In this document: in pieces, positions 1 to 64,000 of the stretch
How the letters are laid out: each line of letters begins with the position of its first letter
How positions within the stretch are numbered: the first letter of the stretch is position 1
Source of the DNA: Candidatus Wolfebacteria bacterium GW2011_GWB1_47_1
GTDB lineage: Bacteria; Patescibacteriota; Minisyncoccia; UBA6257; UBA9933
Direction of reading: 5' to 3'
DNA: 64,000 bases
NCBI GenBank assembly: GCA_001029635.1
Contig: CP011209.1
Coordinates: 747,969 to 811,968 of the forward strand
Notes under the pieces: model-generated
What the model was told of the DNA's origin: nothing
The model's input: only the letters and a program-made list of their open reading frames with translations
Database searches by the model: none
Translations under genes and position numbers: made by a program

Positions 1-574
1 CGAGTAAGGTAGATATTTTCTTTATAAGGCTTTCGACTACATTTGAAAATACGAGAATAGCCCAAAATGCTGCTACTGTTATAAAAACTATCGGTTTTTT
101 AGGATCAGCAAAATAGGAATATGTTGCTGAAATGTATACGACCGAAAACAGAAATCGGGCACTACCCGCATCTTTAACAAAAAGATAGAGTGCTTCATTT
201 ACTTTTCTTAGCCATTTTTTTTGAGTATCTTTTATTGTTATACATAAGATACTCACCAATAAAACTATTAGTGCGTAATAAAATATGGCTGTGTAGCCAA
301 GAAAAAGCTCTTTTTCTTTTAATCCGACCAACGCAATTATTACTGTCATTGCGTTAACAATCGCGTCTGACGGCTTCGTAAAATACGGTTCGACGATATA
401 TTTCCCCATTACAATCATTAGCGCAGCAGAAAAAAACCATATCGAGTAGTCTTTTATATTTATGCCAAAAACTGCATCAGCATTGCCTCCTATAAGATGA
501 TAGATCAGGGTTAATATACTTAAATATAGTATAGCGATAAATATTCTTTCTCTTTGTGTAAGATTAATCTTCAT
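1..574 (-). CDS. partial multi-pass membrane protein (C-terminus lies beyond window start)
   Basis: Manual translation of the minus strand from ATG at 574-572 runs without a stop to position 1. The product is hydrophobic. It is absent from the ORF track because it is truncated. Confidence 0.4.
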   Translation of the reverse strand, partial: MKINLTQRERIFIAILYLSILTLIYHLIGGNADAVFGINIKDYSIWFFSAALMIVMGKYIVEPYFTKPSDAIVNAMTVIIALVGLKEKELFLGYTAIFYYALIVLLVSILCITIKDTQKKWLRKVNEALYLFVKDAGSARFLFSVVYISATYSYFADPKKPIVFITVAAFWAILVFSNVVESLIKKISTLL

Positions 575-1205
575 AAACTTTTGAGGATTTATTAAGAATA
601 GCTTCGCGTCCTTCTCTCCTCATAATCGGTATCGCTATTAATAGATTTAAAGTAGCCACGATAACCGCTAAAATAATCAGCACTGCAAAGTTTATCCCCG
701 TAGTTAGCCACATAATCATAAGAGAAAGATAACTTATTATTGCCAAAAATATTCCCATTGCGGTTCCCGTACTATTAGCCGGCTCTTCCTTGGCCATATA
801 TGCAAGCGGTGCTAAGGCGACTGAATATCCCCAAAGCAACAATGGAATAGAACTACTACCACTTGCTTTATCTGTGAAATATACAAAAACTGCCATTACC
901 CAAACGATTATTATTGCATTTGAATATAGGAGATTAGCAAGAGCAAAGACAGAAGTCGCGATGCGATTATTTTTTTCTATGAAATATTTTATAGGCAGCA
1001 TAAATAACATCGTTGGAAGGGCGACGATCGAATATACAAAAGGCATCATTACTGAAATCAGTATTCCAAAAATAATATTTCCCCAATTCCCTATAATTGC
1101 CAACCAAATACCACTAATAATCCCGGAAAAATAGTTTAAAAATGTAATTACGACTAATAATACCCCCCAGACCGCCCCACCTGCTAATGCCAGCATTTTA
1201 TTCAT
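564..1205 (-). CDS. hypothetical polytopic membrane protein (213 aa)
   Basis: ORF track; several hydrophobic helices; part of an AT-rich co-directional gene string. Confidence 0.5.
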   Translation of the reverse strand: MNKMLALAGGAVWGVLLVVITFLNYFSGIISGIWLAIIGNWGNIIFGILISVMMPFVYSIVALPTMLFMLPIKYFIEKNNRIATSVFALANLLYSNAIIIVWVMAVFVYFTDKASGSSSIPLLLWGYSVALAPLAYMAKEEPANSTGTAMGIFLAIISYLSLMIMWLTTGINFAVLIILAVIVATLNLLIAIPIMRREGREAILNKSSKVYED

Positions 1206-1215
1206 ATGATCAAAA

Positions 1216-1530
1216 TTATTTATTTTTTAACTTTTTAGATCCTATGATATTTACCACAAAAACAATACCCGCGATAAGATCTAAATTTTGCCAAGTACCC
1301 CTTTCGAAAAAGAACGGAAATAATGGGTTAAATACCACCGCCATTATCCCGAATATCCACATCCACACATCCTGCTTCTTCTCCTTATAGATATATGCAT
1401 TATAGAGTGCCACACCGCAAACTACCCACCTTAAAATCTGGTAATAACTGTATGGGTGCGATCCAATTGCAAAAAATAGCATTAACGCGGCTATGATATT
1501 AATCCATTTATTTTTAAGTAAGTTTTGCAT
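1216..1530 (-). CDS. small membrane protein (104 aa)
   Basis: ORF track; 3 predicted TM helices; tightly packed with neighbours. Confidence 0.45.
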   Translation of the reverse strand: MQNLLKNKWINIIAALMLFFAIGSHPYSYYQILRWVVCGVALYNAYIYKEKKQDVWMWIFGIMAVVFNPLFPFFFERGTWQNLDLIAGIVFVVNIIGSKKLKNK

Positions 1531-1555
1531 ATTAAAAGCAACTTTTTCTTATTTT

Positions 1556-2260
1556 TTACTTATGATTACGTATGATTTCATCTACCTCATTAAATTCTTT
1601 CCATACTCCTTGGCATGAAGCAGAAAGATCGAATTCCGTTACTTTTGCGCTTGCTTTTTCTCGCAAGACCGCTTCCGAGCAATCAACTCTTTCGTAATCA
1701 TGATCATACAGACACGACGCTGGAGAATTAACATATGAGAGTGAGACACAAAAATTATAGTCGTGCTTTATTTTATTCTTTAATAGATTACAACTTCTCA
1801 TCTCTTCATTATACTTCTGTTCTATCACTGGGGATGCACATTCCCTTACTTTCTCCTTCAAGCTATCTATTTTCTGTAACGCCTGGATATAGGCGTTTTC
1901 CGTACTTATTCTTGCGTTATTATCTTTTATTGGCTCAATAATAACACCATAAACCAATGAGATGGCCATAAGAAATCCTATAGGCATCCCCAATAATGCA
2001 TAATGCTTTTTATTAAAACCAGCCATTAAAAATCTTTCACCTTTCAAAATATATAGGGTTGTCTTTGTCCCTAAAATTAAAAGTATATAGAAGAGGAGCA
2101 GGTATAGTGCAGCGTAAAAGAATACCTCACTCTGCGACCCGCCAAACCCATCTTCGCTTCCCATGCCAATAGCTATAGGTATGGCAATCAAAAATCCAAT
2201 AATAAGCACCACCTTTCCCAACCGATACAGCCAATCCAATTTTATTTCTCTCATATTCAT
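1556..2260 (-). CDS. membrane-anchored protein with Cys-rich C-terminal domain (234 aa)
   Basis: ORF track; two N-terminal TM helices, then a soluble domain with 6 Cys. Confidence 0.5.
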   Translation of the reverse strand: MNMREIKLDWLYRLGKVVLIIGFLIAIPIAIGMGSEDGFGGSQSEVFFYAALYLLLFYILLILGTKTTLYILKGERFLMAGFNKKHYALLGMPIGFLMAISLVYGVIIEPIKDNNARISTENAYIQALQKIDSLKEKVRECASPVIEQKYNEEMRSCNLLKNKIKHDYNFCVSLSYVNSPASCLYDHDYERVDCSEAVLREKASAKVTEFDLSASCQGVWKEFNEVDEIIRNHK

Positions 2261-2269
2261 AATTCTAAA

Positions 2270-2509
2270 TTACCACTTATAGGGATTTACATACCCTTTT
2301 TTCCCGGTATACGGATTATAATTTCCTTTTGTACTATAGTTATTGAATTTATACTTATCAGGACTGGTTTTGTAATAGGGCGCGACATAAGAGCTGCTCC
2401 GTGAGTTATAATAACCCTTGACTCGGACGGTCTTTGCTTCTGCTGAATTTATAAATATCAAAGAAAGTATGGTGATTAATGCGAAAATTGTAACGGAAAG
2501 TTTTTTCAT
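2270..2509 (-). CDS. small secreted Tyr/Asn/Lys-rich protein (79 aa)
   Basis: Signal-peptide-like N-terminus (MKKLSVTIFALITILSLIFINSAEA); repetitive YxxK/NPY composition. Confidence 0.45.
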   Translation of the reverse strand: MKKLSVTIFALITILSLIFINSAEAKTVRVKGYYNSRSSSYVAPYYKTSPDKYKFNNYSTKGNYNPYTGKKGYVNPYKW

Positions 2510-2519
2510 TAATTTATTT

Positions 2520-2807
2520 TTATTTACCTTGACGCAAGATATTTACATAATTCCTTAAACGATCGTACCTGTCTGCATAACCACCCCCGCATCCGCTGTT
2601 TTTAAATCCCCAATGATCCTCTTGCCAAATCACCCCCGTGTTAATGGCTCGGTTTCTATCATCTAAATAGACAACCTCAAAATCCCCTTCAATTTTTTTG
2701 AGCTCGGGAGCTGTGATAGCTCTACATACTACTGCTTGTTTTTTAATGATAGCATTTCCAACACTTATCCACTCCCCTGGCTGCAAATTTTTTAAATTTT
2801 CTGGCAT
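2520..2807 (-). CDS. hypothetical protein (~96 aa, start at MPENLKNL)
   Basis: ORF 2520..2870 trimmed to an internal ATG so that it does not overlap the downstream gene. Confidence 0.4.
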   Translation of the reverse strand: MPENLKNLQPGEWISVGNAIIKKQAVVCRAITAPELKKIEGDFEVVYLDDRNRAINTGVIWQEDHWGFKNSGCGGGYADRYDRLRNYVNILRQGK

Positions 2808-2829
2808 GGTTAATTTTATAAAAAGTGTC

Positions 2830-3291
2830 TTATTTAATATCCGGCAATAGCGTGTAAATATAATTTCCAATCAAGTTATTCCTCCCAAATTCTTTCTCCA
2901 ACCTACTAATCAGGTTTTCTCTAAACCAGTGGGGATTTTTATAATACGCTGTTTTTTCTTGCGCAATACGATCTTTAATCTTCTGCTCGGTATTTATGGT
3001 ATTTGTCGTATTTACTACTGGACTTGCCTTATACTCAGGCGCGGGCGTGGTATATCCAGTCCCATTTGCTCCATAAGTGCTCTTAATCGGCTCGATAGGC
3101 TGCGGAGCCGCCTTTGCATTATGACAATGATATTCTCCCGTACTTAAACCCCATGACGAGCAATTTGTTCGACAAGTATGACACCCGGAACTATCGGTCC
3201 TACCCGGATGCGCAAAAGAAACTACGGGGACCAATATCCCTATTAAACCCACCATAATTGCCGTTCGCTTCATTGCCATAAGTATGTTCAT
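2830..3291 (-). CDS. secreted Cys/His-rich protein
   Basis: Signal peptide MKRTAIMVGLIGILVPVVSFA followed by HPGRTDSSGCHTCRTNCSS...YHCH; probably metal-binding. Confidence 0.45.
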   Translation of the reverse strand: MNILMAMKRTAIMVGLIGILVPVVSFAHPGRTDSSGCHTCRTNCSSWGLSTGEYHCHNAKAAPQPIEPIKSTYGANGTGYTTPAPEYKASPVVNTTNTINTEQKIKDRIAQEKTAYYKNPHWFRENLISRLEKEFGRNNLIGNYIYTLLPDIK

Positions 3292-3413
3292 TAAATACCC
3301 TTTTGTAAACAATACCGGCCCACAAGCAGCAACCCGCTTGAAAACTCGGGCGAATAATTAACGACTTTAGATCTCTATCCCCAATGACCATATTACAACA
3401 CACCATTGATTTA

Positions 3414-3429
3414 TTGAAAAATTTTTCAA
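3414..3429. promoter_or_regulatory. perfect 16-bp palindrome ttgaaaaatttttcaa upstream of the secreted-protein operon
   Basis: Read directly from the sequence; candidate operator. Confidence 0.3.
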
Positions 3430-3517
3430 TCCCTGAAATAAAATATATTAGAACACACTTCTGATTAACTGAAAAATAAATCAGATTTTGAATATTTATT
3501 TATTACCAAACTTTGAC

Positions 3518-3775
3518 CTATCTAACCTCCAATAGGCCGCATCTCCTCATCTTATAGACATATTCCGGTATGCTTAACAATCTCTCATCTACAAACTTTT
3601 CCGTACAATTTTTATGGATTAGCGAGTCCTTATTCTTGTATTCTTCTCGAATACTCCTTACATACTCCCGCTCCCTATAAGATAGGGTTACATAAATAAT
3701 AGCCCCCACAAGGATCAAGAGCCCTATTAGTGAAATTCTATTGAAAACCTTTTCCTGTTGGTCTGGTTTTTCCAT
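3518..3775 (-). CDS. small membrane-anchored protein (85 aa)
   Basis: ORF track; one TM helix. Confidence 0.4.
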   Translation of the reverse strand: MEKPDQQEKVFNRISLIGLLILVGAIIYVTLSYREREYVRSIREEYKNKDSLIHKNCTEKFVDERLLSIPEYVYKMRRCGLLEVR

Positions 3776-3776
3776 T

Positions 3777-4202
3777 TTAGCGGAAAATTATATAGAGCCC
3801 AAAAATGAACGCATACCCCATTAACTCGTTAGCCTCCTCTTCATTCGGCCGGATCGTTTTATATATTCGGTTCACTTGATTGACCATATATAGCGCCACA
3901 ACTACTGGCAGTATCCTACCGGGTGCGTCAAACTTTACAATGATCAGTGTTAATAGAACTATATCACTAATGGCTCCACACGCCCCACTGGCGTAATCCC
4001 TGTAGCTCGCCTTCCCTTTACTTAACACGCCTCTGACTATGGAGTATAGCGCCATCTGCCCTACCATCCCTAATACAGACGACCAAAATAGCACAAAAAT
4101 TGCCCACCAAAATGGCAGTAGGAAAAATGGGGCGATGTATGCAATTAACCAAATGATCCGAAGTGAGTAGGTACGGATCACTAATTTATTAAATGCGTTC
4201 AT
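3777..4202 (-). CDS. membrane protein (141 aa)
   Basis: ORF track; 4 hydrophobic segments; stop abuts the next gene start. Confidence 0.45.
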   Translation of the reverse strand: MNAFNKLVIRTYSLRIIWLIAYIAPFFLLPFWWAIFVLFWSSVLGMVGQMALYSIVRGVLSKGKASYRDYASGACGAISDIVLLTLIIVKFDAPGRILPVVVALYMVNQVNRIYKTIRPNEEEANELMGYAFIFGLYIIFR

Positions 4203-4283
4203 TTTGGTTTTTAGGTTTTTAAACCTAAAATCTGGATTAATATATTAGGACACAAATCTAAAAAACTAAAAAATATATTCGTT

Positions 4284-4727
4284 TTATTTATTTTTTGTTA
4301 ACCTTATTTTTTCAACCTTATACGCTCTAAATGCCGTTCTTAGGAACAGGAACCATACAACCATTGCAACACCGGCGATCAATAAATTATCAGTAGATAT
4401 TGCCCCGCTCACCTTTGCCACCTTATCTAAATAAACAAATACATCCTTCACCGCCCATATAATCAAAACTATGGCCATTGTTAACGCCACTTTATTTCCC
4501 TTGTAGACAAAATACGCGGTAGATATATTTATAATCCCTGCGCTAAAAATATTAACCAGGGCCCTTTCAGATCCATCAATAAACAGGTATACGAATAAAT
4601 AAATTACGAATGGGGCAAGTAAAAATAACGCGGTTATTCCCCTATATGTTTTATATATAGGCAACGAACCGTACTTCTCTACCTGATCCCGCAAATAGTC
4701 CTTTGCAGGAATGGTTATGTCTTTCAT
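4284..4727 (-). CDS. membrane protein (start at MKDITIP)
   Basis: ORF 4284..4796 begins with TTG. The internal ATG at 4727 is the more plausible start. The product is hydrophobic. Confidence 0.45.
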   Translation of the reverse strand: MKDITIPAKDYLRDQVEKYGSLPIYKTYRGITALFLLAPFVIYLFVYLFIDGSERALVNIFSAGIINISTAYFVYKGNKVALTMAIVLIIWAVKDVFVYLDKVAKVSGAISTDNLLIAGVAMVVWFLFLRTAFRAYKVEKIRLTKNK

Positions 4728-4916
4728 ACTGTGGTGGGTTTTGCTGACCGGGAATGCATAAAGCTCCCCGCCAGCGATAGCCTTACGGCTACCCAAATCC
4801 CTTTCGAGATAAGACCCACCACAGGTGCTCTGACGAGGAGCTTAATGAACCTGTGGTGGGGGTTTTTGCCATATCTCGGGGATTTCCCAAGGGTTAGGCT
4901 ATGAAGTTATGCGTCT

Positions 4917-5693
4917 ATGGTATCACAGAAAACTGTATTTGTTAACAAAATGATATATAATTTTCGTATGTTAGCGTCGCCCGGAAATAACTCGTATTTA
5001 GACGAAGAGGAGGTTCTTTCGCTTTTGTCCACGAACCAATCATCCTCAAAACTTACCCCCTACATCGATCGTTTTATTAATAATACCCTCGCCTCTGATA
5101 CAGAAAATTATTACCTATTCGAGAGACAGAAAGAGAAAACATTATCAATTTTAAGGAAGGAGTCAAAAAAGTTTGGCGGCTCTTTTATTCTAAAATACCC
5201 ACGCGCCGATTTTGATAAGTCATATCTACCAATTCACTCCCTAATTGCTTTAAACTATCTCAAAGTAATCGACCTGCAAGAGATCTCAATTGATAAAGAT
5301 ATTTTTTCAGATCCCCTACACCTTTTCGATCAAACAATAGAAGCAAAAATAGTATTATCTGATGAAGTTATTTCTAATAAGCAGCCACTTAAACCAAAAT
5401 TCAGCTTCGCAGATGGGGTTTTACATTTTAAAAACAAAGATATTCTAATATCTAAAAGCTATACCAATCCTCGCAAACTCTTAGACATCATCCTAAATGA
5501 ACCTAATAAAACATGGGACTATAGTGAAATTTGGGAGGAGTGGGACGAATTAGAAAATTATAATCCTCTTAAACGGAATAGATTTTATAACGCCGCTTAT
5601 GATGTTAACCAAAAGGTGGGTATCGCGACCGATGTAAATGACTTTCTTGAATACACAACAAACGAAGTGAAGATTAACAAAAAATACCTTTGA
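4917..5693 (+). CDS. hypothetical protein (258 aa)
   Basis: ORF track; no recognisable motif. Confidence 0.45.
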   Translation: MVSQKTVFVNKMIYNFRMLASPGNNSYLDEEEVLSLLSTNQSSSKLTPYIDRFINNTLASDTENYYLFERQKEKTLSILRKESKKFGGSFILKYPRADFDKSYLPIHSLIALNYLKVIDLQEISIDKDIFSDPLHLFDQTIEAKIVLSDEVISNKQPLKPKFSFADGVLHFKNKDILISKSYTNPRKLLDIILNEPNKTWDYSEIWEEWDELENYNPLKRNRFYNAAYDVNQKVGIATDVNDFLEYTTNEVKINKKYL

Positions 5694-6180
5694 GTTAGTT
5701 TGCAAACTTTTGCAAACCACCTATTTGATACCGTTACTAAAAATAACGGTATTTTATGTTAACACCCGGACTCATTAACGAGTTTCAAAACATAATACAG
5801 AAAGAGTACGGCATCGCATTAAGCGATAGGGATGCCTCAGAAATCGCCAATAATTTGACCGGCTATTTTGACCTACTCGCTAAAATTCATCATCGAGATC
5901 AGACGAGCGCCGAGGCTCCTGATTTGATCCTCCCGAAGGGATCAAATCAGGGTCTTTGACCCCTTTTAAAATTATATCTAAGACTTGGCTGGTTTCGGGA
6001 ACTCCAAGGATAAAAAACACGGTTCCGGTAAAAACAAGTGTATTAGGGTTCTGATGCGAAAGCAGGGAAAACAAGTTGGCAACTCTTGCCCTGCCGTTGG
6101 ATCAGCGCCTTAATATAGCATTCGATTAGATATATACATACACCTAATCCAAACTTTTACTATCATCCAGGAGGTAAAAG

Positions 6181-6342
6181 TTGTTACCAACTATGAAAAA
6201 AATGAGTGGCGATAAGAAAGCACATATAGAAAAAGTTTTAATCCCCCAGAAAAGGATCAAACATAAGATGCTGATCAAGGGATTTAAGAAAAAAAGAGTT
6301 GACACAAAAGAAGCCATAAAACAGTTGCTTTCCATACAATAA
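6181..6342 (+). CDS. small Lys-rich basic protein (~53 aa), possible recombination directionality factor
   Basis: AGGAGG lies 6 nt before TTG 6181, with an in-frame ATG at 6193. Translation is MKKMSGDKKAHIEKVLIPQKRIKHKMLIKGFKKKRVDTKEAIKQLLSIQ. It sits immediately upstream of a serine recombinase. Confidence 0.25.
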   Translation: MLPTMKKMSGDKKAHIEKVLIPQKRIKHKMLIKGFKKKRVDTKEAIKQLLSIQ

Positions 6343-6394
6343 ATCATCCCCAATGTGCAGAAAAAATAAAAAAGGTTTACACTATCGTTAAAAT

Positions 6395-8044
6395 ATGAAA
6401 TCAATCATATACGCTCGCGTATCGTCAAAAGAACAGGAAGAAACTGGATACTCTCTCCCCTCGCAAGAGAAGCTTTTGCGGGATTACGCCGATCGAAAGG
6501 AGCTTGCCATCGCAAAGACTTTTTCTATTGCGGAGTCCGCAAGCGGGGTAAAACAGCGAAAAGTATTTGGCGAGATGATCAAGCTTGCAGAGAACAATAA
6601 GATAAACAATATACTATGTGAGAAGGTTGACCGACTCACTCGCAACCTAAAGGAGGCGGTTATGGTAAATGAATGGCTTGAGGAAGATGAGTTGCGGAAG
6701 ATCCATTTCGTGAAACAAAATCTAATCATCCATAAAAATGCTAAATCTGATGAGAAATTTCGATGGGATATCGAAATCATTCTTGCCAAAAAATATATTT
6801 CCAACCTTTCCGAGGAGGTAAAGAAGGGACAAAAGGAAAAGATAGCCCAAGGATGGCTCCCTACTGCCCCTGTAATGGGCTATAAGACGGTTGGCGATAA
6901 AGGACACAGGATCCATGTAATCGACCCTACTGCGGCGCCCGTAGCGCAGAAAATGTTCGAATTATATGCCACCGGCAATTTTTCCATATCAGTCATTACT
7001 TCGTTCGTTAAGGAGTCTGGAGTGAAAACGCGCGCCGGTCGACCAATAGTAAAAACCCGCATTCACCAACTCCTCTCCGATCCATTCTACTACGGGAAAA
7101 TTCAGTGGAACGATAAGCTATATCCGGGCAAGCATGACCCTCTTATCACTAAGGAATTATTTGATGAGGTTCAGCGAATGCTTAAGCGAGGGACCAAAGC
7201 CCCTGCCTATCAAAAGCACTTCCCTATCTTCAAGGGAAAGATCTTTTGCGGCGAATGTGGTGGCACCATCACTTGGGAGGTGCAAAAGGGTCATTGGTAC
7301 GGCCACTGCAACCACTATAAGCCGTGTGCTCAAAAGAAATACACAAAACAGGGATCTGTCGAGGACCAGCTCTTTGCTTATTTTTCCGAAGTAGCGCCTA
7401 AGAATGAGCAAGTACTTCAATGGCTTGAAAAGGCCCTTAAAGCAGACCACAGAAGCGAAATAGACTATCGCACATCTGCCAAAGATAATCTACTCCGTGA
7501 TCTTGAGCGCATTGAGAAGCGTTTCGAGGGCTTATATGATGACAAGCTCGACGGCAAGATACTCCCCGCTTTCTACGAACGCAAGGCAGCGGAATTTACA
7601 GAGCAAAAAGAAACGCTTGTACAACAACTCGCAAACTTGAATAAAAGCCAAGATGAATATTATGAAGCCGGGTATGCCATTCACGAGCTGGCGCTAAAAT
7701 CCCGGTCGATCTATTCAAGCCCACATGCAACTACCGAGGAGAAGAGATTGCTTTTGAGTTATATATTTTCGAACATCACGATAAAGGATGGTGAAATCAA
7801 GCCAGAATACACTTCGGCCTTCGAATTTATGTCCAAGTGGATGCCGATCGTAAATAACACTTTCGAACTCGAAAATGTCGGCATCAATACTAACGAAAAA
7901 GGCACTTTCGTGCCTTCTCGTACTATTTTGCTCCGCACTATGGACGAGTTTAGAACTCTTAACTGGTCCTCTATTGAAAACGAACTTAGGTTTAGCGGTA
8001 TCTTAAGCTTTTTCCCAAGTGCCATTATTCAGAACCAATTTTGA
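6395..8044 (+). CDS. large serine recombinase (resolvase/invertase N-domain, recombinase domain and zinc ribbon)
   Basis: N-terminus YARVSSKEQ with catalytic Ser; VDRLTRN; CGECGG...CNHYKPC zinc ribbon; 549 aa. Confidence 0.85.
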   Translation: MKSIIYARVSSKEQEETGYSLPSQEKLLRDYADRKELAIAKTFSIAESASGVKQRKVFGEMIKLAENNKINNILCEKVDRLTRNLKEAVMVNEWLEEDELRKIHFVKQNLIIHKNAKSDEKFRWDIEIILAKKYISNLSEEVKKGQKEKIAQGWLPTAPVMGYKTVGDKGHRIHVIDPTAAPVAQKMFELYATGNFSISVITSFVKESGVKTRAGRPIVKTRIHQLLSDPFYYGKIQWNDKLYPGKHDPLITKELFDEVQRMLKRGTKAPAYQKHFPIFKGKIFCGECGGTITWEVQKGHWYGHCNHYKPCAQKKYTKQGSVEDQLFAYFSEVAPKNEQVLQWLEKALKADHRSEIDYRTSAKDNLLRDLERIEKRFEGLYDDKLDGKILPAFYERKAAEFTEQKETLVQQLANLNKSQDEYYEAGYAIHELALKSRSIYSSPHATTEEKRLLLSYIFSNITIKDGEIKPEYTSAFEFMSKWMPIVNNTFELENVGINTNEKGTFVPSRTILLRTMDEFRTLNWSSIENELRFSGILSFFPSAIIQNQF

Positions 8045-8045
8045 A

Positions 8046-8849
8046 TTAAACACAATTCTTCATCAACTCATTTATATACTTAGTAAAGCATTTATAGAAG
8101 TTATCGGCAGAAATATAGTACTTCTCGAAATATAGCTTCGTACCTGATGCTGGGATATTATCAACAAAGTTCAGATTTCTATAATTTGTCCTTAAGCGCA
8201 TTAGATGAAAAAAGTCGAAGATGGATACTTTTATGTTTCTCTTGAAATTATCTATTCTAATCTTGTCTTTGGTCCGCCTACCTGATAAACCATTTACTAT
8301 TTTATAGTTATCGATTTTATCATTTGCAACCTTTTTCATTAAAAGCCTGTAAATGGTATCGTCAGCAACGCCCGTCTTCAGATGCTCCCCTGCTTGTGTG
8401 GTAAAACTTAAAATCTCTTCACCAAAAACCAAGTTTAAGAGCGGTTTATTGAACTGTATTTCAGAGCTTTCAAGCATCTTAGTAAATGCGTTTACGCACT
8501 CGTGATGTCCCGCAGTTAAAGACGACATTTTACCGCTAATAATGCAATCGGAGATGCAGAGCAAATGATAAATCAAATAATAAGTTTTAACAGGTAGCCA
8601 AAGGACCGATGCCGATGAATAGTCTTCATCAAAACATACAATTTCGTATTCTTGGTCAATCGACTTTTTTGTCAATCTAACCAACTGTATTTTATCTTTC
8701 AACTTTCCGCCCTCAGACTTAGGTAGCTTCGAATTAGGCGAGGAAATTATTTCAAGATTATTGGAAAGCTTCGCGATAAGAGCTGCATATTTTAAGTGAG
8801 TCTCAAAATCCAATCGGTCGCTTGTCGGACGAGGGGCGTAAATTGCCAT
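8046..8849 (-). CDS. hypothetical protein (267 aa)
   Basis: ORF track; no recognisable motif; lies between the recombinase and the R-M system. Confidence 0.5.
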   Translation of the reverse strand: MAIYAPRPTSDRLDFETHLKYAALIAKLSNNLEIISSPNSKLPKSEGGKLKDKIQLVRLTKKSIDQEYEIVCFDEDYSSASVLWLPVKTYYLIYHLLCISDCIISGKMSSLTAGHHECVNAFTKMLESSEIQFNKPLLNLVFGEEILSFTTQAGEHLKTGVADDTIYRLLMKKVANDKIDNYKIVNGLSGRRTKDKIRIDNFKRNIKVSIFDFFHLMRLRTNYRNLNFVDNIPASGTKLYFEKYYISADNFYKCFTKYINELMKNCV

Positions 8850-8889
8850 ATGTTTGAATTATATTCCGCTGTAAAGTAAAGTAAAGAGT

Positions 8890-10449
8890 ATGGACATCTA
8901 CCGAGTTGATGTAAATCATACTCAAAAGGGATATTTAGATGAGAAAGAGCTACTTATTTTATACTGGCTCCTTAGGAAAAAAAGCATCTCCACTCTCTGG
9001 AGCAATGTATTTAAGCCGAATACCGATTTTACGCTTCACGCCCCAAGTAATCCAAGTGAAATAGCAACGCTTGAAGATGATATAAATACCTCGATTGAAC
9101 GGCATACTCAAAATATACGCACTAAAGTACAATCGTCTTCAATTATTTCCTATCTACTTGAATTAGGTAAAACCTTTGATGCAAGGGGGTTTTCCATATC
9201 TTGCAATGCAGACTATAGCCTTGTCGAGGGCGGGTTTCTTTGCAATTACGTCGCAGACGCAATGTATGAATATCTTCAAGATACCGATAAAGGACGCGCT
9301 AATAAGAAAAAGTATGGCGATTTAAATAAAGAGCAGAAAAACTTTCTTCAAGATGTGGTCAAGAATGGTAATTTAGACACAATAAAACTTTCAAGACTTG
9401 CCAAAACTCCCATAAAAGAATATGAGGAAGCCATCTTAGATAGACACGCGGATGAAGATTTTATCGAATTAGTAAATAAGTTAATCACGGAATATGACGG
9501 CGGTAAATGGAATACGGAAGATGTCGAGAAGTTTTTAGCGATTTATTATCGGCACAACAAGGAGAACTTTAAAAAGCACGCCCTATCATCTGGGCTTCTT
9601 ACTAAAAATGATAGCCAGACTGCATTATCAAAGCTAATTTTCGAGCATATTGATGTTCGTTTAAGTATAAAAGATACTCAAAAACTTAAGGATTATTTAG
9701 ATAAATATATTGCTTTCTTTATTGACGATGAACTGAATGGCCCCAGCAAGAGCGGCTTAACTGCAACCTTTTTCTCTAATGGACTAACACTACCCCTATA
9801 TACTCAATTTTTTGGGTTTAAAAAACAAAAGAATATCTTAGTTAAGTATATTGAAGGAAAGTATGAAGAATACCAAAGAAACGACTTGGAAATCGGACAC
9901 CCGTATTTTGAACCTGAGTATATAGGGGATAATAAAAATGATACGGTAAAGATTACCATAGCAGAAAAGGACAAACTGAAATCCCTCTTTCTATTTGTTC
10001 ATACAATGTTAGCTCTTGAGTATACAAGGTGTCTGAATGTTGAAGAGTTTTCCTACGGTACTACTGGCTTATTCGACCTATATGACAGAGGTTTTCTTTT
10101 TAAGGTTAATATAGATAAGGGAACTTTTTCCGAAGAAACAAAGCAAAGAACGGGTATTGCTTTTGACCTTGATAAATCTCGCTTCTATGTTCAGGGAAAA
10201 GAAATAAAGCTGCTCAAGTTCAAGGACGAATATCATACCCTCAGAGTTATATTTGAAGACCCTAATGAACTATCCAAAGAGTGGTTTTTCTCTGAGATTG
10301 GAGAGAAAATTGATGAGAATAACTTAGACGATAAGAAATACTATAACGCAATATATCAACTGCGATTAAAGCTTGAAAAGCAGGGCATAAATGACTTTTT
10401 TATTACAACAAAACAATCAGTAAAAATAAGCCCCAAATACCTGTCTTAG
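8890..10449 (+). CDS. hypothetical protein (519 aa)
   Basis: ORF track; no Walker or nuclease motif seen; divergent from 8046..8849. Confidence 0.5.
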   Translation: MDIYRVDVNHTQKGYLDEKELLILYWLLRKKSISTLWSNVFKPNTDFTLHAPSNPSEIATLEDDINTSIERHTQNIRTKVQSSSIISYLLELGKTFDARGFSISCNADYSLVEGGFLCNYVADAMYEYLQDTDKGRANKKKYGDLNKEQKNFLQDVVKNGNLDTIKLSRLAKTPIKEYEEAILDRHADEDFIELVNKLITEYDGGKWNTEDVEKFLAIYYRHNKENFKKHALSSGLLTKNDSQTALSKLIFEHIDVRLSIKDTQKLKDYLDKYIAFFIDDELNGPSKSGLTATFFSNGLTLPLYTQFFGFKKQKNILVKYIEGKYEEYQRNDLEIGHPYFEPEYIGDNKNDTVKITIAEKDKLKSLFLFVHTMLALEYTRCLNVEEFSYGTTGLFDLYDRGFLFKVNIDKGTFSEETKQRTGIAFDLDKSRFYVQGKEIKLLKFKDEYHTLRVIFEDPNELSKEWFFSEIGEKIDENNLDDKKYYNAIYQLRLKLEKQGINDFFITTKQSVKISPKYLS

Positions 10450-10516
10450 ATTTGTCTTAAGTTAACTCAAGACAACATATCGATAACCTGTAGGCATAAC
10501 CTACGGGTTATTTCTT

Positions 10517-10714
10517 ATGCAGGAAGTTGCCGTCGAAAATGAAGTTAGAAAAGGCTTCAAAATAAATGATTTATCTCTTGAGGAAAGGCAAAGACTGGTC
10601 GGTGCTTTTGCGTGGCTCATAGAACAAGACAAGAAGCAAAATCCTGCACTTTATCAACCTAAAAAACAAGACGAAGATGATAGATACAATATGCCTTCTG
10701 ATACCCAAGAATAG
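10517..10714 (+). CDS. small acidic hypothetical protein (65 aa)
   Basis: ORF track; preceded by the hairpin aacctgtaggcataacctacgggtt. Confidence 0.3.
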   Translation: MQEVAVENEVRKGFKINDLSLEERQRLVGAFAWLIEQDKKQNPALYQPKKQDEDDRYNMPSDTQE

Positions 10715-11819
10715 GATGACTTATCTATTAGGGCCATCCAGTTGGGAACTATATTCCAAGACGGACCAATACGAAAAATATGTTCGCAACCCCAGCAAGA
10801 CAGAAAAAGAAACAGGACAATACTTCCCACGACTAACTGGATACAAGCGACGCTTTGCCCAAGATGCGAATGTTCGCATAGAGCTGTCCGTCCCCAAATT
10901 GCTGTATCGCAATAATCTCGACGAACTTGAAGAAAAAGACTTTCCGCGAGTAATCGAGATACTACTAAGGAGACTTGAGACTATGGGAGTGGTAGTTGAT
11001 AAGTCAGTTCTTGAAAATGCCTCAGTAAGCTCAGTTCATTTTTCAAAGAACATTCTACTCCAAGACGGGTATACCGCAAACCATTTAATCTCCGAAATGA
11101 ATAAGGTAAACCTTAAAAAGAACTTCGATTTTGCCAAAACAAGATTTATGAATGATGGGCAGAGCCTCTATGCCCATACAACCTCTCATCAGCTTGTAAT
11201 ATACGACAAGATAGCCGATATGGGGAAAGATGCGAAGAGAGCAATGGATAAAGACCAGACCTCGCGCCAAAAAAGTCTATTCGCAGAGTTAAGTAAAGCG
11301 AGCGAGCAACTGGAAATTATACGCTTTGAAATCCGCCTCAACCACAAGCAGAAAATGAACAAACTCCTTGAGAACTTAGGGTACGAGAAAAACCCAGTTT
11401 TCAGGCAGGTATTCAATACCAAAATGAGCAAAACCGTTGTTGCGCATTACTGGGAAAAACTTATCAAAGAGCGCAATTTGGGCATTTTCTCAATATCGCT
11501 AAGTATTAAGGATGTACTTCGAACTTTATTCTTAGCGGATAAAACACTAAAACCCAAACAGGCTATATATCTTCTCGGACTTTTTATGCTTGCAAAGGAC
11601 GAAGGTGGACTAAGGCAACTGCGGACTATTGTTTCAAAAAGGTCTCGCGATAGGACTTGGTATCGCATCGCACAAGATATGCAACAAGCCAGCAAGCTAA
11701 TTACAAAAAATAAGCTCCGAGATTGGGTTACGCAGATTGACAAAAGCCTTGATGAATATGTGCCATATAAGCATAAAAAATCAGCTATTATTAGTCCTCT
11801 GCCCCACTACTTAGCATAG
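10677..11819 (+). CDS. hypothetical protein (380 aa), possibly a replication or mobilisation protein of the element
   Basis: ORF track; an alternative start at 10716 (MTYLLGP) would avoid overlap; the functional guess rests on context only. Confidence 0.5.
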   Translation: MIDTICLLIPKNRMTYLLGPSSWELYSKTDQYEKYVRNPSKTEKETGQYFPRLTGYKRRFAQDANVRIELSVPKLLYRNNLDELEEKDFPRVIEILLRRLETMGVVVDKSVLENASVSSVHFSKNILLQDGYTANHLISEMNKVNLKKNFDFAKTRFMNDGQSLYAHTTSHQLVIYDKIADMGKDAKRAMDKDQTSRQKSLFAELSKASEQLEIIRFEIRLNHKQKMNKLLENLGYEKNPVFRQVFNTKMSKTVVAHYWEKLIKERNLGIFSISLSIKDVLRTLFLADKTLKPKQAIYLLGLFMLAKDEGGLRQLRTIVSKRSRDRTWYRIAQDMQQASKLITKNKLRDWVTQIDKSLDEYVPYKHKKSAIISPLPHYLA

Positions 11820-12228
11820 TGCTACTCCATAAATGGTCCCAAATATAAACATTACAAAATAAATTATTATGAAAAATAAAAAGTATAAAATCGATAAGGA
11901 CGAACGACTTGTTGGAATTATAAAAATGGCCTTTGAGCAGTATTATCGCAAGGTTATCTCGGATAATATAAAGAGGTCTTTGGCGCAAAAGCGAGCCAAG
12001 TTGTCCACTAACCCTAAAGTTGCTCTGTAAAGTAATGTAAAGTATAATGAATACCATTATGGAGCCTGAGGAACTCCCAAATGAGAAGGTTAATCGGCGT
12101 ATGGCTATTTTGTTTTGGACATTATCAGTCTGCGCCTTTATGATTATATTTCAGTTAGCAAATCTTATGGTCCCCGAATTATTTCCTCCGTCTTCTATCG
12201 CTCAATCAATATAAGCAGCTGCAACATT

Positions 12229-12411
12229 ATGAACACTAACAAAAAGAACTTCTACAAAGCAGAAGACCTCGCGAAGTTATTAGAGGTAAACATTATGACG
12301 ATTTACCGATATATTAAGGCTGGTCGCTTAAAGGCGTATAAAATTGGTCGTGAGTTTCGAATTGATAAAATTGAGTTTAGTGCTTTTTTAGAAAAAGCGC
12401 GGACTAAATAA
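12229..12411 (+). CDS. excisionase-family HTH DNA-binding protein
   Basis: IMTIYRYIKAGRLKAYKIGREFRIDKIEFSAFLE matches the excisionase/MerR-type HTH. The ORF track entry starts further upstream, at 12115. Confidence 0.65.
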   Translation: MNTNKKNFYKAEDLAKLLEVNIMTIYRYIKAGRLKAYKIGREFRIDKIEFSAFLEKARTK

Positions 12412-12413
12412 AT

Positions 12414-14207
12414 ATGACCGAAAAAGAATTATCACAACAAAAAGAAAGTCGCATCATCAAACTTGAGAAGGAAATTGAAAGATGGAAAAAGGCGGTCAAA
12501 ACCCAGCGCTACGGTTTAGTATGGCTCGATGTGCCTGAAGCATTTGAAGACGATGTCGAAAATAAATTACCCATTCTTGAGGAAGTGCCTAAAAAGGCGA
12601 TAAGGAGTAAGGATGCCAAGCCAACTCATCTACTTATTGAAGGCGATAATTATCACGCGCTTACTTGTTTAAACTACACGCACAAGGGAAAGATTGATGT
12701 AATCTATATAGACCCCCCGTACAATACTGGCTCCGATGGTTTTAGATATAAAGACAAGAGGATATTAAAAGAGTATCCAGACGGTACGGAAGTCCCGAAA
12801 GACCATCCATTTAGGCACAGCTATTGGCTATCTTTTATGAGTAAAAGGTTGGAACTTGCAAAAAGCCTACTAAAAGATACTGGTACTATATTTATTTCGA
12901 TAAATGAAGATGAGTTTGCGCAGCTCAAGTTACTTTGCGACCAAACATTTGGATTAGAAAATTATCTAACAATGTTCACTATTAAGGTAAGACACGAGGA
13001 GCGCATCCTTAAAGGCGATAAAGATTTCCACGAAGTCGTGGAATATCTTTTAATGTATAGATGCTCTTCTGCCTATAAAACCACGAAGAAAATCTATGAT
13101 AATACTTCATTGGATGAATATATTTATCAAGTCATTGAAAAAATAGAGCACCCTAAATCTGTTAAGCTTGGCAATAAGATGGTTGATTATTTTGAGCCAT
13201 CAGAATATGAGATTATAAAGGTGCCAGCGAGTGAGCACAACTTAAAGAAAATAAATATCCGTGGTTCTCTAAAAGAGGGCAATAGTAGTGGTAGATTTTA
13301 TATGGCTCATATTGCTTCAAGAGGTACCAAAGGTGTGCTTTATAAGGTACCAGATATGGGCAATGACAAGTTTGGACATAGATATTTTCTAATACCCGCA
13401 AAAGAAAGCAGGCTAAATGGGGATTATTTTCAGGGGGTACCACTGGACATACAGGACACGAAGAAAGTCCCCTACCCTAACTATTTTGACTTTGAAGCAC
13501 AGTTTAATAGCGTTGGGTATGAGGGGGGTGTCAGTTTCGGGGGCGGCAAAAAGCCAGTCGAGTTTCTTGCGCATTTTATAAATATCGGTTGTACGGATAA
13601 AAATGCAACTATATTAGATTTTTTTGCTGGCTCGGGAAGCACTGGGCACGCAGTTATGCAAATGAATGAAGCCGATAAGGGCAAGAGACAATTTATTTTG
13701 ATTACAAATGATAACGAAATCGTCAAAGATAAAGTTTATCATCCAATGTCTGAGGCGTGCCTGCCACGAATGCAGAACTTGATTAAAGGCTATGACAAGA
13801 ACCCGAGCTTGGGAAACTCAATTAAATACTACAAAACAGCTTTTGTAGGCAAACATAACATTCTTGATGCTGACGACAAAGATAAAATACAGCTCGCCCA
13901 TAATGCAGGGGGTATGCTTGCGATAGCTGAGAATACCTTAGAGCAAATTAAGGGAAACGATTATTGGCAGATTTTTGAAAGTGAGACCAGAATGACTGCT
14001 GTATATTTTAGAGAAGAGCAAGACCAGCTCGATGATTTTATAGACGAAGTCCTATTACTTGGAAAGCCAGTAACCGTATATATGTTTAGCTGGGAAGAAA
14101 AAGTGGATATTGTTGATTTTGAAGAAAATCGAAATATCAGCCTCAAAACAATACCGCAACCCATTCTTGAGATATATAAGCAGATATATAACATTGCTCA
14201 GTTATGA
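12414..14207 (+). CDS. mod: Type III R-M DNA methyltransferase (Mod, beta-class N6-adenine/N4-cytosine MTase)
   Basis: Motif IV IYIDPPYNTG precedes motif I FFAGSGSTGH (beta order), with a TRD between them. The stop overlaps the res start (ATGA). Confidence 0.8.
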   Translation: MTEKELSQQKESRIIKLEKEIERWKKAVKTQRYGLVWLDVPEAFEDDVENKLPILEEVPKKAIRSKDAKPTHLLIEGDNYHALTCLNYTHKGKIDVIYIDPPYNTGSDGFRYKDKRILKEYPDGTEVPKDHPFRHSYWLSFMSKRLELAKSLLKDTGTIFISINEDEFAQLKLLCDQTFGLENYLTMFTIKVRHEERILKGDKDFHEVVEYLLMYRCSSAYKTTKKIYDNTSLDEYIYQVIEKIEHPKSVKLGNKMVDYFEPSEYEIIKVPASEHNLKKINIRGSLKEGNSSGRFYMAHIASRGTKGVLYKVPDMGNDKFGHRYFLIPAKESRLNGDYFQGVPLDIQDTKKVPYPNYFDFEAQFNSVGYEGGVSFGGGKKPVEFLAHFINIGCTDKNATILDFFAGSGSTGHAVMQMNEADKGKRQFILITNDNEIVKDKVYHPMSEACLPRMQNLIKGYDKNPSLGNSIKYYKTAFVGKHNILDADDKDKIQLAHNAGGMLAIAENTLEQIKGNDYWQIFESETRMTAVYFREEQDQLDDFIDEVLLLGKPVTVYMFSWEEKVDIVDFEENRNISLKTIPQPILEIYKQIYNIAQL

Positions 14208-16579
14208 ACATATTCAACCCATCAAAATTTCAAAAAGATGCCGTCATAAATCTAACAGAGATTTTTACTACGGTATGGAAGCAACAAGGTAGACAATTAC
14301 CTATTGTTTTTAAATCCCCGACTGGAAGTGGTAAGACTTTTATGACCTCCCTTTTCATCCGCGGCCTTAACCACCTACCACAGTGGAAAGAAGATAAAGC
14401 ATTTATATGGATTACTTTTAGCGATGATTTGGCTATGCAAAGCAAAAATAAGTTTCTTGAGTATTTTGAAAATATGCTTGAAAATAGAGCTTTGACCGTT
14501 GCAGATATAAATCAAGGCAAACTCTACCAAAATGATATTTTATTTTTAAACTGGCAAAAGGTTACTGCCAAAAATGCTAATACGCGATTAATTCGCCGCC
14601 CCGAAGATAAGGAATGGCAAAAGGAACAGGGAGAATACTTTGAAGATGTGGTCGAACAAACTCAAGCCGATAGTAGACAAATTATCTTAATAATTGATGA
14701 GGCTCACAAGAATAAAGACACAAAACTCGCAAAGGATATTATTGATAAAATTGACCCTAAGGTAATTCTTCACATTACTGCGACACCAAACGAGAAAGAC
14801 GAACTTGAAGCTCGTCGTATTGGCAGTTTTTATGAGGTCCCCCGAGAGGAAGTTGTTGAGCAGGGCTTAATCAAAGAAGCAATCATTACTCAAACGGAAG
14901 AAGATTTCGAGGGTATGTCGGGAAAAGACCTTGATAAAATCCTCCTCGAAAATGGGATGAAAAAACGAGAGGAATTAAAAGCAGAACTTAAATCACTGGG
15001 TAAGAATATAAACCCTTTGATGCTTATACAGTTACCAAATGATGATGATAAACTTATAGAAAAGGGCGAACAGAAGAAGGAGGATATCGTTACTGATTAT
15101 CTTCTTAAAAATAAGGTTCCCGAGCATAGGATAGCAAAATGGTTTAATAAGAACCCTCGGCCAAATAATTTAGAAGAGCTCAGCGATGAGCACGACTTTT
15201 TACTCTTTAAACAGGCGGCTGGAACAGGCTGGGATTGCCCTCGTGCATCAGTACTTGTAATGTTTAGGGAAATACAATCGAATACCTTTTATACTCAAAC
15301 CGTTGGGCGTATTTTAAGAATGCCTGAGCCTCACGCAAAAGAAGATTATAAAAATAACCCCAATCTTCGCTTGGGATATTTATATACGAACTACAAGCGC
15401 AAGGAGGTAATAATACCAGACCAAAATCCCGCCAATCAACCTTTGACTGAGTTTGCCCATAGGAAGAAGGACATAAGCAATATCGAATTACCATCTGACT
15501 ATATTTCTCGCTTAGATTATGGCGATATTCGCGTATCTTCTAAATTTCAAGAAGTATTTAAAACAGAACTAAATAAGCACTTCGGGATTACTAATAATGA
15601 TATTCTTGGAAAAGCAGAAACGAAGCTTAAAAAGGCAGGGTTGGACATTAGCGATACTTTAGTAAATGAAGTTATTGCAAATGCTCGTTTCGAGGATTAT
15701 GACAATCTCGCCTTTGATTTCAGTAAAAAAGGCAGCGATATTTCACTTGAAATGTCAGTAAGTGATATTGAAAAGACTTTTAATTATCTTTGTTATCAAA
15801 TCCTAAGGGAGCAGGAAGACGAGGGAGCTAAGTACTCAAATGTGGCTCGCTCTTGGTCAGTCTTAAAACAAGCGCTTCGCGTCTGGTTTAAAATCGTTTT
15901 GCGAGATGACCATATTTACTGGTATAAGATATTTATCAAAGATGTTCGCAAGGGCGCTGAGAGCAAATTTCGCCCAGCAATAACAAGGGCCTTACGAGCT
16001 TATAAGCCAATTTCTGACAGTCTACTAACCGACAAGAAAATAAAGGTAGAGGAAAAGGAAGCATATATTTTTACCATACAAGGCGAATATGGGTATCCCG
16101 AGCAATACAAAGTTGTCCCTCAGAAGTTATGCGCCTTGGATAAGTTTTACTTGCCCGAAGATTACAATGGGCGTAAAAATGAAATTGCCTTTGTTGAATA
16201 TCTGGAAAAAAAGAAAGGAAAAATTGATTGGTGGTTTAAAAATGGCAATCAGGGAAAGAAGTACTTGGGCGTTAAATACACAAACTCAATAACGAACGAG
16301 GATGGCTTATTTTACCCCGACTGGATTATTCGTTTTCCTGATGGCCGTATAGGTATTTTCGATACCAAAAAAGGAGATACTGCTACAAGCACTGAAACAG
16401 CAGATAAGACAAAGGCATTGCAACAAAAACTTAAGAGTTTTGGAAAAAAGTTTCTTGGCGGTATCGCATATCAAGAAGCGGGCATTTGGTACTACAATGA
16501 TAGCCCCAAATACTCTTTTAAAGAGGGGCAATCGGTAAACGATAGCAAAGAATGGAAGCCTTTTGAGGATTTATTCTAA
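14204..16579 (+). CDS. res: Type III restriction enzyme Res subunit (SF2 helicase plus PD-DxK nuclease)
   Basis: Walker A SPTGSGKT; DEAH box LIIDEAHKN; motif VI TQTVGRILR; C-terminal PDW...IGIFDTKKG nuclease motif. Confidence 0.75.
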   Translation: MNIFNPSKFQKDAVINLTEIFTTVWKQQGRQLPIVFKSPTGSGKTFMTSLFIRGLNHLPQWKEDKAFIWITFSDDLAMQSKNKFLEYFENMLENRALTVADINQGKLYQNDILFLNWQKVTAKNANTRLIRRPEDKEWQKEQGEYFEDVVEQTQADSRQIILIIDEAHKNKDTKLAKDIIDKIDPKVILHITATPNEKDELEARRIGSFYEVPREEVVEQGLIKEAIITQTEEDFEGMSGKDLDKILLENGMKKREELKAELKSLGKNINPLMLIQLPNDDDKLIEKGEQKKEDIVTDYLLKNKVPEHRIAKWFNKNPRPNNLEELSDEHDFLLFKQAAGTGWDCPRASVLVMFREIQSNTFYTQTVGRILRMPEPHAKEDYKNNPNLRLGYLYTNYKRKEVIIPDQNPANQPLTEFAHRKKDISNIELPSDYISRLDYGDIRVSSKFQEVFKTELNKHFGITNNDILGKAETKLKKAGLDISDTLVNEVIANARFEDYDNLAFDFSKKGSDISLEMSVSDIEKTFNYLCYQILREQEDEGAKYSNVARSWSVLKQALRVWFKIVLRDDHIYWYKIFIKDVRKGAESKFRPAITRALRAYKPISDSLLTDKKIKVEEKEAYIFTIQGEYGYPEQYKVVPQKLCALDKFYLPEDYNGRKNEIAFVEYLEKKKGKIDWWFKNGNQGKKYLGVKYTNSITNEDGLFYPDWIIRFPDGRIGIFDTKKGDTATSTETADKTKALQQKLKSFGKKFLGGIAYQEAGIWYYNDSPKYSFKEGQSVNDSKEWKPFEDLF

Positions 16580-16584
16580 ACATT

Positions 16585-18120
16585 ATGAAAGCAATAATCG
16601 TCGCACGAGTATCAACTGAAGAACAAAGAGAAGCTGGTAATTCCCTACCCGCTCAGCTTACTCGTATGCAAGATTATTGCGAGCGGAATGGCTATTCTAT
16701 AATCGAGACTTTTAGTTTTGATGAGAGTGCTTACAAAACCAAGCGCGACGAGTTCGATAAAATCATTGCCTGCGTAAACGGCACAAAAGAAAAGGTTGCC
16801 GTTTGCTTTGATAAAGTAGACCGCCTATCACGCAATATCTTTGATAAGCGGGTTGCCTTACTTTACGAGCGAGCTGTTGATGATAAAATCGAGCTTCATT
16901 TTGTCTCCGATAACCAAGTCATCAACAATAAAATGTCGGCTGGCGACAAGTTTGCGTTCGGAATGAAACTCGGGTTGTCTAAATACTATTCGGATGCAAT
17001 CAGCGATAATGTAAAACGCGCGTTTGAGCAAAAGCGCAGAAATGGCGAATGGACCAGTGCCGTTCGATTGGGATATCTTAATGTTTCCTTAGATGCAGAA
17101 CAGCGGTTACGCAAGGATATTATCATAGACCCCGAGCGAGGGCATCTTATTCAAAAACTATTTGAGCTATATGCAACTGGGAACTACTCACTTGAGACGC
17201 TACGAATAAAAATGATTGAAATGGGCTTAGTGAGCCAAAAGGGTTTCAAGCCGTCAAAAAGCTGTATCGATAATATACTAAATGACACTTTTTACTGCGG
17301 TGTCGCTATGTCAAAGAAATATGGCTCTTTCCCCCATAGATACCCTCGTCTAATAACAAGGGAACTTTTTGATAGGTGCCAAGAGATACGCTTAAATCGC
17401 GTCAAAATGCCCAATAAGGCGCTTTCCAAGGACTTTATATTCAAAGGGTTACTCCGATGTCAGAACTGCGGTTGTTCAATAAGCGCCGAGAGAAAGATAA
17501 AGAAAAGTGGCCGTGAGTTTGTCTACTATTCCTGCACTAATGGCAAAGGTATATGCAAACGGGTGTATATACCCGAAAAAGACCTTCTAAGGCCCGTGTA
17601 CGAGGTTTTAGAGCGGTTTGAGAGCATAACAGAAGAGACACAAAATGAGCTTGTCGCCGAGCTTCGTAAGAATACGGAGGCCGAGGTAGTATTTCACAAG
17701 GCTCAGATAAACCGCATACGAGGCGAATACGAACAGATTAAGACGAAAGATGACCGACTACTTGAGGCATATTTGGACCAGTGTATTACTAAGGACATCT
17801 ATGACAAAAAACATCAAGAGTATGCGGATAAGCTACAGGTTTTGAATATTGAACTTTCCGAGTATACAAAAGCGGACCACGATTACCAAACGACTATTGC
17901 TACCGTGCTTTCTGTCGCTCGCAGAGCAAAGACTATATTTGAGAAAAGTTCTGAAGTTGCAGGAAAACGGGCGTTTCTGAATTACATACTTCAGAACCCG
18001 ACTGTAAACGAAAAAACGCTTGGTTTTACCTTGCGTTCTCCGTTCAACTTAGTCCTAAAACTTGCTGATTGTCCTAACTTGCTCCCCGGGAGGGATTCGA
18101 ACCCCCGACCATCTCGTTAA
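16585..18120 (+). CDS. large serine recombinase (paralog of 6395..8044)
   Basis: VARVSTEEQ catalytic Ser; VDRLSRN; CQNCGC...CTNGKGIC zinc ribbon. The last 13 codons are encoded by the tRNA-Asn 3' half. Confidence 0.85.
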   Translation: MKAIIVARVSTEEQREAGNSLPAQLTRMQDYCERNGYSIIETFSFDESAYKTKRDEFDKIIACVNGTKEKVAVCFDKVDRLSRNIFDKRVALLYERAVDDKIELHFVSDNQVINNKMSAGDKFAFGMKLGLSKYYSDAISDNVKRAFEQKRRNGEWTSAVRLGYLNVSLDAEQRLRKDIIIDPERGHLIQKLFELYATGNYSLETLRIKMIEMGLVSQKGFKPSKSCIDNILNDTFYCGVAMSKKYGSFPHRYPRLITRELFDRCQEIRLNRVKMPNKALSKDFIFKGLLRCQNCGCSISAERKIKKSGREFVYYSCTNGKGICKRVYIPEKDLLRPVYEVLERFESITEETQNELVAELRKNTEAEVVFHKAQINRIRGEYEQIKTKDDRLLEAYLDQCITKDIYDKKHQEYADKLQVLNIELSEYTKADHDYQTTIATVLSVARRAKTIFEKSSEVAGKRAFLNYILQNPTVNEKTLGFTLRSPFNLVLKLADCPNLLPGRDSNPRPSR

Positions 18121-18154
18121 CAGCGAGCCGCTCTACCACTGAGCTACCAGGGAA
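18082..18154 (-). tRNA. tRNA-Asn (GTT)
   Basis: Reverse complement TCCCTGGTAGCTCAGTGGTAGAGCGGCTCGCTGTTAACGAGATGGTCGGGGGTTCGAATCCCTCCCGGGGAG folds as a cloverleaf with a GTT anticodon and a GTTCGAATC T-loop. Confidence 0.85.
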
Positions 18155-18262
18155 TGTTTTATTTTAAAAAGTGGAGCTGATTTCCAGAACCACGTGGCAT
18201 TATTTTACCAAAGCGGGGAAATAATGCAAGGGCCTAAAACCGCTCGTTCTAGGCCCACTTTA

Positions 18263-19618
18263 TCACATTATTGCGCTTTTAATATGCGCTGGAATATCTG
18301 CTTTAGTAAGCAAAACCTGCTCCCCGGTCTCCATGTTCTTTACGGCGAATTCGCCCGAGGCGATCTCGTCCTCTCCTACCAATATCACAAACGGGATTCC
18401 CAATTTGTTTGCGTAGGCAAGCTTGTTCTTCATCTTCACGTCTTCGAAATATACTTCTGCCGCTATCCCCGCTTCGCGCAGGGTCGTTGCAATCTCCAAT
18501 GGTATCGCCATATCGGCGACCAACGGAACCACCAACGCCTTTGTCGGCGTTGCCGCGCCCAATTCGATAAGCCCTATGTCTTTTAACTGAGAGAATAGTC
18601 GCGTCAATCCGATCGAAATACCAACGCCTGGCAATTTTCGCTTGGTGTATTTTTCTGCAAGGTTGTCGTATCGCCCTCCGGAACAGATCGATCCCAATTC
18701 TGAATGTTCGCGCAGTATCGTTTCGTACACCGTGCCGGTGTAGTAATCCAGTCCGCGTGCGATGGTCAGGTCTATTGCATAGCAATCGGGCGGTACGCCA
18801 AGTACCTTCAAATAGTGCGTTACTTCCTCCAGCTCTTTTATGCCGGTTTGGAATAGCTCATTTTCTATGCAAAGATTTCGTAGCGCGTTCAATACATCCT
18901 CAGGAGTACCCTTGATATCTGTGAAGGTAAAGATCTCTCTGATGGTGTTATCTGGTACTCCTAGCTCGACTAGTATGCCATGCACTTCGTTTTGGCCTAT
19001 CTTCTCGAGCTTGTCTATCGTTTGTATTACGCCTACGGACATATTGCCCGTTTCCAATGATTCCAACAATCCTCCTATAAGCTTTCTATTGCTGATCCGG
19101 ATCACAAACGCGCCGATATTGAGCTTGCTAAATACGTCATAGATTACGCTCGGAATCTCGGCATCATTCATAAGGCTCAACGATCCATCGCCAATAATAT
19201 CGATATCTGCCTGATAGAATTCTCGGTAGCGCCCTTTTTGCGATCGCTCGCCCCGATACACCTTTGCAATATGACTTCTGCGAAACGGAAACACGAGATC
19301 GTTCACGTGTTCGCTCACATATCGCGCCAACGGCACCGTCAGATCAAAACGCAATGCGAGTTCGTTGTCTCCTTTTGTGAATTGATAGATCTGCTTTTCG
19401 GTCTCTCCTCCCGCCTTTGCTAGCAGCACCTCCGCACGCTCTATGACCGGCGTATCAAGCGGAGCGAACCCATAGCGTTGATATACTTCTGCGATCGTGT
19501 TTTTTATGCGATCAAACACGATCTGCTCGGCTGGGAGCAGTTCCATAAAACCAGGTAGTACTCGGGTTGGGATCTTCTCATCCATTTTTTTTACTTCACT
19601 CATATCTTGCTGGGTCAT
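18263..19618 (-). CDS. hisS: histidyl-tRNA synthetase
   Basis: Class II aaRS motifs and HisRS signature DLTVPLARY; 451 aa. Confidence 0.9.
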   Translation of the reverse strand: MTQQDMSEVKKMDEKIPTRVLPGFMELLPAEQIVFDRIKNTIAEVYQRYGFAPLDTPVIERAEVLLAKAGGETEKQIYQFTKGDNELALRFDLTVPLARYVSEHVNDLVFPFRRSHIAKVYRGERSQKGRYREFYQADIDIIGDGSLSLMNDAEIPSVIYDVFSKLNIGAFVIRISNRKLIGGLLESLETGNMSVGVIQTIDKLEKIGQNEVHGILVELGVPDNTIREIFTFTDIKGTPEDVLNALRNLCIENELFQTGIKELEEVTHYLKVLGVPPDCYAIDLTIARGLDYYTGTVYETILREHSELGSICSGGRYDNLAEKYTKRKLPGVGISIGLTRLFSQLKDIGLIELGAATPTKALVVPLVADMAIPLEIATTLREAGIAAEVYFEDVKMKNKLAYANKLGIPFVILVGEDEIASGEFAVKNMETGEQVLLTKADIPAHIKSAIM

Positions 19619-19655
19619 ATATTTCCCAAAACACGGGCAGAACCCGTGCTTTGCA

Positions 19656-20126
19656 TTATTTTATACCGTCCTTTCCTCCGTGCGTATGCGGAGTGTGTAC
19701 GACCGAGTTACTCTGCTCGGATTGCATCGTCCCGAACTTTTTCTCCAGTCGCTCTAATCGGCGGTCGAGCGTCTTAAGCATTCCCTCTAGCTTCCATTGC
19801 ATCTGAACACGGCTTATCGATTGGAATCTAATCTCTTCCTCAGTTTCCTCATCTATACGCTTTTCTTCGTTAATACCACTAATAATAATCTCTTCTCCAA
19901 CAAAGAACGAAACAAAGAGGCCAGTTGCCAAGAGGATCACCGTCCCTATGGCGATCGATGCACCGCTACTCATGTGATATTCGTCCGCGAGCATCCAGAT
20001 GCCGCGCCAGAGCAAAATAATGCCAATGCTTCCAATCATGGCGTAGAGTACCGGATGGCGTGCCAATATTGAGCGCACCTCGTCTTCCTTTTTATCAAAA
20101 AATCGTGTGATGTTTTTGAACTTCAT
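19656..20126 (-). CDS. membrane protein with coiled-coil C-terminus (start at MKFKNITRFF)
   Basis: ORF 19656..20318 trimmed to an internal ATG. The longer form would overlap alaS. Confidence 0.5.
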   Translation of the reverse strand: MKFKNITRFFDKKEDEVRSILARHPVLYAMIGSIGIILLWRGIWMLADEYHMSSGASIAIGTVILLATGLFVSFFVGEEIIISGINEEKRIDEETEEEIRFQSISRVQMQWKLEGMLKTLDRRLERLEKKFGTMQSEQSNSVVHTPHTHGGKDGIK

Positions 20127-20138
20127 AATACTATTATA

Positions 20139-20190
20139 TCGCCTTCGGCGAGCAATTGTAATGGATTCCCGCCTACGCGGGGATGACAAT
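20139..20190. repeat. dual-hairpin intergenic motif, copy 1 (gccttcggc hairpin plus tggattcccgcctacgcgggg-atgacaat)
   Basis: Shares sequence and compensatory stem changes with copies at 22026 and 33565. Confidence 0.45.
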
Positions 20191-20209
20191 ACAACGAGAT
20201 ACACGGATT

Positions 20210-22009
20210 TTAACCAATCGTGGCGCGGATACGTCGAACGCCCGCAGAAACCGCCTCCTCTTTCGTTATCTTGAACGAGCCGATCTCTCCCGTGTACTCC
20301 ACGTGTGGGCCTCCGCAAAATTCGCGACTTACAACTCCACCGCTCGCTTCAGAGCCGATCGAGTAAACCTTCACAACCGAAGGATATTTATGCTTAAAGA
20401 ACGCAACCGCTCCTAGCTGTTCTGCCTCTTCCTTAGGCATCTCCTGGAAGTAGACCGGAAGATTTTCGTTGATCTTATCATTGACCAGATTTTCGATGGT
20501 CTGCAGCTCTTCCGAGGTTAGCTTACGGTCGAATGAGAAGTCAAAACGCAATCGCTCGGGATTAATATCCGACCCCATCTGATGCACTTCTTCGCCAAAC
20601 TCGTGGCGCAATGCCCAGTTGAGCAAATGCGTTGTCGTGTGATATCGGACAACCTGCTTTGCTTCTTCTTCATTGCCCGCCTTCAATTCTCCCGTATCAA
20701 GCACGAGCCCATGCCCTCCGAACTTATTACCCGCACCCGCGCGAGATATTTCCTGATGCTGCTCGATCTTCTTCTGAAATCCTGCTTCGTCCAGGGTGAA
20801 ACCCTTTGCTTCGACGAATTCCTTCAAAAGCTCCATTGGAAATCCATACGAGGAGAATAAATTGAATGCCTGCTCTCCTGTCACATGCTTCTCTTCCCGA
20901 TTCTGCTCGAAGATCTTTTCCATCTCCTTCAATCCGCGCGCAACCGCCTCCTGAAACTTTGATTTTTCCGTTTCAAATATACCAATGATTCGATCCGTCT
21001 CATTGATTTCCGAATAGATGTCTCCGAACAATTCCTTGATGACCGGCATCATTTCTTCGAACAAGTTTGCATGCACGTCGTACTTTACCTGGTATGCCAT
21101 AACACGACGCAACAAGCGGCGCAACACATACCCCGCTTCCTTGTTTGCCGGCACTACGCCATCGGCGATCAGGAATGTTGACGCGCGCAAGTGATCAGCA
21201 AATATACGTTTTACAGAGCCCTCCACATGCGGCGCCAATTCTTCGATCTTCGCCATGATCGGCCTAAAGATCTCCGACTCGAACACATTATCAACACCTT
21301 CCAGCATTACCGAAAGACGCTCAAATCCCATACCCGTGTCGATTCCCGGACGTTCTGCCTTGTTATACACACCGCTACGATCCTTGTAAAATTCATTAAA
21401 CACAATGTTCCACACCTCTACGTCATCAACATAGATCTCAGTACATGGACCACAGGGACCCTCTTCGCCCGTCGGCCCCCAGAAATTGTCTTCGCGCGGA
21501 CCCTTGCGGATCTTATCCTCTGGCAAATGCAACTCATCCTTCCAAATATTGTACGCCTCTTGATCAAACGGCGTTTCTGCGTCGCCTCCGAACACCGTCA
21601 CATAGATGCGGTCCGGATTAATACCTAGCACCTCGGTCATAAACTGGTATCCAAAGTGAATTGCGGCGCGCTTGAAATAACCTTCTTTTCCGTCGTCCTC
21701 CGGCTCATCAGAACCTACCGGACCAAACGAAAAGTTCCCCATCATCTCAAACATGGTCAAGTGGGTCTTGTCACCTACCTCTTCAATATCGCTCGTACGA
21801 AAACACTTCTGGATCGTCGCTGTGCGCTGGGATCCAAAATCCGCCAGGGCATCGAGTTCTCCCGTGTAATACTTCTTAAACTGCTGCATGCCTGCGGTCG
21901 TCAATAACACCGACGGATCGTCGGGGATCAACGATGACGATGGAACGCGCACGTGTCCTTTGCTATGAAAATAGTTAAAAAAATGTTTTCGTAGGTCTTT
22001 TGATTGCAT
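20210..22009 (-). CDS. alaS: alanyl-tRNA synthetase, short form lacking the C-terminal domain
   Basis: N-terminal catalytic core and editing HxxxH region (HTTTHLLNWALRHEFGEEVHQ); 599 aa versus the typical ~870. Confidence 0.85.
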   Translation of the reverse strand: MQSKDLRKHFFNYFHSKGHVRVPSSSLIPDDPSVLLTTAGMQQFKKYYTGELDALADFGSQRTATIQKCFRTSDIEEVGDKTHLTMFEMMGNFSFGPVGSDEPEDDGKEGYFKRAAIHFGYQFMTEVLGINPDRIYVTVFGGDAETPFDQEAYNIWKDELHLPEDKIRKGPREDNFWGPTGEEGPCGPCTEIYVDDVEVWNIVFNEFYKDRSGVYNKAERPGIDTGMGFERLSVMLEGVDNVFESEIFRPIMAKIEELAPHVEGSVKRIFADHLRASTFLIADGVVPANKEAGYVLRRLLRRVMAYQVKYDVHANLFEEMMPVIKELFGDIYSEINETDRIIGIFETEKSKFQEAVARGLKEMEKIFEQNREEKHVTGEQAFNLFSSYGFPMELLKEFVEAKGFTLDEAGFQKKIEQHQEISRAGAGNKFGGHGLVLDTGELKAGNEEEAKQVVRYHTTTHLLNWALRHEFGEEVHQMGSDINPERLRFDFSFDRKLTSEELQTIENLVNDKINENLPVYFQEMPKEEAEQLGAVAFFKHKYPSVVKVYSIGSEASGGVVSREFCGGPHVEYTGEIGSFKITKEEAVSAGVRRIRATIG

Positions 22010-22025
22010 GATTTCTTAAATTATA

Positions 22026-22081
22026 AGCCGCCTTCGGCGGAAGGTTGAACTGGATCCCGGCTCGGAGGCCGGGATGACAAT
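22026..22081. repeat. dual-hairpin intergenic motif, copy 2
   Basis: agccgccttcggcgg ... tggatcccggctcggaggccgggatgacaat. Confidence 0.45.
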
Positions 22082-22120
22082 CCTCCTCGTTTTTCGTGTT
22101 TCCTTTTCCGTTTTCGCTCT

Positions 22121-23491
22121 TTAGTACCCGCGAAGTTCTTCTGCTTTCGAGTGCCCTTTGATCTTTTCTATCGCCTTTGCTTCGATTTGACGAATGCGCT
22201 CGCGCGTAACGCCGAACTTTTTTCCAACCTCTTCGAGTGTGTGAGTCACACCATCCTCGAGTCCAAATCGGAGCTTTAAAATCTCCTGCTCGCGCGGGGC
22301 GAGATCGATCAATATTTCACGAATCTTTTCCTTCAAGAGCGCGAGTTCCGCAGATTGCGTCGGGGACAGATTCTTATCGTCCTTAATAAGGTCTGACAAA
22401 GTTGCTTCGTCGCTATCCTCCATCAACGGTGCTTCGAGCGAAATAACCTCCTGGGAGATCTTCTGAATGTTATAGATCTTGTCGACGGTCGTTCCCATCT
22501 CAATAGCAATTTCCTCGGCAAGCGCTTCGCGGCCCAATTCTTGCATAAGCCTTCGCTTTACCTGTGTATACTTTGAGATGTTCTCGATCATATGAACCGG
22601 GATGCGAACTGTGCGCGACTGGTCGGCCAATGCGCGCGTGATCGCCTGGCGAATCCACCATGTCGCGTAGGTAGAGAACTTAAATCCCTTACGATAGTCA
22701 AACTTGTCGACCGCCTTTGAAAGACCGATGTTTCCTTCCTGAATAAGGTCCAGAATACCCATCTGCGTTGTGCGATGCGCATAGCGCTTTGCAATGGACA
22801 CCACGAGACGCAAGTTTGCCTGAATAAGGCGCTGCCGTGCGTTTTCGTCTCCATCTTCCGATCGCTTTGCGAGATCCTTTTCTTCTGCCGAATTCAACAA
22901 TGCATATCGTCCTATTTCCTTTAGATACATCTGCACGGAATCTGGCATTTCTTCCATTCTCCCTTTGCCAACTGACTCCAATTCCTTCTGAGTCGGCTCA
23001 TCTTCCTTTGGCAATTCGATCAGTGCGGCCGTTTCGACCACTTTGATGTTATTTTTTTCTAAGTAGTCGTACAGCTCTTCGAGTACCGATATGTCATCTT
23101 CCACATGCGGGAAGTAATACAAAATTTCCGTGTCGGTTACAAATCCCTTCGCGCGTCCACGATGGACGAGTTCCTCCATCTGTTCCTTGTCAAAGGCAAC
23201 CTTCTTTTCCGCCTCTTCGGCGGTTAGCTTCTTTTTCGGAATCTTTTTGGGCACCGGCTTTGCGCCTCGTGCCGGCAACTTAGGCTTTTTCACTTCTGCC
23301 TTTTTAATAGCCACCTTCTTTACCGCTCCTTTCTTCGGCGCGGCCTTTTTTACTACGGTTTTCTTTACTATCGGCTTTTTTACTGCCGTCTTTTGTGCTG
23401 CTTTTTTCGGTGCAGCTTTCCCCTTTGCCGCTTGTTGAGCGGGTTTTTTTGCAACCTTATTCAATTTTGACTTTTCGACTTTTTTAACCAT
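22121..23491 (-). CDS. rpoD: RNA polymerase sigma-70 factor RpoD with Lys/Ala/Pro-rich N-terminal extension
   Basis: Regions 2-4 present ([34 protein letters not shown]). The first ~95 aa are a histone-H1-like AKK repeat. Confidence 0.9.
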
Positions 23492-23502
23492 AGTTGACAG
23501 TA

Positions 23503-25263
23503 TTACTTTTCATTCTGCAATAGTTTTGACACCTCGTCAAATAGCTTCAAATAGTGTTCCTCCTTCTCTTTATCCCTTTTGTGCTCCGCCTGACGGATAG
23601 CGCGCGTGATAATCTCTAACTTTTCCTTCAGTGCTTTGTTTCGCAATTGAAACATCAATTCCTTAAACTCCTTTATTGTCTTTTCTGGATCAACCTCTCC
23701 TACCTCCATGCCGGCGCGCAATGTAAATGTATGCAATTCGTCCAATAGTCTTAGATCGCTTACTACCGACTTATCCATAGCGGTATCATAAATCCTCCTG
23801 TATTGCCTTGGTAGATATTTCGCGTACTCCTCAAGCTCTTTGAGTAGATCCTCCCGCACGAGTGCCATCTTGAGCACACGATCAGCGATGAGATCGATGC
23901 GCATCTTTTCTTCTTCCACTTCCTGCAGCGTCACTTCTTCCTGCTTGGGCCGCACTGCTAACGGGACCGCCACTTCAGCGTGCTCCATGTCTTCCTTCAA
24001 AATATGCTCACTCACATTTACCTTTTGCGCGAGCTGATTGAGCCAATGTTCCCGTTCCACCGCGCTTAGGAGTGCCTTTATCTTTTCCAATACGATATGT
24101 AAATTCTTTCTAAATTTCGCCGGATCGTTCTTGAATGATTCCCCGTGCGATAGATACCGCTCGAAATAGAACTCCATTGCTTCCTTTGCCTTCTTCGCAT
24201 ATTCGACCATGATCCCCGGTTTTGCCTTGATCGCATCTGCCGGATCCTTATATTCCCCCAATGACAAGATCTTCACGTTGAAGTCGAGGCTCTTAGCAAG
24301 GTCGATACTTCGTTCCGCTGCCTTTTGCCCCGCTTCATCATTATCAAACGAAAACATCACATTCTCTGTTTGCTTGCGAAGCGTCTTGAGGTGATCGGCC
24401 GTCAATGCCGTTCCCGAGGTTGCGACGGCATTTTTGAGTCCATCCTGCACGCACATCAGTACATCCATTTGCCCTTCTACGAGTAATGCGAATTGCATTT
24501 CTCTGATATGGTTCTTTGCTTTATTGTACCCATACAGTACTCGTGATTTGTTAAAGATAGGGGTTTCAGGACTGTTGATATATTTCCCCGAATCTCCTTT
24601 ATCAAACTCGGGCAAGATTCGCGCTGTAAACCCCACCACCTTCCCCGTATTGTTTGCGATCGGAAACATGATACGCCCACGGAACCGGTCGACATACGTC
24701 CCGCGCTCTGTGCGGAAGTTGATCCCGGCGCGCTCGATGTCGGGCGCCTTAAATCCCTTATTTGTTAAATAGATCGTCGCAGCATCCCATGATTGCGGAG
24801 CAAACCCGAGTTCGAACTCCTTAACCGTATCCTCGGTCAACCCGCGCGTTTTTATGTATTCAGCTACCTTTGGATTACGGTTTAGTTCCAGTTTATAAAA
24901 CTCCTTTACTGCGTCATTGATGTCGTACAAGATGCCGAATTGCTTTTGATCTTCCGGACTTAGCTTCTTCAACTCCACCCCTGCCTTTTCGGCAAGTATC
25001 TTGAGCGCTTCATAAAATTCGATATTCTCGTACTTCATCAGGAATGAAAATACATCTCCTCCCTCATTACATGAACCAAAGCAATGCCATGTCTGCCGAT
25101 CCGCAGAAATCATAAAAGAAGGCGTCTTTTCGCCGTGGAATGGACATCGCGCCTTGAAGTTGCGCCCCGCAGGTTTCACCTCTATATACGAGCCGATGAC
25201 CTGCACAATGTCGATCTTCTCTTTTATCTCTTCGATGGGATTATCTACGGACATAGCGATCAT
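23503..25263 (-). CDS. dnaG: DNA primase
   Basis: [11 protein letters not shown]...CFGC zinc finger; TOPRIM region; 586 aa. Confidence 0.85.
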
Positions 25264-25323
25264 TCATTAATGGCAGAAATTCCAACGACGCATGTGTTGG
25301 AATTTCTGTTTGTTTCATTTCGT

Positions 25324-26811
25324 TTACTCTTTTTCCTTCATCGGCGGGAATACCACCGTTTCGCGGATCGACTTGTTCATCAAGAACGAGAACAAGCGTT
25401 CACTTAGGCCGAAGCCAACCGCCGGAGGCATGCCGTATTCCATCGCCTCGACGTAATCTTCGTCGATCATCTGTGCTTCTTCATCGCCTGCTTCGCGGAG
25501 CTTCATCTGCTCCTCAAACCGCTGTCGCTGGTCGAGCGGATCGTTCAATTCCGAAAAACCATTACCCAACTCCGATCGGCATGCGATCGGCTGGAAGCGC
25601 AATACGCGCTTCGGGTCACTCGGGTCCTTCTTCGCCAACGGCGACACTTCTAGCGGATGCCCCGTAAGGAAGCATGGCTGAATGAGCCGCTGTCGGACCG
25701 TCTTTTTGTAGATCGTATCTATCATGCGGCCTTTGCCATCTGCCGCTTCATACGGTATGCCAAGCTCGTTCGCTTTTTGTTTCAATATTTCCACAGAAAC
25801 CTCTCCCGACAGATCAATACCCGTTTCCTTTTTGAATTCTTCGAAATAATCGATTCGTGGCCAGTTACCGGACCAATCGATTAATTCGCCATCGTATTCG
25901 GTCTTCATCTCCTCGCCGATGACGTTCTTTACGATCTCCTTATACATGCGTTCTACCGCATCCATACCCTTTGTCATGTCTCCATACGCCCAATAAAACT
26001 CCATAGCGATATAGTCTTGCAAGTGCTCCGCATCGATACCTTCGTTGCGAAATACCTTTCCAATCTCGTAAATCTTTTCGAATCCACCAACGAGCATCTT
26101 CTTCAATGGTAATTCGAGCGATATGCGCAAATAAAAATCACGATCAAGCGCGTTGTGGTGTGTGATGAACGGTCGCGCATCAGCTCCTCCTGGGATCGCT
26201 TCAAGCACCGCGGTATCTACCTCAAAAAATCCTTCGTTATTCAAAAAGGTTCGGATCGTGTTCCAGAACAGTGTCTTTTTCTTGAACAGCTCCCGCGTCT
26301 CCGGGTTCATCATCAGGTCCAAATACCGCTTGCGCAACAGCGCCTCGGTATCCTTGAGCCCGTAGAATTCGCTCGGAATCGGCAAAATCGCCTTGGATAA
26401 CAGCTTCCATGCATCTGCCTGGAGCGTCTTTTCTCCTGTCTTGGTGATGAATAACGTTCCCGTCGCCTGGATAAAGTCACCCATGTCTATGTTATTTGCG
26501 AACAGGTCGAACCGCTCATCGCCGACGATATCGCGCTTTACCAATATCTGAATCTTTCCGGATTCATCCTCAATATGCACAAATGCCAACGCACCCATGA
26601 CACGCATAGACTTAATGCGTCCGGCGAGCGTCATCGGCTTTTCTGTAAGTTCATCAAAATGTTCCACTACATAGTGGTTTGCAAAATCCTTCGTGCTTTC
26701 CTGCGGATACGCCTCCTCTCCGGCGGCGACCAGGCGTTGCATTTTTTCCAGTTTTGCTTCGCGAATGTTCTCTAACATGATAGTTCTATTATAGCACAGA
26801 GCAGAGGACAT
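25324..26811 (-). CDS. lysS: lysyl-tRNA synthetase (class II)
   Basis: OB anticodon-binding domain plus class II motifs FRNEG, GGFEKIYEIGK; start may be at the internal MLENIREAK. Confidence 0.9.
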   Translation of the reverse strand: MSSALCYNRTIMLENIREAKLEKMQRLVAAGEEAYPQESTKDFANHYVVEHFDELTEKPMTLAGRIKSMRVMGALAFVHIEDESGKIQILVKRDIVGDERFDLFANNIDMGDFIQATGTLFITKTGEKTLQADAWKLLSKAILPIPSEFYGLKDTEALLRKRYLDLMMNPETRELFKKKTLFWNTIRTFLNNEGFFEVDTAVLEAIPGGADARPFITHHNALDRDFYLRISLELPLKKMLVGGFEKIYEIGKVFRNEGIDAEHLQDYIAMEFYWAYGDMTKGMDAVERMYKEIVKNVIGEEMKTEYDGELIDWSGNWPRIDYFEEFKKETGIDLSGEVSVEILKQKANELGIPYEAADGKGRMIDTIYKKTVRQRLIQPCFLTGHPLEVSPLAKKDPSDPKRVLRFQPIACRSELGNGFSELNDPLDQRQRFEEQMKLREAGDEEAQMIDEDYVEAMEYGMPPAVGFGLSERLFSFLMNKSIRETVVFPPMKEKE

Positions 26812-26829
26812 ATTGCCTCTGCTTTATAC

Positions 26830-27285
26830 TTATTCTATTCCCAAAATTTTATACTTTGCAATACCCTTTGGCGTTTCTACCTCAACTATATCCCCTTCCT
26901 TCTTACCCATGAATGCGGCGCCAAGTGGTGATTCGTTGGAGATCAAGCGCTTTTCCGGGTTTGCTTCGTTGGAGCCGACGATCGTATATTCGAATCCCTT
27001 CTTGTCCTTTTCAACCTTCACGGTCGAACCAAGGTCTATTGTCTTTTTTCCATGCGATTTCTTAATAATAACCGCATTGCGGATGATATTCTCCAATTCG
27101 ATGATGTGCGCTTCGAGCTTTGCCTGTGCTTCTTTTGCTTCGGAATACTCAGCGTTTTCTGACAGATCGCCAAATTCCTTCGCTCGCTTCAATCGCTCCG
27201 CAATATCATTGCGACCTTCCTTTTTTTCCTGCTCCAGTTCGGTTTTTAATTCTTCAAACCGTTCCTTAGTTATATGAAATTCCAT
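26830..27285 (-). CDS. greA: transcription elongation factor GreA
   Basis: MEFHITKERFEELKTELE...DLSENAEY; 151 aa. Confidence 0.85.
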   Translation of the reverse strand: MEFHITKERFEELKTELEQEKKEGRNDIAERLKRAKEFGDLSENAEYSEAKEAQAKLEAHIIELENIIRNAVIIKKSHGKKTIDLGSTVKVEKDKKGFEYTIVGSNEANPEKRLISNESPLGAAFMGKKEGDIVEVETPKGIAKYKILGIE

Positions 27286-27435
27286 ATTTTATGCAAAACG
27301 TATGAATTTGGCGTCCTACTGCGCTACCTCCTCGTTTACTCCCGCAAAGGAGTTTAACTCCATCTTAGTCACAAGCCTCGTCGATACCTTGTATTCCATC
27401 TAAATTCGTACGTTTTGTTCTTTTTATTTTATTTT

Positions 27436-28188
27436 TTACTTATTCTTACTTTTTAGTTTTTTCGACTTGATCTTATATGTATTCGTCCACAGCCACCATC
27501 GAACCTTGCAAACCTCCCACAGCACTTCGATGTACGATGATAATTTTATTCTCGAATTAGGATCGTTGATGAATATCGCTGGCGTCTCCTTGATTTTATA
27601 TCCAAGCCGCTTCGCTAATGACAATATCTCCACGTCAAACCCCCAATGTTTCACTTTGATAATCGGGAATATCTCATTCGCAGCACGCTCACTAAAGATC
27701 TTGAACGGGCACTGCGTATCCTTCAATCCGGGCAATACCATCAGCTGGATAAACCAATTCCCCATCTTCCCCGGTAATTTACGAAACAGTGGCTGATCCC
27801 GTTTTGCCCCTTCGATATCTCTCGATCCGATCACAATATCATAGCCTTTGTCCGTCAGTTTTAACGCTTCAATAACCTGGTCGATCGAGATCGAGTTATC
27901 TGCATCCACAAATGCGCGGAATTCCCCTTTTGCCTCCTCCATACCCTTCTGTACCGCCGCACCTTTTCCCTTGATTGCGCATTCAATCAGACGAAGCTCG
28001 TTCCATAGATGCTCAAATCGGAGCACAATATCGACTGTGTTATCCTTTGACCCATTATCGACTACAATCACTTCGTACGAAAAATCAACCGTCTCCAGAT
28101 GTCGCTTCATGTCGACCAAGGTCAACGGAAGTCGCTTGGCTTCATTATATGCCGGAATGATTATCGAAAGTCGCGGTTTTTTATCCAT
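27436..28188 (-). CDS. family 2 glycosyltransferase (polyprenyl-phosphate sugar transferase-like)
   Basis: LSIIIPAYNE...VVDNGSKD...DAD GT-A signature. Confidence 0.75.
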   Translation of the reverse strand: MDKKPRLSIIIPAYNEAKRLPLTLVDMKRHLETVDFSYEVIVVDNGSKDNTVDIVLRFEHLWNELRLIECAIKGKGAAVQKGMEEAKGEFRAFVDADNSISIDQVIEALKLTDKGYDIVIGSRDIEGAKRDQPLFRKLPGKMGNWFIQLMVLPGLKDTQCPFKIFSERAANEIFPIIKVKHWGFDVEILSLAKRLGYKIKETPAIFINDPNSRIKLSSYIEVLWEVCKVRWWLWTNTYKIKSKKLKSKNK

Positions 28189-28321
28189 GTGTGTAAATTA
28201 CGAAATTCCGTGCCCGCAACCGAATTCATCAGAAGCGTATGGCACGGAATGGGGCTGCTTTTATTTCGATTGCACCAATTATACGCCCTTTTACCCTCTC
28301 TCGTCAACAAACCTGTAGTAA

Positions 28322-28355
28322 AATTCACTATAGAAAAAAGGGGCGGGCTTGCTGC
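28322..28355 (-). terminator. intrinsic terminator
   Basis: Minus strand reads gggggagggcagcaagcccgcccc followed by tttttt. Confidence 0.4.
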
Positions 28356-28366
28356 CCTCCCCCTTG

Positions 28367-28759
28367 TTATGCGTCCTTGAATATCTGCGTGATTTTAAAC
28401 ACTCGGCACCCGGGATGTCGACATGCGACACGCGATACGCTCGCGTAATACCCCCGCGACCACCAATAATCCTTGATCGGACCGTATCGACGGACCCCAA
28501 TCGCCCGATCCTCCCAATCTGGAAGATGTAGCTCGGGGGTTCGATGCGCATACCCTAGTGCACACATTAATTGAAGCCCGAGATACCGAACCGCCATCTT
28601 TCCCCAGTGCCAGGCAAATATACCCACCAACCAGAGCAATACGCTACATACGACCGTCATAACCACATAGTAGCAGGGGTTTCGCGTACCTCCCATTGAC
28701 CACCAGGTCATAGCAACGACTAGTACGGCTGCGAATCCATACGACATCTTTCGTATCAT
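28367..28759 (-). CDS. hypothetical membrane protein (130 aa)
   Basis: ORF with AGGAGG 8 nt upstream of the ATG; Trp/hydrophobic-rich; GC-rich region where several shadow ORFs overlap. Confidence 0.4.
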   Translation of the reverse strand: MIRKMSYGFAAVLVVAMTWWSMGGTRNPCYYVVMTVVCSVLLWLVGIFAWHWGKMAVRYLGLQLMCALGYAHRTPELHLPDWEDRAIGVRRYGPIKDYWWSRGYYASVSRVACRHPGCRVFKITQIFKDA

Positions 28760-28928
28760 CAGATCGCCTCCTTGGTCTCCTGAACGGTAATTATTTCATC
28801 CGCCCTTTCAATCGTCCAATTAGCCAAACTGCTCCGTCGCGGAGCGATAATAGTAGCGCTGCACTCACGATAAGGACCAAACAAAACAACAACATCCCCA
28901 TAGCTTCCCTCCCCATGCAGTCACCCTC

Positions 28929-29123
28929 CTATCCATCTTTTTGTGATGGCTCTTTGCGCAATAAGATCACTGCGATGATCCCCATTGCGATTATTACTCC
29001 CAGGCCGATACCCAGAAACCCCGTAATGATTGAATTATCCGGCGGATAGTTTTGGTTAGCCTTACTTATTGCTTGTAACATCCCCAGTAATCCTTCTTCG
29101 TCCATATCCCACCCCTTATGCAA
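28929..29123 (-). CDS. small membrane peptide (64 aa)
   Basis: Single TM helix; ends ...KDG like the next small peptide. Confidence 0.3.
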   Translation of the reverse strand: MHKGWDMDEEGLLGMLQAISKANQNYPPDNSIITGFLGIGLGVIIAMGIIAVILLRKEPSQKDG

Positions 29124-29232
29124 TTTGTAATTATTACTCTATTTAGTTAACCCCGAAACGCATAGGATGTCCACCCCCTCTAATAAGTTAGGCCCGCATC
29201 CGCTTCGCTCGCCATTCTGCCAGTACAACACC

Positions 29233-29263
29233 TAGTTAAAAAAGAGGCGCATTACTGCGCCTC
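29233..29263 (-). terminator. intrinsic terminator (cctagttaaaaaa + gaggcgcattactgcgcctc)
   Basis: On the minus strand a hairpin is followed by a T-run; same cctagttaaaaaa flank as the 31904 terminator. Confidence 0.4.
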
Positions 29264-29516
29264 ATCCATCCTTCTTCCCTCCTCCTTTCGAAGACTTCGG
29301 AAGCAATGCCATGATGATCCCCACTCCCACGAGGATCATCCCCACAACCTGCGCCCACGGCCACAGCGCGTTGAACGCACGGAGCATGAGCCAGTTGAAG
29401 GCTTCGGGGGAGATGATCGCGAGCAGCACCAGCAAACCTGCCAGCGTGCCCAAGAGTCGCCGCGGCGTCCCCATTATAATGCACAGATACGGATTCATTC
29501 TGCCTCCTTTGCCCAC
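29262..29516 (-). CDS. small membrane peptide (84 aa)
   Basis: Two hydrophobic helices; ends GGGKKDG. Confidence 0.3.
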   Translation of the reverse strand: MGKGGRMNPYLCIIMGTPRRLLGTLAGLLVLLAIISPEAFNWLMLRAFNALWPWAQVVGMILVGVGIIMALLPKSSKGGGKKDG

Positions 29517-29827
29517 TCGAAGTGGACAGGTCGGTTACGGTTAACCTACTTGAATCGTCCTAGCAGGAACATGATTCCCGCCGCCATCAGCGCGAGTGTA
29601 AGCCCTTGCTCGATGATCGGAAAGAGTCCTCGCACAATGCGTGTCCCTAGTATTGCGGTCTGCTCGGGAGCGAGGACCGCAAGAATCACCACTCCGATCA
29701 GAACATTTACTAGATTCATCTCTCACCTCTCAATTGATAAGGTTCATATAACCGGCAGATCAGCAGTACGCCGATCAACATTGTTATGGTTATATTATAT
29801 ACCTTATCTCTATTTTTGTCAATATCT

Positions 29828-30844
29828 TCAGTTGAGCTCAATATCGATATGCACCACCTCCGGGTATTCTTCCTGGATGCGCTTCTCTATCTTGTCTATA
29901 TGATTTCCTACGAGTCGTGGCACGCGGTCTATGTAATCGACGCAGAATTTTATAAATTCCTGATAGTCATTCCTCACCTCTTCAAATTCCTCCCTTAATG
30001 CGCCCCGCGCAAACATTTCCTTTGCCAAGGCGTTTCCATTAAACTCAACCTCGCATTTGATACGATACTTCCCCACGTCCATGATTGCTGAACGAAAATC
30101 AGTCACGCTTTCGATCGCGGGATCTTCCTCGAGAATCTCAATAATCCGATCCTTTACCTCTTCTGGTATCGCCTTCCCTAAAAGTAATGCCCGGTTTTTA
30201 TTGATCAAAATAATAGCCATCACTCCCAACATCAATCCGATCACAATCGATCCAATTGCATCCCAATAATAGGCACCCGTGAGTTCGGTTAATAGGATGC
30301 TTACAAATGCGACGACGACACCCAACACAGCAATCCCATCTTCATAGAGCACCGCTATGGTTGCCGGATCGCCGTTCTTGAGAATCTTCTTAAACTTTGC
30401 CTTACCTCCCGTTTTTCTTAATTCTCGGTATGCCACGATCAATGTGCCTGATTCTATGACAAATGAGATTGCAAGGATTGTGAACACTATATACGTCACA
30501 TCCGCATGCTGTGGCCTGATCAAAGCATTAATGCCTTGATAGATTGTCGCACCCGCACCGACAAAGAAGATACCGCATGCCGAGATCAACGCCCAGAGAA
30601 ATCGCTCTTTCCCATAACCGTATGAAAATTCATTTGTCGCCTTCTTTTTTGACCGCCTAATACCCACCATCAACAATGCCTGATTCGCCGTGTCGGCAAA
30701 ACTGTGAATCGCCTCGGATAGCATCGCTCCCGAACCGGAAATAAAAAAGCCCACAAATTTGAGGACTGCAATAAAACCATTACCCAAAAGTGCCGCGATT
30801 ACCGGCAATGTTCCCTGTATACTCTGTGATCTGCTACTGCTCAT
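29828..30844 (-). CDS. cation diffusion facilitator (CDF) family metal efflux transporter
   Basis: 6 TM helices with the HSFADT motif and a C-terminal cytoplasmic domain; start taken at MSSSRSQ. Confidence 0.75.
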   Translation of the reverse strand: MSSSRSQSIQGTLPVIAALLGNGFIAVLKFVGFFISGSGAMLSEAIHSFADTANQALLMVGIRRSKKKATNEFSYGYGKERFLWALISACGIFFVGAGATIYQGINALIRPQHADVTYIVFTILAISFVIESGTLIVAYRELRKTGGKAKFKKILKNGDPATIAVLYEDGIAVLGVVVAFVSILLTELTGAYYWDAIGSIVIGLMLGVMAIILINKNRALLLGKAIPEEVKDRIIEILEEDPAIESVTDFRSAIMDVGKYRIKCEVEFNGNALAKEMFARGALREEFEEVRNDYQEFIKFCVDYIDRVPRLVGNHIDKIEKRIQEEYPEVVHIDIELN

Positions 30845-30929
30845 GTATATCGTATATCGTATCGTACCTTTTCTTGTTTGTAAAATGCCACAAAAAAGAC
30901 TCCGATCGCTCGGAGCCTTATTCTTCTCA

Positions 30930-31703
30930 TTACCATCGCCGTCTGCCGAGATTGGTCGGTAACCGCTTACCGACTTCGATCCCGCGTAATGGCCCCTTGG
31001 CACAATACAAGCACTCGACAAACATATTCGTCAGCGTAATACACTTGATGATTCGTGAACCGATATCAAATACTACTGCGTATTCACTTACCGCGCACAT
31101 CGTTGCATTCACCCAATGCGGATAGGGTGCCTTGCTCCATCCCTCGATCCGTATCAGCGGGTATCTTGCGCCGCCAGGACGCACATGCGTTTCTATCCAG
31201 ATATGGGTCTGATCCAGCTTCCCAGAATCCCTTATCTCAGGCAATGCCGCTATGTACCTGTTCACATCTTCCCGTTTAAGAACCCACCCGTACGGCCCGC
31301 GGGCTCCGTAGTCAGGAATCAACACCTCGTCGCCATAGACAACCGCGTCGGCGACCCCCGTTACGATATGTATCTGCGGTACGGCAAAATAGGTCAATGC
31401 TGCTCGTGCATTCGTTATCTCCTGTGGCTTCGCGAACCAAAGATTATCATGTACTCCTTCATAGGAACGATCCTCCCGCATAAACAGCACAAGGTTCGCC
31501 CCCGAGTACGGAGTCCATATATCCTCTACGACGGCAATGCATTGTTTTTTTATAACCATGCGATACTCGCCGCTTTTAATGCGATCCACCTGTGCATATC
31601 GCTCGGCATCGTCTGGTATTACGTGCCCTGCGTAAAACACATCCCCTCGTGAAAGTGCGATGACTGTTGGATGCCATTGATCATTACTTATGACTCGAAC
31701 CAT
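30930..31703 (-). CDS. hypothetical protein (~258 aa) with C-terminal CxxC...CxxC
   Basis: ORF track (30930..31712, GTG start); the ATG at 31703 has AAGGAGG 8 nt upstream. Confidence 0.5.
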   Translation of the reverse strand: MVRVISNDQWHPTVIALSRGDVFYAGHVIPDDAERYAQVDRIKSGEYRMVIKKQCIAVVEDIWTPYSGANLVLFMREDRSYEGVHDNLWFAKPQEITNARAALTYFAVPQIHIVTGVADAVVYGDEVLIPDYGARGPYGWVLKREDVNRYIAALPEIRDSGKLDQTHIWIETHVRPGGARYPLIRIEGWSKAPYPHWVNATMCAVSEYAVVFDIGSRIIKCITLTNMFVECLYCAKGPLRGIEVGKRLPTNLGRRRW

Positions 31704-31903
31704 CAATACCACCTCCTTTTGTATATTCGCTTTATGAGCTTGTGTATGATTCTTTTTTTAGTATGCATATAATATTCTATTCCGTCAATCTACCCTACTA
31801 TACTTCGTCGGTGCCGTAGAAAGCATAGTGTCACCGACACTCAGGCGCGTTGCACGCTCTCCGTCGACTGACGGATCGCCAGCAACGACACAAAGTCACA
31901 ACG

Positions 31904-31938
31904 CCTAGTTAAAAAAAGGGGGATGCTTTCGCATCCCC
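31904..31938 (-). terminator. intrinsic terminator
   Basis: Minus strand reads ggggatgcgaaagcatcccc followed by ttttttt. Confidence 0.55.
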
Positions 31939-32103
31939 GATAACAGGCCCTTGGTATTCTATTCAATTGTCTGTGGGGGTCGGCCCCACTTTATCGATAC
32001 CGCTTTTTCATCGGCATCTCCTTTTGTCAGGTTGTACTCTTTTTGCAAGCCTCAAAGGTCCTTGCTATAACCCATTTTCCTTAGGCCGTTGCACTACTTA
32101 CCC

Positions 32104-32250
32104 AGAACCGCTTGCAGCGGTTGCAGGATGGCGTTAATCCTCACTCCGATCGTTGGGATGAAGATCAAAACCAGCGTACAAATCACTGCTGTAAGAAGTA
32201 ATCCTTCTACCCTGCGCGCCTTAGCGCGGAGGGACTGAATGCTTTCCATA
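32104..32250 (-). CDS. possible small membrane peptide (~48 aa)
   Basis: Manual translation MESIQSLRAKARRVEGLLLTAVICTLVLIFIPTIGVRINAILQPLQAVLGK with GGAGG just upstream; below the ORF-track size cut-off. Confidence 0.25.
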
Positions 32251-32309
32251 AAACCTCCGTTCACTGTGAAGTTTTAAATTTGCGATTTATGAATATATTA
32301 TATCATAAA

Positions 32310-33071
32310 TCACAGACTTGTCAATATCTTTACACCTGTCTCTGTTATCGCGATTGTATGCTCAAACTGTGCAGACAATCCCTTATCCACCATTGCCCAG
32401 CTTTCATCTTTTAGCTGTTTTACCTGTCCTCTTCCTGTACACAACATCGGCTCAATCGCAAAGACCATGCCGGGTTTTAATAATAATCCCTCCCCTTTGT
32501 TGCCATAATTATAGACATATGGATCTTCATGAAGGCCATACCCAACACCATGGCCGGTCAATCCTTGCACCACACTCACGCCAGAGCGTTTTGCTACATA
32601 CTCCACAGCATAGCCTATATCGCCAATATGGGCACCTGGTCTTATTGCCTTAATAGCCTCTTCCAGGGCCTTGTGGGTCGCTTTTACAAGATTCTGAGCC
32701 TTCTGTGTGCCTTTCCCCGCTATAACCGTAAATGCAGAATCGGAGTACATTCCATCCAGCAAGACACCACAATCCACCTTCAGCACATCACCCACCTTTA
32801 TCGTTCGATCAGTCGGGAATCCATGCACGACAATCTCATTGATCGAGGTACAAATAGATGCCATATACGGGTGCTCCGCACCTCCTGGCTGGTAATTCAA
32901 AAATGCCGGCTCACCTCCCTCATTACGAATATATTCCCGTGCGACATCATCTAAATGTTTCAAGGTTACTCCGATGGCAACTTCCTTTTTTAATACTGCC
33001 ATCGTACGCGCCAAAACAGCCCCACTGCGAGCTATCTTGTCGATCTCTTCCTTTGTGTAAATGCGAACCAT
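32310..33071 (-). CDS. map: methionine aminopeptidase type I
   Basis: Metal ligands D..D..H..E..E in the VDCGVLLDGMYSD, HGVGYGLHE and AIEPM contexts. Confidence 0.9.
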   Translation of the reverse strand: MVRIYTKEEIDKIARSGAVLARTMAVLKKEVAIGVTLKHLDDVAREYIRNEGGEPAFLNYQPGGAEHPYMASICTSINEIVVHGFPTDRTIKVGDVLKVDCGVLLDGMYSDSAFTVIAGKGTQKAQNLVKATHKALEEAIKAIRPGAHIGDIGYAVEYVAKRSGVSVVQGLTGHGVGYGLHEDPYVYNYGNKGEGLLLKPGMVFAIEPMLCTGRGQVKQLKDESWAMVDKGLSAQFEHTIAITETGVKILTSL

Positions 33072-33139
33072 TTTAATTTAGTGTACCCTATATTTTTACG
33101 TAAAAAAAGGAGGCGGAACGAATCCGCCTCCGAGGGGAG

Positions 33140-33481
33140 CTACTTTTCGTAGCGGAGAAAGGTGTACCACTCGCCTAAGGTGCCTTTCTGATACATAACG
33201 ACACGTGATCCGTTCCCCAGCTGCGGTGGGCACCCATTCGCATGGAGCGCGCCCCAGGTTTTCGTCTCTTCGATGTACACTGCGTATCCGATGAGCGGAC
33301 TACCCGATACGATCTGCGCCCCGCCGACCACTTGGCCGACGACTTCCTTAACCTTGACGTCACTAGCGGCTGCCTGCGCTGTGTCTTCTTTGTTTTTTTC
33401 CCCCGCTCCATACCAGGTAAACACAGCGATGAGCGCGGCAAGGCATATCAGCACAAACATGCCTGATTTCTGATTTCCCAT
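33140..33481 (-). CDS. small secreted or membrane-anchored hypothetical protein (113 aa)
   Basis: N-terminal hydrophobic segment; ORF track. Confidence 0.5.
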   Translation of the reverse strand: MGNQKSGMFVLICLAALIAVFTWYGAGEKNKEDTAQAAASDVKVKEVVGQVVGGAQIVSGSPLIGYAVYIEETKTWGALHANGCPPQLGNGSRVVMYQKGTLGEWYTFLRYEK

Positions 33482-33564
33482 ACTTCAAGCCCTCCCTTTT
33501 CTAGTTGTTGAATTTCTGAATATACTATGCTTCAGCTTTTCTTTTTTGTCAAATTCTTTGTGGG

Positions 33565-33597
33565 TCCTGGATTCCGGCTCGGAGGCCGGAATAACAC
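33565..33597. repeat. dual-hairpin intergenic motif, copy 3 (partial)
   Basis: tggattccggctcggaggccggaataacac matches the copies at 20161 and 22051. Confidence 0.4.
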
Positions 33598-33923
33598 GCT
33601 ATGAATGTCTGTATTTTGTCTGCGAACATATTAGAACGGCATTTTTGCATCTGATGCAAGCCGTAAAAATAGAGATCAGCGAAGCGAAGAAAACTTCAAC
33701 AGAAATAGCCCTTCGGGGTCCCGCGGAGCTGAGTGGGCGAAGGGTTATTTCGTAAGAAGTTTTTGAACTAAGCCTCTATTTTTATTTCGCTTGCAGATTT
33801 TTTGGTACTTTTTCCAGAAAAAGTACAGGAAATAGTTACATTAAGCCAAAACCCTCGCAAATGCGAAGGTTTAAAATTCAGAATACAACCTGGATCCCGT
33901 GTCATAGTACGGAATGACACAAC

Positions 33924-34619
33924 TCACCGAAAGTATTCCCCTATCACTTCGTGTATCTTGTACGGCGCTGGCGTACCGTCCAATTTGACCACGTTATAGC
34001 CCCGCTTGATCGATTCTGCGATCACCGGTTCGGTGCGATTATGATATTCCTTTAAGCGTTGCTTGATAACTGTTGTCGTATCATCAACGCGATGTTCTAC
34101 CTTGCCTCCGCAAAAGGGACAGGTGGACGACTTATGTTTCACGTCCAGGAGCGGCGTGCGACACACCGAACAAATCGTTCTATGCGTATTGCGCTTTACC
34201 GTCGTTTCGTCCGGAATCTGCAAGAAGAAGATGTGTACGTTCTTTTTGCCATACTTCTTTGCCAGGAAATCGAGCAATCCGATGTGCTCTTCATCACCGA
34301 ATGCTTCGTATACGTTGCGTGGCGAACCACTAAACACGACTGACTGTCCAAGCTTTGCAAGCTCCGTCACTTGCTTGATAATCACACCCAAAACCCATGA
34401 TGGCGTGTTTAGCTTGCCCGATTCGTTCAGCTTGCGCTCCCGCTGGATCGCTTTATCGTTCTTGAATTTAGGGTTATTGAGCAACTTTCTCAAATATGCG
34501 CCCGTGTCGAAATGAAATAAATGTAATGTGTCTGCCAACAGCTGCGCTTGCGTACCCTTGCCCGATCCTGGCGGGCCATAGAACACGACTGCGATATTTT
34601 CAATGTTTGTTTTAGCCAT
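33924..34619 (-). CDS. adk: adenylate kinase (zinc-lid type)
   Basis: P-loop GPPGSGKGTQ; lid CSVCRTPL...CPFCGG; start taken at MAKTNIEN. Confidence 0.85.
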   Translation of the reverse strand: MAKTNIENIAVVFYGPPGSGKGTQAQLLADTLHLFHFDTGAYLRKLLNNPKFKNDKAIQRERKLNESGKLNTPSWVLGVIIKQVTELAKLGQSVVFSGSPRNVYEAFGDEEHIGLLDFLAKKYGKKNVHIFFLQIPDETTVKRNTHRTICSVCRTPLLDVKHKSSTCPFCGGKVEHRVDDTTTVIKQRLKEYHNRTEPVIAESIKRGYNVVKLDGTPAPYKIHEVIGEYFR

Positions 34620-34700
34620 GTATTTAGTATACCAAGTATTTTGGCAGTATGACAAAAAAAGGAGGCACGTCCACGTGCCTCCAAAGCTTTCTTTGAGGAT

Positions 34701-35156
34701 CTAGGGGGTTCCCAATTTCTTCCTCCTCGCCACTATGCGATTGCTTCTTTCCCAGTCTTCGGCCGACGGGATCTCTTCGCCGTACCCCATCCGATTGGCT
34801 GTAAGCGGAAAGTCCCGCATCATCGCAGCTACAAAGCTCTCCGGAGAAAGCTCCTCGAGCGCGAACTGCCGCTCAACCCGCTTACGGGCAGCTTCCAGGC
34901 CTTCGTCCGGCCACAGCCGCCCGTGCATGGACGAGATCAATACGCACGGCACCGCACCCTCTGCCAGCTTGAGGCGGTAGATCGAGGCCGGCCGCCCCTT
35001 CGTATCCTTTATCACGGGACTGTTCCCGGTTACCTCCACCACACCCCGGATCGACTTGCCGGAGAACGAATACAGCTCCCCATCCTTGCAGATCCACAGC
35101 GTGGAATTTCTTCCTGCGGTCTGCGCTGCACTGTTATATACAAACGCTTCTCTCAT
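34701..35156 (-). CDS. GC-rich hypothetical protein (151 aa)
   Basis: GGAGG SD 5 nt upstream; ~58% GC versus ~45% in the flanks; no homology recognised. Confidence 0.5.
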   Translation of the reverse strand: MREAFVYNSAAQTAGRNSTLWICKDGELYSFSGKSIRGVVEVTGNSPVIKDTKGRPASIYRLKLAEGAVPCVLISSMHGRLWPDEGLEAARKRVERQFALEELSPESFVAAMMRDFPLTANRMGYGEEIPSAEDWERSNRIVARRKKLGTP

Positions 35157-35368
35157 TGCTCCTCCCTTGAAACTCTGGTTTGAAAATCAACTGCTGGATA
35201 AATTATGTACCTAATCCATATTTTTGTCAATATGTTCTATTGACAATTTTGAATAATAAGTGCATGGTTTTATCGTACTTTAGCACTCCGCTCCGGCGGC
35301 CATATGGGTGGCGACCAACGCTAGCACGCCCGAATGCTAAATTTGGGACGAAAGAGGAGGGATAGCAA

Positions 35369-35911
35369 ATGGGAATCATGGCAAAGAATGGGTATGTATT
35401 GGTGCGCCTTGATGAGGCAAATGATGTATGGGAATCCATTCGACAAGCAACTAGAGAAACGACACGAATATCTCGGGAAAAAGTGTTTCGGATCGCCTCG
35501 CGTTTCGAAAACCTTATATTTGAACTCACCCCCGAGGAAGAAGCCGACCTCCTTGCATGGGGGTCTCAGACCATCAAACAAAGAGTCGAGGATAGATTCG
35601 TTACGAGCGGCTTCACGTGGGCCGAGATGGAACGCTGGGTCGCAAACTGCTATCTCATGCGCATCAACCCCCTCCCCACTCTTCGTCGGCTATGTGAACC
35701 CTTTGCACTTCCCGTCTACTACCGCAAGGATACGGAACTGTTTTTCGACCCGCTTTGCGGGCTCCTCTGCGTCGAAACCAAAGATTACACAAACCAGAAT
35801 TCGGTACGATTAACCGTCTTTGGAACCTTCGAGGATCTAAGGAAGGAGCTCGCCGAAATCGCGCGCGTCGATGAAGTCTTTATGAGTATTCGGGAGCATA
35901 ACGACAACTAG
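35369..35911 (+). CDS. hypothetical protein (180 aa)
   Basis: AGGAGG 8 nt upstream; followed by an intrinsic terminator. Confidence 0.55.
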   Translation: MGIMAKNGYVLVRLDEANDVWESIRQATRETTRISREKVFRIASRFENLIFELTPEEEADLLAWGSQTIKQRVEDRFVTSGFTWAEMERWVANCYLMRINPLPTLRRLCEPFALPVYYRKDTELFFDPLCGLLCVETKDYTNQNSVRLTVFGTFEDLRKELAEIARVDEVFMSIREHNDN

Positions 35912-35923
35912 TAGAGCCTCCCT

Positions 35924-35948
35924 GGCCCCGCATTGCGGGGCCTTTTTT
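35924..35948 (+). terminator. intrinsic terminator ggccccgcattgcggggcc + tttttt
   Basis: Hairpin followed by a T-run directly after the stop of 35369..35911. Confidence 0.55.
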
Positions 35949-36062
35949 AACTGCAGATTCCTCGACTTCATAGAGTACCGCGGAGTTTACCCTGAGCTTG
36001 TCGAATGGGCTCGGAATGACCCCGTAAAGTCCGCCCCGGGCGGACCACGAGGCAAGCACTGC

Positions 36063-36092
36063 AAAAAAGCCTCGCGTGAGCGAGGCTTTTTC
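36063..36092. terminator. bidirectional terminator aaaaaagcctcgcgtgagcgaggctttttt downstream of secY
   Basis: Perfect hairpin flanked by an A-run and a T-run. Confidence 0.5.
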
Positions 36093-36124
36093 TAATTCCA
36101 TTTTTCGTTTTTCTTTTCCGATCT

Positions 36125-37387
36125 TCACTCATATTCTCGAATGATCAATTGGGAGTTGATCTGTCGGATCGTTTCAAGTGCAACGGATACCACAATCAAG
36201 ATCGCGGTTCCTCCGATGGTCAACACGGCAATGCCGGTGAACATGCGGACGATATTCGGCAGAATCGCGATCAATCCAAGGAAGATTGCCCCCCACAAGG
36301 TGATGCGACTGATGACCTTGGTTAGGAAGGTCGTTGTCGACTCTCCTGGGCGGATGCCTGCGATGAATCCTCCCGCACGCTGGAGATTCTTTGAAATCTC
36401 ACTCGGATCGAATGTCACTGCCGTATAGAAATACGTGAAGATAACGACGAGCAGGAAGTATGCCGCGCTATACAAATACTGATTGTTCATAAACTGACTC
36501 ACAAAATCGGTCAGCTTCAATGAAAGGCTCTTTGAAAAGATCGCACTGATCTGCGCAACAAATTGCGGGAACAGGAGCAATGATATCGCAAAGATGATCG
36601 GTATAACGCCTGCTTGGTTTACCTTGATTGGTAAATAGCTTGAAACGCCACCATACATCTTGGTACCACGCACCTGCTTCGCGTACGAAACCGGAATCTT
36701 GCGCTCGCCTTCGTTGATATATACAACGCCCGCGATAACCGCAATCGCCACGATTACAAATCCAATATAGGTCGGGAGATCACTCGGATTGTATGTCTGC
36801 AAAATGTTTATGATCGTCTGCGGAAGACCGCTCACAATACCCGCAAAGATGATCAACGAAATACCATTACCAATCTTCTGCTCTGAAATCAATTCACCAA
36901 TCCACATAACCAGCATCGATCCGGCCATAATCACGAGTACATTCTTGATCAAATCCATCAGACCAAGACTTCCGACAACTCCCTGCGACGCAAGCAAGTT
37001 AAGAAATCCGTATGCCTGCAACCCTGCCAACGGCACGGTGAGATAGCGAGAGTAACGATTGAACTTTGCCCGTCCTGCAGCTCCTTCCTCGTAATACATC
37101 TCCTTCATCTTCGGGAAGATCATGGTCATCAACTGCATGATGATTGTCGCCGTAATGTACGGCCCGACACCCAACATAATAATGGATAAATTGCTTAGCG
37201 TTCCTCCGGCCATAATACCGACAAAACTAAACAACTGATTCGAACCGAAGAATTCTTCGAGCCTCATCTTATCAACTCCCGGAATTGGGATTGCCGAAAG
37301 GATCCGGAAACACACCAACAGGAATCCAACGGTCAAGACCTTCATCCGCAAATCCCTCAACTTGAAAATTTTCAGATATTTTTCCAT
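36125..37387 (-). CDS. secY: preprotein translocase subunit SecY
   Basis: 10 TM helices in the SecY pattern; 420 aa. Confidence 0.9.
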   Translation of the reverse strand: MEKYLKIFKLRDLRMKVLTVGFLLVCFRILSAIPIPGVDKMRLEEFFGSNQLFSFVGIMAGGTLSNLSIIMLGVGPYITATIIMQLMTMIFPKMKEMYYEEGAAGRAKFNRYSRYLTVPLAGLQAYGFLNLLASQGVVGSLGLMDLIKNVLVIMAGSMLVMWIGELISEQKIGNGISLIIFAGIVSGLPQTIINILQTYNPSDLPTYIGFVIVAIAVIAGVVYINEGERKIPVSYAKQVRGTKMYGGVSSYLPIKVNQAGVIPIIFAISLLLFPQFVAQISAIFSKSLSLKLTDFVSQFMNNQYLYSAAYFLLVVIFTYFYTAVTFDPSEISKNLQRAGGFIAGIRPGESTTTFLTKVISRITLWGAIFLGLIAILPNIVRMFTGIAVLTIGGTAILIVVSVALETIRQINSQLIIREYE

Positions 37388-37433
37388 GAATTAGTACTGC
37401 CCTTCTATAGGAAAGGGCTCTATTAGTGGAATT

Positions 37434-37462
37434 AGTATAGGGCAAAAATCGAGTCTATGCAA
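37434..37462 (-). promoter_or_regulatory. candidate sigma70 promoter for secY (TTGCAT-17-TATACT)
   Basis: Read on the minus strand; secY is separated from rplO by a terminator and a foreign gene. Confidence 0.4.
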
Positions 37463-37522
37463 GAGATTTTTACGAAAAACCTACTATTCTCCAGACCAAG
37501 AGAGGCTCCCTTTTAAAATGCC

Positions 37523-37551
37523 TTGACATTATTATATATATGTGCTAATAT
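37523..37551 (+). promoter_or_regulatory. near-consensus sigma70 promoter TTGACA-17-TAATAT
   Basis: Direct read; ~70 nt upstream of the 37624 ATG. Confidence 0.5.
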
Positions 37552-37623
37552 ATTTATGTTCACCATAGCTCTTTAACCGAGTGATAGAAATATCGCTCAC
37601 AACCACACCCCAGGAGGTGTAGC

Positions 37624-38247
37624 ATGGCAGCTCCCAAAGGGAGAAAGTTCTCGGTAATAGCGTTGCAGTTCAGATTCCCCACCCTCGACAGCGTCCCTCC
37701 TTTCACGAGGCAGATAGCGCGTCGCCCGACCAAGACATCCAATCCGGCGACGCTTACCGGAGAACAGATCGTCGGCGCAACGGAAGGCACGTCCATCCTT
37801 GCACTCCTCGACGATCTCAAGGCGAAGGGGTACGACCTGGTTAATGCATGCTGCGAGGAGCGGCGCAACGTCAAAGGCCCCGGCTCGCATTACATCGCCC
37901 GGTACACCTTTGCAACCGCCGAGAGCGGGTTGTCGATCACCGAACGCTTCGAGTATCGCAAGGCAACGTTCCTCCGGGAGCTCGCCTTCATCGGCGAGTC
38001 GGCCCTGTGGAAGAACCGGACGTTCTCCAACCCCTTCATTAGGGACGGGAAACCGGTCACCGGTTTCCGTGCGGCGAGTCTGGTCTTCGACACCCGCCAA
38101 CCCTTCTACCAGGGTGACGGCCAGCCGGTCACGGTCTGGCTCAAGGACGAGGCAGGCGAGCGCATCGGCGATGCGCCCATTCCCCTGGCCCCCTCCCACC
38201 ACCTCCGCTACCTGAAGACCAAGGGCTTCAGGGTCGTGAGCGCCTAG
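37624..38247 (+). CDS. GC-rich orphan protein (207 aa) inserted between secY and rplO
   Basis: AGGAGG 6 nt before the ATG; ~62% GC; own promoter and terminator; opposite strand to the surrounding operon. Confidence 0.6.
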   Translation: MAAPKGRKFSVIALQFRFPTLDSVPPFTRQIARRPTKTSNPATLTGEQIVGATEGTSILALLDDLKAKGYDLVNACCEERRNVKGPGSHYIARYTFATAESGLSITERFEYRKATFLRELAFIGESALWKNRTFSNPFIRDGKPVTGFRAASLVFDTRQPFYQGDGQPVTVWLKDEAGERIGDAPIPLAPSHHLRYLKTKGFRVVSA

Positions 38248-38270
38248 TCAAATAAGGCGTAATCTCAACC

Positions 38271-38298
38271 AGCCGGCACTTCGTGTGCCGGCTTTTTC
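38271..38298 (+). terminator. intrinsic terminator agccggcacttcgtgtgccggct + ttttt
   Basis: Directly after the stop of 37624..38247. Confidence 0.6.
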
Positions 38299-38312
38299 GT
38301 ATCTTCGTGATA

Positions 38313-38336
38313 ACAAAAAAGGAGCATATGCTCCTT
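38313..38336 (-). terminator. bidirectional terminator aaaaaaggagcatatgctcctttttt after rplO
   Basis: Perfect palindromic hairpin flanked by an A-run and a T-run. Confidence 0.55.
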
Positions 38337-38341
38337 TTTTG

Positions 38342-38815
38342 TTATTTTTGCTTTTTTGCCACTACCGGTTTTTTCACCACCGGCGGCTTTACGGTCGGCG
38401 CTTCCACCGATCCGCCTTTTACCTCGATCTTTTCTTTTGCTGACTTAGATACTTCCAATCCCTTGACGGTAAACTTCTTGGTTACGTCTCCGTTGCCAAG
38501 AATCTTAATGTCCGTGTCGGACTTGCGTATCACACCTGCCGCGACCAATGTTTCCAAGGTCACTAGCGTGTCAGTCATTTTTGCGTCGATGACGTTGAGG
38601 TTAATACCCATCGCCTTCCCGAAGAGCGGCTTGTTCTTGAAACCGCGCAATTTCGGAATACGGATAAGCATTTCATGCAAGGCCGGGTTCATCTTATGGC
38701 CTGCGCGCGATTTCTGACCCTTGTGTCCGGTGCCGGAATTATCTCCTCGCTTACCGCCACGGCCTACTCGCTTTTTGGTTTTTCCCGGATGAAGGGGTTT
38801 GATTTCGTGCAACAT
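38342..38815 (-). CDS. rplO: 50S ribosomal protein L15
   Basis: GRGxxSGxGKTxGRGxKGQK motif. Confidence 0.9.
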   Translation of the reverse strand: MLHEIKPLHPGKTKKRVGRGGKRGDNSGTGHKGQKSRAGHKMNPALHEMLIRIPKLRGFKNKPLFGKAMGINLNVIDAKMTDTLVTLETLVAAGVIRKSDTDIKILGNGDVTKKFTVKGLEVSKSAKEKIEVKGGSVEAPTVKPPVVKKPVVAKKQK

Positions 38816-38834
38816 ATCTTTATATCAAAAGTCT

Positions 38835-39437
38835 TTATGCTTCTTCCTGAACTTCCGGCTTTTCTGCAACAGCTTCGGCCTTTTTGACTCCTCCCTTTAC
38901 GACTACCTTGAGCTTCTTCAAAGCCTCAATTGCGGCCATTCCGTTCGTGAGCTTGTTTTTTGTCGTCCCCAAGGTTTTTGAGGTGGCATCTTTTACTCCT
39001 GCCATCAACAAAACGTCTCGAACAGAACCTCCCGCCTTTAAACCATGACCAAGCTTCGCCGGTTTGATGACGACCTGTGCGGCGCTGTACTTTGCCAACA
39101 CTTCGTGCGGAATGCTTCGGCCCTTGAGCGGAATCGTTATAAGATTCTTCTTTGCCTTGAGCTTGCCCTTGTCCACTGCCTGCGCGACATCGAGACCCTT
39201 TCCGACTCCGATTCCTACCTGTCCCTTCTCGTTTCCGATAACGACAGTCGCGCGGAAGCTCATACGCTTACCTCCCGCGACAACGCGCGTAACGCGGCGC
39301 AGATCGAGGATCTTGTCCTTATATTCCGACTTTACGACCGGGCGTCCGTCATTGCGATCTCGGCGCGGCGCGCCATGACCGCCAAAGCTCTTGCGTTCTG
39401 TCGGCTGGGTTGTTGTTTTCTGTTGCGTAGTATTCAT
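38835..39437 (-). CDS. rpsE: 30S ribosomal protein S5 (N-terminally extended)
   Basis: RVTRVVAGGKRMSFRATVVIGN...IGVGKGLDVAQA. Confidence 0.9.
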   Translation of the reverse strand: MNTTQQKTTTQPTERKSFGGHGAPRRDRNDGRPVVKSEYKDKILDLRRVTRVVAGGKRMSFRATVVIGNEKGQVGIGVGKGLDVAQAVDKGKLKAKKNLITIPLKGRSIPHEVLAKYSAAQVVIKPAKLGHGLKAGGSVRDVLLMAGVKDATSKTLGTTKNKLTNGMAAIEALKKLKVVVKGGVKKAEAVAEKPEVQEEA

Positions 39438-39442
39438 ACTTC

Positions 39443-39826
39443 TTAGATTTGGAGGCCGCCCTTACGAGCACCTTCTGCTACTGCCTTTACTCGACCATGG
39501 TAGTTATATCCTCCGCGGTCGAATACCGCAGCGTTGATCTTGATCTCCTTTGCCTTCTTGGCGATCATCTCTCCCAATGCCTCAGCCTTAGTGATCTTTC
39601 CTTCTTTATTCTTTCCGCCCGAGGCGGATCCGCCTTTGGCGGACATATCCCGGGTCGATGCACTTGCCAATGTCTTGCCAGTCATATCATCGATCAGCTG
39701 GACTGATGTGAACTGATTAGTTCGCAATACGGAAAGTCGGGGTCGCTCCATTGTCCCAAACAGCTTTGCGCGGGTTCGAATTCGTCGGCGTTCCTTTATT
39801 TGATTGAGTTGTTGTGTTTTGTTCAT
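39443..39826 (-). CDS. rplR: 50S ribosomal protein L18
   Basis: C-terminal FDRGGYNYHGRVKAVAEGAR. Confidence 0.9.
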   Translation of the reverse strand: MNKTQQLNQIKERRRIRTRAKLFGTMERPRLSVLRTNQFTSVQLIDDMTGKTLASASTRDMSAKGGSASGGKNKEGKITKAEALGEMIAKKAKEIKINAAVFDRGGYNYHGRVKAVAEGARKGGLQI

Positions 39827-39847
39827 ATGCGTTTTTTCAACAATTCA

Positions 39848-40414
39848 TTATTTGCCAACCTTCTTACCCTGCTTCCTGCGAACAACCTCTCCGCGATATC
39901 GGATACCCTTACCTTTGTACGGCTCCGGCTTCCTTATCTTACGGATCTCAGCGGCAGTCTGTCCGACCATTGCCTTATCTATTCCGGTTATCGTTACGGC
40001 GTTCTTTTCAACGGAAATTTTAATACCCGGTCGCGGCGCATATTTTACCGGATGGGAAAAACCGATATTAAGCACGAGGTTCTCGCCGTCCATCGCTGCG
40101 CGATATCCGACTCCCTCGATCTCTAATACCTTAGTAAATCCTCCTGATACGCCCTCGATCGCGTTTGCAGTCAATGCACGCATAGTTCCCCAGTTCGACT
40201 TTGCCTGCTTGGTGGTGCTGTCGATCGTGAAGGTGATTCCATTCTTCATGGTCCCCTCCGTATCAATGGCGACATCTCCAATTTCAGTCTTTACGAACGG
40301 AAGCACGGCCATTTTCACGGTATGCTCTCCTTTCTTCAATTCCAATTCAGCGCCATCAAACGTAACGGTGACTCCTTCAGGAATGATTATCGGTTTTTTT
40401 CCAACTTTTGACAT
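39848..40414 (-). CDS. rplF: 50S ribosomal protein L6
   Basis: MSKVGKKPIIIPEGV...GYRAAMDGENLVLNIGFSHP. Confidence 0.9.
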   Translation of the reverse strand: MSKVGKKPIIIPEGVTVTFDGAELELKKGEHTVKMAVLPFVKTEIGDVAIDTEGTMKNGITFTIDSTTKQAKSNWGTMRALTANAIEGVSGGFTKVLEIEGVGYRAAMDGENLVLNIGFSHPVKYAPRPGIKISVEKNAVTITGIDKAMVGQTAAEIRKIRKPEPYKGKGIRYRGEVVRRKQGKKVGK

Positions 40415-40470
40415 AGTGTTTTAACTTATGACCAGCGTATTGCCAGTCGCCAGCTATCGTTTATTAATAA

Positions 40471-40851
40471 TTACCAGATCTCAAAGAAGATCTCTCCTCC
40501 TACCTTTTCCTTGCGGGCATTTTCTCCGGTCATGATTCCCTTCGGTGTCGATACAACCGCGAGTCCTCGTCCGTTTTTTACAGGTCGAATCTCGTCACAT
40601 CCCTTGTAGATATGAATACTTGGTCGGCTTACGAAACGAACTCCTTCGATCGCTCCCACACCGTCCTCATATTTGAGGTCGATGCTCAATACACGCTTCG
40701 GGGCTCGGCCCTTCTTGTCGTATGCGGTGATGTACTTGCGGCTTGCAAGGATCTCCAGGATGCGCTCGTCGTTCTTGGTGTATGGCACCTTGATCGATTC
40801 CTTCTTTACCGCCTGGGCGTTTTTAATTTGTGTCAATAGATCGATATACAT
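40471..40851 (-). CDS. rpsH: 30S ribosomal protein S8
   Basis: DLLTQIKNAQ...VVSTPKGIMTGENARK. Confidence 0.9.
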   Translation of the reverse strand: MYIDLLTQIKNAQAVKKESIKVPYTKNDERILEILASRKYITAYDKKGRAPKRVLSIDLKYEDGVGAIEGVRFVSRPSIHIYKGCDEIRPVKNGRGLAVVSTPKGIMTGENARKEKVGGEIFFEIW

Positions 40852-40865
40852 ATATTTAACAATTA

Positions 40866-40955
40866 ACCTACGACCTACAACCTACAACGGAATGCACTCT
40901 CTGATATATTCTGACTGTATGCCGTTGTCGGTTGTCGGTTATTGGTTGTTGGTTA
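40866..40955. repeat. heptamer-repeat inverted element A, (CCTACRA)n / (GTTGTYGG)n, between rpsZ and rpsH
   Basis: cctacgacctacaacctacaacgg + 31-nt loop + ccgttgtcggttgtcggttattggttgttggttat; ends ~15 nt 5' of the rpsH ATG. Confidence 0.55.
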
Positions 40956-40957
40956 TT

Positions 40958-41143
40958 TCACCAGGACGCTTTCTTTACTCCCGGGATTTCGCCCTTTGAT
41001 GCCATTTCCCTGAAGCAGATCCTGCAAAGACCGAAATCGCGCATATATGCCCGGCCTCGTCCGCACTTAAAACACCTGTTCGTTGCACGGGACGGATACT
41101 TCGGTTCTTTTTGTGATCTTACGACAACTGATTTTTTAGCCAT
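40958..41143 (-). CDS. rpsN: 30S ribosomal protein S14, zinc-binding type Z
   Basis: 61 aa with CFKCGR...CRIC. Confidence 0.85.
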
Positions 41144-41166
41144 GATAGTTTAGTAAATAATACGCC

Positions 41167-41727
41167 TTAGTCCTTTTTCAACGGTACGCCAAGCAACCGG
41201 AACATTTCGACCGCCTCTTCTCGGGTATTTACCTGAGAAACAACCGTTACCTGTATGCCAAAATCCGCTTTTGCATTCTCCGGGGTGATTTCCGGGAACA
41301 CGGTATGTTCTTTAAATCCGAGGGAAAGGTTCCCAGCGGAATCAACTCCCTTCGTTTCCAGACCTTTGAAGTCTCGGACGCGAGGGAAGACAATTTTATT
41401 CATCTTATCCAAAAAATCGTACATACGAGCGCCACGCAACGTGACGGACACTCCGACAACAGTTCCCTGTCGCATTTTGAATCCTGCAATGGATTTCTTC
41501 GACGGATTTGTTCGGGGTTTCTGCCCAGTAATTGCCATCAATTCGTTGACTACAGCTGGCAGCAACTTATCGGTGAAATTTGCCTGCTGACTCATGCGGC
41601 CCGTTCCGACGTTCACGACGATCTTAGTGATCTTCGGCACCGCCATCTCGTTCTTATAGCCGAACTTTGCCTTCAATGCAGGAACGACTTCCTTTATGTA
41701 TTTTTCCTTTAAGTTTAAATCTTTCAT
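41167..41727 (-). CDS. rplE: 50S ribosomal protein L5
   Basis: Start at MKDLNLKEKY (the ORF track runs longer and would overlap rplX). Confidence 0.85.
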   Translation of the reverse strand: MKDLNLKEKYIKEVVPALKAKFGYKNEMAVPKITKIVVNVGTGRMSQQANFTDKLLPAVVNELMAITGQKPRTNPSKKSIAGFKMRQGTVVGVSVTLRGARMYDFLDKMNKIVFPRVRDFKGLETKGVDSAGNLSLGFKEHTVFPEITPENAKADFGIQVTVVSQVNTREEAVEMFRLLGVPLKKD

Positions 41728-41756
41728 ATTCGCTCGTACGTTGATTACCACTGCGC

Positions 41757-42065
41757 TTAGCTGATTCGTGCGCCGCACTTCTTGCAGGCGCGAACCTTCT
41801 TGTCATTCTCGACCATTGCGCCAATACGCGTCGTTTTTCCGCATGCCGGGCAAACCAGCATGGTGTTGGATACGTTCATAGAACGCGGGATCGATACGAT
41901 CTGTCCCTTTTCTCCCTGCTTCTTCGGCTTTACGTTCTTCTTGTACAAATTAACCCCTTCCACAAGAATTCGCTCGTCCTTCGGCATGGTTCGCAACACT
42001 TTTCCGGTCTTCCCCTTCTCTTTGCCCTGTATTATTTTAACTGTATCACCTTTTTTAATACGCAT
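41757..42065 (-). CDS. rplX: 50S ribosomal protein L24 with Cys4 zinc-ribbon C-terminus
   Basis: KOW region GDTVKIIQGKEKGKTGKV; CPACGK...CKKCG replaces the usual DPETGK...SKKSG. Confidence 0.85.
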   Translation of the reverse strand: MRIKKGDTVKIIQGKEKGKTGKVLRTMPKDERILVEGVNLYKKNVKPKKQGEKGQIVSIPRSMNVSNTMLVCPACGKTTRIGAMVENDKKVRACKKCGARIS

Positions 42066-42077
42066 AGTAGTGTTGAT

Positions 42078-42446
42078 TTATACGATATCCTCTGCCATCG
42101 TAACGATTTTCTCGAATCCCTTTTCCTTCAATTCGCGCGGGATTGGCCCGAATATGCGCGTTGCATTCGGTTCCATCTTTGCGTTCAAAATAACTGCCGC
42201 GTTTTCATCGAATCGGATGTATGATCCGTCCGGTCGCTTCGTCGCCTTGCGCTGTCGCACAACAACTGCCTTTACAACATCCTTCTTTTTTACCGACTTG
42301 CGAGGCTCTGCAGTCTGCACCGAAGCGACAAATACGTCACCAATACGTGCATACCTACGTCGAGTTCCTCCCAAGATACGGAAACAGCGGATGGTCTTTG
42401 CTCCGGAGTTATCAGCAACTTTTAAAATTGATCGTTCTTGTATCAT
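42078..42446 (-). CDS. rplN: 50S ribosomal protein L14
   Basis: [17 protein letters not shown]. Confidence 0.9.
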
Positions 42447-42466
42447 AGTATCCGTTCAAATAAAAC

Positions 42467-42700
42467 TTAGATCTTTCCGACGATGCGGAACCGCTTATCG
42501 CGACTCAGCGGTCGTGTCTCTTCCATAACCACGACATCGCCTTTCTTATATTCATTCTGCTCATCGTGCGCCTTGAAGCGCGCCGTTACCTTGTACATCT
42601 TCTGATATACCGGGTGCTTTGCGAGACGGCTCACCGCTACTACTCGCGTCTTGTCCATTTTGTCGGAAACAACCGTTCCCTGTAATTTTCGTGCTGCCAT
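42467..42700 (-). CDS. rpsQ: 30S ribosomal protein S17
   Basis: [16 protein letters not shown]...[13 protein letters not shown]. Confidence 0.9.
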
Positions 42701-42715
42701 AATATAGTAGTGGTT

Positions 42716-42916
42716 TTATGCCTCTTTTTTCCCAGTGATCAGTGTAGATAACTGCGCAACGACCTTTTTGAGCTTTTTAATCTCAGAAACGTTCTTTACT
42801 TTACCAGCTGCAAGGTCAAACTTCAAGTCCCGCAACTTAACCTGGGTCTCGTGCAGTTCCTTCTGCATTTCGGCGTGCGATTTGCTTTTCAATTGTTGGA
42901 AATCCTGCTTTTTCAT
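42716..42916 (-). CDS. rpmC: 50S ribosomal protein L29
   Basis: 66-aa helical protein, KELHETQVKLRDLKFDLAAGK. Confidence 0.85.
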   Translation of the reverse strand: MKKQDFQQLKSKSHAEMQKELHETQVKLRDLKFDLAAGKVKNVSEIKKLKKVVAQLSTLITGKKEA

Positions 42917-43323
42917 TTTATTACAACTCTTGTTTTAACTGGTAATTTATGGCCTGCTCGGCGGAATGCCTCGCGTGCGACCTCTTCCTTAACTCCGTCA
43001 ATCTCGAATAACATTCTTCCTGGCTTCACCGGGAACACATAGTGATCCACATTACCCTTACCTCCTCCGAGGGTAACCTCAGGCGGCATCTTGGTAACTG
43101 GCTTGTCCGGGAATACTCGAATCCAGATCTTACCTCCACGCTTCGTGAAGTGAGTGATGGATTTTCGGGCAGCTTCGATCTGGCGTGAGTTCAACCAAAC
43201 GCTCTCGAGTGCCTGAATTCCGAACGATCCAAACGCAAGGTCCAATCCTCGGGTTTCAACCGTACGGGTCCGGCTCCTGCCTTTGTGCCACTTCCTGTGT
43301 TTTACTTTTTTCGGGATAAGCAT
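42913..43323 (-). CDS. rplP: 50S ribosomal protein L16
   Basis: MLIPKKVKHRKWHKGR...GGKIWIRVFPDKP. Confidence 0.9.
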   Translation of the reverse strand: MLIPKKVKHRKWHKGRSRTRTVETRGLDLAFGSFGIQALESVWLNSRQIEAARKSITHFTKRGGKIWIRVFPDKPVTKMPPEVTLGGGKGNVDHYVFPVKPGRMLFEIDGVKEEVAREAFRRAGHKLPVKTRVVIK

Positions 43324-43336
43324 AGGTTTACGTTAC

Positions 43337-44083
43337 TTAGTTTCTTGTTTCTTTCCTCTCAATTCTTGGGCGACGTTCATCGTGGCGCGGTTGCCGTTTT
43401 ACTGGTTCCTGCTCCTTGTCCTTGAACACTTCTCCCTTGTTGATCCATACCTTCACACCAATGGTTCCATAGGTCGTATAGGCAGTCGCTTCAGCGTAAT
43501 CGATGTCTGCTCGGATAGTTTGCAACGGGATAGTTCCCTTTGCGAGCTGCTCGGTTCGCGCGATCTCGGCTCCGTTCAAACGGCCCGAAACGCGGATCTT
43601 TGCACCTTTTACTTCGCGAGTCTGCATCAAGTTCTCAAGCGTCTTCTTTAGGATACGGCGGAACGGCATGCGTCGCTCCAAATCGCGGGCGATATTATAG
43701 CCCGTTACCGCTGCGGATACGTCGAATCGTTTCAACTCCTCGATATTCATGCTGATTCCAGTAAGTTTTTTGCTTCCGTTTTTTACGCGAATAGCAGCCA
43801 CCTTCTTATCGAGCAATTTCGAGAGGTCTTCAATCCCCTTTCCTCCGCGGCCAATGATCAATCCCGGCTTTGCGGCCTTGATATGGATGCGGATCGAATC
43901 GCCGAAACGCTCAATCGCAACATAATCAATACCTGCGGCTCCGATCTTGTCGGCAATGATCTTGCGAATCATTACGTCTTCCTCCAAGTATTCCTTGAAG
44001 CTGACACCCTTCGGGAACCAGCGAGCCGTCCAATCCTTGATCACGCCTACCCTAAATGCAGTTGGTTTTATTTTATGACCCAT
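43337..44083 (-). CDS. rpsC: 30S ribosomal protein S3 (basic C-terminal extension)
   Basis: KH domain and S3-C domain; MGHKIKPTAFRVG. Confidence 0.9.
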   Translation of the reverse strand: MGHKIKPTAFRVGVIKDWTARWFPKGVSFKEYLEEDVMIRKIIADKIGAAGIDYVAIERFGDSIRIHIKAAKPGLIIGRGGKGIEDLSKLLDKKVAAIRVKNGSKKLTGISMNIEELKRFDVSAAVTGYNIARDLERRMPFRRILKKTLENLMQTREVKGAKIRVSGRLNGAEIARTEQLAKGTIPLQTIRADIDYAEATAYTTYGTIGVKVWINKGEVFKDKEQEPVKRQPRHDERRPRIERKETRN

Positions 44084-44104
44084 AGTGGTTACTAATACAG
44101 TGTG

Positions 44105-44659
44105 TTAGATAGATTTCCTCTGGAACATCTTTCGCTTGGTTCCTTCCTTTGCGACCTTGGTCGTTTTCTCTGCCTTTTCAGTCTTTGTCTTTGTCTTTGC
44201 TTCCTTGTCTTCCGCCTTCTCCGCCTTCTCAGTCTTCGCGGCTACCTTCTTAATGGTCTCTGCCTTTGATTTGGTGATCTTTTCAACCTTCTTTGCCATC
44301 GTGAAGCGAGGCGCCTTCACCTTGTCGGACTCTTCGAGCACGATCGTGATGTGACTACTCTTCTTCTGGATCGGCGTTGCCCGTCCTTGGGCTCGCGGCA
44401 ACCAGCGCTTCAGCATCGGTCCGCCATCCACCCGGATCTCCTTGACAATGAGCTTTGATGCATCCATTTTTGCATTATTGACCGCGTTTGCGATCGCCGA
44501 CTGCAACAACTTCAACACCGGCTCGCTTGCGCGCTTTGGATTGGTTGCCAACTGTGCCTGCGCATCGTTGACCGACAACCCCTTGATGACCGTTGCCATC
44601 AAACGCACTTTTCTCGGAGCCATGCGGAGATGATTCAATTTTGCTGTTTGCTGTTTCAT
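44105..44659 (-). CDS. rplV: 50S ribosomal protein L22 with Lys/Glu-rich C-terminal tail
   Basis: Start at MKQQTAKLNHLRMAPRK; core L22 followed by KAEKAEDKEAKTKTK repeats. Confidence 0.85.
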   Translation of the reverse strand: MKQQTAKLNHLRMAPRKVRLMATVIKGLSVNDAQAQLATNPKRASEPVLKLLQSAIANAVNNAKMDASKLIVKEIRVDGGPMLKRWLPRAQGRATPIQKKSSHITIVLEESDKVKAPRFTMAKKVEKITKSKAETIKKVAAKTEKAEKAEDKEAKTKTKTEKAEKTTKVAKEGTKRKMFQRKSI

Positions 44660-44670
44660 AAATGACTTGT

Positions 44671-44769
44671 GACCTACAACCCATAACTTATAACGGGGTG
44701 CGCTTTCTGATGCGCTCATTCTGAATTTTGTTATCGGTTATTTGTTATCGGTTATTGGTTATTGGTTAT
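44671..44769. repeat. heptamer-repeat inverted element B between rpsS and rplV
   Basis: gacctacaacccataacttataacgg ... gttatcggttatttgttatcggttattggttattggttat; the left arm ends 12 nt 5' of the rplV ATG. Confidence 0.55.
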
Positions 44770-45062
44770 TTCTTCTGCGCTGCCTTGCGATCCGCTTCCT
44801 TAGCCAACTTACCTCCGTGTCGGATGAACTTCTTGGTTGGTGAAAACTCTCCCAAGCGATGTCCGACCATTTCTTCCGTGACTCGGACCTGGATAAAATC
44901 CTTTCCGTTATGCACGCCGAACGTTCGTCCGATCATATCAGGCGCGATCTCGGAACTACGCGCCCACGTCTTGATGACCGTTTTGTCGTCGTGCGTCAAA
45001 GCAGCCACCTTTTTCATGAGTTTTACGTCTACGTATGGACCTTTTTTGGATGATCGTGCCAT
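44766..45062 (-). CDS. rpsS: 30S ribosomal protein S19
   Basis: [12 protein letters not shown]...[13 protein letters not shown]. Confidence 0.9.
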
Positions 45063-45101
45063 GTTAGTTGATTGGTTGAATTTCGTTAGTTGATTTTCAG
45101 A

Positions 45102-45938
45102 TTATTTATTCCGCTTTGATACGCGGCGCTTGATGATCAAGTCTGTCGAACGCTTCTTTGTGTTGCGCGTCTTGCGACCTCCTGTCACCTTACCCCATAG
45201 GGTCTTCGGACGCTTAGTTCCGCGTGGCTGTACACCTTCACCTCCACCGTATGGATGGTCTACCGGGTTCATGGCAGTACCACGAACGGTCGGTCGGATA
45301 CCCATCTGTCGGGAACGTCCTGCCTTTCCTATATTTACCAGGTTATGCTCGTTGTTTGATACCTGACCCATCGTTGCGTAGCACTCGGTCAAAACCTTGC
45401 GGACTTCACCTGATGGCAACTTAAGACTCGTGTACTTTCCTTCATGTGCCAATACCTGAGCGTAGGATCCGGCAGATTTCACCATCTGTCCGCCCTTTCC
45501 CGGCTGAAACTCTATATTGTAGACCATGTAACTAGTCGGAATGTTCTTAAGTTTCGAACGATTTCCTTCCTTTACCGGGGCACTTTCCGCAGTGATGATC
45601 ACATCATCCACCTTCATGCCTTTTCCAGCCAAAATATACCGTCTTTCGCCGTCATTGTAAAGCGCTCGGGCGATAAACGCTGAGCGATACGGATCGTATT
45701 CGATTGCTTCGATGCGTGCCGGAATATCAATCTTGTTCTGCTTGAAATCCACCATGCGATAGAGCTGCTTGACGCCTCCGCCCTGATGACGAGTCGTGAT
45801 GCGGCCTTGGTTGTTGCGACCTGCGCGATGTGCGATTCGGATGAGCGCGCTTTTCATCGGCTCGATCTTGGTCAAAACGCTATAGTCGACAACAGTCATG
45901 TGACGTCGCGATGGAGTTGTTGGTGAATATTTTTTCAT
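45102..45938 (-). CDS. rplB: 50S ribosomal protein L2
   Basis: 278 aa; GRNNQGRITTRHQGGG; GGEGVQPRGTKRPKT. Confidence 0.9.
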   Translation of the reverse strand: MKKYSPTTPSRRHMTVVDYSVLTKIEPMKSALIRIAHRAGRNNQGRITTRHQGGGVKQLYRMVDFKQNKIDIPARIEAIEYDPYRSAFIARALYNDGERRYILAGKGMKVDDVIITAESAPVKEGNRSKLKNIPTSYMVYNIEFQPGKGGQMVKSAGSYAQVLAHEGKYTSLKLPSGEVRKVLTECYATMGQVSNNEHNLVNIGKAGRSRQMGIRPTVRGTAMNPVDHPYGGGEGVQPRGTKRPKTLWGKVTGGRKTRNTKKRSTDLIIKRRVSKRNK

Positions 45939-45946
45939 ACAAATTA

Positions 45947-46040
45947 ACTTACAACCTACGACCTACAACCTACAACGGCTGATCGGTTCATTGGTTTGTA
46001 TTGTTGTTTCTAGTTGTTGGTTATCGGTTGTCGGTTTTTT
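45947..46040. repeat. heptamer-repeat inverted element C between rplW and rplB
   Basis: acttacaacctacgacctacaacctacaacgg ... gttggttatcggttgtcggtttttt; the left arm ends 8 nt 5' of the rplB ATG. Confidence 0.55.
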
Positions 46041-46413
46041 AGGAAGGCATGATGTCGAGCTTCTGCCCTGGCTTCAAAGTGACAATCGCCTTCTTGGTGG
46101 TCGTCTTCTTGCCGGCAACGCCGCGGAACTTCTGTCGCTCTCCCCGGATAGTGACCGTGTTCACGGAAATCGGGTCGACGTTGTAGATGCTCTTGATCGC
46201 CTTTGCAATCTCGGACTTGTTCGTGTGCTTATCCACCACAAATACGTATTGTCCTGCAATGCTCATGTGATACGCTTTTTCGGTGATCAACGGGCGCTTT
46301 ATTATAAACTCATTCGCCGGGCTTCGCAAAGCTCCTTTTGATGAGCCCTTCGGCGTGCTCAAGGCGCCACTCTTCGCTCCCTCTTCAGTTTTTGATTTCT
46401 TTGCAATGGCCAT
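46039..46413 (-). CDS. rplW: 50S ribosomal protein L23 (N-terminal extension)
   Basis: IIKRPLITEKAYHM...YVFVVDKHTNKSEIAKAI. Confidence 0.85.
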   Translation of the reverse strand: MAIAKKSKTEEGAKSGALSTPKGSSKGALRSPANEFIIKRPLITEKAYHMSIAGQYVFVVDKHTNKSEIAKAIKSIYNVDPISVNTVTIRGERQKFRGVAGKKTTTKKAIVTLKPGQKLDIMPS

Positions 46414-46416
46414 AGT

Positions 46417-47046
46417 TTATATTTTGTAATGCTGTTCGATTTCCGCGATCGCACTCTGTTCGATGATGACGTTTTTGTACTTCATCAAGTCATAGACGTT
46501 GATCGATGCCGGGTTCAATGTGTCAACATTCTTGATGTTCCCCAATGCCTGCGCCAATTGTCGATTCTCAGTCGAGAAGATGACAACGGTCTTAGATCGA
46601 AGGTCGACGAAATTTCGCAATGCGTCAGCCCACTCCTTTGTCTTGGTTCCTACCTTTGAGAATGAATCCACGATGGTAACGCTGTTATCGGTAAATTTCT
46701 TCGAGAAGACAGAGAAGATAGCGAGTCGCTTCATCTTCTTATTGATCTTCTTTGAGAAATCACGGTCCTTACTCGGACCATGCGTTACGCCTCCACCGAT
46801 CCACAGCGGAGATCGAATCGAGCCATGTCGTGCTCGGCCAGTTCCCTTCTGCTTCCACGGCTTCTTGCCTCCTCCGCGTACTTCAGAGCGTCCTTTGGCA
46901 TGAGCCCAAGGATCGCGCTTGTTCGCAAGATGCGTCACGAGCGCCTGATGCACGAGGTCCGGATTCCACTTGGTGGTGACCATCACTTCCGGCATCTCCA
47001 TCGTTCCCGCCTTTTCGTTTTTATAGTTTAAGATATCAACTTTCAT
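46417..47046 (-). CDS. rplD: 50S ribosomal protein L4
   Basis: Start at MKVDILNY; GGGKKPWKQKGTGRARHGSIRSPLWIGGG. Confidence 0.85.
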   Translation of the reverse strand: MKVDILNYKNEKAGTMEMPEVMVTTKWNPDLVHQALVTHLANKRDPWAHAKGRSEVRGGGKKPWKQKGTGRARHGSIRSPLWIGGGVTHGPSKDRDFSKKINKKMKRLAIFSVFSKKFTDNSVTIVDSFSKVGTKTKEWADALRNFVDLRSKTVVIFSTENRQLAQALGNIKNVDTLNPASINVYDLMKYKNVIIEQSAIAEIEQHYKI

Positions 47047-47098
47047 AAATGTGTGTATCGATATGTATACAGAGCTTACTTGCTTCGATGCCTCGGCT

Positions 47099-47698
47099 TT
47101 AGCCGCGCACCTCAATCAGCGTTCCCCGCATTCCCGGAACCGGTCCGTGGACCATCAAAAGATTATTTTCCTTGTCGATCGCAGCAACCTTAAGGTTCTT
47201 GATCGAGAATCGTTCCTGGCCCATGTGTCCAGCCATCTTTCGTCCCGGCACAACGCGTTGCGTTGCAGTCGATCCAATCGATCCCGGTGCACGATGTCGA
47301 TTCTTCTGGCCGTGCGTCTTTGGTCCGCCTCCGAATCCATGTCGCTTTACAACGCCCTGGAATCCACGTCCCTTCGACAAACCGCTAATCTTTATTACAT
47401 CGCCTTCTGCGAACTGTGCAACATCGATGACATCACCTACTTTAAGATCGCTCCCTTCAACCCGGAATTCCTTCAAGGTCTTGAAGTTTCCCAGATCCTT
47501 CAAATGGCCAGCGAGCGGCTTGTTTGCCTTTTTGTCGGATTTATCAAATCCAACCTGCACCGCTTCGTATCCATCCTTTTCGGTTCCGCGAATCTGCGTT
47601 ACCGTTACCGGACCAGCTTGCAGTACCGTTACCGGGATCTGCCTGTCGCCGCTCCAAATCTGAGTCATTTTTACTTTTTTACCGAGTATGAATTTCAT
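47099..47698 (-). CDS. rplC: 50S ribosomal protein L3
   Basis: MKFILGKKVKMTQIW...GKGFQGVVKRHGFGGG. Confidence 0.9.
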   Translation of the reverse strand: MKFILGKKVKMTQIWSGDRQIPVTVLQAGPVTVTQIRGTEKDGYEAVQVGFDKSDKKANKPLAGHLKDLGNFKTLKEFRVEGSDLKVGDVIDVAQFAEGDVIKISGLSKGRGFQGVVKRHGFGGGPKTHGQKNRHRAPGSIGSTATQRVVPGRKMAGHMGQERFSIKNLKVAAIDKENNLLMVHGPVPGMRGTLIEVRG

Positions 47699-47717
47699 AG
47701 TGTTTTTATCGCAAAGA

Positions 47718-47756
47718 AAAAACGGGCGGATTTAGTAATCCACCCGTCCCTTTGGT
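47718..47756 (-). promoter_or_regulatory. terminator-like hairpin with U-run in the 5' leader of the r-protein operon, 20 nt upstream of the rplC ATG (putative attenuator)
   Basis: Minus-strand RNA reads acgggtggatt-acta-aatccgcccgt followed by ttttttc. Confidence 0.4.
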
Positions 47757-47847
47757 GTTTCAACTAAATCTTCGTAAAGATTATTTCGCTCACTTTTCTT
47801 TTGTTGCAATCGATACCAACATCACTGCTGATATAATTTGACTCTGT

Positions 47848-47878
47848 GAGAATAACAGATAGTTGACTGGGTGTCAAC
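47848..47878 (-). promoter_or_regulatory. candidate promoter TTGACA-17-TATTCT for the r-protein operon
   Basis: Read on the minus strand; no other -35/-10 pair with good spacing was seen in the leader. Confidence 0.3.
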
Positions 47879-48142
47879 ACTTTCGCTGCGCTCCGCTGTC
47901 ATTCTCGCGGAGGCGGGAATCCACTTCAAATTTTTAAATAAATGTTTTTCCTACTTTTTTAGTAAAAGTAGGCCAAAAAGCGCGAGCAAAGTAAAAAAAG
48001 CGGAATGACCTTAAAAATTCCTTACGAATCCGAGGGTGCGCCCGTTTTTCAACGGGTCCCCGCACCTCGGATTCTGTTGGCATTTTCCGCGTTCATTCTT
48101 ATCGCTTTTTTACAGCTCGCAATCGAGATGCTAAAACAAAAA

Positions 48143-48160
48143 GCCCCGCGTGTGCGGGGC
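48143..48160 (-). terminator. intrinsic terminator gccccgcgtgtgcggggc (GCCCCGC-N4-GCGGGGC family)
   Basis: Hairpin followed by tttttgtttt on the minus strand, immediately after the stop of 48167..48667. Confidence 0.5.
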
Positions 48161-48166
48161 TTTGCT

Positions 48167-48667
48167 TTAGAACGTCGCGGATGCGACAATCTCGCGGCAT
48201 TTTGCGATAATCGCCGCCTTATCGGCGTCCGTCAGTCCGGTACGCATTACAGGGTAATGCAAAAACAATCTGCCGAATTCCGGTCCTCGAGTACGTATTG
48301 CTCCAATAAGGTGCCCTTCCTTTAGGATGCCGGCGTAGCCGGTGCCTTCCCCATTGAATACCAATGGGGATTCAACTGGCGGATCCTGAACCATAGGAAA
48401 CTGTTTCAGGGTCATAGTCGCTTCACATGCCACCACCAGTACCTCGACATCGCTCTTCCGCTTAACTTCATCGATTTTATCGGCTATTTTGCGCAACTCC
48501 GCGGCAGTATACCTGCGTCCGACCAACGGGCCATACTGACATAGGCCATATTGAGATTGAAATGATACTTCTCCGCTATAATCGCCGATAGTCCCCAAAA
48601 ACTCAGTAGATCCTCTTCTTACATCGGTTACCGCATTCCGATCATCGAATCCTATTTCTGAATCCAT
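48167..48667 (-). CDS. hypothetical protein (166 aa), paralog of 48761..49171; possibly GlcG/DUF336-like
   Basis: AAGGAGG SD; own TTGACA promoter; shares YTAAELRKIADKIDE / YSSAELREIADKVDE and C-terminal A(I/V)(A/K)KC(R/A)E with its neighbour. Confidence 0.5.
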   Translation of the reverse strand: MDSEIGFDDRNAVTDVRRGSTEFLGTIGDYSGEVSFQSQYGLCQYGPLVGRRYTAAELRKIADKIDEVKRKSDVEVLVVACEATMTLKQFPMVQDPPVESPLVFNGEGTGYAGILKEGHLIGAIRTRGPEFGRLFLHYPVMRTGLTDADKAAIIAKCREIVASATF

Positions 48668-48760
48668 ACCGCCTCCTTGATCTTCTTATAAATTTACACT
48701 CAATCTGCTGTTCGTATAATGCGTTTTAACCGGTTAGCTGTCAATTATCATAATGTGCTG

Positions 48761-49171
48761 CTATTTCCTTGCGAGCTCGGCGCATTTGACTGCGATCTCC
48801 ATCATTTCTTCTGGAGAAACCGAGCGTCTATTGGAATTTTGCCACGACTTCCATCTCCCGGGCCATCTCCCGTCTATATTTATCGTTCCGAGAGCCCCTT
48901 TTCTGTTGTGGACAATTAGTGCGGCCCCGACTGGACCATCTACTTGAATAAACACTAACGCCGTTTTTTTGCTCTCCCCCTCCTGTAATTCATCCACTTT
49001 GTCGGCGATCTCCCTCAACTCCGCAGAAGAATAGCAGTGCCCATTCTGAGCTCCGTGCAAACACAGAAACGCTCTTTTCCCACCCAACGTACTGACCGCC
49101 CCTAAGCGCCAGCTGCCCCTCATTACGTTTTGGCAAACGCCATGCTCCGTAAAGCTAAGCTTTTTGGACAT
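48761..49171 (-). CDS. hypothetical protein (136 aa), paralog of 48167..48667
   Basis: GGGAGG SD; TTGACA-17-TATAAA upstream. Confidence 0.5.
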   Translation of the reverse strand: MSKKLSFTEHGVCQNVMRGSWRLGAVSTLGGKRAFLCLHGAQNGHCYSSAELREIADKVDELQEGESKKTALVFIQVDGPVGAALIVHNRKGALGTINIDGRWPGRWKSWQNSNRRSVSPEEMMEIAVKCAELARK

Positions 49172-49277
49172 ATCTCAACCTCCCTGGATTGTGATCAAAC
49201 TGCTGCTCAATTTATACAATTCAAATATAAATATGTCAATTTTGCTTGAGGTAAAACAAAGGCCCCGATTGAGGCCC

Positions 49278-49559
49278 TTACTCGTCTTTCTCGAAGAATT
49301 CTTTCCAGGGGTCGGGTTCTTCTATCTGCCCCTCCAGGGCTATACACTTTTCTTCGTAGAGCCGCTCGAGTTCTTCGCTCTTTTGCGCCAGCATGTATAA
49401 TTCGCTTGAAGAAAACGTCCGAGCTCTTGTTCCCTCGAAATATCGTTGAAATACCCTGAATTGCCCCTCCTCATTGAATATGCCACATAGGATACCTCCC
49501 TTTGACTCGCATACGTCCACAAGCACTTTTCCATCCTTTTGCTCTATGAACTTTATCAT
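49278..49559 (-). CDS. hypothetical protein (93 aa)
   Basis: AGGAGG SD; TTGACA-17-TATTAC promoter upstream. Confidence 0.45.
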   Translation of the reverse strand: MIKFIEQKDGKVLVDVCESKGGILCGIFNEEGQFRVFQRYFEGTRARTFSSSELYMLAQKSEELERLYEEKCIALEGQIEEPDPWKEFFEKDE

Positions 49560-49632
49560 TATAGAAGACCTCCTTAAGAATCCTTCTCATGGACTACTTC
49601 AGTAATACCCACCTTCCATTCTGTTGTCAATC

Positions 49633-49655
49633 CGTCAAAAAAGGCCCTGCATGTG
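49633..49655 (-). terminator. intrinsic terminator ggccccgcacatgcagggcc + tttttt (minus-strand read)
   Basis: Immediately after the stop of 49672..50349. Confidence 0.5.
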
Positions 49656-49671
49656 CGGGGCCTGTACTGGC

Positions 49672-50349
49672 TTACATTTCGCCACGGTCGGCAAAGATCG
49701 CGCAATCACCAACCGCTTGCGGTTGCGGTTCCTTTGCGTGACTGTTGCTCGGCTGTTCCGCTTCGCCGAAGTCGGCCAGCTTGAGGAGCTGCAGAAGCAT
49801 CTCGTCCTCCAGGTTATTTACACCCCTTACTCTCTGCTCGGTTACGGGGCGGTATCCAACCTTTACTTCCTCGCCCTTATAGTGAGCACTGTTGTATGTA
49901 TAGATACCTGGAGAATATGTTTCCCATTGCCCTTTGCCGCCGGCGATCGCCAAATGATCGTGTCCATTCCTAACGATTTCAGCATGACCGAACGGCGTAT
50001 CTTCGGAAAACGTCTGTCGCGCCAAAGCCTCCAGTCTTCCGAATGCAGGACCAAATCTTACCTCCCGTTCGGCACATTTTTTTACGAATTCCTCTGCTTT
50101 TGCGCTGATCTCCTTCCACTGTTCGAGCGTGAACGTATTAGAATAGGACATGATTCTCGAGGAATCATCTTCGATCTTCGTTCCGGAAATGGTAATCCTG
50201 CCACTCGCTCGTATGTGACCGATATGCTCCTCGCCAAGAAGCATATCAACCGCGAGCTCCGTGAAATAGCTCACGCCCTTGCGGATACTCATAAATTGCC
50301 GCATCCCTTCTTCAAATCTCAGTGTCGGGCTCTTCTTTTCCTCGGTCAT
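49672..50349 (-). CDS. hypothetical protein (225 aa)
   Basis: AAGGAG SD 7 nt upstream; ORF track. Confidence 0.5.
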   Translation of the reverse strand: MTEEKKSPTLRFEEGMRQFMSIRKGVSYFTELAVDMLLGEEHIGHIRASGRITISGTKIEDDSSRIMSYSNTFTLEQWKEISAKAEEFVKKCAEREVRFGPAFGRLEALARQTFSEDTPFGHAEIVRNGHDHLAIAGGKGQWETYSPGIYTYNSAHYKGEEVKVGYRPVTEQRVRGVNNLEDEMLLQLLKLADFGEAEQPSNSHAKEPQPQAVGDCAIFADRGEM

Positions 50350-50427
50350 TACGGGTCTCCTTATTGCCTGCCTTTTAGTTGTTTAGATCTGCCCAAACGG
50401 TAGCTGTTCCCCCTATATATGTCAAAT

Positions 50428-50452
50428 ATGTACGTCATCTGATGACGTACAT
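50428..50452. promoter_or_regulatory. perfect palindrome ATGTACGTCAT-ctg-ATGACGTACAT in the promoter region of 49672..50349
   Basis: Direct read; adjacent to TTGACA; candidate dimeric regulator site. Confidence 0.35.
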
Positions 50453-50525
50453 AGCACGTTACCTGCAAAATGGCGTCCTCCCCGCACTCCCTCCAGTCAT
50501 ACGGGTTTCCTGGTAGGGTAGTAAA

Positions 50526-50575
50526 AAGTTCGGCAGATGCCTGCCGAACTTTGTAGTTCGGCAACATTGCCGAAC
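50526..50575 (-). terminator. tandem hairpins aagttcggcag-atgc-ctgccgaactt and gttcggcaa-cat-ttgccgaac after the kinase gene
   Basis: Two perfect stems sharing the ttcggca core directly downstream of the stop of 50597..51154. Confidence 0.4.
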
Positions 50576-50596
50576 CCATCGCCTTCCCTAGGTAGA

Positions 50597-51154
50597 TCAT
50601 AAATTCCTCACGAGCGCATCCACCTTCCGCAGTAGATCCTCCCGCTCGCCTTCGTTTATGATCAGGAAGTCCGCCATTGCGATCGGCCCCGCCTGATGCA
50701 GGTTTTCGATCTGCGATCGGTCACGACTCCAGGCCTCGGCCGCCGTCAACGGGCGCTTAGGGCGTATCGCAAGACGCGCATAACGGATCGCCGGCGATGC
50801 ATGTACCGCGACAACTAGAAACGCGCTCCCGAATACGTCCCTAAAGCGCATAAATTCTTCCCAGGAATAGAGGCTCTCAACCAGAACATGCGGTGTGTCG
50901 ATTATAGGTTCGATCTTCTGAATCACCCGCTCGGCATAAACCAACGGACCAAACTCGCTACGCAGACCTTCGCGGACAGCCCGTTCATTCTCCTCACTGA
51001 TTGCCAGTCCGCGACGCGCCATCTCATCGAACGTGACTTCCCCAAAATATACTTTTGGCCATCCATACCTTTCGATAATATACTCGACGACCTCAGTCTT
51101 CCCCGCGCCTGACAATCCGATTATGGCGATGATCTTTCTCTGACCTTCCATACA
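50597..51154 (-). CDS. P-loop nucleotide/nucleoside kinase (dNMP- or dephospho-CoA-kinase-like)
   Basis: Walker A IIGLSGAGKT close to the N-terminus; AGGAGG SD before MEGQRK; ~185 aa, the size of small kinases. Confidence 0.55.
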   Translation of the reverse strand, partial: CMEGQRKIIAIIGLSGAGKTEVVEYIIERYGWPKVYFGEVTFDEMARRGLAISEENERAVREGLRSEFGPLVYAERVIQKIEPIIDTPHVLVESLYSWEEFMRFRDVFGSAFLVVAVHASPAIRYARLAIRPKRPLTAAEAWSRDRSQIENLHQAGPIAMADFLIINEGEREDLLRKVDALVRNL

Positions 51155-51306
51155 AGTACCTCCTTCTGTGTTTAATGGTCTGGCGTCAGTATGACTCCTT
51201 TTTTTGCAGATTTCCACTCTTTGACAATACTTATTGTATATGGTTATATTTCGACAGAATCATTATCAATCAGTAATCCATATCACACCAGAAAACGGAG
51301 GTTCAC

Positions 51307-52134
51307 ATGCAACAGTATCTTGATCTCATCCAGGATGTTCTCAACAATGGAAAGCGTAAAGGCGACCCCCACGGCATCGGCAATCTCGCTGTATGCGGGC
51401 GGACCATGCGCTTCGACCTCACTGAGGGGTTTCCTCTCATCACCACCAAAAGCATGAAGAGTCTGTGGAAGTCTGTCATCGGCGAACTGCTTTGGTTCCT
51501 TTCGGGGAGTACGAGCATCGCCGATCTCAAGGCGTACGGTGTCAACTTCTGGGACCAGTGGGCGGACCAAAAGACCTGCGATATCATGGGTCTTCCGCTC
51601 GGCGAACTCGGACCGATCTACGGCAAACAGTGGCGCGCCTTCGAAGGAGGTGGCCCCAAGCCCGTGGACCAGATCCAACAGCTCGTCAACGATCTCAAGA
51701 CCAGTCCCGATTCACGAAGACTGATCGTCTCGTCCTGGAACCCGGTCGACGCAGATCGCGTGTTCGTAGCTCCCTGCCACTGCTTTTACAAGCTGTATCA
51801 CGCAGAGGGAGAGCTCTCCCTGCATCTGTTCCAGCGGAGTGGGGACATGCCCATCGGTATCCCTTTCAACATCGCGGAGTACTCACTCCTTCTGATGATG
51901 TTGGCGCAGATCACCGGGCTCAAGGCAAAAGAGTTCATCCATACCATTTCTGACACCCACATCTATCTGAACCAGATCGAGTTCATGCGCGAGCAACTTA
52001 CCCGCGATCCGCGGCCGTTGCCTAGCGTGACCCTCAATTCCAACATCACCGACATCTTCGGCTTCACCCCCGACGACTTCATTCTTACGGGGTACGATCC
52101 GCATCCTTACATCAAGATCCCCGTCGCGTGGTAA
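51307..52134 (+). CDS. thyA: thymidylate synthase
   Basis: APCHCFYKLY active-site Cys region; GDTHIYLNQ; C-terminal GYDPHPYIKIPVAW. Confidence 0.9.
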   Translation: MQQYLDLIQDVLNNGKRKGDPHGIGNLAVCGRTMRFDLTEGFPLITTKSMKSLWKSVIGELLWFLSGSTSIADLKAYGVNFWDQWADQKTCDIMGLPLGELGPIYGKQWRAFEGGGPKPVDQIQQLVNDLKTSPDSRRLIVSSWNPVDADRVFVAPCHCFYKLYHAEGELSLHLFQRSGDMPIGIPFNIAEYSLLLMMLAQITGLKAKEFIHTISDTHIYLNQIEFMREQLTRDPRPLPSVTLNSNITDIFGFTPDDFILTGYDPHPYIKIPVAW

Positions 52135-52158
52135 CCCGCGATACACAAGGAGCTCTCT

Positions 52159-53142
52159 ATGATCATTTCGGTCATCTTCGCCATGAACGGCGATCGCATC
52201 ATTGGCAACAAAGGCGGTCTGCCCTGGCATCTGCCGAGCGATCTGCACCGATTCAGAGCACTCACCGCCGGCAAGCCGGTCATCATGGGGCGTCGGACCT
52301 TCGAGTCCATACTCGCCCGCAACCGAAAGCCGCTTCCCGACCGCTGTAACGTGGTCGTCACCCGCAATATCGCACCGTGGAAGCATCGCCAGAGCACGCA
52401 CCCCGAAATGTTTCGCAACTGCGTCTTTGTCGAATCGCTTCAGCAGGGCATCCATCTGATGAACCCCTCTCCCGAGGTATTCATCATTGGAGGGTCTCAG
52501 ATCTACGCACAGGCACTCTCGTTCGCTGACCGGATGTACTTCACACAAGTGCAGGGTAAATTTGAGGGAGATACAACATTCCCCCAGTTCAACCCGCACC
52601 AGTGGAGGACCGTCCATGACGAGCTCATACGCACAGACAACCATCCGTATGCGTTCTCGATCCTGGAGCGTCTCGACACCGGCGCGTCACTCGGATCAAC
52701 TTCGGGTACCGACCTGGTCAACCCGACCTTTGCCAAAAGCGAAGGGTATGGCAAGACCATTACTGAAATCATCGAGGCGGGCATCTGCCCGTTCTGCCCC
52801 GAACACTTCCTTTGGCATCCCTGGCCGATCCTACATCGCTCCGGCGACTGGATCCTCACTCGTAGCGGATGGCCGTACGAGAACGCAGAGCATCACTTCC
52901 TCATCATCGGAAACAAACACCTCATCGCCGACATCGACATGAGCGATGCCGACGACCATCATGTAAAAGGACTCACCCGATGGGCCATCGAACAATTCGG
53001 CCTCAAAGGATGGGGGAAGATCGCTCGTTCTGGCGAAACAAGCCACACCGGCGCGACCGTACAGCATTTGCACTACCATCTCATCCAGCCCAAACCGGGC
53101 CTGGATGGAAAGGCACTGCCAGTCAACTTCCCGATCGGATGA
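52159..53142 (+). CDS. folA: dihydrofolate reductase fused to a C-terminal HIT (Hint-like) domain
   Basis: Residues 1-165 are DHFR (GGLPWHLPSDL, VIMGRRTFESI, FIIGGSQIY). Residues ~200-327 carry CPFCP plus the histidine triad HLHYHLI. Confidence 0.8.
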   Translation: MIISVIFAMNGDRIIGNKGGLPWHLPSDLHRFRALTAGKPVIMGRRTFESILARNRKPLPDRCNVVVTRNIAPWKHRQSTHPEMFRNCVFVESLQQGIHLMNPSPEVFIIGGSQIYAQALSFADRMYFTQVQGKFEGDTTFPQFNPHQWRTVHDELIRTDNHPYAFSILERLDTGASLGSTSGTDLVNPTFAKSEGYGKTITEIIEAGICPFCPEHFLWHPWPILHRSGDWILTRSGWPYENAEHHFLIIGNKHLIADIDMSDADDHHVKGLTRWAIEQFGLKGWGKIARSGETSHTGATVQHLHYHLIQPKPGLDGKALPVNFPIG

Positions 53143-53159
53143 TATGGATCCACAAAAAA

Positions 53160-53186
53160 GCCCCGCGCATGCGGGGCTTGTTTTTA
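53160..53186. terminator. bidirectional terminator aaaaaagccccgcgcatgcggggcttgttttt
   Basis: Hairpin with flanking A- and T-runs between convergent folA and the deaminase gene. Confidence 0.55.
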
Positions 53187-53201
53187 TTCTCAGTAGGGCT
53201 A

Positions 53202-54056
53202 TCATGCCACATGGACGATCTCGACCCCCCGACTCCTGAGAATGCTTTCTCCCTCCAGATAAGCGCACCCGGAAGAAAAGTACAGTCGGGAAATTCCAGA
53301 TTCAGCTACGAGGCCAGCGCAAGGAGTGCACGGGAACACCGTGACATACAAATGCATGCCTTTGAGCGGGATGCCTTCGCGCGCAGCCCTGGCCACGATC
53401 CCTGCCTCGGCATGAATCGTGGACGCCAGCTCCGGGCTCGTGCCCGCCCGCACAAAGTCGCGCGGATCCCCTACAGCATACGGCGTATGCTCGCTCGGAA
53501 GATGTTTGTTGTGCGCCATCAACAAGACTTGCCTGCTTTCCGGATGGATCACCGCCGCACCTACTTGGCGCCACCAGCATGAGGTCTTTTGCCCCTCATC
53601 CTCCGCGGCCCGTATCGCCTCCTTATCGGCGAGGTCCACGGTCCTCCAGTCGAAGTTGACCTTTACTTCCAATTTTACTCGGTTAGGATCCCATCGGAGA
53701 AACACCGACTCTTTTACGACCGACTCTTCCGGGAAGTAGTGCTCAACGAAGCTTCTGCTTGCCTCATCGTTCGCGACAATGATCTGCCGTCCGTGTAGTC
53801 GCTGCAAGAACGCCAGCGACTGCCTGTTGAGCACCTCCACATGCGGGAATATCCGCAACCCCCGAATCGCCTTTACGACATCCTTCGGATCCATTGCCCT
53901 GATCTCGCGCACGCCGGGTTGAAGCTCTCGCATCATCTCGTTCCCAAACACGTAGCATGCCTCGATGCGATGCCGGTACCGCTCAAACAGATCGATATAC
54001 CCCTGATGGAGCACCGGCACATACAGCACGAGGAAACTTCTTATGAACGCATTCAT
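53202..54056 (-). CDS. dCMP/CMP-type deaminase domain protein with ~130-aa N-terminal extension
   Basis: C-terminal HAEAGIV...PCTPCAGL zinc-binding signature of the cytidine/deoxycytidylate deaminase fold. Confidence 0.65.
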   Translation of the reverse strand: MNAFIRSFLVLYVPVLHQGYIDLFERYRHRIEACYVFGNEMMRELQPGVREIRAMDPKDVVKAIRGLRIFPHVEVLNRQSLAFLQRLHGRQIIVANDEASRSFVEHYFPEESVVKESVFLRWDPNRVKLEVKVNFDWRTVDLADKEAIRAAEDEGQKTSCWWRQVGAAVIHPESRQVLLMAHNKHLPSEHTPYAVGDPRDFVRAGTSPELASTIHAEAGIVARAAREGIPLKGMHLYVTVFPCTPCAGLVAESGISRLYFSSGCAYLEGESILRSRGVEIVHVA

Positions 54057-54601
54057 ACCAGCCCCCTTTCCTTAAGCATCGTGATGATCGGCGCCAGACA
54101 GTCCCGCAGAATCCTGAAGACCAGATTCGATGTACTCGTTTCTGCCTGCCGAGGAAGCATCTTTACCTCTCCGCAATATTGCTTGATCTCCTCGATCTGC
54201 TCCGGCGGGTATGAGTCGTCGGTAATGATGAACGTATCTACCTGAATCTCTTTGATCAGACCGTACTGCCACCTTCCTTCTTCGTCAACGTCGTCGAGTA
54301 ATAGGATAAGGTCCACACACTCGAGATAGGACAGCATCTCCATTCGCTCATCCTGGACAACCATAGGGCGCATGGAATTTTTCTTGTACAGCTTGATCGC
54401 ACGGTCACTATCCGTACCGACGATCAACACATCACCCTCTTCCTTCGCCTTCATCAGGTATCGGACATGCCCCACATGCAACATGTCCCACGATCCGATT
54501 GTCACGATAATCCTGCAGCCTTGTGCCCGCAGTCCTTCGACGATCGCCAGCAGTGCCCTTGGGTCCTTTACCACCTTCTTCTTGTGATCAAGTAGATGCA
54601 T
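54053..54601 (-). CDS. cytidylyltransferase-like nucleotidyltransferase (HxGH motif; RfaE domain II / glycerol-3-P cytidylyltransferase-like)
   Basis: TIGSWDMLHVGHVRYL; 182 aa; 4-nt overlap with the deaminase gene. Confidence 0.6.
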   Translation of the reverse strand: MHLLDHKKKVVKDPRALLAIVEGLRAQGCRIIVTIGSWDMLHVGHVRYLMKAKEEGDVLIVGTDSDRAIKLYKKNSMRPMVVQDERMEMLSYLECVDLILLLDDVDEEGRWQYGLIKEIQVDTFIITDDSYPPEQIEEIKQYCGEVKMLPRQAETSTSNLVFRILRDCLAPIITMLKERGLV

Positions 54602-54896
54602 ACTACCCCCTTGCCTTTTGTATTGGAATTTCCATTCCTATAGAGTTGTCGAATTTCTGCCTTAGGAATACCATAAAAGTTGACCTGAGTCAAAGACTTT
54701 TTTCGACAGATGTCGAGCCTATCTTCTTCCCACTTTTTTATAAAAAGTGGGGTAAAAGAAAGAAGCGCAAGGCGCTTCTTTCTTTTTTTTGCTGGCTATT
54801 TTTTAGTAGCCTCCTCCCATCCCTTCGGCAAGCTCAGGGCGAGTGAGATCTTTTGTTTTTATTACTTTCAGATTTTTACTCTTCGGTGCGTCGAAA

Positions 54897-56625
<1,729 letters not shown>

Positions 56626-56628
56626 TAT

Positions 56629-56916
56629 TTATCCAAGTATCGCAAAAATGTTATCTTCGTCACCGACCATATATTTCCTTCCCTCGATTTCGACTTCGGA
56701 CAATCCGTATTTTTTATACAACACGGTATCTCCGACCTTGACCGACATCGGGATGCGCTCACCCTTCTCATTCATCTTGCCTTCGCCTACCGCGATCACC
56801 GTGCCGGTGGTCGGCTTTGACTCAGCCGACTCTGGGATATAGATCCCGCTTTTCGTCATCGATTCGGCTTCGATCGGGTCAATGAAGATATGGTTTGCTA
56901 ATGGTTTAATTTGCAT
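56629..56916 (-). CDS. groES: co-chaperonin GroES
   Basis: Start at MQIKPLANHIFIDP; 95 aa. Confidence 0.9.
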   Translation of the reverse strand: MQIKPLANHIFIDPIEAESMTKSGIYIPESAESKPTTGTVIAVGEGKMNEKGERIPMSVKVGDTVLYKKYGLSEVEIEGRKYMVGDEDNIFAILG

Positions 56917-56952
56917 TGCATGCATGAGGTACGAGGTAAGCATTACGAGGTA
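56917..56952. repeat. GAGGTAMG repeat block immediately upstream of the groES ATG
   Basis: catgaggtacgaggtaagcattacgaggtaagcgg. Confidence 0.45.
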
Positions 56953-57057
56953 AGCGGGTTCACAATTACCCTCCCTTATTCATACTTCTTAGTTCGTACT
57001 CCTATTATTTTCTAGAGTTTTCTTTAAAAATGACCTTTTGCAAAGCCATGTATCACT

Positions 57058-57085
57058 ATTATAGTGCCAGCTCGACGTATGTCAA
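57058..57085 (-). promoter_or_regulatory. sigma70 promoter for groES (TTGACA-16-TATAAT) with 13-bp palindrome CACTATAATAGTG across the -10
   Basis: Minus-strand read; no CIRCE element found. Confidence 0.5.
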
Positions 57086-57098
57086 TTTATACAAAAAG

Positions 57099-57116
57099 AG
57101 CCGCTTTTGCGGCTCT
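57099..57116 (-). terminator. terminator gagccgcaaaagcggctc + ttttt
   Basis: Follows the stop of 57122..57406 on the minus strand. Confidence 0.45.
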
Positions 57117-57121
57117 TTACG

Positions 57122-57406
57122 CTATCTTCCCTCCTTTATTTTTGCCCTTAAGCATTTCCGGCAATAGTTAGGAGCATTTCCGCTGATCGGCACATCTACT
57201 ATCGTTCTTCTCTTTTCACCACCCGAGCTGTACACCGTAGTATGCTGCATGTAGACACCCCGCTTGGGATACATCGAGGTCATATGCCCGCATTTGGTCG
57301 CACTCATATATCGGGTGCGCAGCATTCTGTAACAGAGATATATCATACTACATGCTACCAACACGTAGCACGCCCATGCGACCCCTAATAATTGCCGTTC
57401 CACCAT
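57122..57406 (-). CDS. small membrane protein with C-terminal CGH...CRKC (94 aa)
   Basis: ORF track; one TM helix. Confidence 0.4.
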   Translation of the reverse strand: MVERQLLGVAWACYVLVACSMIYLCYRMLRTRYMSATKCGHMTSMYPKRGVYMQHTTVYSSGGEKRRTIVDVPISGNAPNYCRKCLRAKIKEGR

Positions 57407-57469
57407 GTCGAACCCCCTTTATTCGTTTGTAAATGATGCATTATCTTTTTCTGGTATACAGGAATTTTT

Positions 57470-57510
57470 GTTGTGTGTCAAAAGCCCCTTGTTTGGGGGC
57501 TTTTGACACA
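57470..57510. terminator. 17-bp perfect inverted repeat gtgtgtcaaaagccccc / gggggcttttgacacac with loop ttgttt
   Basis: Direct read; lies 8 nt from direct repeat 1. Confidence 0.35.
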
Positions 57511-57518
57511 CTAATATA

Positions 57519-57540
57519 TTATTCTCCGCTTTGTGGTTTA
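57519..57540. repeat. 22-bp direct repeat 1 (ttattctccgctttgtggttta)
   Basis: Identical to 58196..58217 (positions within 1 nt), which encodes the last 6 codons and the stop of rmuC. Confidence 0.7.
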
Positions 57541-57616
57541 CTCTTCTTGCGTTTTGTTGCATTTACATTAATACTATAGGCAGATTTTTTATTTCACTAT
57601 ATGGGAGGAGAATTCC

Positions 57617-58153
57617 ATGAACGGATGCAGATGCCTTAGACACAGGAAATACGGACCTCGAACTGAAACCGCAGAGGACAGGCAACTACGGGCCGATATG
57701 CACGAGATCGCGCGCTGGCAAACAGAGGAGGCCGCGCACAAAGAACTCGTCGCAACTTTCAATGATCCGAGAGTGAGCCCAAGCGATAAGGAGCGCTTAT
57801 TTCACCTCAGGGATTGCGTTCCGAGCATGCTGCGCTTCAGTCGCAAGATGTTCCCCTTTCTCGAACAAGACTCGGACATTGAGTATGCTAAAAGCCTGCG
57901 AAGCTGTCTTGACCTGCCAGGCAAAAGGAGACACCTCAATCGACAATTCCGCTTCGAGAAAGACGACCTGGCGATCGAAACACACCGAGGAGAGGGTCTC
58001 TTTGGGGAAATTGGGCGCTTCCCCCTTACCTCGCTCCAGCTTGAGCTTGAGATCCGGGACAATCCCTGCAAAGATGGTTGCGTGAAAAAGGGTCTTATCG
58101 TTCACGTGCACTACAGGCCTGCCGTGGATTCTCTCGACAGTTCCACCCTCTGA
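57617..58153 (+). CDS. hypothetical Cys-containing protein (178 aa) on a DR-bounded cassette
   Basis: GGGAGG SD 7 nt upstream; followed by a GCCCCGC-type terminator; flanked by 22-bp direct repeats. Confidence 0.55.
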   Translation: MNGCRCLRHRKYGPRTETAEDRQLRADMHEIARWQTEEAAHKELVATFNDPRVSPSDKERLFHLRDCVPSMLRFSRKMFPFLEQDSDIEYAKSLRSCLDLPGKRRHLNRQFRFEKDDLAIETHRGEGLFGEIGRFPLTSLQLELEIRDNPCKDGCVKKGLIVHVHYRPAVDSLDSSTL

Positions 58154-58159
58154 TATCAA

Positions 58160-58188
58160 AATGCCCCGCATCACGCGGGGCATTTTTT
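58160..58188 (+). terminator. intrinsic terminator atgccccgcatcacgcggggcat + tttttt
   Basis: Hairpin followed by a T-run directly after the stop. Confidence 0.55.
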
Positions 58189-58195
58189 GTTTCTC

Positions 58196-58217
58196 GTTAT
58201 TCTCCGCTTTGTGGTTT
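58196..58217. repeat. 22-bp direct repeat 2 (equals the rmuC 3' end)
   Basis: Its reverse complement reads AAA CCA CAA AGC GGA GAA TAA, i.e. KPQSGE*. Confidence 0.7.
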
Positions 58218-59294
58218 ATCAAGCGACATGGGTTCAATCCCCGCTGCCTCGCCCGATATCTTCAGGATATCCTTATCAATCTTGCTGAGTTCTTTATATG
58301 CGGCATTATAGTGGTTCACACTTGTCCCTAGTGTCGTACCCAACTTCTGCATATACATATCGTAACTTGCAATATGCTTACCAAGGTCTTCGACTCGTTT
58401 GCGGATCTCTTTTGCTCCTTCTTCGATCTTGAATGCACGAAATCCGTAAAGCACCGACTGCAGATATGCTGCGAACGTCGTAGGTGAAACGATAATGACG
58501 TTTTTTTCCTTGTATGCGTAATCGATCAGGCTTCGCGTATTTACCTTAACCGCACCTACTTCGTTAATCAACAGGTCGTAGTAGATACCTTCGGCAGGAA
58601 TATACATGAATGCGAACGGCAATGTGCCTTCATTCGGGCGAATATACTTTGCCGTTTCATCGATGCGCTTCTTAAGATCATTTTTAAATTCTTTTTCGAG
58701 TTCTTCCTTTTTTGCCTCATCCGTTTCCGCGATGATGCGGCTATAGTTATCAAGCGAAAACTTTGCATCAACCGGAATGATCCCTTCCTTGGTAATGATC
58801 GCTGCGTCCACCTTTTCCTTGTTCGCAAACTCATACTGCGTCTTATATGCGGTCGGCGGCAAAATATTACTCATGACCAATTCCAGACTTGCCTCTCCCA
58901 AGTTGCCACGCTGCTTTTGGTTCTTCAATACCTTTTCAAGATTCTGTAGCTGGTCTGCGATAGTAAATACCTGTTTATTAGACTCCTGCACTTGCGCGAT
59001 TTGCTCGGTGATGTCTTTGATCAACTTTTGAGATTCTGTGAATTGGGTACGAACTGCGTTCTGCATTTCGTCGCGCGATCGGCTAAATGTTGACTGCATC
59101 TCCTCTCGAGAGTGCGTCAATTTAGTATCAAGCATCTTTGCAATATCGTTGATCTGTGACTGTAGCATCATCATCGACTGATCATCCTTTCGTTCCTCCG
59201 GTTGAGGGGTGAGCCTTTTTAACAAGAAATAGATCGCTACAATTACGATCACTGCGAAAACGACCAATAAGCCAATAAGAGTAAGTATATTCAT
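58197..59294 (-). CDS. rmuC: DNA recombination protein RmuC
   Basis: N-terminal TM helix and coiled coil; conserved C-terminal RmuC nuclease-like domain (GNLGEASLE...FMYIPAEGIY); start at MNILTLIG. Confidence 0.7.
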   Translation of the reverse strand: MNILTLIGLLVVFAVIVIVAIYFLLKRLTPQPEERKDDQSMMMLQSQINDIAKMLDTKLTHSREEMQSTFSRSRDEMQNAVRTQFTESQKLIKDITEQIAQVQESNKQVFTIADQLQNLEKVLKNQKQRGNLGEASLELVMSNILPPTAYKTQYEFANKEKVDAAIITKEGIIPVDAKFSLDNYSRIIAETDEAKKEELEKEFKNDLKKRIDETAKYIRPNEGTLPFAFMYIPAEGIYYDLLINEVGAVKVNTRSLIDYAYKEKNVIIVSPTTFAAYLQSVLYGFRAFKIEEGAKEIRKRVEDLGKHIASYDMYMQKLGTTLGTSVNHYNAAYKELSKIDKDILKISGEAAGIEPMSLDKPQSGE

Positions 59295-59365
59295 AGTAAT
59301 GCGCGCCGGGACATGCAACTTTGTCTCATGTCACATATTTCCATTTATGCTATACTACCACATAT

Positions 59366-60085
59366 ATGGAGGTACTAAAAGTTGAGAATCTAATCGTAGG
59401 AAAGGAATCTTCCCCTGTCATCGAAAAGTTAAGCTTTTCGGTCGCCAAGGGCGAAACGCTTGCCATTATCGGTCCAAATGGCGCCGGCAAAACCACACTA
59501 TTTAAGGCATTGCTCGGATTGACGCCGTATTCCGGCACCATCACCTGGGCTCCGAACACCAAGATAGGGTATGTTCCCCAGCGCATGGAAATTGAAACCG
59601 ATGTCCCCCTCACCGTTGAGGAGTTTTTTAGACTGCGCGGAAAAGTCGCGACTCCGGAAAAAATCCGGGAGATATTGAACTACGTCCAACTTGATACGCC
59701 GATCCTTAAGGCAGGCTTCGGTGAGATTTCCGTCGGACAACGCCAGCGCATTCTTGTGGGCTGGTCCATATTAGACAACCCTACCGTATTACTCTTTGAT
59801 GAACCAACCGCCGATGTCGATATCTACGGGCAGGAATCCATCTACAAGATGATCTCCCATCTGCACGAAACGCTTGGGCTCACCGTTCTTCTCATTTCCC
59901 ATGACCTTTCCATTGTGTACCAGTACGCGAACAATGTCATGTGTCTCAACCATCAGCAAGTCTGCTACGGTATTCCTGACGAAATTCTCAAGGCAGAGCA
60001 CCTGCAAACTCTCTACGGGGGCGAGCGCGGTTTTTACGCACATAACCATATGGGACACACCAATCATAATCATTCGACATCATGA
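59366..60085 (+). CDS. ABC transporter ATP-binding protein (ZnuC/metal-type) with His-rich C-terminus
   Basis: Walker A GPNGAGKTT; signature ISVGQRQR; Walker B LLFDEPTADVD; the tail is HNHMGHTNHNHS. Confidence 0.8.
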   Translation: MEVLKVENLIVGKESSPVIEKLSFSVAKGETLAIIGPNGAGKTTLFKALLGLTPYSGTITWAPNTKIGYVPQRMEIETDVPLTVEEFFRLRGKVATPEKIREILNYVQLDTPILKAGFGEISVGQRQRILVGWSILDNPTVLLFDEPTADVDIYGQESIYKMISHLHETLGLTVLLISHDLSIVYQYANNVMCLNHQQVCYGIPDEILKAEHLQTLYGGERGFYAHNHMGHTNHNHSTS

Positions 60086-60861
60086 CCCTCGATCTCACTT
60101 TTTTTCAAATCCTTATCACGGCTGTATTTGTGGCAGCAAGCGCGAGCCTACTCGGCAGCTTTGTGATCCTCAAGCGCATGGCGCTTGTTGGCGACGCCCT
60201 GTCGCATGTTGCCCTTCCCGGCATTGCGCTCGGATTAGCGTTCCATGTCAATCCGTTTATCGGCGCTTTCACGACCCTCTTCCTTGCCGTGGTCGGCATT
60301 TGGGTCTTAAAGTATCAAACCGAACTCCCCGTCGATACACTCGTCGGAATCTTTTTTACCGCAAGCCTTGCCCTTGGTATCTTGTTTATTCCTGAGCACG
60401 AGCTCCTCGAGGCTCTTTTTGGGGATATCGGCACACTCGGACTTATGGAATCTATCATGTCCGTTCTCTTATCGGTTGGCATTATTGGCTCGCTGATCGC
60501 GATCCATAAAAAACTCGCCTTAAGCATGTTGTCTGATGAACTCGCCCATTCAGTCGGTATCAACAATCGCAAATTAGACCTTGTCTATCTTCTGATATTT
60601 GCGCTATCCATCGCACTCGGCATCCGGTTCGTCGGAGCATTGCTCATGGGGTCGCTTGTTATCATCCCCGCGGCGGCGGCAAAAAACATCAGTCGCAGTC
60701 TTCATGGATTCATGACGACTAGCGTTCTGTTCGGTGTTCTCTCTGCCGGCGGAGGCGTTATCCTTTCACAGATTCTCGACGTTGCACCAGGACCCCTATT
60801 CATCCTAACCAGTACGGTCCTATTTATCCTTTCTCTCATACTTAGAAAACTGAACCAGTAA
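60082..60861 (+). CDS. ABC transporter permease (ZnuB/metal-type, ABC-3 family)
   Basis: 8 TM helices; 4-nt overlap with the ATPase gene; no substrate-binding protein gene nearby. Confidence 0.8.
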   Translation: MTLDLTFFQILITAVFVAASASLLGSFVILKRMALVGDALSHVALPGIALGLAFHVNPFIGAFTTLFLAVVGIWVLKYQTELPVDTLVGIFFTASLALGILFIPEHELLEALFGDIGTLGLMESIMSVLLSVGIIGSLIAIHKKLALSMLSDELAHSVGINNRKLDLVYLLIFALSIALGIRFVGALLMGSLVIIPAAAAKNISRSLHGFMTTSVLFGVLSAGGGVILSQILDVAPGPLFILTSTVLFILSLILRKLNQ

Positions 60862-60983
60862 AACGAAACTAAAAAACGGCGCAAGCCGTTTTTTAGTTCA
60901 CTGATTGTTCGACGTCTTACTATTCGTTGATTAAGATACCAGTGAAAGTATCCAACACTATACAACGGGCTTAACATAAAGAA

Positions 60984-61014
60984 AGGCTTTGCACTTGAGT
61001 GCAAAGCCTTTTTA
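60984..61014. terminator. bidirectional terminator aggctttgcacttgagtgcaaagcct + ttttt
   Basis: 11-bp perfect stem between convergent genes. Confidence 0.45.
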
Positions 61015-61034
61015 TTTCTGCCGCGGATAAGAGT

Positions 61035-61244
61035 TTACCGGTGGCCGCCACCGCCACCGCCTCCGCCTCCGCCGCCTCCACCGCCACCGCCACCGCCTCC
61101 GCAAGTACCCGAAACATCCCCCCAATCATATCCCGATGAAGGGCGGCGTGATTTCTCAGAAATTTCTCGAATCATTGGCTTATTCGAGTCCCACTCTTCT
61201 TTCGACGGTTCTTCTCTATCAGTATCGCTCGAATCTTTTTCCAT
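61035..61244 (-). CDS. small acidic protein with C-terminal 19-residue poly-glycine tail
   Basis: AGGAGG 5 nt upstream of the ATG; translation MEKDSSDTDREEPSKEEWDSNK...TCGGGGGGGGGGGGGGGGGGGHR. Confidence 0.45.
   Translation of the reverse strand: MEKDSSDTDREEPSKEEWDSNKPMIREISEKSRRPSSGYDWGDVSGTCGGGGGGGGGGGGGGGGGGGHR
61038..61100. repeat. imperfect (GGN)n / ccgccaccgcc trinucleotide repeat
   Basis: Direct read; encodes the poly-Gly tail. Confidence 0.6.
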
Positions 61245-61389
61245 AATCGCCTCCTCTTCCCTTTTATATGAGAGAGCTTGTTATGCAGCGCACTAAAAAA
61301 TTACTAATTCAATAGTACATTAGCAAATCGTTTATCGTCAACGTCAGGATCTTCTTATATACAAAAGTACCGACGAAACGTCGGTGCTT

Positions 61390-61617
61390 TTAATGCCACC
61401 CGATCTCCACGATCTTTTTTTTGCCAAAATATCCTCCCGTAATATTTACTTCTGCCTTCGTCACCTTAAAGTGTTCTGCCAGTGCATTTACTACGCCGAT
61501 ATTTGCCTTGCCTTGAATCGGAGCCGCCTTCACGCTTACCTTATATTCCCTCTCCCCTATCTGCTCTACCTTATCCTCCCTAGCGTTCGGCTTGACCGTG
61601 ATATAAATCTTGATCAT
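61390..61617 (-). CDS. DUF167/YggU-family protein
   Basis: ITVKPNAREDKVEQ...VSVKAAPIQGKAN matches the YggU pattern; terminator hairpin at 61362-61384. Confidence 0.6.
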   Translation of the reverse strand: MIKIYITVKPNAREDKVEQIGEREYKVSVKAAPIQGKANIGVVNALAEHFKVTKAEVNITGGYFGKKKIVEIGWH

Positions 61618-61931
61618 TTCTTCTCTTCCGCTTTTGCGTTATTCTCCTTTTCATCTTCTTTCTTGAAATATTTTTCAAACTTGACCATAATCACAACGAC
61701 AAGAATCGTAATGATCGCCGCATACCATACCTTCGCCCAAACGGAATCGCGCTGAATAGGGAAATAATGATCAATCAACCCTTTGATCGCCTCGTTCCAT
61801 GCAAGACCGGCCACTAATCCGAGCGCAGCCGCGATATATCCCCATACCTTTTCTCGGGCGGTCTTACGCATTGCTTCTACGTCACTACCCATCATTTTTT
61901 GCACGTTTCGTATCTGATCCATTGGTTCCAT
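61614..61931 (-). CDS. small membrane protein (105 aa)
   Basis: Two TM helices; Lys/Glu-rich tail. Confidence 0.45.
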   Translation of the reverse strand: MEPMDQIRNVQKMMGSDVEAMRKTAREKVWGYIAAALGLVAGLAWNEAIKGLIDHYFPIQRDSVWAKVWYAAIITILVVVIMVKFEKYFKKEDEKENNAKAEEKK

Positions 61932-62017
61932 ATATCTTAGTATACCAAGCCTCCCCCACGTTGCACAAACTGCATACTATAAAAACGCCCCGCACATAGC
62001 GCGGGGGCGTGTCTTAC

Positions 62018-63211
62018 TTACAAAAGGAGTGAGAATTCAAATACCGTCTCCTCGTCAGTACTCCTCAGGAGACATACGTCTCCACCGTGTGCGGCCATGA
62101 TTGACTTGACGTTTGCCAAGCCGAGCCCGGTGCCCAACGACTTCGTGGTCACAAACGGCGAAAAGATATCATCGACCAGGCCGATCTCTATCTTTTCTCC
62201 ATCGTTTGCGATCTCGATGATGACCGAGCCGCGCTTTGCCGCGAATCGTGTGCGCACCCAAAGCCTTCCGGTTCCGGTCGCCTGTGATGCATTGATTACC
62301 ACGTCCTTGATCGCGTGTGCCATGAGGTCCACATCGATACTGATCGTGAACACATCCAGCATCTCGTCGAACGCGAACTCGACAGGCATATCACCCGCCG
62401 CCTGCGTTATCGTTTCCTTGATGAACGCGTTGATCATCACGGGTTCAGGATGCAACACCCCCGGATTCGAAAACCGAAGGATTCCATTCACAACACGCTC
62501 GAGCCGAGCGATCTCTTGGATCGACGTGTCGAGCGCATCTGCCACATCCCGATCGAAACAGTTTTTTCTCTCTTCTATCTTGCGACTCGCGCGTCGCGCG
62601 AAGCCGCCAATCATCTGCAAACTGTTCTTAAAGATGTGGGAGATACGCGAAGATTCCTCGCCGATAGCATTCATTCGTTCCATGCGTCGTACCTTTTCCT
62701 TTGCGCGACGCCGCTCATACTCACTTCCGATGGCCGCAGCAGCGAGGTTTGCCAGTAGGCGAACATGTGCAAGCTCCAATGCCGATTCGTCCTTCCCTTG
62801 GCATAAGTCGAGAGTCAAAACCCCCAGACTTTCACCATGGTATACGATCGGCACGAATACAACTTTTGCGAGTCCGTAGTTGTGCGCCAGATCGCGCATA
62901 TAGCTCGTCCGCGGGTCCTGCTCCGGATCGTCGATGATGAGTATCTCTCCGTCCGCAATAATAGCGCGGAGAAACTCCTCTCCGATCTCCGGAGTCACGA
63001 CCATGTTCACGCCGTGTTCTCCGATCGGATAGCCTGCCTTGATGACAAACTTTCCACTCATGTTTTCGAGCATGATACACGCCCGATCGGCCCCCGTAAG
63101 GCGGGCTAGGCTGTCCACGATAATCCCGAGAGTCTTTTTGTATTCCCTCGACCCGATCAGCTGCTCCGAGATTCCCACGATATCTCTTAAGATACCAGAG
63201 CTGTCTTCCAT
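62018..63211 (-). CDS. cytoplasmic sensor histidine kinase with N-terminal GAF domain
   Basis: H-box SRISHIFKNSLQ; G-box GTGLGLANVKSIMAAHGGDV; no TM helix; no response regulator in the window. Confidence 0.75.
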   Translation of the reverse strand: MEDSSGILRDIVGISEQLIGSREYKKTLGIIVDSLARLTGADRACIMLENMSGKFVIKAGYPIGEHGVNMVVTPEIGEEFLRAIIADGEILIIDDPEQDPRTSYMRDLAHNYGLAKVVFVPIVYHGESLGVLTLDLCQGKDESALELAHVRLLANLAAAAIGSEYERRRAKEKVRRMERMNAIGEESSRISHIFKNSLQMIGGFARRASRKIEERKNCFDRDVADALDTSIQEIARLERVVNGILRFSNPGVLHPEPVMINAFIKETITQAAGDMPVEFAFDEMLDVFTISIDVDLMAHAIKDVVINASQATGTGRLWVRTRFAAKRGSVIIEIANDGEKIEIGLVDDIFSPFVTTKSLGTGLGLANVKSIMAAHGGDVCLLRSTDEETVFEFSLLL

Positions 63212-63326
63212 TACTCCTCCTCTTCCTATGTATTCTGTTTGAAATGTCCTAACTTGGTTAGGAATATACTATACAACATTTGCATAAAATATGCAACCCC
63301 TATCAAAAAGCCCTGTTCTAGGGCTT

Positions 63327-63893
63327 TTATTTAATCGTTTCTTCCTTTATTACTTCCACCTCAGTATGTAGTGCGACCTCTCTAAAAAGCATATACCGCA
63401 CCCCATACGTAGCCCCAAGCGCTATCACAATTCCACCGATAATATCCAACGGCCAATGCACTGCTCCATAGATACGCGCAACGGCCATACCTGAGATACT
63501 CGCTGCATATAGAATCCCCCACTTTCTATCGAGATACCACATCGGGATAATGAGCGTTGCATAGAACGCCATGTGTGCCGATGGGAATGAGGGGGTTGCC
63601 GCATGATTGAATACCGGCTCAATATTCAACGCGACAAACGGACGCAATCTTTGATAAAAGAAGTAGATCACTTCCGCCACAATACCGCGCGATATGATCG
63701 CTGCCAGTACCCACCAGGCGAAGGCGTATGCCCGTTTCTTACGATCCTTCTCCTTAATCACCATGACCACGAAAAATGCAGTCATGAGATATCCCAGATA
63801 TACGGCGAAAAAGATCGCAAGCCAATCAAGCAGGAACCACCGGTCGGCGATGCCGTGTAGGAAATTAAAGATGGATAGGTCAAAAGAATTCAT
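63327..63893 (-). CDS. PAP2-family phosphatase (undecaprenyl-diphosphatase-like)
   Basis: Membrane protein with PSFPSAHM and AVARIYGAVHWPLD PAP2 motifs. Confidence 0.7.
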   Translation of the reverse strand: MNSFDLSIFNFLHGIADRWFLLDWLAIFFAVYLGYLMTAFFVVMVIKEKDRKKRAYAFAWWVLAAIISRGIVAEVIYFFYQRLRPFVALNIEPVFNHAATPSFPSAHMAFYATLIIPMWYLDRKWGILYAASISGMAVARIYGAVHWPLDIIGGIVIALGATYGVRYMLFREVALHTEVEVIKEETIK

Positions 63894-63896
63894 ATA

Positions 63897-64000
63897 TTAG
63901 GAATGTAATTTTTTTAATATATTCTTCAACTCTTTTTTATCAACGCTCGCTCCCCCTACCAGCGCACCATCGATCGCATCCTGTCCCACAAATTCCATTA
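63897..64000 (-). CDS. tpiA: triosephosphate isomerase, C-terminal fragment (N-terminus beyond window end)
   Basis: Manual translation MEFVGQDAIDGALVGGASVDKKELKNILKKLHS matches the TIM C-terminus (IDGALVGGAS). Confidence 0.55.
   Translation of the reverse strand, partial: MEFVGQDAIDGALVGGASVDKKELKNILKKLHS

What the first reader, a model, noticed from the sequence alone, without database searches (positions are those of the whole stretch)
34701..35948. Second GC-rich insertion (divergent gene pair) between adk and secY
Two unrelated orphan ORFs, 151 aa on the minus strand and 180 aa on the plus strand, both with strong SD, separate adk from secY, which are usually contiguous. The pair is divergently arranged around a 200-bp AT-rich spacer. 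The 34701..35156 segment is ~58% GC. The plus gene ends in a GCCCCGC-type terminator. The size and arrangement would fit a toxin-antitoxin or small two-gene module.
Basis: partly seen in the sequence, partly recalled or inferred. Interest (0 to 1): 0.6.

Follow-up and report, generated by a model that had tools for sequence, protein, structure and literature searches.

The report
Two independent fast-evolving accessory genes
Between the housekeeping genes adk and secY of a Candidatus Wolfebacteria genome lie two real but unrelated accessory genes, each its own transcription unit; they come and go independently in relatives and evolve far faster than their neighbours, so they are not a toxin-antitoxin pair.

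Summary
ORFs of 151 aa (34701-35156, minus) and 180 aa (35369-35911, plus) split adk from secY, with strong ribosome-binding sites, a 212-bp spacer, 59% GC in the first ORF and a hairpin terminator after the second.

The interpretation does not hold. Neither gene is an orphan. orf151 belongs to an uncharacterised ~130-aa domain family of about 26 representative clusters, found in candidate-phyla-radiation (CPR) bacteria, a few Proteobacteria and phage contigs. Its AlphaFold2 model is confident (pLDDT 89) and has no Foldseek neighbour in PDB or BFVD. orf180 belongs to a small family seen only between adk and secY in related Wolfebacteria.

The two genes occur independently: relatives carry orf180 alone, an orf151-type gene alone, or orf180 plus two orf151 paralogues. 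orf151 has a predicted promoter and terminator of its own. orf180 has its own terminator and a promoter that is near-consensus in relatives but weak in the window. That argues against a two-gene or toxin-antitoxin module.

Two further results:
- orf180 is hypervariable. In two strains whose flanks are 90-100% identical, its coding sequence is only 33-67% identical.
- orf180 always follows a ~100-nt three-hairpin leader that is better conserved than most flanking coding DNA and absent from Rfam.

Function remains unknown. A role in phage or host conflict is my guess.

The parts
34701..35156 (-). orf151: 151-aa cytoplasmic protein, member of an uncharacterised ~130-aa domain family (six-strand beta half plus four helices)
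   Evidence: ORF. GC3 0.72. 28 HMMER representatives. Syntenic homologues in L007, L008, L012 and L014. AlphaFold2 pLDDT 89.1. No Foldseek neighbour in PDB or BFVD.
34655..34682 (-). Intrinsic terminator of orf151 (GGAGGCACG-TGGA-CGTGCCTCC plus T-run). The T-run merges into the -35 box of the adk promoter.
   Evidence: The same layout is present in L014. Related stems follow the paralogues in L007.
34626..34655 (-). adk promoter (TTGTCA-18-TATACT). The adk ATG at 34619-34617 lies 6 nt after the -10 box, so the mRNA looks leaderless.
   Evidence: The same geometry is seen in L014 and L001.
35160..35166 (-). Shine-Dalgarno sequence of orf151 (GGGAGGA)
   Evidence: Read from the sequence.
35202..35230 (-). 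orf151 promoter, TTGACA-17-CATAAT (11 of 12 consensus positions), in the organism's native promoter style
   Evidence: It is 82% identical over 49 nt to another promoter-like site at 29787-29835.
35240..35268 (+). orf180 promoter: TTGACA, 17 nt, CATGGT. The -10 box is weak here; relatives have CATAAT or TATAAA.
   Evidence: Alignment of eight loci. The -35 box lies back-to-back with the orf151 -35 box.
35271..35368 (+). Conserved structured 5' leader of orf180: hairpins P1, P2 and P3, followed by the ribosome-binding site AAAGAGGAGG
   Evidence: No Rfam match at E<=10.
35369..35911 (+). orf180: acidic 180-aa protein of a hypervariable, mosaic family confined to the adk|secY gap of related Wolfebacteria
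35924..35948 (+). Intrinsic terminator of orf180 (GGCCCCGC-ATT-GCGGGGCC plus T-run)
   Evidence: The equivalent hairpin is present in L007 at 4424-4446.
36064..36091 (.). Perfect 12-bp palindrome with A/T runs on both sides (AAAAAGCCTCGC/GCGAGGCTTTTT), a bidirectional terminator that ends secY
   Evidence: (inverted repeat I3) and the sequence.

Best explanation
The adk-secY gap in this Wolfebacteria lineage is a small variable accessory islet. It holds two unrelated genes, each in its own single-gene transcription unit.

1. orf151 resembles a phage 'moron' cassette. It has a near-consensus sigma-70 promoter, a ribosome-binding site, a GC3-rich ORF and its own intrinsic terminator, and it sits directly upstream of the adk promoter. 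It encodes a soluble member of an uncharacterised ~130-aa domain family shared by CPR bacteria, a few Proteobacteria and phage genomes. Copy number at this site ranges from 0 to 2 among relatives, and the copies are only 35-46% identical to one another.

2. orf180 is a clade-restricted acidic protein that always lies at this site, on the strand opposite adk and secY. It always follows a ~100-nt three-hairpin 5' leader, which is the best-conserved non-coding stretch of the locus. Its coding sequence is hypervariable and mosaic.

Shown: the gene anatomy, the independent presence and absence of the two genes, the family distributions, the rate contrast with the flanks, the sharp boundaries of orf180 divergence, and the conservation of the leader with limited covariation.

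Inferred:
- orf180 alleles are swapped by homologous recombination anchored in the conserved leader and the secY end.
- The leader controls orf180 expression after transcription, by binding a protein or a ligand.
- Both proteins act in genetic conflict (phage defence or exclusion, or interaction with the host of this episymbiont) rather than in housekeeping. I put this last, functional step at about 0.3.
For: Anatomy:
- orf151 has promoter TTGACA-17-CATAAT (35230-35202) and terminator 34682-34661. orf180 has terminator 35924-35942.
- Promoters and leader are aligned across eight loci.

Independence of the two genes:
- orf180 homologue only: L001, L002/L003, L009.
- orf151-type gene only: L014, ordered secY, terminator, promoter, gene, terminator, adk.
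- Both, with two orf151 paralogues: L007, L008, L012.

Family reach of orf151:
- 28 HMMER representatives, about 26 of them genuine.
- Seven IMG/VR viral contigs.
- A phage-like contig with HTH_3 regulators and a YqaJ/RecE-like exonuclease.
- CPR and proteobacterial genomes, including Minisyncoccus archaeiphilus.

Structure of orf151: AlphaFold2 pLDDT 89.1 and pTM 0.76. Foldseek found nothing below E = 0.04 or above TM 0.33 in PDB or BFVD.

Rates, window versus L007:
- dN is 0.63 for orf151 and 0.61 for orf180, against 0.025 for secY.
- dN/dS is 0.45 and 0.24, against 0.03-0.04 for the housekeeping neighbours.
- Purifying selection is visible between the close strains L007 and L008: dN/dS 0.14-0.17 for the orf151 paralogues.

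Allele replacement of orf180:
- L007 and L008 are 90-100% identical in DNA over most of adk, both paralogues, the leader and secY.
- Identity falls to 33-67% over L007 3884-4474, essentially the orf180 coding sequence (3865-4416) and its terminator.
- Alleles are mosaic: P0004 versus P0008 is 24% identical in the N-terminal third and 70% in the C-terminal third.

Leader:
- 83-92% DNA identity, against 59-66% for its own coding sequence, 81-86% for secY and 73-77% for adk.
- 99.4% of pair cells form standard pairs, against 36-58% in slid controls.
- One pair shows GC, CG and UA; one shows UA changed to GU.
- The covariation score is reached by 0 of 500 shuffles.
- The covariance model finds the leader only upstream of orf180 homologues, not in L014.
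Against: - No function is demonstrated for either protein.
- Promoters and terminators are consensus predictions without transcript data. The counts of promoter-like and terminator-like sites in the region are only 0.7 and 1.8 sd above shuffled sequence (8 versus 6.2 +/- 2.6, and 11 versus 7.0 +/- 2.2). Their exact placement around each ORF is what makes them persuasive.
- The window's own orf180 -10 box is weak (CATGGT).
- The leader alignment has only 7 closely related sequences, so covariation rests on two pairs. No consistent sequestration of the ribosome-binding site was found.
- Relatives are short metagenomic contigs. Chimeric assembly could blur which allele belongs to which strain, although the divergent alleles themselves are real.
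- orf151 is in a chromosome, not a prophage, so the 'moron' label is an analogy.
- The conflict role rests only on fast evolution, patchy distribution and presence in phages.
Confidence: 0.7

Rival explanations
1. One reading: the divergent pair is a toxin-antitoxin or other obligate two-gene module.
For: Two small adjacent genes of suitable size, one basic (pI 9.2) and one acidic (pI 5.0), lying in accessory DNA.
Against: - Each gene occurs without the other in relatives.
- The genes are divergent, with separate promoters and terminators.
- There are no toxin, antitoxin or defence HMM matches.
- L007 and L008 carry identical orf151 paralogues but orf180 alleles only 41% identical, so the two genes do not co-evolve.
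Confidence: 0.04
2. A recent horizontal insertion of foreign, higher-GC DNA that is specific to this species.
For: - orf151 has GC 0.59 and GC3 0.72, against 0.46 for the window.
- Most phage contigs carrying the family are 0.65-0.68 GC.
- orf151-type genes are absent from L001, L002 and L009.
Against: - Homologues occupy the same site in L007, L008, L012 and L014, with related terminator stems.
- The promoter is of native style.
- orf180 is present at this site in every relative that has flanking sequence.
- The acquisition therefore predates the split of these lineages, or import recurs into the same site.
Confidence: 0.12
3. Lineage-specific housekeeping partners of the ribosome, SecY translocon or adenylate kinase, kept in the ribosomal-protein operon because they work with it.
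For: - The position within the L15-secY-adk-map string is strictly conserved across all relatives seen.
- Two further cassettes of the same kind, orf207 and orf113, sit in neighbouring gaps with positional homologues in L007.
Against: - dN is 10-25 times that of the flanking genes.
- Whole-gene allele replacement has occurred between near-identical strains.
- Presence and absence vary among relatives.
- orf151 relatives lie in phages and in unrelated chromosomal contexts, such as next to alaS or a uridine kinase-CYTH gene.
- The cassettes are transcribed separately from the operon.
Confidence: 0.08
4. orf180 is diversified in place by a dedicated mechanism, either a diversity-generating retroelement or gene conversion from silent cassettes.
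For: - Divergence has sharp boundaries that match the coding sequence.
- Diversity-generating retroelements are reported to be common in CPR bacteria (from my own knowledge).
Against: - There is no template-like repeat or partial copy of orf180 anywhere in the 64-kb window.
- Divergence spans the whole coding sequence and includes indels, rather than one adenine-targeted C-terminal stretch.
- No reverse-transcriptase gene turned up among the window ORFs that were scanned, but the window was not scanned exhaustively.
Confidence: 0.03
5. The ORFs are non-coding artefacts of GC-rich DNA.
For: GC-rich segments carry ORFs in several frames.
Against: - Homologous proteins exist.
- GC3 periodicity is in the called frame.
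- dN/dS is 0.14-0.17 between close strains.
- The AlphaFold2 model is confident.
- The orf180 family has a conserved core.
Confidence: 0.01

Closest known systems
Phage 'morons' (independent transcription units inserted between neighbouring genes; definition as in PMC3594210)
   Same: orf151 is a single gene with its own predicted promoter and terminator. Its base composition differs from its neighbours. It lies between genes that are adjacent in some relatives. Its family also occurs in phage genomes.
   Different: It sits in a bacterial ribosomal-protein operon tail, not in a prophage. No integrase or phage genes are nearby. Its promoter looks native. No benefit to the host is known.
Type II toxin-antitoxin modules
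   Same: Two small adjacent genes, one basic and one acidic, in accessory DNA.
   Different: The genes are divergent rather than co-transcribed. Each occurs without the other. There is no homology to any toxin or antitoxin family. The two do not co-vary.
Hypervariable or polymorphic loci exchanged between conserved flanks (for example immunity genes of polymorphic toxin systems, or defence-island hot spots)
   Same: orf180 alleles differ by 50-65% within an almost identical backbone. Boundaries are sharp and alleles are mosaic. The protein is small and acidic.
   Different: There is no adjacent toxin, no known defence gene and no recombinase. This is a single gene at a housekeeping locus in a reduced CPR genome, and no function has been tested.
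Cis-regulatory 5' leaders and riboswitches (Rfam families, including ribosomal-protein leaders)
   Same: A ~100-nt structured element lies between the promoter and the ribosome-binding site. It is more conserved than the gene it precedes, has some compensatory changes, and contains G-U pairs that fit the mRNA strand.
   Different: It matches none of the 4227 Rfam models, even at E<=10. No ligand or binding protein is known. No consistent switch involving the ribosome-binding site or a terminator is predicted. Only 7 near-identical examples exist.

Membership tests
Type II toxin-antitoxin system | Two adjacent genes co-transcribed as one operon | tested here: not met
   The genes are divergent. 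orf151 has its own predicted promoter and terminator. orf180 has its own terminator and a promoter that is near-consensus in relatives.
Type II toxin-antitoxin system | The two components co-occur across genomes | tested here: not met
   orf180 only in L001, L002 and L009. orf151-type only in L014. Both in L007 and L008.
Type II toxin-antitoxin system | Homology to a known toxin or antitoxin fold or family | tested here: not met
   No Pfam, PADLOC, NCBIfam or PHROGs match. No PDB sequence hit. No Foldseek hit for orf151. orf180 structure not predicted.
Type II toxin-antitoxin system | One product is toxic and the other neutralises it | not testable with these tools
   Needs expression experiments.
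Phage moron | Independent transcription unit with its own promoter and terminator | tested here: met
   orf151 has TTGACA-17-CATAAT and a 9-bp hairpin with a T-run. These are sequence predictions only.
Phage moron | Inserted between genes that are adjacent in related genomes, with differing base composition | tested here: met
   adk faces the orf180 homologue directly in L001, L002 and L009. GC 0.59 and GC3 0.72, against 0.46 for the window.
Phage moron | Resides in a phage or prophage genome | tested here: not met
   The window locus is a ribosomal-protein operon with no phage genes. Only distant family members are on viral contigs.
Known RNA family (Rfam 15) | Match to a curated covariance model | tested here: not met
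   No match at E<=10 in 35150-35420. At gathering thresholds the whole window gave only LOOT RNA and one tRNA.
Riboswitch or cis-regulatory leader (generic) | Conserved secondary structure supported by covariation, on the mRNA strand upstream of the regulated gene | tested here: inconclusive
   Three hairpins, 99.4% of cells paired, two pairs with compensatory changes, 0 of 500 shuffles reach the covariation score. Only 7 close sequences are available. No ligand and no expression platform identified.
Diversity-generating retroelement target | Nearby reverse transcriptase and a template repeat matching a variable region | tested here: not met
   No repeat of orf180 in the window. Variation spans the whole coding sequence. 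The rest of the genome was not searched.
Known anti-phage defence systems (PADLOC-DB 2.0) | Match to a defence protein model | tested here: not met
   Zero families at E<=1 for orf151, orf180, orf207, orf113 and orf260.

The most novel reading that the evidence does not exclude
orf180 and its leader form a previously undescribed kind of locus in CPR bacteria. On this reading, a new structured-RNA class (riboswitch or protein-binding leader) controls a polymorphic specificity protein, for example an immunity, exclusion or host-recognition determinant. Alleles would be swapped like cassettes by recombination between the invariant leader and the secY end. Separately, the orf151 family would be a new protein fold exchanged between phages and CPR cells.
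Probability: 0.2. Interest if true: 0.7.

Novelty: new variant of a known kind. Interest (0 to 1): 0.5.

Why it matters
CPR bacteria have tiny genomes packed with genes of unknown function. Here, one of the most conserved gene strings in bacteria (L15-secY-adk-map) is interrupted by four self-contained, fast-evolving cassettes.

- If these genes mediate phage or host conflict, the locus is a compact, easily recognised marker of strain-level diversification in Wolfebacteria.
- The orf180 leader is a candidate new regulatory RNA.
- The orf151 domain is a candidate new fold shared with phages. A homologue exists in the cultured Minisyncoccus archaeiphilus, which makes experiments possible.

The case also carries a methodological warning: a gene called 'orphan' by a word-indexed search had about 26 detectable relatives.

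Tried and rejected
**Family and homology searches**
- Pfam, PHROGs, PADLOC and NCBIfam scans of both proteins and of family members gave nothing.
- The word-indexed homology search for orf151 returned only orf151 itself. This was a false negative, later corrected by direct BLAST against relatives' loci and by full HMMER.
- RCC1-repeat hits P0030 and P0032 were dismissed as spurious hairpin-level matches.
- PDB sequence searches with profiles of both families gave nothing credible.
- tblastn against INPHARED phages found nothing for orf151, P0016 or orf180.
- Searches of viral contigs for the orf180, orf207 and orf260 families found nothing.

**Structure**
- The single-sequence AlphaFold2 model of orf151 was poor (pLDDT 49).
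- Foldseek against PDB and BFVD gave no significant neighbour.

**Related loci and neighbourhoods**
- The search for related loci with the whole orf151 alignment failed for lack of a conserved stretch. A sub-alignment worked.
- The metagenome pattern scan for the leader core found only the contig already known.
- Neighbourhood analysis of 18 loci found no recurrent partner gene for the orf151 family beyond scattered pairs.

**Mechanism tests**
- No silent cassettes or template repeats for orf180 were found.
- No consistent sequestration of the ribosome-binding site by the leader was found.
- I considered a type III toxin-antitoxin arrangement, with an RNA antitoxin upstream of a ~180-aa toxin. 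I rejected it because the leader is not a tandem repeat, orf180 is acidic, and there is no PADLOC match.
Full report
**1. Where the window comes from and what surrounds the finding**

Exact protein matches place the window in a Candidatus Wolfebacteria genome, a CPR (Parcubacteria) lineage; the match was named GW2011_GWE1_48_7. The minus strand carries the tail of the ribosomal-protein cluster: L6, L18, S5, L15, secY (36125-37387), adk (33924-34619), map (32310-33071).

Four extra ORFs interrupt this string:

| ORF | Position | Strand | Lies between |
|---|---|---|---|
| orf207 | 37624-38247 | + | L15 and secY |
| orf180 | 35369-35911 | + | secY and adk |
| orf151 | 34701-35156 | - | secY and adk |
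| orf113 | 33140-33481 | - | adk and map |

From general knowledge, secY-adk-map are contiguous at the end of the spc operon in many bacteria.

**2. The observation**

- The ORF coordinates and lengths are correct.
- The ribosome-binding sites are GGGAGGA at 35160-35166 (minus strand) and GAGGAGG about 9 nt before 35369.
- The spacer is 212 bp, and the GC-profile windows over it read about 0.40-0.42.
- orf151 is 0.59 GC against 0.458 for the window.
- The terminator GGCCCCGC-ATT-GCGGGGCC plus a T-run lies at 35924-35942.

Both ORFs code for protein.
- orf151 shows GC3 0.72 > GC1 0.57 > GC2 0.49.
- Both have homologues (section 3).
- The orf151-type paralogues of two close strains give dN/dS of 0.14-0.17.
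- A 19-sequence alignment gives an AlphaFold2 model with pLDDT 89.1 and pTM 0.76.

**3. Neither gene is an orphan**

*orf180.* Word-indexed searches found six other clusters, 35-48% identical to it. Every contig with flanking sequence places the gene between adk and secY on the opposite strand (L001, L007, L008, L009), or next to adk (L002/L003, L010).

*orf151.* The word-indexed search found only the query itself. Direct BLAST against the loci fetched for orf180 then showed two tandem paralogues (133 and 137 aa, 37-45% identical, E about 1e-28 to 1e-31). They lie at the same site and on the same strand in L007 and L008.

A full HMMER scan of 1.84 billion representatives then gave 28 hits, about 26 of them genuine. 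Most are single-domain proteins of 125-150 aa. Some carry an extra C-terminal domain, and one has two copies of the domain.

The family occurs in:
- seven IMG/VR viral contigs;
- a phage-like contig, beside HTH_3 regulators and a YqaJ/RecE-like exonuclease;
- CPR genomes: Staskawiczbacteria, Paceibacterota, Saccharibacteria, Uhrbacteria and the cultured Minisyncoccus archaeiphilus;
- Smithella and two Gammaproteobacteria assemblies.

No family member matches Pfam, PHROGs, PADLOC or NCBIfam, or any PDB sequence.

The confident model has a six-strand beta half (residues 5-75) followed by four helices. Foldseek finds no neighbour in PDB or BFVD (best E = 0.04-0.14, TM below 0.33). The invariant and near-invariant positions are mostly hydrophobic or glycine (L20, W21, G26, F31, G33, I36, W82, F108, P117). 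That pattern suggests a scaffold or binding module more than an enzyme; this is my inference.

**4. The two genes are independent**

| Occupancy of the adk|secY gap | Loci |
|---|---|
| orf180 homologue only | L001, L002/L003, L009 |
| orf151-type gene only | L014 |
| orf180 plus one orf151-type gene | window |
| orf180 plus two orf151-type genes | L007, L008, L012 |

In L014 the order is secY, terminator, promoter, gene, terminator, adk, all on one strand.

In the window, orf151 has a near-consensus promoter (TTGACA-17-CATAAT, 35230-35202) and its own hairpin terminator (34682-34661). The terminator's T-run merges into the -35 box of an adk promoter, TTGTCA-18-TATACT. orf180 has its own terminator. 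Its promoter is TTGACA-17-CATAAT or TATAAA in relatives, but has a weak CATGGT -10 box in the window. A bidirectional palindrome at 36064-36091 ends secY.

The overall counts of promoter-like and terminator-like sites are only 0.7 and 1.8 sd above shuffled sequence. The exact bracketing of each ORF is what gives them weight. The same layout recurs in L014 and L007.

Divergent, separately terminated genes that occur without each other are not what a toxin-antitoxin or obligate two-gene module looks like. No toxin, antitoxin or defence model matches either protein.

**5. Evolution of the locus**

Between the window and its closest long relative, L007, conservation differs sharply by gene class.

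| Gene | Protein identity, window vs L007 |
|---|---|
| SecY | 96% |
| Map | 89% |
| Adk | 83% |
| orf151 | 39-44% |
| orf180 | 38% |
| orf207 | 48% |
| orf113 | 58% |

- dN is 0.52-0.63 for orf151, orf180 and orf207 and 0.29 for orf113, against 0.025-0.11 for the housekeeping genes.
- dN/dS is 0.24-0.50 for the four accessory genes against 0.03-0.04.
- A 100-nt identity profile along 11 kb shows a backbone mostly at 75-95%, with coding-region troughs only at the four cassettes (the other brief dips fall in short intergenic gaps). A single spike of 0.83 marks the orf180 leader.
- The orf151-type copies at this site in different contigs are all 35-46% identical to one another, with no clear orthology.

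The most striking result comes from L007 versus L008. Their DNA is 90-100% identical over most of adk, both orf151 paralogues, the leader and secY. It drops to 33-67% over L007 3884-4474, essentially the orf180-homologue coding sequence (3865-4416) and its terminator. The two proteins are 41% identical.

orf180 alleles are also mosaic. P0004 and P0008 are 24% identical in the N-terminal third and 70% in the C-terminal third.

I read this as allele replacement by homologous recombination anchored in conserved flanks. That is an inference. Neither a diversity-generating retroelement nor silent-cassette conversion finds support, because the window holds no repeat or partial copy of orf180.

**6. 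The orf180 leader**

The ~100 nt between the orf180 promoter and its ribosome-binding site (window 35271-35368) is 83-92% identical across loci. The gene's own coding sequence is 59-66% identical, secY 81-86% and adk 73-77%.

RNAalifold and most single-sequence folds give three hairpins:
- P1: UCCGC-UCCG-GCGGA.
- P2: UGGCG-loop-CGCUA, with an invariant stem and a variable loop.
- P3: CGCCCGAAU-GCUAA-AUUUGGG.CG.

Support for the structure:
- One P1 pair appears as G-C, C-G and U-A.
- One P3 pair changes from U-A to G-U.
- Several G-U pairs fit the mRNA strand only.
- 99.4% of pair cells are standard pairs, against 36-58% when partners are slid.
- No shuffle out of 500 reaches the observed covariation score.

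With only seven close sequences, this is suggestive rather than proof.

A covariance model finds the element only upstream of orf180 homologues, among 28 sources searched, and not in L014. Rfam 15 has no match even at E<=10. I found no consistent occlusion of the ribosome-binding site, so the mode of regulation is open.

**7. What it most likely is**

This is a small variable accessory islet with two independent cassettes.
- orf151 is a moron-like gene drawn from a pool shared with phages. The moron concept is as defined in PMC3594210, found.
- orf180 is a clade-restricted, hypervariable gene controlled by its leader.

I favour a role in genetic conflict (phage exclusion or defence, or interaction with the host cell of this episymbiont), at about 0.3 probability. 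The grounds are fast evolution, deep allelic diversity, patchy presence, own promoters, and phage association for orf151. None of this is a functional test.

**8. Comparison with known systems and novelty**

The locus fails the definitions of several known categories:
- type II toxin-antitoxin systems (operon structure, co-occurrence, homology);
- known defence systems (PADLOC);
- diversity-generating retroelement targets;
- every Rfam family.

It meets the structural criteria of a moron except for residence in a phage. The concept of a hypervariable accessory cassette between conserved flanks is known. The setting is new: four such cassettes inside the ribosomal-protein operon tail of a CPR genome. 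So are the orf151 fold candidate and the conserved leader paired with a hypervariable gene. I rate it a new variant of a known kind, with interest 0.5.

**9. Limits**

- The relatives are short metagenomic contigs.
- No structure was predicted for orf180.
- No transcript or functional data exist.

Noticed in passing
window 37624-38247 (+) and 33140-33481 (-): orf207 (GC 0.62, GC3 0.80; between L15 and secY) and orf113 (N-terminal membrane-anchor-like segment; between adk and map) are cassettes of the same kind as orf151. Each has its own TTGACA-17 promoter and hairpin terminator. Each has a 48-58% identical homologue at the same site in L007, and neither gave a tblastn match in L001 (which ends just past secY, so the orf207 site is barely covered). 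Neither matches any protein family.
   Followed up: partly
window 34617-34655 (-); L014 745-792; L001 about 3700-3740: adk appears to be translated from a leaderless mRNA. A -10 box (TATACT or TATAAT) lies exactly 6 nt before the ATG, and there is no Shine-Dalgarno sequence. This holds in the window and in two relatives.
   Followed up: partly
window 4776-4900 (-): A LOOT RNA (Rfam RF03000) matches at 74 bits, against a gathering score of 46.
   Followed up: no
window 30930-31712 (-); L029 10133-10915; L001 815-1582: orf260, another protein with no family match, has a 37% homologue at the same place in L001. It also has a 27-29% homologue about 1.5 kb from an orf151-family gene in a Gammaproteobacteria assembly. 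This may be a loose association of two mobile families, or it may be chance.
   Followed up: partly
window 50450-54600: A GC-rich block (0.56-0.63) encodes a P-loop kinase, thymidylate synthase, dihydrofolate reductase, a dCMP-deaminase-like protein and a cytidylyltransferase. Raised GC in this genome is therefore not confined to genes without family matches.
   Followed up: partly
window 29787-29835 and 35195-35243: The orf151 promoter region is 82% identical over 49 nt to another promoter-like site just downstream of the cation-efflux gene (ATATTGACAAAAATA...GGTAnATAAT). This is probably the organism's strong native promoter type.
   Followed up: partly
window 35880-36128 (-): Public gene calls list a 73-82 aa ORF here. 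It overlaps the 3' end of orf180 and both terminators between orf180 and secY, so it looks spurious. The region is poorly conserved against L007.
   Followed up: no
L018 7479-7913 and L025 2797-3240: A ~145-aa protein (30% identical between a viral contig and a Staskawiczbacteria genome; starts with NxxNHPxxxWSPxQ) lies immediately upstream of the orf151-family gene in both. It has no Pfam match.
   Followed up: no
method: The word-indexed protein search reported orf151 as having no relative, while a full HMMER scan found 28. 'Orphan' calls from the fast search should not be trusted for proteins diverging at 35-45% identity.
   Followed up: yes

What the first reader, a model, noticed from the sequence alone, without database searches (positions are those of the whole stretch)
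37420..38343. Self-contained GC-rich gene cassette inserted between secY and rplO
In bacteria rplO and secY are normally adjacent and co-transcribed. Here a 207-aa ORF on the opposite strand, ~62% GC in a ~45% GC locus, sits between them. It has a near-consensus promoter (TTGACA-17-TAATAT), a perfect AGGAGG SD and its own terminator. rplO is closed by a bidirectional terminator and secY carries a separate TTGCAT-17-TATACT promoter. Flanking core genes lack SD sequences entirely. The protein has no recognisable family. This looks like a recently acquired, autonomously expressed orphan gene.
Basis: partly seen in the sequence, partly recalled or inferred. Interest (0 to 1): 0.7.

Follow-up and report, generated by a model that had tools for sequence, protein, structure and literature searches.

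The report
Self-transcribed accessory gene splitting rplO–secY
A real, self-contained gene sits between two ribosomal-operon genes that are adjacent in relatives, but it is not a recent orphan. It belongs to a large, unnamed, fast-evolving protein family of Patescibacteria (CPR) whose members are GC-rich wherever they occur.

Summary
A 207-aa plus-strand ORF (37624-38247, 62% GC, GC3 0.80) lies between secY and rplO. It has a TTGACA-17-TAATAT promoter, an AGGAGGTG Shine-Dalgarno site and its own terminator. rplO ends in a bidirectional terminator and secY has its own promoter.

It is an insertion: three Wolfebacteria relatives (secY 88%, 77% and 73% identical) have rplO and secY adjacent or overlapping. 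It is neither recent nor an orphan:
- The same site is occupied in relatives with 97%, 96% and 87% identical secY (one, one and two copies).
- These copies are only 31-53% identical to ORF207, whereas core proteins are 87-98% identical. dN/dS is 0.35-0.50 against 0.01-0.15 for core genes.
- A profile search finds 585 clusters of ~200-aa homologues.
- In 20 of 21 loci the family gene is about 10 GC points richer than its contig, so the GC excess is a family trait, not a donor signature.

AlphaFold gives a confident model (pLDDT 92.8) with no fold match in PDB or BFVD, and no Pfam, NCBIfam, PHROG or PADLOC match.

Best reading: a moron-like autonomous cassette encoding an abundant, basic, probably non-catalytic binding protein. 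Its function is unknown.

The parts
37434..37462 (-). Separate secY promoter: TTGCAT, 17 nt, TATACT. It is followed by a ~45-nt leader with no Shine-Dalgarno site.
   Evidence: Read directly from the sequence. It is below the scanner's threshold. It is conserved in L001, L027 and L024 and absent from the cassette-free L023.
37523..37551 (+). Promoter of the inserted gene: TTGACA, 17 nt, TAATAT, with a TG extension.
   Evidence: 10 of 12 consensus positions. A TTGACA-type promoter stands upstream of every family gene examined.
37558..37623 (+). 5' leader. It contains the motif GCTCTTTAAC (37568-37577), a hairpin GAGTGATA/TATCGCTC (37580-37599), a C/A-rich tract, and the SD AGGAGGTG (37612-37619).
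   Evidence: The five cassettes at the rplO-secY site (window, L001, L027 and the two in L024) all have the motif followed by a 7-11 bp hairpin at the same position, each with an unrelated stem sequence. Folding z-scores for single sequences are weak (-0.6 to -2.8), so a function for the hairpin is inferred.
37624..38247 (+). Coding sequence of 207 aa (P0001), pI 9.8, with no signal peptide or transmembrane segment seen in the sequence. It is a member of an unnamed ~200-aa family found in Patescibacteria.
38271..38298 (+). Intrinsic terminator of the inserted gene: a 9-bp stem with 7 G-C pairs, followed by TTTTT.
   Evidence: An equivalent terminator follows every homologue examined.
38309..38346 (.). 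Bidirectional terminator closing rplO: a 17-bp palindrome, AAAAAAGGAGC..GCTCCTTTTTT.
   Evidence: It is conserved in L001, L027 and L024 and absent from L023, L025 and L028.
37597..38202 (-). Antisense shadow ORF of 201 aa. It is not a gene.
   Evidence: It is in exact codon register with the plus-strand frame. Its GC is highest at codon position 1 (0.78), which is the plus-strand GC3. TTA, CTA and TCA codons are absent from ORF207. It has no Pfam match.

Best explanation
**What it is.** The segment 37388-38341 is a lineage-specific insertion into the tail of the spc ribosomal-protein operon of a Candidatus Wolfebacteria genome. It is a complete monocistronic transcription unit: a sigma-70-type promoter, a structured leader, a strong Shine-Dalgarno site, a 207-aa ORF and a terminator. 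It points against the operon.

**What the insertion did (shown).** It cut rplO from secY. rplO now ends at a bidirectional terminator, and secY restarts from its own promoter.

**What the product is (shown).** The protein belongs to a large, uncurated family found so far only in Patescibacteria. Members are about 200 aa long and are solitary genes. They sit at different positions between housekeeping genes in different lineages. Each has the same promoter, SD and terminator layout. In 20 of 21 loci the gene is about 10 GC points richer than its contig. The predicted fold is confident and has no relative in PDB or BFVD.

**How it evolves (shown).** In the window's clade the gene is old enough to be shared with relatives. 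It changes at least ten times faster than its neighbours at the protein level. The site holds zero, one or two copies in different relatives.

**What it probably does (inferred).**
- It is probably made in large amounts, given the consensus promoter and the longest SD match in a genome whose core genes mostly lack an SD.
- It is probably soluble, basic and non-catalytic. The near-invariant residues are Gly, Pro, Phe and Trp plus two Arg and one Asn.
- It therefore probably acts by binding something. My best guess is a nucleic acid or a partner protein in a conflict or interaction setting (phage, or the host cell of the epibiont), not core translation.

The anatomy and evolutionary history are well supported. 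The biochemical function is a low-confidence guess.
For: **Anatomy.**

**Organism.** Candidatus Wolfebacteria bacterium GW2011_GWE1_48_7, from the source name of the identical protein.

**Real coding frame.** GC1/2/3 is 0.57/0.49/0.80. Homologues align over the full length, with a strongly conserved C-terminal motif DGxPVxxWxKDxxGxRxGDxPxPLxP. The AlphaFold model has pLDDT 92.8 and pTM 0.88.

**Family size and anonymity.**
- 585, 459 and 173 clusters at E<1e-3, 1e-10 and 1e-30.
- No Pfam, NCBIfam, PADLOC or PHROG match, and no PDB sequence match.
- Named genomes carrying the family are Patescibacteria, Liptonbacteria and Saccharibacteria, plus one 4.9-kb contig binned as Gammaproteobacteria.

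**Insertion.** The site is empty in L023, L025 and L028. It is occupied in L027 (one copy), L001 (one copy) and L024 (two copies). All three also carry the secY promoter and the rplO terminator.

**Rate of change.**
- Core proteins are 87-98% identical between the window and L001 or L027. ORF207 is 47-50% identical to their copies by global alignment.
- dN/dS is 0.35-0.50, against 0.01-0.15 for core genes.
- dS is 1.06-1.30. That exceeds the r-protein genes of L027 (0.41-0.63) but falls within the window-L001 range (0.46-1.09 for r-protein genes and secY; above 2 for adk and map).

**GC excess as a family trait.** 20 of 21 loci, mean offset +0.10, r=0.63 with contig GC.

**No fixed partner gene.** Neighbours elsewhere include dnaJ/tRNA-Lys|aspS, ftsH…|an S1-domain (rpsA-like) gene, groEL|thyX, a Peptidase_M50 gene|a class II aaRS, SpoU|a starch-synthase-type glycosyltransferase, and adk.

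**No link to mobile elements.** No match in IMG/VR contigs, GenBank phages or PLSDB plasmids.

**Protein properties.** pI 9.8 and net charge about +10. Near-invariant residues are listed.
Against: - No expression data are available. High expression is inferred from consensus signals only.
- Function is not constrained by any homology or by a conserved neighbour.
- Family pI ranges from 4.6 to 10.7, and only 57% of members are above 8. That weakens a general nucleic-acid-binding reading.
- No sliding window of the gene reaches pN/pS above 1 (maximum 0.90). Relaxed constraint explains the rate as well as an arms race does.
- A concatenated core-protein tree places the cassette-free L023 inside the cassette-bearing group, with 75% bootstrap. 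A simple single-gain history is therefore not secure.
- The codon usage is unlike that of the host's r-protein genes (CCC, GGC, GTC and CTC are preferred). This still fits repeated import from outside.
Confidence: 0.6

Rival explanations
1. First reader's view. The gene is a recently acquired orphan brought in by horizontal transfer from a GC-rich donor and has not yet drifted towards host composition.
For: - GC is 0.62 against about 0.48, and GC3 is 0.80.
- C-ending codons (CCC, GGC, GTC, CTC) are preferred, and the host's r-protein genes do not favour them.
- The site is empty in L023, L025 and L028.
- It carries an SD in a genome whose core genes mostly lack one.
Against: - The same site is occupied in L027, L001 and L024, with the same flanking promoter and terminator.
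- The orthologues are only about 50% identical and their synonymous sites are near saturation, yet all keep GC3 at 0.80-0.82. The composition is therefore maintained, not fading.
- The GC excess is seen in 20 of 21 family loci and scales with contig GC.
- The family has 585 clusters.
Confidence: 0.08
2. A mobile or recombination-driven cassette. The unit (promoter, gene and terminator) moves repeatedly into intergenic sites between conserved genes, or divergent alleles are swapped by homologous recombination through the conserved rplO and secY flanks. Frequent recombination could keep it GC-rich through biased gene conversion.
For: - The site holds 0, 1 or 2 copies among close relatives.
- The two L024 copies are 26% identical to each other and 31-36% identical to ORF207. 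Family members from other contexts, such as P0004 at 37% and L026 at 44%, are closer to ORF207 than they are.
- Cassette-free L023 falls inside the cassette-bearing group with 75% bootstrap.
- dS in the gene exceeds dS in the flanking r-protein genes of L027.
- The family sits at many different chromosomal positions.
- Three loci have a tRNA gene, or what looks like the end of one, just upstream.
- A ~45-nt palindromic element lies beside cassette terminators in four loci.
- The GC excess is maintained.
Against: - No recombinase, transposase or nuclease gene lies next to any copy.
- No direct or inverted repeats were seen at the edges of the window's cassette when read by eye against the empty site of L023.
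- The palindromic element is absent from the ORF207 cassette itself.
- No copies occur in viral contigs, phages or plasmids.
- The secY promoter and rplO terminator shared by the window clade and L024 argue for a single insertion event.
- dS is within the range of other core genes such as adk and map.
Confidence: 0.22
3. A relocating housekeeping factor. The protein is a ribosome-, RNA- or proteostasis-associated component specific to Patescibacteria. It happens to sit at different places in different lineages, and it is present elsewhere in the genomes whose rplO-secY site is empty.
For: - The expression signals are strong and the protein is basic.
- Neighbours are often translation or proteostasis genes: rplO/secY, dnaJ+tRNA-Lys/aspS, ftsH…/S1-domain gene, groEL, a Peptidase_M50 gene/aaRS, tRNA-Leu and a SpoU methylase.
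- The family is widespread.
Against: - dN/dS is 0.35-0.50 and identity is about 50% between hosts whose core proteins are 87-98% identical. That is unlike any core translation factor.
- Copy number varies.
- Translation genes make up a large share of these small genomes, so the neighbour pattern is not clearly above chance. No statistical test was made.
- Whether L023, L025 and L028 carry a copy elsewhere could not be tested, because only contigs were available.
Confidence: 0.1
4. Not a protein gene. The GC-rich stretch would be a structured RNA, or the real gene would be the minus-strand ORF that runs in the same direction as the operon.
For: A 201-aa minus-strand ORF spans the region. GC-rich islands in AT-richer genomes are often RNA genes.
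Against: - GC by codon position fits the plus-strand frame.
- 585 homologous protein clusters match in the plus-strand frame.
- The AlphaFold model has pLDDT 92.8.
- There is no Rfam match.
- The minus-strand ORF is in codon register with the plus-strand frame and has no Pfam match.
- High dS in the plus-strand frame means the first codon positions of the antisense frame are free to change.
Confidence: 0.01

Closest known systems
Phage 'morons'. These are single genes flanked by their own promoter and terminator, inserted between two genes that are adjacent in related phages, and usually of different base composition (definition as given in PMC4378225, Background).
   Same: The anatomy matches point for point. 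There is one ORF with its own promoter and terminator. It lies between two genes that are adjacent in relatives. Its composition differs from that of its neighbours. No insertion mechanism is visible.
   Different: - It lies in a cellular chromosome inside the spc ribosomal operon, not in a phage or prophage.
- No phage genes are nearby, and the family has no match in phage or viral collections.
- The composition difference is a stable family trait, not a sign of recent import.
- The insertion also brought or induced a new promoter for the downstream essential gene.
Novel gene families from uncultivated taxa that are specific to Patescibacteria (FESNov-type families, PMC10849945).
   Same: It is an unannotated family restricted, as far as seen here, to uncultivated Patescibacteria. 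It shows purifying selection over part of its length and has a confident predicted structure.
   Different: - That paper reports that novel Patescibacteria families are enriched in transmembrane and signal-peptide proteins (PMC10849945, section 8). No signal peptide or transmembrane segment was seen in this protein.
- I did not test whether this family is in that catalogue.
Free-standing homing endonuclease genes of T4-like phages (from my own knowledge, not tested against a reference set).
   Same: They are self-contained genes that sit between highly conserved genes, are present or absent among close relatives, and often have their own promoters.
   Different: No homing-endonuclease (LAGLIDADG, GIY-YIG, HNH) or other nuclease family was matched, by profile search or by fold search. 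The conserved residues do not look catalytic.

Membership tests
Moron (autonomous accessory transcription unit) | A single coding region flanked by its own promoter and terminator | tested here: met
   TTGACA-17-TAATAT promoter, SD, ORF and terminator. The same layout surrounds the homologues. The signals are sequence matches; transcription was not measured.
Moron (autonomous accessory transcription unit) | Inserted between two genes that are adjacent in related genomes | tested here: met
   rplO and secY are adjacent or overlapping in L023, L025 and L028.
Moron (autonomous accessory transcription unit) | Base composition differs from that of adjacent genes | tested here: met
   GC 0.62 and GC3 0.80, against 0.47-0.50 and 0.59 in the neighbours. 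The difference is family-wide.
Moron (autonomous accessory transcription unit) | Resides in a phage or prophage genome | tested here: not met
   The flanks are r-protein genes, secY, adk and map. There is no phage or viral match. It therefore works like a moron but is not filed as one.
Orphan gene (no homologues outside the genome or species) | No detectable homologues | tested here: not met
   585 clusters at E<1e-3. Loci were recovered from several Patescibacteria lineages.
Recently transferred gene | Absent from close relatives at the same site, and composition drifting towards that of the host | tested here: not met
   It is present at the same site in L027, L001 and L024. GC3 is 0.80-0.82 in all three close orthologues despite near-saturated synonymous divergence.
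Homing endonuclease or other nuclease-type selfish gene | A recognisable nuclease domain or fold | tested here: not met
Known anti-phage defence protein | A match to a PADLOC model, or a defence-island context | tested here: not met
   No PADLOC match for ORF207 or for three relatives. The neighbours are housekeeping genes. PADLOC covers only systems described by 2023.
Integron-type gene cassette | A promoterless ORF followed by an attC site, in an array next to an integrase | tested here: not met
   The cassette has its own promoter. No integrase lies within the rplO-map region. The ~45-nt palindrome found beside other cassettes is absent here.

The most novel reading that the evidence does not exclude
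The family could be a new class of chromosomal, moron-like cassettes specific to Patescibacteria. In this reading, each is a complete transcription unit encoding a protein of a previously unseen fold. The cassettes are exchanged or re-inserted between conserved housekeeping genes by a mechanism that leaves no recombinase behind. Recombination (biased gene conversion) or selection on the mRNA keeps them GC-rich. They diversify quickly because the protein takes part in conflict between the epibiont and its phages or its host cell. The three other cassettes in the same operon tail (orf113, orf151, orf180) would be further examples of the same process.
Probability: 0.15. Interest if true: 0.75.

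Novelty: new variant of a known kind. Interest (0 to 1): 0.45.

Why it matters
- The spc operon tail (rplO-secY-adk-map) is one of the most conserved gene orders in bacteria. Here a Wolfebacteria subclade has had it cut into separate transcription units by up to four autonomous accessory genes. New terminators and promoters keep the essential genes running. This is a clean natural example of how an operon is broken up and repaired.
- The inserted gene exposes a large unnamed Patescibacteria family with a confident predicted fold that has no relative in PDB or BFVD. The family evolves unusually fast and keeps a stable GC excess that no ordinary explanation covers. If the excess reflects frequent recombination or a special expression regime, it would say something about genome dynamics in an uncultivated phylum for which almost no genetics exists.
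- For annotation practice, it shows that a GC-rich island with its own promoter is not in itself proof of recent transfer.

Tried and rejected
**Searches that found nothing**
- Pfam, PHROG, PADLOC and NCBIfam scans of ORF207, and of 115 family members for Pfam, gave nothing above noise.
- A profile search of PDB sequences gave one hit at E=1.2.
- The viral-contig scan and tblastn against phages and plasmids found no match.
- Four literature searches found no description of this family or of insertions at rplO-secY.

**Ideas tested and dropped**
- *Minus-strand gene or RNA:* rejected on codon-position GC, register, homologues and Rfam.
- *Are the four cassettes of the operon tail related to each other?* No, by BLAST or by hhalign.
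- *Positive selection:* no 30-codon window has pN/pS above 1.
- *A leader motif shared with other cassettes in the window:* GCTCTTTAAC occurs only at ORF207.
- *A CIRCE-like heat-shock operator upstream of orf180 or ORF207:* orf180 has one half-site only. Rejected by eye.

**Technical points and corrections**
- The genome-contig scan with the 115-sequence alignment failed because no stretch was conserved enough. The 4-sequence alignment was used instead, and it samples only the closer subfamily.
- I first took 62018-63211 for tuf. Pfam shows it is a GAF/HATPase_c kinase, so no comparison with tuf is claimed.
Full report
**1. The observation**

The window comes from Candidatus Wolfebacteria bacterium GW2011_GWE1_48_7, a member of the CPR/Patescibacteria. 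This follows from the source name of a database protein identical to the ORF product.

secY is at 36125-37387 (-) and rplO at 38342-38815 (-). Between them lies a 207-aa ORF on the plus strand at 37624-38247. Its GC is 0.622, against 0.47-0.50 for its neighbours. Its GC3 of 0.80 is the highest of about 80 ORFs in the window.

- **Promoter:** TTGACA-17-TAATAT with a TG extension.
- **Shine-Dalgarno site:** AGGAGGTG four bases before the ATG, the longest SD match in the window.
- **Own terminator:** 38271-38298.
- **Bidirectional terminator closing rplO:** a 17-bp palindrome with A- and T-runs at 38309-38346.
- **secY promoter:** TTGCAT-17-TATACT on the minus strand.

Most core genes of the window, including secY and the r-protein genes, have no SD. 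Promoter-like and terminator-like sites are not more frequent here than in shuffled sequence. The case therefore rests on their placement and on their conservation in relatives.

**2. A real protein gene on the plus strand**

GC by codon position is 0.57/0.49/0.80 in the plus-strand frame. The 201-aa minus-strand ORF has its highest GC at position 1. It lies in exact codon register with the plus-strand frame and stays open because ORF207 uses no TTA, CTA or TCA codons.

Homologues align over the full length. They share a conserved N-terminal QF(R/S)F and a C-terminal motif DGxPVxxWxKDxxGxRxGDxPxPLxP. Rfam finds nothing in the region.

**3. Not an orphan**

The word-indexed search found only three relatives. 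An exhaustive profile search of 1.84 billion cluster representatives found 585 clusters with E<1e-3, of which 459 have E<1e-10 and 173 have E<1e-30. Nearly all are 190-235 aa long and match end to end.

None of 115 members matches Pfam beyond noise. ORF207 and selected relatives match nothing in NCBIfam, PADLOC or PHROGs. A profile search of PDB sequences gave nothing.

Genomes with names that carry the family are Patescibacteria, Liptonbacteria and Saccharibacteria MAGs, plus one 4.9-kb contig binned as Gammaproteobacteria. No copy was found in IMG/VR contigs, GenBank phages or PLSDB plasmids.

**4. Synteny: an insertion, but not a recent one**

I took relatives graded by secY identity.

| Locus | secY identity to window | State of the rplO-secY site |
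|---|---|---|
| L027 | 97% | one family gene (208 aa), opposite strand |
| L001 | 96% | one family gene (209 aa), opposite strand |
| L024 (Wolfebacteria GWC2_39_22) | 87% | two family genes in tandem (204 and 214 aa) |
| L023 | 88% | empty; 30-bp gap |
| L025 | 77% | empty; 136-bp gap, no ORF |
| L028 (Wolfebacteria GWA2_42_10) | 73% | empty; rplO and secY overlap by 4 nt |

In L023 and L028 secY-adk-map is also compact.

The occupied lineages share two further elements that L023 lacks: the rplO terminator palindrome and the secY promoter with its leader. This argues for one insertion event in their common ancestor. That event cut the operon and was accompanied by a new terminator and a new promoter.

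A concatenated tree of rplF, rplR, rpsE, rplO and secY nevertheless places L023 inside the occupied group, with 75% bootstrap. The history is therefore either one gain with L023 misplaced, or one gain followed by a clean loss, or exchange by recombination. I could not resolve this.

**5. Rate of evolution**

Between the window and L001 or L027, core proteins are 87-98% identical (secY 96-97%). The family protein is 47-50% identical by global alignment. P0002, from a 989-bp contig, is a fourth allele at 51-54%. The two L024 copies are 31-36% identical to ORF207 and 26% identical to each other.

dN/dS is 0.35-0.50, against 0.01-0.15 for core genes. dS for the gene is 1.06-1.30. That is higher than in the r-protein genes of L027 (0.41-0.63). 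It falls within the window-L001 range, which is 0.46-1.09 for r-protein genes and secY and above 2 for adk and map. It is therefore compatible with co-divergence, although synonymous sites are close to saturation for a gene with GC3 of 0.8.

No 30-codon window reaches pN/pS above 1. The most variable parts are residues 20-58 and 98-136, and the most constrained is 157-196.

**6. The GC excess is a family trait**

L001 and L027 keep GC3 at 0.82 and 0.80 in contigs of 51-52% GC. Across 21 family loci from contigs of 36-58% GC, the gene is richer than its contig in 20. The mean offset is +0.10, and gene GC follows contig GC (r=0.63, slope 0.82, p=0.002).

A single GC-rich donor pool would give a constant gene GC, so this pattern argues against one. 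Because synonymous sites have turned over between orthologues while GC3 stayed at 0.8, some force maintains the composition.

That force is not simply the host's translational preference. ORF207 prefers CCC, GGC, GTC and CTC, whereas the host's r-protein genes prefer CCG and GGA. Part of the C-over-G bias fits the strand, since the plus strand is C-rich throughout the window. The amino-acid composition also contributes (GARP 0.33 against 0.23-0.28; GC2 0.49). The cause remains unexplained. Candidates are selection on the mRNA, biased gene conversion, or repeated import.

**7. Anatomy is conserved across the family**

Every family gene examined has a TTGACA-type promoter, a GGAGG-type SD and an intrinsic terminator, and appears to be monocistronic.

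The five copies at the rplO-secY site share a leader architecture. The motif GCTCTTT(A/C/T)AC starts 16-18 nt after the -10 hexamer. A 7-11 bp hairpin follows, with a different stem sequence in each copy. Then come a C/A-rich tract and the SD. This is structural conservation with full covariation, but it rests on only five sequences with weak individual z-scores.

Elsewhere the family sits between unrelated housekeeping genes:
- dnaJ and tRNA-Lys | aspS
- ftsH … | an S1-domain (rpsA-like) gene
- groEL | thyX
- a Peptidase_M50 gene | a class II aaRS
- SpoU | a starch-synthase-type glycosyltransferase
- tRNA-Leu | a CDP-alcohol phosphatidyltransferase
- upstream of adk

No partner gene recurs, and no recombinase, transposase or phage gene is adjacent in any locus.

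**8. What it most likely is and does**

*Shown:*
- It is a complete autonomous transcription unit inserted against the direction of the spc operon.
- It belongs to a large family seen here only in Patescibacteria, with a confident predicted fold that has no PDB or BFVD relative.
- It evolves fast and varies in copy number.

*Inferred:*
- Expression is probably high. The promoter is near consensus, and the SD is the longest match in a genome where SDs are otherwise confined to accessory or unknown genes and to thyA and folA.
- It probably acts by binding, not by catalysis. The near-invariant positions are F16, P25, G46, R80, F96, W129, N136, P137, R158, P160, G166, G178 and G182. There is no conserved Asp, Glu, His, Cys, Ser or Lys set.
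- ORF207 is basic (pI 9.8), although the family median is 8.5 and the range is wide.

My best guess is an abundant soluble binding protein involved in some interaction under rapid turnover, such as with phage, the host cell of the epibiont, or nucleic acid. I hold this with low confidence. The description of anatomy and history carries most of the 0.6 confidence.

**9. Comparison with what is known**

The closest match in anatomy is the phage moron: a single gene with its own promoter and terminator, inserted between genes that are adjacent in relatives, with deviant composition (definition in PMC4378225). Three of the four defining features are met. The fourth, residence in a phage, is not. 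It therefore works like a moron but is not one.

Free-standing homing endonuclease genes share the habit of sitting between conserved genes, but no nuclease domain or fold is present. It is not an integron cassette, not a known defence protein and not an orphan.

It resembles the many unnamed families of uncultivated Patescibacteria (PMC10849945). That paper reports such families to be enriched in membrane and secreted proteins, whereas no signal peptide or transmembrane segment was seen in this protein.

**10. Verdict**

Novelty: a new variant of a known kind, namely a moron-like cassette in a cellular ribosomal operon that encodes an uncharacterised family.

Interest is moderate (0.45). Hypothetical genes are common in CPR genomes. 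Four features go beyond the ordinary: the break-up and repair of the spc operon, the tenfold or greater rate excess, the family-wide maintained GC offset, and the fold without relatives.

Noticed in passing
window 1-18153: The first ~18 kb is 35-38% GC, against 47-49% for the rest, and it ends at tRNA-Asn (18081-18153, -). It carries two large serine recombinases (6395-8044 and 16585-18120; the second overlaps the tRNA by about 40 nt). It also carries a type III restriction-modification pair (Mod 12414-14207, Res 14204-16579). This looks like an integrated mobile island at tRNA-Asn.
   Followed up: partly
window 4776-4900 (-): An Rfam LOOT RNA match (74.4 bits, gathering score 46.4) lies inside the low-GC island.
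   Followed up: no
window 51307-54056: A GC-rich block (56-57% GC, GC3 0.68-0.74) encodes three genes. They are thymidylate synthase (51307-52134), a 327-aa protein with DHFR in its first 170 residues (52159-53142), and a dCMP-deaminase-domain protein (53202-54056, -). Its C-ending codon bias resembles that of ORF207, and thyA and folA carry SD sites.
   Followed up: partly
window 33140-33481 (-), 34701-35156 (-), 35369-35911 (+): Three more self-contained cassettes of unknown function interrupt secY-adk-map. orf113 has an N-terminal hydrophobic stretch that looks like a membrane anchor; the others are orf151 and orf180. Each has an SD and a terminator; the scanner found a TTGACA-type promoter for orf113 and orf151, and orf180's TTGACA was read by eye. 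They are absent from L023 and L028. orf180 has homologues in L001 and L024. orf151 is duplicated in L001. They are 40-55% identical to their L001 counterparts, where core genes are 82-98% identical. They are unrelated to ORF207 by BLAST, and orf151 and orf180 also by hhalign.
   Followed up: partly
window 36018-36062; also L001 2575-2625, L024 2425-2470 (-), L026 1070-1115: A ~45-nt imperfect palindrome, GACCCCGTAAAGTCCGCC…GGCGGACCACGrGGCAAGC, forms nested stems. In four loci it lies just beyond the terminator of an accessory cassette. It may be a REP-like element or a small RNA. It is not present beside ORF207 itself.
   Followed up: partly
window 18000-64000, gene starts: Shine-Dalgarno motifs are missing from almost all core genes, including the r-protein genes, secY and the aaRS gene. 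They are present on accessory or unknown small ORFs (28367-28759, 48167-48667, 48761-49171, 49672-50349, the four cassettes), on thyA and folA, and on a GAF/HATPase_c kinase gene (62018-63211). This suggests two classes of translation initiation in one genome.
   Followed up: partly
L002 1560-2030 (-) and 2107-2478 (+): On a 3-kb contig, a family member (37% identical to ORF207) lies 0.8-1.3 kb upstream of an ORF with a weak LAGLIDADG hit and of a UPF0102 (YraN-like) gene. By eye, the sequence at the contig edge just upstream of the gene looks like the end of a tRNA gene, though ARAGORN did not call one.
   Followed up: no
L010 2514-4103 (-), L021 2394-3983 (-), L007 3672-5303 (-): A 529-543-aa protein with no Pfam match lies between ftsH and the family gene in three loci. 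In L021 it is also strongly GC-rich (0.57, GC3 0.72, in a contig of 41.5% GC). It is a second GC-rich unknown gene next to the family.
   Followed up: no

Follow-up and report, generated by a model that had tools for sequence, protein, structure and literature searches.

Each of three ribosomal protein (r-protein) operon spacers, rpsN→rpsH, rpsS→rplV and rplW→rplB, is occupied by an element of about 100 nt, designated E1, E2 and E3, respectively, in the 64-kb stretch of DNA analysed here (the window). We propose, with a probability of roughly 0.6, that E1–E3 are ORF-less, selfish stem-loops of the intervening-sequence (IVS) type, belonging to a Patescibacteria-wide family, that lie in operon spacers and probably either loop out or are cleaved by RNase III. 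The IVS label reflects how these elements are built and what they are related to. Any effect on the expression of rpsH, rplV and rplB would be a by-product, not conserved autoregulation. A preliminary description of this DNA had raised, among other readings, that of a miniature repeat that has colonised the operon. That reading is the one sustained by the number of occupied junctions, which differs between close relatives (0 to 10), by swaps of family at junctions, by copies at non-ribosomal and tRNA sites, and by longer relatives bearing PF05635 genes.

Position and Sequence Layout of E1–E3

On the plus strand, the segments 40866–40955, 44671–44769 and 45947–46040 each contain a run of CCTACRA heptamers, an interval of 33–36 nt and a run of GTTRTYGG heptamers, as the preliminary description had it. 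Since the flanking genes are all on the minus strand, that layout must be corrected for the mRNA, in which the 5′ arm is AACCRAY and the start-proximal arm is GUUGUAGG. The order in the mRNA is as follows: stop codon, (AACCRAY)n, apical loop, (GUUGUAGG)n, an A/U tail of 7–13 nt, and AUG. Each element has 3–5 C/A-rich heptamers, an apical region, and imperfectly complementary G/U-rich heptamers. The 5′ arm (AACCRAYAAC...) begins at or directly after the upstream stop codon, and the last heptamer is 13, 11 and 7 nt from the AUG in E1, E2 and E3, respectively. The elements and their flanking genes are as follows.

40958..41143 (−), rpsN (type Z S14); NCBIfam NF005974, E = 3.9e-31; UGA stop, 40958–40960, adjoins the first E1 heptamer
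40852..40957 (−), E1, whole rpsN→rpsH spacer; covariance-model match 40849–40963(−), 109.6 bits, E = 5.8e-22
40922–40957 (−), E1 5′ arm (mRNA), AACCAAC/AACCAAU/AACCGAC x2
40889–40921 (−), E1 apical region
40865–40888 (−), E1 3′ arm, GUUGUAGG x2, GUCGUAGG
40852–40864 (−), E1 A/U tail
40471..40851 (−), rpsH (S8); NCBIfam NF001109, E = 1.5e-36; AUG, 40851–40849, 13 nt past the last E1 heptamer
44766..45062 (−), rpsS (S19); TIGR01050, E = 2.9e-35; UAA stop, 44766–44768, followed directly by the E2 5′ arm
44660..44765 (−), E2, whole rpsS→rplV spacer; covariance-model match 44657–44769(−), 102.3 bits, E = 2.6e-20
44727–44765 (−), E2 5′ arm, AACCAAU x2, AACCGAU, AACAAAU, AACCGAU
44693–44726 (−), E2 apical region with an inner GCGC...GCGC stem
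44671–44692 (−), E2 3′ arm, GUUAUAAG, GUUAUGGG, GUUGUAGG
44660–44670 (−), E2 tail, CACAAGUCAUUU
44105..44659 (−), rplV (L22, 184 aa); TIGR01044, E = 2.4e-33; AUG, 44659–44657
46039..46413 (−), rplW (L23); NF004363, E = 2.5e-27; UAA stop, 46039–46041, adjoins E3
45939..46038 (−), E3, whole rplW→rplB spacer; covariance-model match 45936–46045(−), 85.7 bits, E = 1.5e-16
46010–46038 (−), E3 5′ arm, AACCGAC, AACCGAU, AACCAAC
45977–46009 (−), E3 apical region
45946–45976 (−), E3 3′ arm, GUUGUAGG x2, GUCGUAGG, GUUGUAAG
45939–45945 (−), E3 tail
45102..45938 (−), rplB (L2); TIGR01171, E = 3.9e-112; AUG, 45938–45936
47849..47877 (−), best sigma-70-like promoter match, upstream of rplC, TTGACA-17-TATTCT with TG; consensus scan only

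An identical rplV (L22) protein is found on 20 public contigs. The consensus scan gave no promoter-like or terminator-like sites within E1–E3, so that co-transcription with the operon is expected.

Several searches single out these loci in the window. Tandem Repeats Finder reports period-7 arrays at 40865–40888/40924–40954, 44730–44770 and 45946–45976/46013–46036, and a period-7 autocorrelation scan of the whole 64 kb flags E1–E3 only. The pattern CCTACRACCTACRA, with up to two mismatches, has seven matches, all within E1–E3, against 0.77 expected, and 0 of 100 shuffles reach seven. In the window, a covariance model of 20 family members matches E1–E3 (E = 6e-22 to 1.5e-16) and has no other match below E = 0.2.

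Folding and Covariation of the Arms

Folding of the mRNA regions bears out the long imperfect hairpin described earlier: the mRNA strands of E1, E2 and E3 fold at −34.7, −24.8 and −22.4 kcal/mol (z = −3.5, −3.5 and −1.8). The stems are about 23 bp long, which is also the family median, with a purine-purine mismatch at each seventh position. The arms co-vary, and the hairpin is preserved. That is, an element’s own arms pair at −15.9 kcal/mol, compared with −12.7 kcal/mol for arms swapped between elements (permutation p<0.0005), and 90.8% of the cells in the family alignment are paired. The alignment has 25 double-change cells where 12.3 are expected, a number that none of 500 shuffles reached, and sliding the partner column makes the pairing collapse. 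When the folding energies of the two strands of E1–E3 are compared, the transcribed strand is not favoured, the complementary strand folding at least as well. Pairing could thus be kept for DNA-level reasons, e.g., as terminal inverted repeats, and not for RNA function.

Turnover among Close Relatives

Closely related genomes differ by rapid gain, loss and replacement of E1–E3-type elements. Counting the operon junctions that have an inserted hairpin element of either family, we find 3 occupied in the window, 10 in L135, 10 in Ga0208958_1000092, 1 in L009, and 0 in both L005 and L006, genomes whose coding identity is 85–96%. Although L009 is nearer to the window (88%) than is L135 (85%), none of E1–E3 is present in it, and its sole occupied junction is a different one. 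Occupied spacers are 95–180 nt long versus 3–40 nt for empty ones. From empty-versus-occupied comparison, the native spacer appears to have been replaced, not interrupted, and no target-site duplication is evident in three such comparisons. Each of the junctions L23>L2, S19>L22 and S17>L14 holds unrelated hairpin families in different genomes. Contig Ga0208958_1000092 has a copy at the E2 junction that is 72% identical to E2; same-junction copies are 63–72% identical versus 82–94% for the flanking genes.

Family Distribution and the PF05635 Genes

E1–E3 form one sequence family, which covariance-model and pattern searches detect across Patescibacteria. With both strands counted, the covariance model has 238 matches in the 0.7 Mb of loci retrieved, and a 10-kb stretch often contains several. 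A shared apical sequence, AUACAGG..GCGCAU.AGAAAGCGCAUCCCGUU, recurs at different junctions and in different genomes; the subfamily with the conserved apical region is so far found only in r-protein operons, and all the r-protein-operon copies found have one orientation. The hairpin family as a whole is not specific to r-protein operons. Further copies precede many non-ribosomal genes, with ParB, pilins, DnaJ/K, MraZ, RsmH, RNR, SSB, HU and MurG among the downstream products, and others lie between tRNAs. At one locus, L139, three consecutive tRNA-tRNA spacers are exactly filled by hairpins, and hairpins adjoin tRNAs in at least six loci besides.

[quoted passage not shown] All 10 PF05635 genes examined are inside inverted short-tandem-repeat arms. 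In eight (loci L139, L190, L294, L300, L303, L305, L308 and L310) the arms are of the heptamer type with the C/A arm first; the L237 and L087 elements have the G/U arm first, and the repeat units of L087 differ. At L305, ORF-less and ORF-bearing copies occupy neighbouring tRNA spacers, with 5′ arms that are about 78% identical. The L300 copy, on a Liptonbacteria contig, lies between groES and groEL, and its heptamer arms enclose the PF05635 gene. The same spacer in the window, between genes whose GroES/GroEL identity was confirmed, is filled as follows.

56540..56632 (−), heptamer-armed hairpin of the groES→groEL spacer; on the plus strand TATGAGG-type units, then CTTCATA-type units

This hairpin folds with z = −3.4 and −6.4 and has a weak covariance-model match (E = 0.45); it is related to, but not in, the E1–E3 sequence family.

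In the Coxiella 23S IVS, two to three tandem heptamers (GACAGAT) precede the S23p ORF, which is decaying, and the first repeat is the RNase III cut site (PMC4990558). Patescibacterial (CPR) rRNA genes have many short ORF-less, non-intron inserts as well as PF05635 ORFs (PMC11270868). The loci examined, none of which included a suitable rRNA gene, showed no copy of the hairpin family within an rRNA gene; it is the shared PF05635 cargo and heptamer architecture that apparently tie E1–E3 to genuine rRNA intervening sequences.

A Proposed Course of Events

E1–E3 lie not in an rRNA helix but precisely in the gap from one cistron’s stop codon to the following cistron’s start codon; elsewhere, copies lie between tRNA genes. 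Transcribed in the polycistronic RNA, E1–E3 would fold back on themselves, looping out the extra ~90 nt and leaving the stop and start codons adjacent. The stem would probably be cut by RNase III, as in rRNA intervening sequences, which would make the insertion nearly harmless. The purine-purine mismatch at each 7 bp may make the stem a poor RNase III substrate. An rnc homologue is absent from the sequence examined, a sample too small to be informative. Arm length would shift by slippage in units of seven, with the register kept on expansion or contraction because the arms are built of simple-sequence heptamers, and, in the mRNA-strand orientation, UAA/UAG codons shortly ahead of the next AUG would shut each of the three reading frames.

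Alternative Explanations

It is unlikely that E1–E3 are translational devices, in which the hairpin couples downstream translation to upstream termination and/or the G/U arm acts as a periodic weak Shine–Dalgarno (SD) sequence, UAGGU. Such a role would fit the extent of E1–E3, from the stop codon to 7–13 nt before the AUG, and the lack of an SD, which the preliminary description had remarked upon and which holds for the r-protein genes but not genome-wide, many other window genes having a strong GGAGG. The proposed SD-like character of UAGGU has some standing at the family level, where 23 of 32 sense-oriented copies have an RGG 5–11 nt upstream of the ATG, peaking at 7–9 nt. All three frames are closed on the mRNA strand in 75 of 93 copies versus 31 of 93 for the other strand. 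For E1–E3 themselves, however, the SD idea is weak because the AGG is 13–16 nt from each AUG, outside the usual 5–9 nt spacing, and RGG is found within 11 nt of the ATG in 0 of 14 antisense-oriented copies that likewise abut start codons. Moreover, translation has no part in the tRNA-tRNA spacers that the same hairpins also fill, the elements are missing from relatives whose operons are 88% identical, and the mRNA strand is no more stable than its complement. The single orientation in r-protein operons, together with AGG 5–11 nt before the AUG in those 23 sense copies, leaves room for some selected translational effect.

Also improbable is a classical MITE/REP-type DNA element with no link to RNA processing, moved by a transposase that recognises DNA hairpins (e.g., of the IS200/IS605 family, or RAYT). 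The inverted arms, small size, lack of an ORF, many copies and presence/absence polymorphism would all agree with it, as would the equal folding of both strands, which DNA-level palindromy predicts. GTAG, the conserved head of REP sequences, is within every G/U-arm heptamer. Against this, the three empty-versus-occupied comparisons lack an evident target-site duplication, no transposase gene is seen beside any copy, and the arms have so far been found to enclose no cargo but PF05635, which is not a transposase.

Independent local growth of each spacer’s heptamer arrays by replication slippage, without a mobile element or common ancestry, is largely refuted and has little probability. Among long simple repeats, it is heptamers that show the greatest over-representation in many bacteria (cited in PMC4679880, PMC4692102). 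(GTTGTAGG)3 arrays occur across many phyla, composition-matched control arrays are about equally common (14 loci versus 17, 11 and 10), and the empty native spacers are already A/C-rich, similar to the 5′-arm unit. Slippage cannot, however, supply a complementary arm or the shared apical sequence, nor does it sit with covariance-model E-values of 1e-16 to 1e-22 or with the same arms surrounding PF05635 genes; the hairpin model fits just 3 of 100 cross-phylum (GTTGTAGG)3 array loci, all three from Patescibacteria.

The suggestion of conserved r-protein autoregulatory sites, comparable to the E. coli S8 site (spc mRNA) or L4 site (S10 leader), would suit structured RNA in the S10/spc operon directly before rpsH, and an apical-region subfamily confined so far to such operons, but it is effectively refuted, and very improbable, as positional conservation is absent at 88% coding identity (the same junctions are empty in L005, L006 and L009, can be taken by an unrelated hairpin family, and hold copies that diverge well beyond their flanking genes), members of the wider family lie ahead of tRNAs and of many unrelated genes, and E1–E3 have no Rfam match even at E<=10.

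Comparison with Known Systems

The E. coli S8 (spc) and L4 (S10 leader) targets are, like E1–E3, RNA structures in the same operon; those targets are position-conserved and mimic rRNA binding sites, whereas E1–E3 are neither position-conserved nor specific to r-protein operons. REP/BIME, ERIC, the Neisseria Correia elements and MITEs resemble E1–E3 in being small non-coding inverted repeats within operons, transcribed as hairpins and variable in presence among strains. The E1–E3 family differs from these in its lack of sequence similarity, target-site duplication and associated transposase, and in arms made of simple-sequence heptamers.

Long heptamer repeats (cyanobacterial STRR; Xanthomonas GGGAATC, PMC4692102) are likewise intergenic and change fast in length and sequence between relatives, with occasional inverted pairs reported, but most are one-sided arrays, and they share neither loop nor cargo. 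The TAACTGA repeats of marine Beggiatoaceae, Cyanobacteria and Bacteroidetes (MacGregor 2015, PMC4679880) are also tandem heptamers a few nt upstream of start codons, at internal r-protein operon junctions, before genes without an SD, and patchy across lineages. Unlike E1–E3, they consist almost wholly of direct arrays (169 direct sets against one indirect), which have neither a complementary partner nor a hairpin; their unit sequence differs, and a PF05635 link is not reported (PMC4679880).

From the rRNA IVSs, the E1–E3 family differs in location, intercistronic mRNA and tRNA spacers instead of rRNA helices 9/25/45, and in that both arms consist of 3–6 heptamers with a regular purine-purine mismatch; E1–E3 differ from ORF-bearing IVSs in having no ORF, and their excision by RNase III would follow by analogy. 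The likenesses are as follows. The IVSs of Coxiella, Leptospira and Salmonella, and the CPR inserts, are extended stem-loops with complementary borders, transcribed in a longer precursor, with ORF-bearing and ORF-less forms and a sporadic occurrence among close strains (PMC4990558, PMC11270868). The Coxiella IVS has tandem heptamers in its stem (PMC4990558), and PF05635, the cargo of rRNA IVSs, is inside heptamer-type arms in 8 of the 10 genes examined here.

Architecture of the Three Hairpins

Three spacers of the S10/spc ribosomal-protein operon contain a hairpin whose arms are tandem heptamer arrays, as follows.

E1: 40852..40957, minus strand, spacer from rpsN to rpsH
E2: 44660..44765, minus strand, spacer from rpsS to rplV
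E3: 45939..46038, minus strand, spacer from rplW to rplB

The elements are best explained as ORF-less selfish hairpins of the intervening-sequence (IVS) type that colonise intercistronic junctions of the operon. Inspection of the sequence shows the three heptamer stretches as the preliminary description had them, and Tandem Repeats Finder and a period-7 autocorrelation scan identify E1–E3 as the sole strong heptamer arrays of the 64-kb window. The CCTACRA dimer pattern occurs seven times in the window versus 0.77 expected, a count reached in none of 100 shuffles. By NCBIfam, the bordering ORFs are S14(Z)/S8, S19/L22, and L23/L2, every one on the minus strand. Therefore, the order in the mRNA is the stop codon, a C/A arm of (AACCRAY)3–5, an apical region of about 33 nt, a G/U arm of (GUUGUAGG)3–4, an A/U-rich tail of 7–13 nt, and the AUG. 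The source is a groundwater Patescibacterium (Parcubacteria, Wolfebacteria-like); GCA_003536095.1 and an ENA groundwater assembly each encode an identical L22 protein.

As the preliminary description anticipated, the E1–E3 RNAs fold well, at −22 to −35 kcal/mol (z = −1.8 to −3.5); the complement of the mRNA strand folds equally well or better. The helix consists of 6-bp segments with one purine-purine mismatch between segments, so that the A/U-rich stems have periodic mismatches. Consensus scans find no terminator-like site (G+C-rich stem plus U tract) and no promoter-like site within E1–E3, the best promoter match being upstream of rplC. The elements are thus probably co-transcribed with the operon.

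The rplC gene is the first of the operon, with no rpsJ upstream. Its leader (47720-47900, minus strand) has a good promoter match, TTGACA-17-TATTCT, and, just 5′ of the AUG, a hairpin resembling a terminator, U run included (GGGACGGGUGGAUUACUAAAUCCGCCCGUUUUUU), that is conserved in the related locus L006; it may act as an attenuator similar to the L4/S10 leader. Between rplO and secY, a 207-aa ORF (37624-38247, plus strand) with a strong Shine-Dalgarno (SD) sequence and no Pfam match lies on the strand opposite to the operon and is followed by two terminator-like plus-strand hairpins, at 38271-38293 and 38309-38346, so that the usual spc operon layout is interrupted. Elsewhere in the window, positions 1-18150 form a low-GC block (35–41%, the rest being at about 48%) in which genes have no SD. 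The block includes a DNA methylase (12414-14207), a ResIII helicase (14204-16579), a large serine recombinase (16585-18120), and a LOOT RNA match (4776-4900, minus strand, 74 bits), terminates at a tRNA (18082-18153, minus strand), and looks like an integrated mobile island.

A Family of Heptamer-Armed Hairpins

E1–E3 belong to one family, and its hairpin is maintained. In an alignment of 20 copies from various junctions and genomes, the four heptamers per arm stay in register around a common apical sequence, ..AUACAGG..GCGCAU.AGAAAGCGCAUCCCGUU. Of the cells in the 19-pair consensus structure that RNAalifold and explicit pair counting give for this alignment, 90.8% are paired; sliding the partner column makes the pairing collapse. 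The covariation that the preliminary description proposed to look for is present: C-G and U-A pairs are exchanged at six positions, and cells with a double change number 25 versus 12.3 expected, which none of 500 shuffles matched. Among 85 elements, with a median stem of 23 bp for the family, the two arms of an element pair better with each other than with arms exchanged between elements. Neither folding energy nor the number of G-U pairs distinguishes the transcribed strand from its complement, giving no sign of RNA-strand-specific selection.

A covariance model made from this alignment finds no copies in the window other than E1–E3. In 0.7 Mb of fetched loci, it has 238 matches (both strands counted), often several per 10 kb. 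A strict two-arm DNA pattern retrieved 112 metagenome loci, 93 of them unique and mostly from groundwater. Among named genomes, matches to the covariance model are confined to Parcubacteria and Moraniibacteriota. We found no description of this hairpin family in the literature.

Arrays of (GTTGTAGG)3 occur at more than 120 loci in many phyla. The idea that they represent one conserved cross-phylum element was rejected: composition-matched control arrays turn up just as often in IMG/VR, and the hairpin model fits only 3 of 100 such loci. Since control heptamers are equally frequent, the broad (GTTGTAGG)3 signal is a general excess of heptamer repeats, of the kind previously noted (PMC4679880, PMC4692102), and not this element.

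Occupancy of Operon Junctions in Relatives

Operon loci of relatives were retrieved through their L22 proteins and a metagenome pattern scan, the r-protein genes were placed by tblastn, and spacer lengths were tabulated. Occupied spacers measure 95–180 nt and empty ones 3–40 nt.

Table. Operon junctions with an inserted hairpin.
Window: 3 junctions (L23>L2, S19>L22, S14>S8)
L135 (contig Ga0208375_1000002): 10 junctions
Ga0208958_1000092 (loci L204 and L197): 10 junctions
L009: 1 junction (L6>L18, different from the three of the window)
L005 and L006: no junction with a hairpin of this family

Presence is sporadic, with 0, 1, 3, or 10 junctions occupied among genomes at about 85–96% coding identity. 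Relatedness does not predict occupancy: the window shares 85% coding identity with L135 and 88% with L009, and L135 shares 94–97% with Ga0208958. Furthermore, the operon houses two unrelated hairpin families, the heptamer family, here called A, and a family B, GATCGCCAATAATGC.... The L23>L2, S19>L22, and S17>L14 junctions hold family A in one genome and family B in another; in L135, L23>L2 and S19>L22 are held by the unrelated hairpin family rather than by family A. Copies at the same junction are 63–72% identical versus 82–94% for the flanking genes. Where empty and occupied states can be compared, at L4>L23, L16>L29, L14>L24, and S14>S8, the native spacer looks replaced, with no clear target-site duplication. 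Such rapid turnover suggests that junctions are colonised, and their occupants replaced, again and again.

Family B, GATCGCCAATAATGCAAATC...GCATTATTCGCGAATACT, is itself made of repeated units. Its copies, 75–100% identical to each other, fill five further r-protein operon junctions, in L135 at 3441-3560, 4668-4784, 5946-6062, 7890-7995, and 8532-8645, and in L204 at the same junctions; at S17>L14, the right end is like the native empty spacer (CGGATACTATG). Other repeats in these operons are four copies of the octamer CTTACGAG at L2>S19 of L005 (2986-3050), and a partly complementary spacer at L22>S3 (3918-4013). In addition, two assemblies with identical L22 proteins differ by a 134-nt insertion at S5>L15 (L006 9619-9752 versus L007 8682-8692).

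Regulation, Translation, or Colonisation

The preliminary description offered two readings of the hairpins, as autoregulatory or SD-like structures comparable to the S8 and L4 targets of E. coli, or as a miniature repeat that has colonised the operon. A conserved autoregulatory site is ruled out by occupancy unlinked to relatedness, the exchange of families A and B, and the low same-junction identity. The junctions that hold E1–E3 are empty in L005, L006, and L009. E1–E3 have no match in Rfam, and hence none to a curated r-protein leader, at the gathering threshold or at E ≤ 10. Specificity for r-protein genes is likewise contradicted, as copies precede ParB, DnaK/J, MraZ, pilin, and RNR genes and lie in tRNA spacers. 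A spacer motif at S8>L6, UUAACGGUGGACGGG...CCCGGUAACCA, is conserved in L005 (7523-7606), L006 (8036-8100), and L009 (6095-6156) and could be a genuine conserved RNA structure of the spc operon; the S8>L6 spacer of the window (40415-40470) differs from it.

The SD reading fares somewhat better. The r-protein genes indeed lack an SD, as does groEL, and many non-ribosomal genes of the window have a strong GGAGG. Across the family, the suggestion that the G/U arm supplies an SD-like UAGGU has some support, for RGG lies 5–11 nt before the ATG in 23 of 32 sense copies and in none of 14 antisense-oriented copies. It fails for the window copies, in which AGG is 15, 13, and 16 nt from the AUG of E1, E2, and E3, too far for the 5–9 nt of an SD. 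In 38 copies, an ATG-initiated ORF on the matched strand begins no more than about 10 nt from the G/U arm, and in 24 copies such an ORF is on the other strand; the family-wide orientation bias relative to neighbouring start codons is thus weak. A translational side-effect of the elements is possible; in our view, it is not why they exist.

The second reading, a repeat that has colonised the operon, is upheld by the rapid turnover between close relatives and by the contexts outside r-protein genes. The genes downstream of copies form a broad housekeeping set that includes ParB, pilins, DnaJ/K, MraZ, RsmH, RNR, SSB, HU, MurG, and many r-proteins. At locus L139, one hairpin exactly fills each of three consecutive tRNA-tRNA spacers, and at six or more other loci a hairpin lies 0–4 nt from a tRNA end. 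Thus, the element fills spacers between co-transcribed genes of any kind and is not a translation-specific device. Its mRNA-strand orientation is rich in UAA and UAG: in that orientation, stops close every one of the three reading frames for 75 of 93 copies, compared with 31 of 93 for the opposite strand, and each window copy is likewise closed. On a Hainich groundwater contig (L134 2358-2431), ARAGORN predicts a tRNA with anticodon UUA, which would read the UAA stop, directly 3′ of a family-A hairpin.

Proposed Link to Intervening Sequences and PF05635

Intervening sequences of rRNA genes and the associated S23p (PF05635) proteins have been known for some 30 years. The same arms as those of E1–E3 also occur around such genes. 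In the fourth tRNA spacer of L139, they enclose a 118-aa ORF (3752-4108) that matches PF05635 (E = 3e-24) and the TIGR02436 four-helix-bundle protein (E = 1.6e-23). Every PF05635 gene reachable in the loci examined was then considered (n = 10). All 10 are enclosed by inverted short-tandem-repeat arms; in 8, these arms are of the heptamer type seen here and the C/A arm leads.

Table. Setting of the ten PF05635 genes.
L139, L190, L303, L305, L310: heptamer arms; adjoin tRNAs
L294: heptamer arms; Mur ligase gene on one side and tRNA on the other, in Wolfebacteria (L135 species group)
L300: heptamer arms; between groES and groEL, in a Liptonbacteria genome
L308: heptamer arms; directly before another gene
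L237, L087: other inverted repeat arms, G/U arm first; repeat units different in L087

In L305, ORF-less and ORF-bearing copies occupy adjacent tRNA spacers, and their 5′ arms are about 78% identical. PF05635, not a known transposase, is the sole cargo found between such arms. The 64-kb window has no PF05635 gene, and E1–E3 carry no such ORF. No family copy was found inside rRNA genes in the fetched loci, which contained just one 16S gene, and a tblastn search of all fetched sequence with E. coli RNase III gave no match, the sample being too small to be informative.

Further repeats touch on this association. The hairpin that fills the groES-groEL spacer of the window (56540-56632, minus strand) also has heptamer arms, but its units are not those of E1–E3 (TATGAGG... 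followed by CTTCATA... on the plus strand; z = −3.4 for the mRNA strand and −6.4 for the plus strand), and the same junction in L300 holds the PF05635 gene. In L310, AGAGTCT-type heptamer hairpins (1-230 and 2060-2437) flank the tRNA cluster containing the PF05635 element. A Flavobacterium PF05635 gene (L118 5100-5700) lies between direct AACTTTG/GCACTTTG repeats, which hints that the gene-repeat association reaches beyond Patescibacteria.

The literature on genuine intervening sequences fits the proposed link. They are parasitic stem-loops cut out by RNase III, and the Coxiella 23S IVS has two to three tandem GACAGAT heptamers before a decaying S23p ORF, with RNase III cutting at the first repeat (PMC4990558). 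Patescibacterial (CPR) rRNA genes contain many short ORF-less non-intron inserts as well as PF05635 ORFs (PMC11270868). No paper was found that describes such elements in mRNA or tRNA spacers. In E1–E3, the hairpin would be folded out of the RNA, which, with RNase III cutting, may be the reason that it is tolerated.

A wider proposal, which we think unlikely, is that IVS/S23p elements are no peculiarity of rRNA but a general class of selfish “operon spacer” elements able to insert between any two co-transcribed genes (mRNA cistrons, tRNAs, rRNA helices). The cell would tolerate them because their heptamer “zipper” stem is folded out of the RNA or removed from it. Bacterial heptamer arrays that lack an explanation could, in many cases, then be footprints of such elements, and the Avd-like PF05635 protein could belong to the propagation machinery. 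If the IVS link holds, Patescibacteria harbour the same kind of element between mRNA cistrons and between tRNAs, in some cases at ten junctions of the operon that a streamlined genome expresses most highly. Nature would then offer comparisons of insertions, empty sites, and replacements by the hundred for studying how the element moves and how the cell neutralises it. It is easy to take the hairpins for regulatory RNAs or for r-protein leaders. They also break the expected gene spacing of ribosomal operons and could confound RNA-motif discovery in candidate phyla.

Comparison with Known Systems

Like the long heptamer simple-sequence repeats (LSSR, STRR, or TAACTGA type), E1–E3 have at least three tandem intergenic heptamers; unlike them, they have a paired inverted array and a common loop, which takes them beyond that class. 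The elements share terminal inverted repeats, small size, lack of an ORF, and many copies with MITEs. GTAG is present in every G/U-arm heptamer; in the REP/RAYT system, short palindromes with a GTAG head accompany a RAYT (Y1 transposase) gene.

The closest likeness is to the rRNA IVS. E1–E3 differ from it in lying between protein-coding genes, with other copies between tRNAs, rather than in a 16S or 23S helix; by insertion site, the elements are IVS-like rather than strict intervening sequences. As in an rRNA IVS, complementary sequences at the two ends pair into an extended stem-loop, and some members of the family, the window copies not among them, have a PF05635 (S23p) ORF in the loop. The stem contains tandem heptamers, as in the Coxiella IVS, and presence is sporadic among close relatives, as it is for rRNA IVSs.
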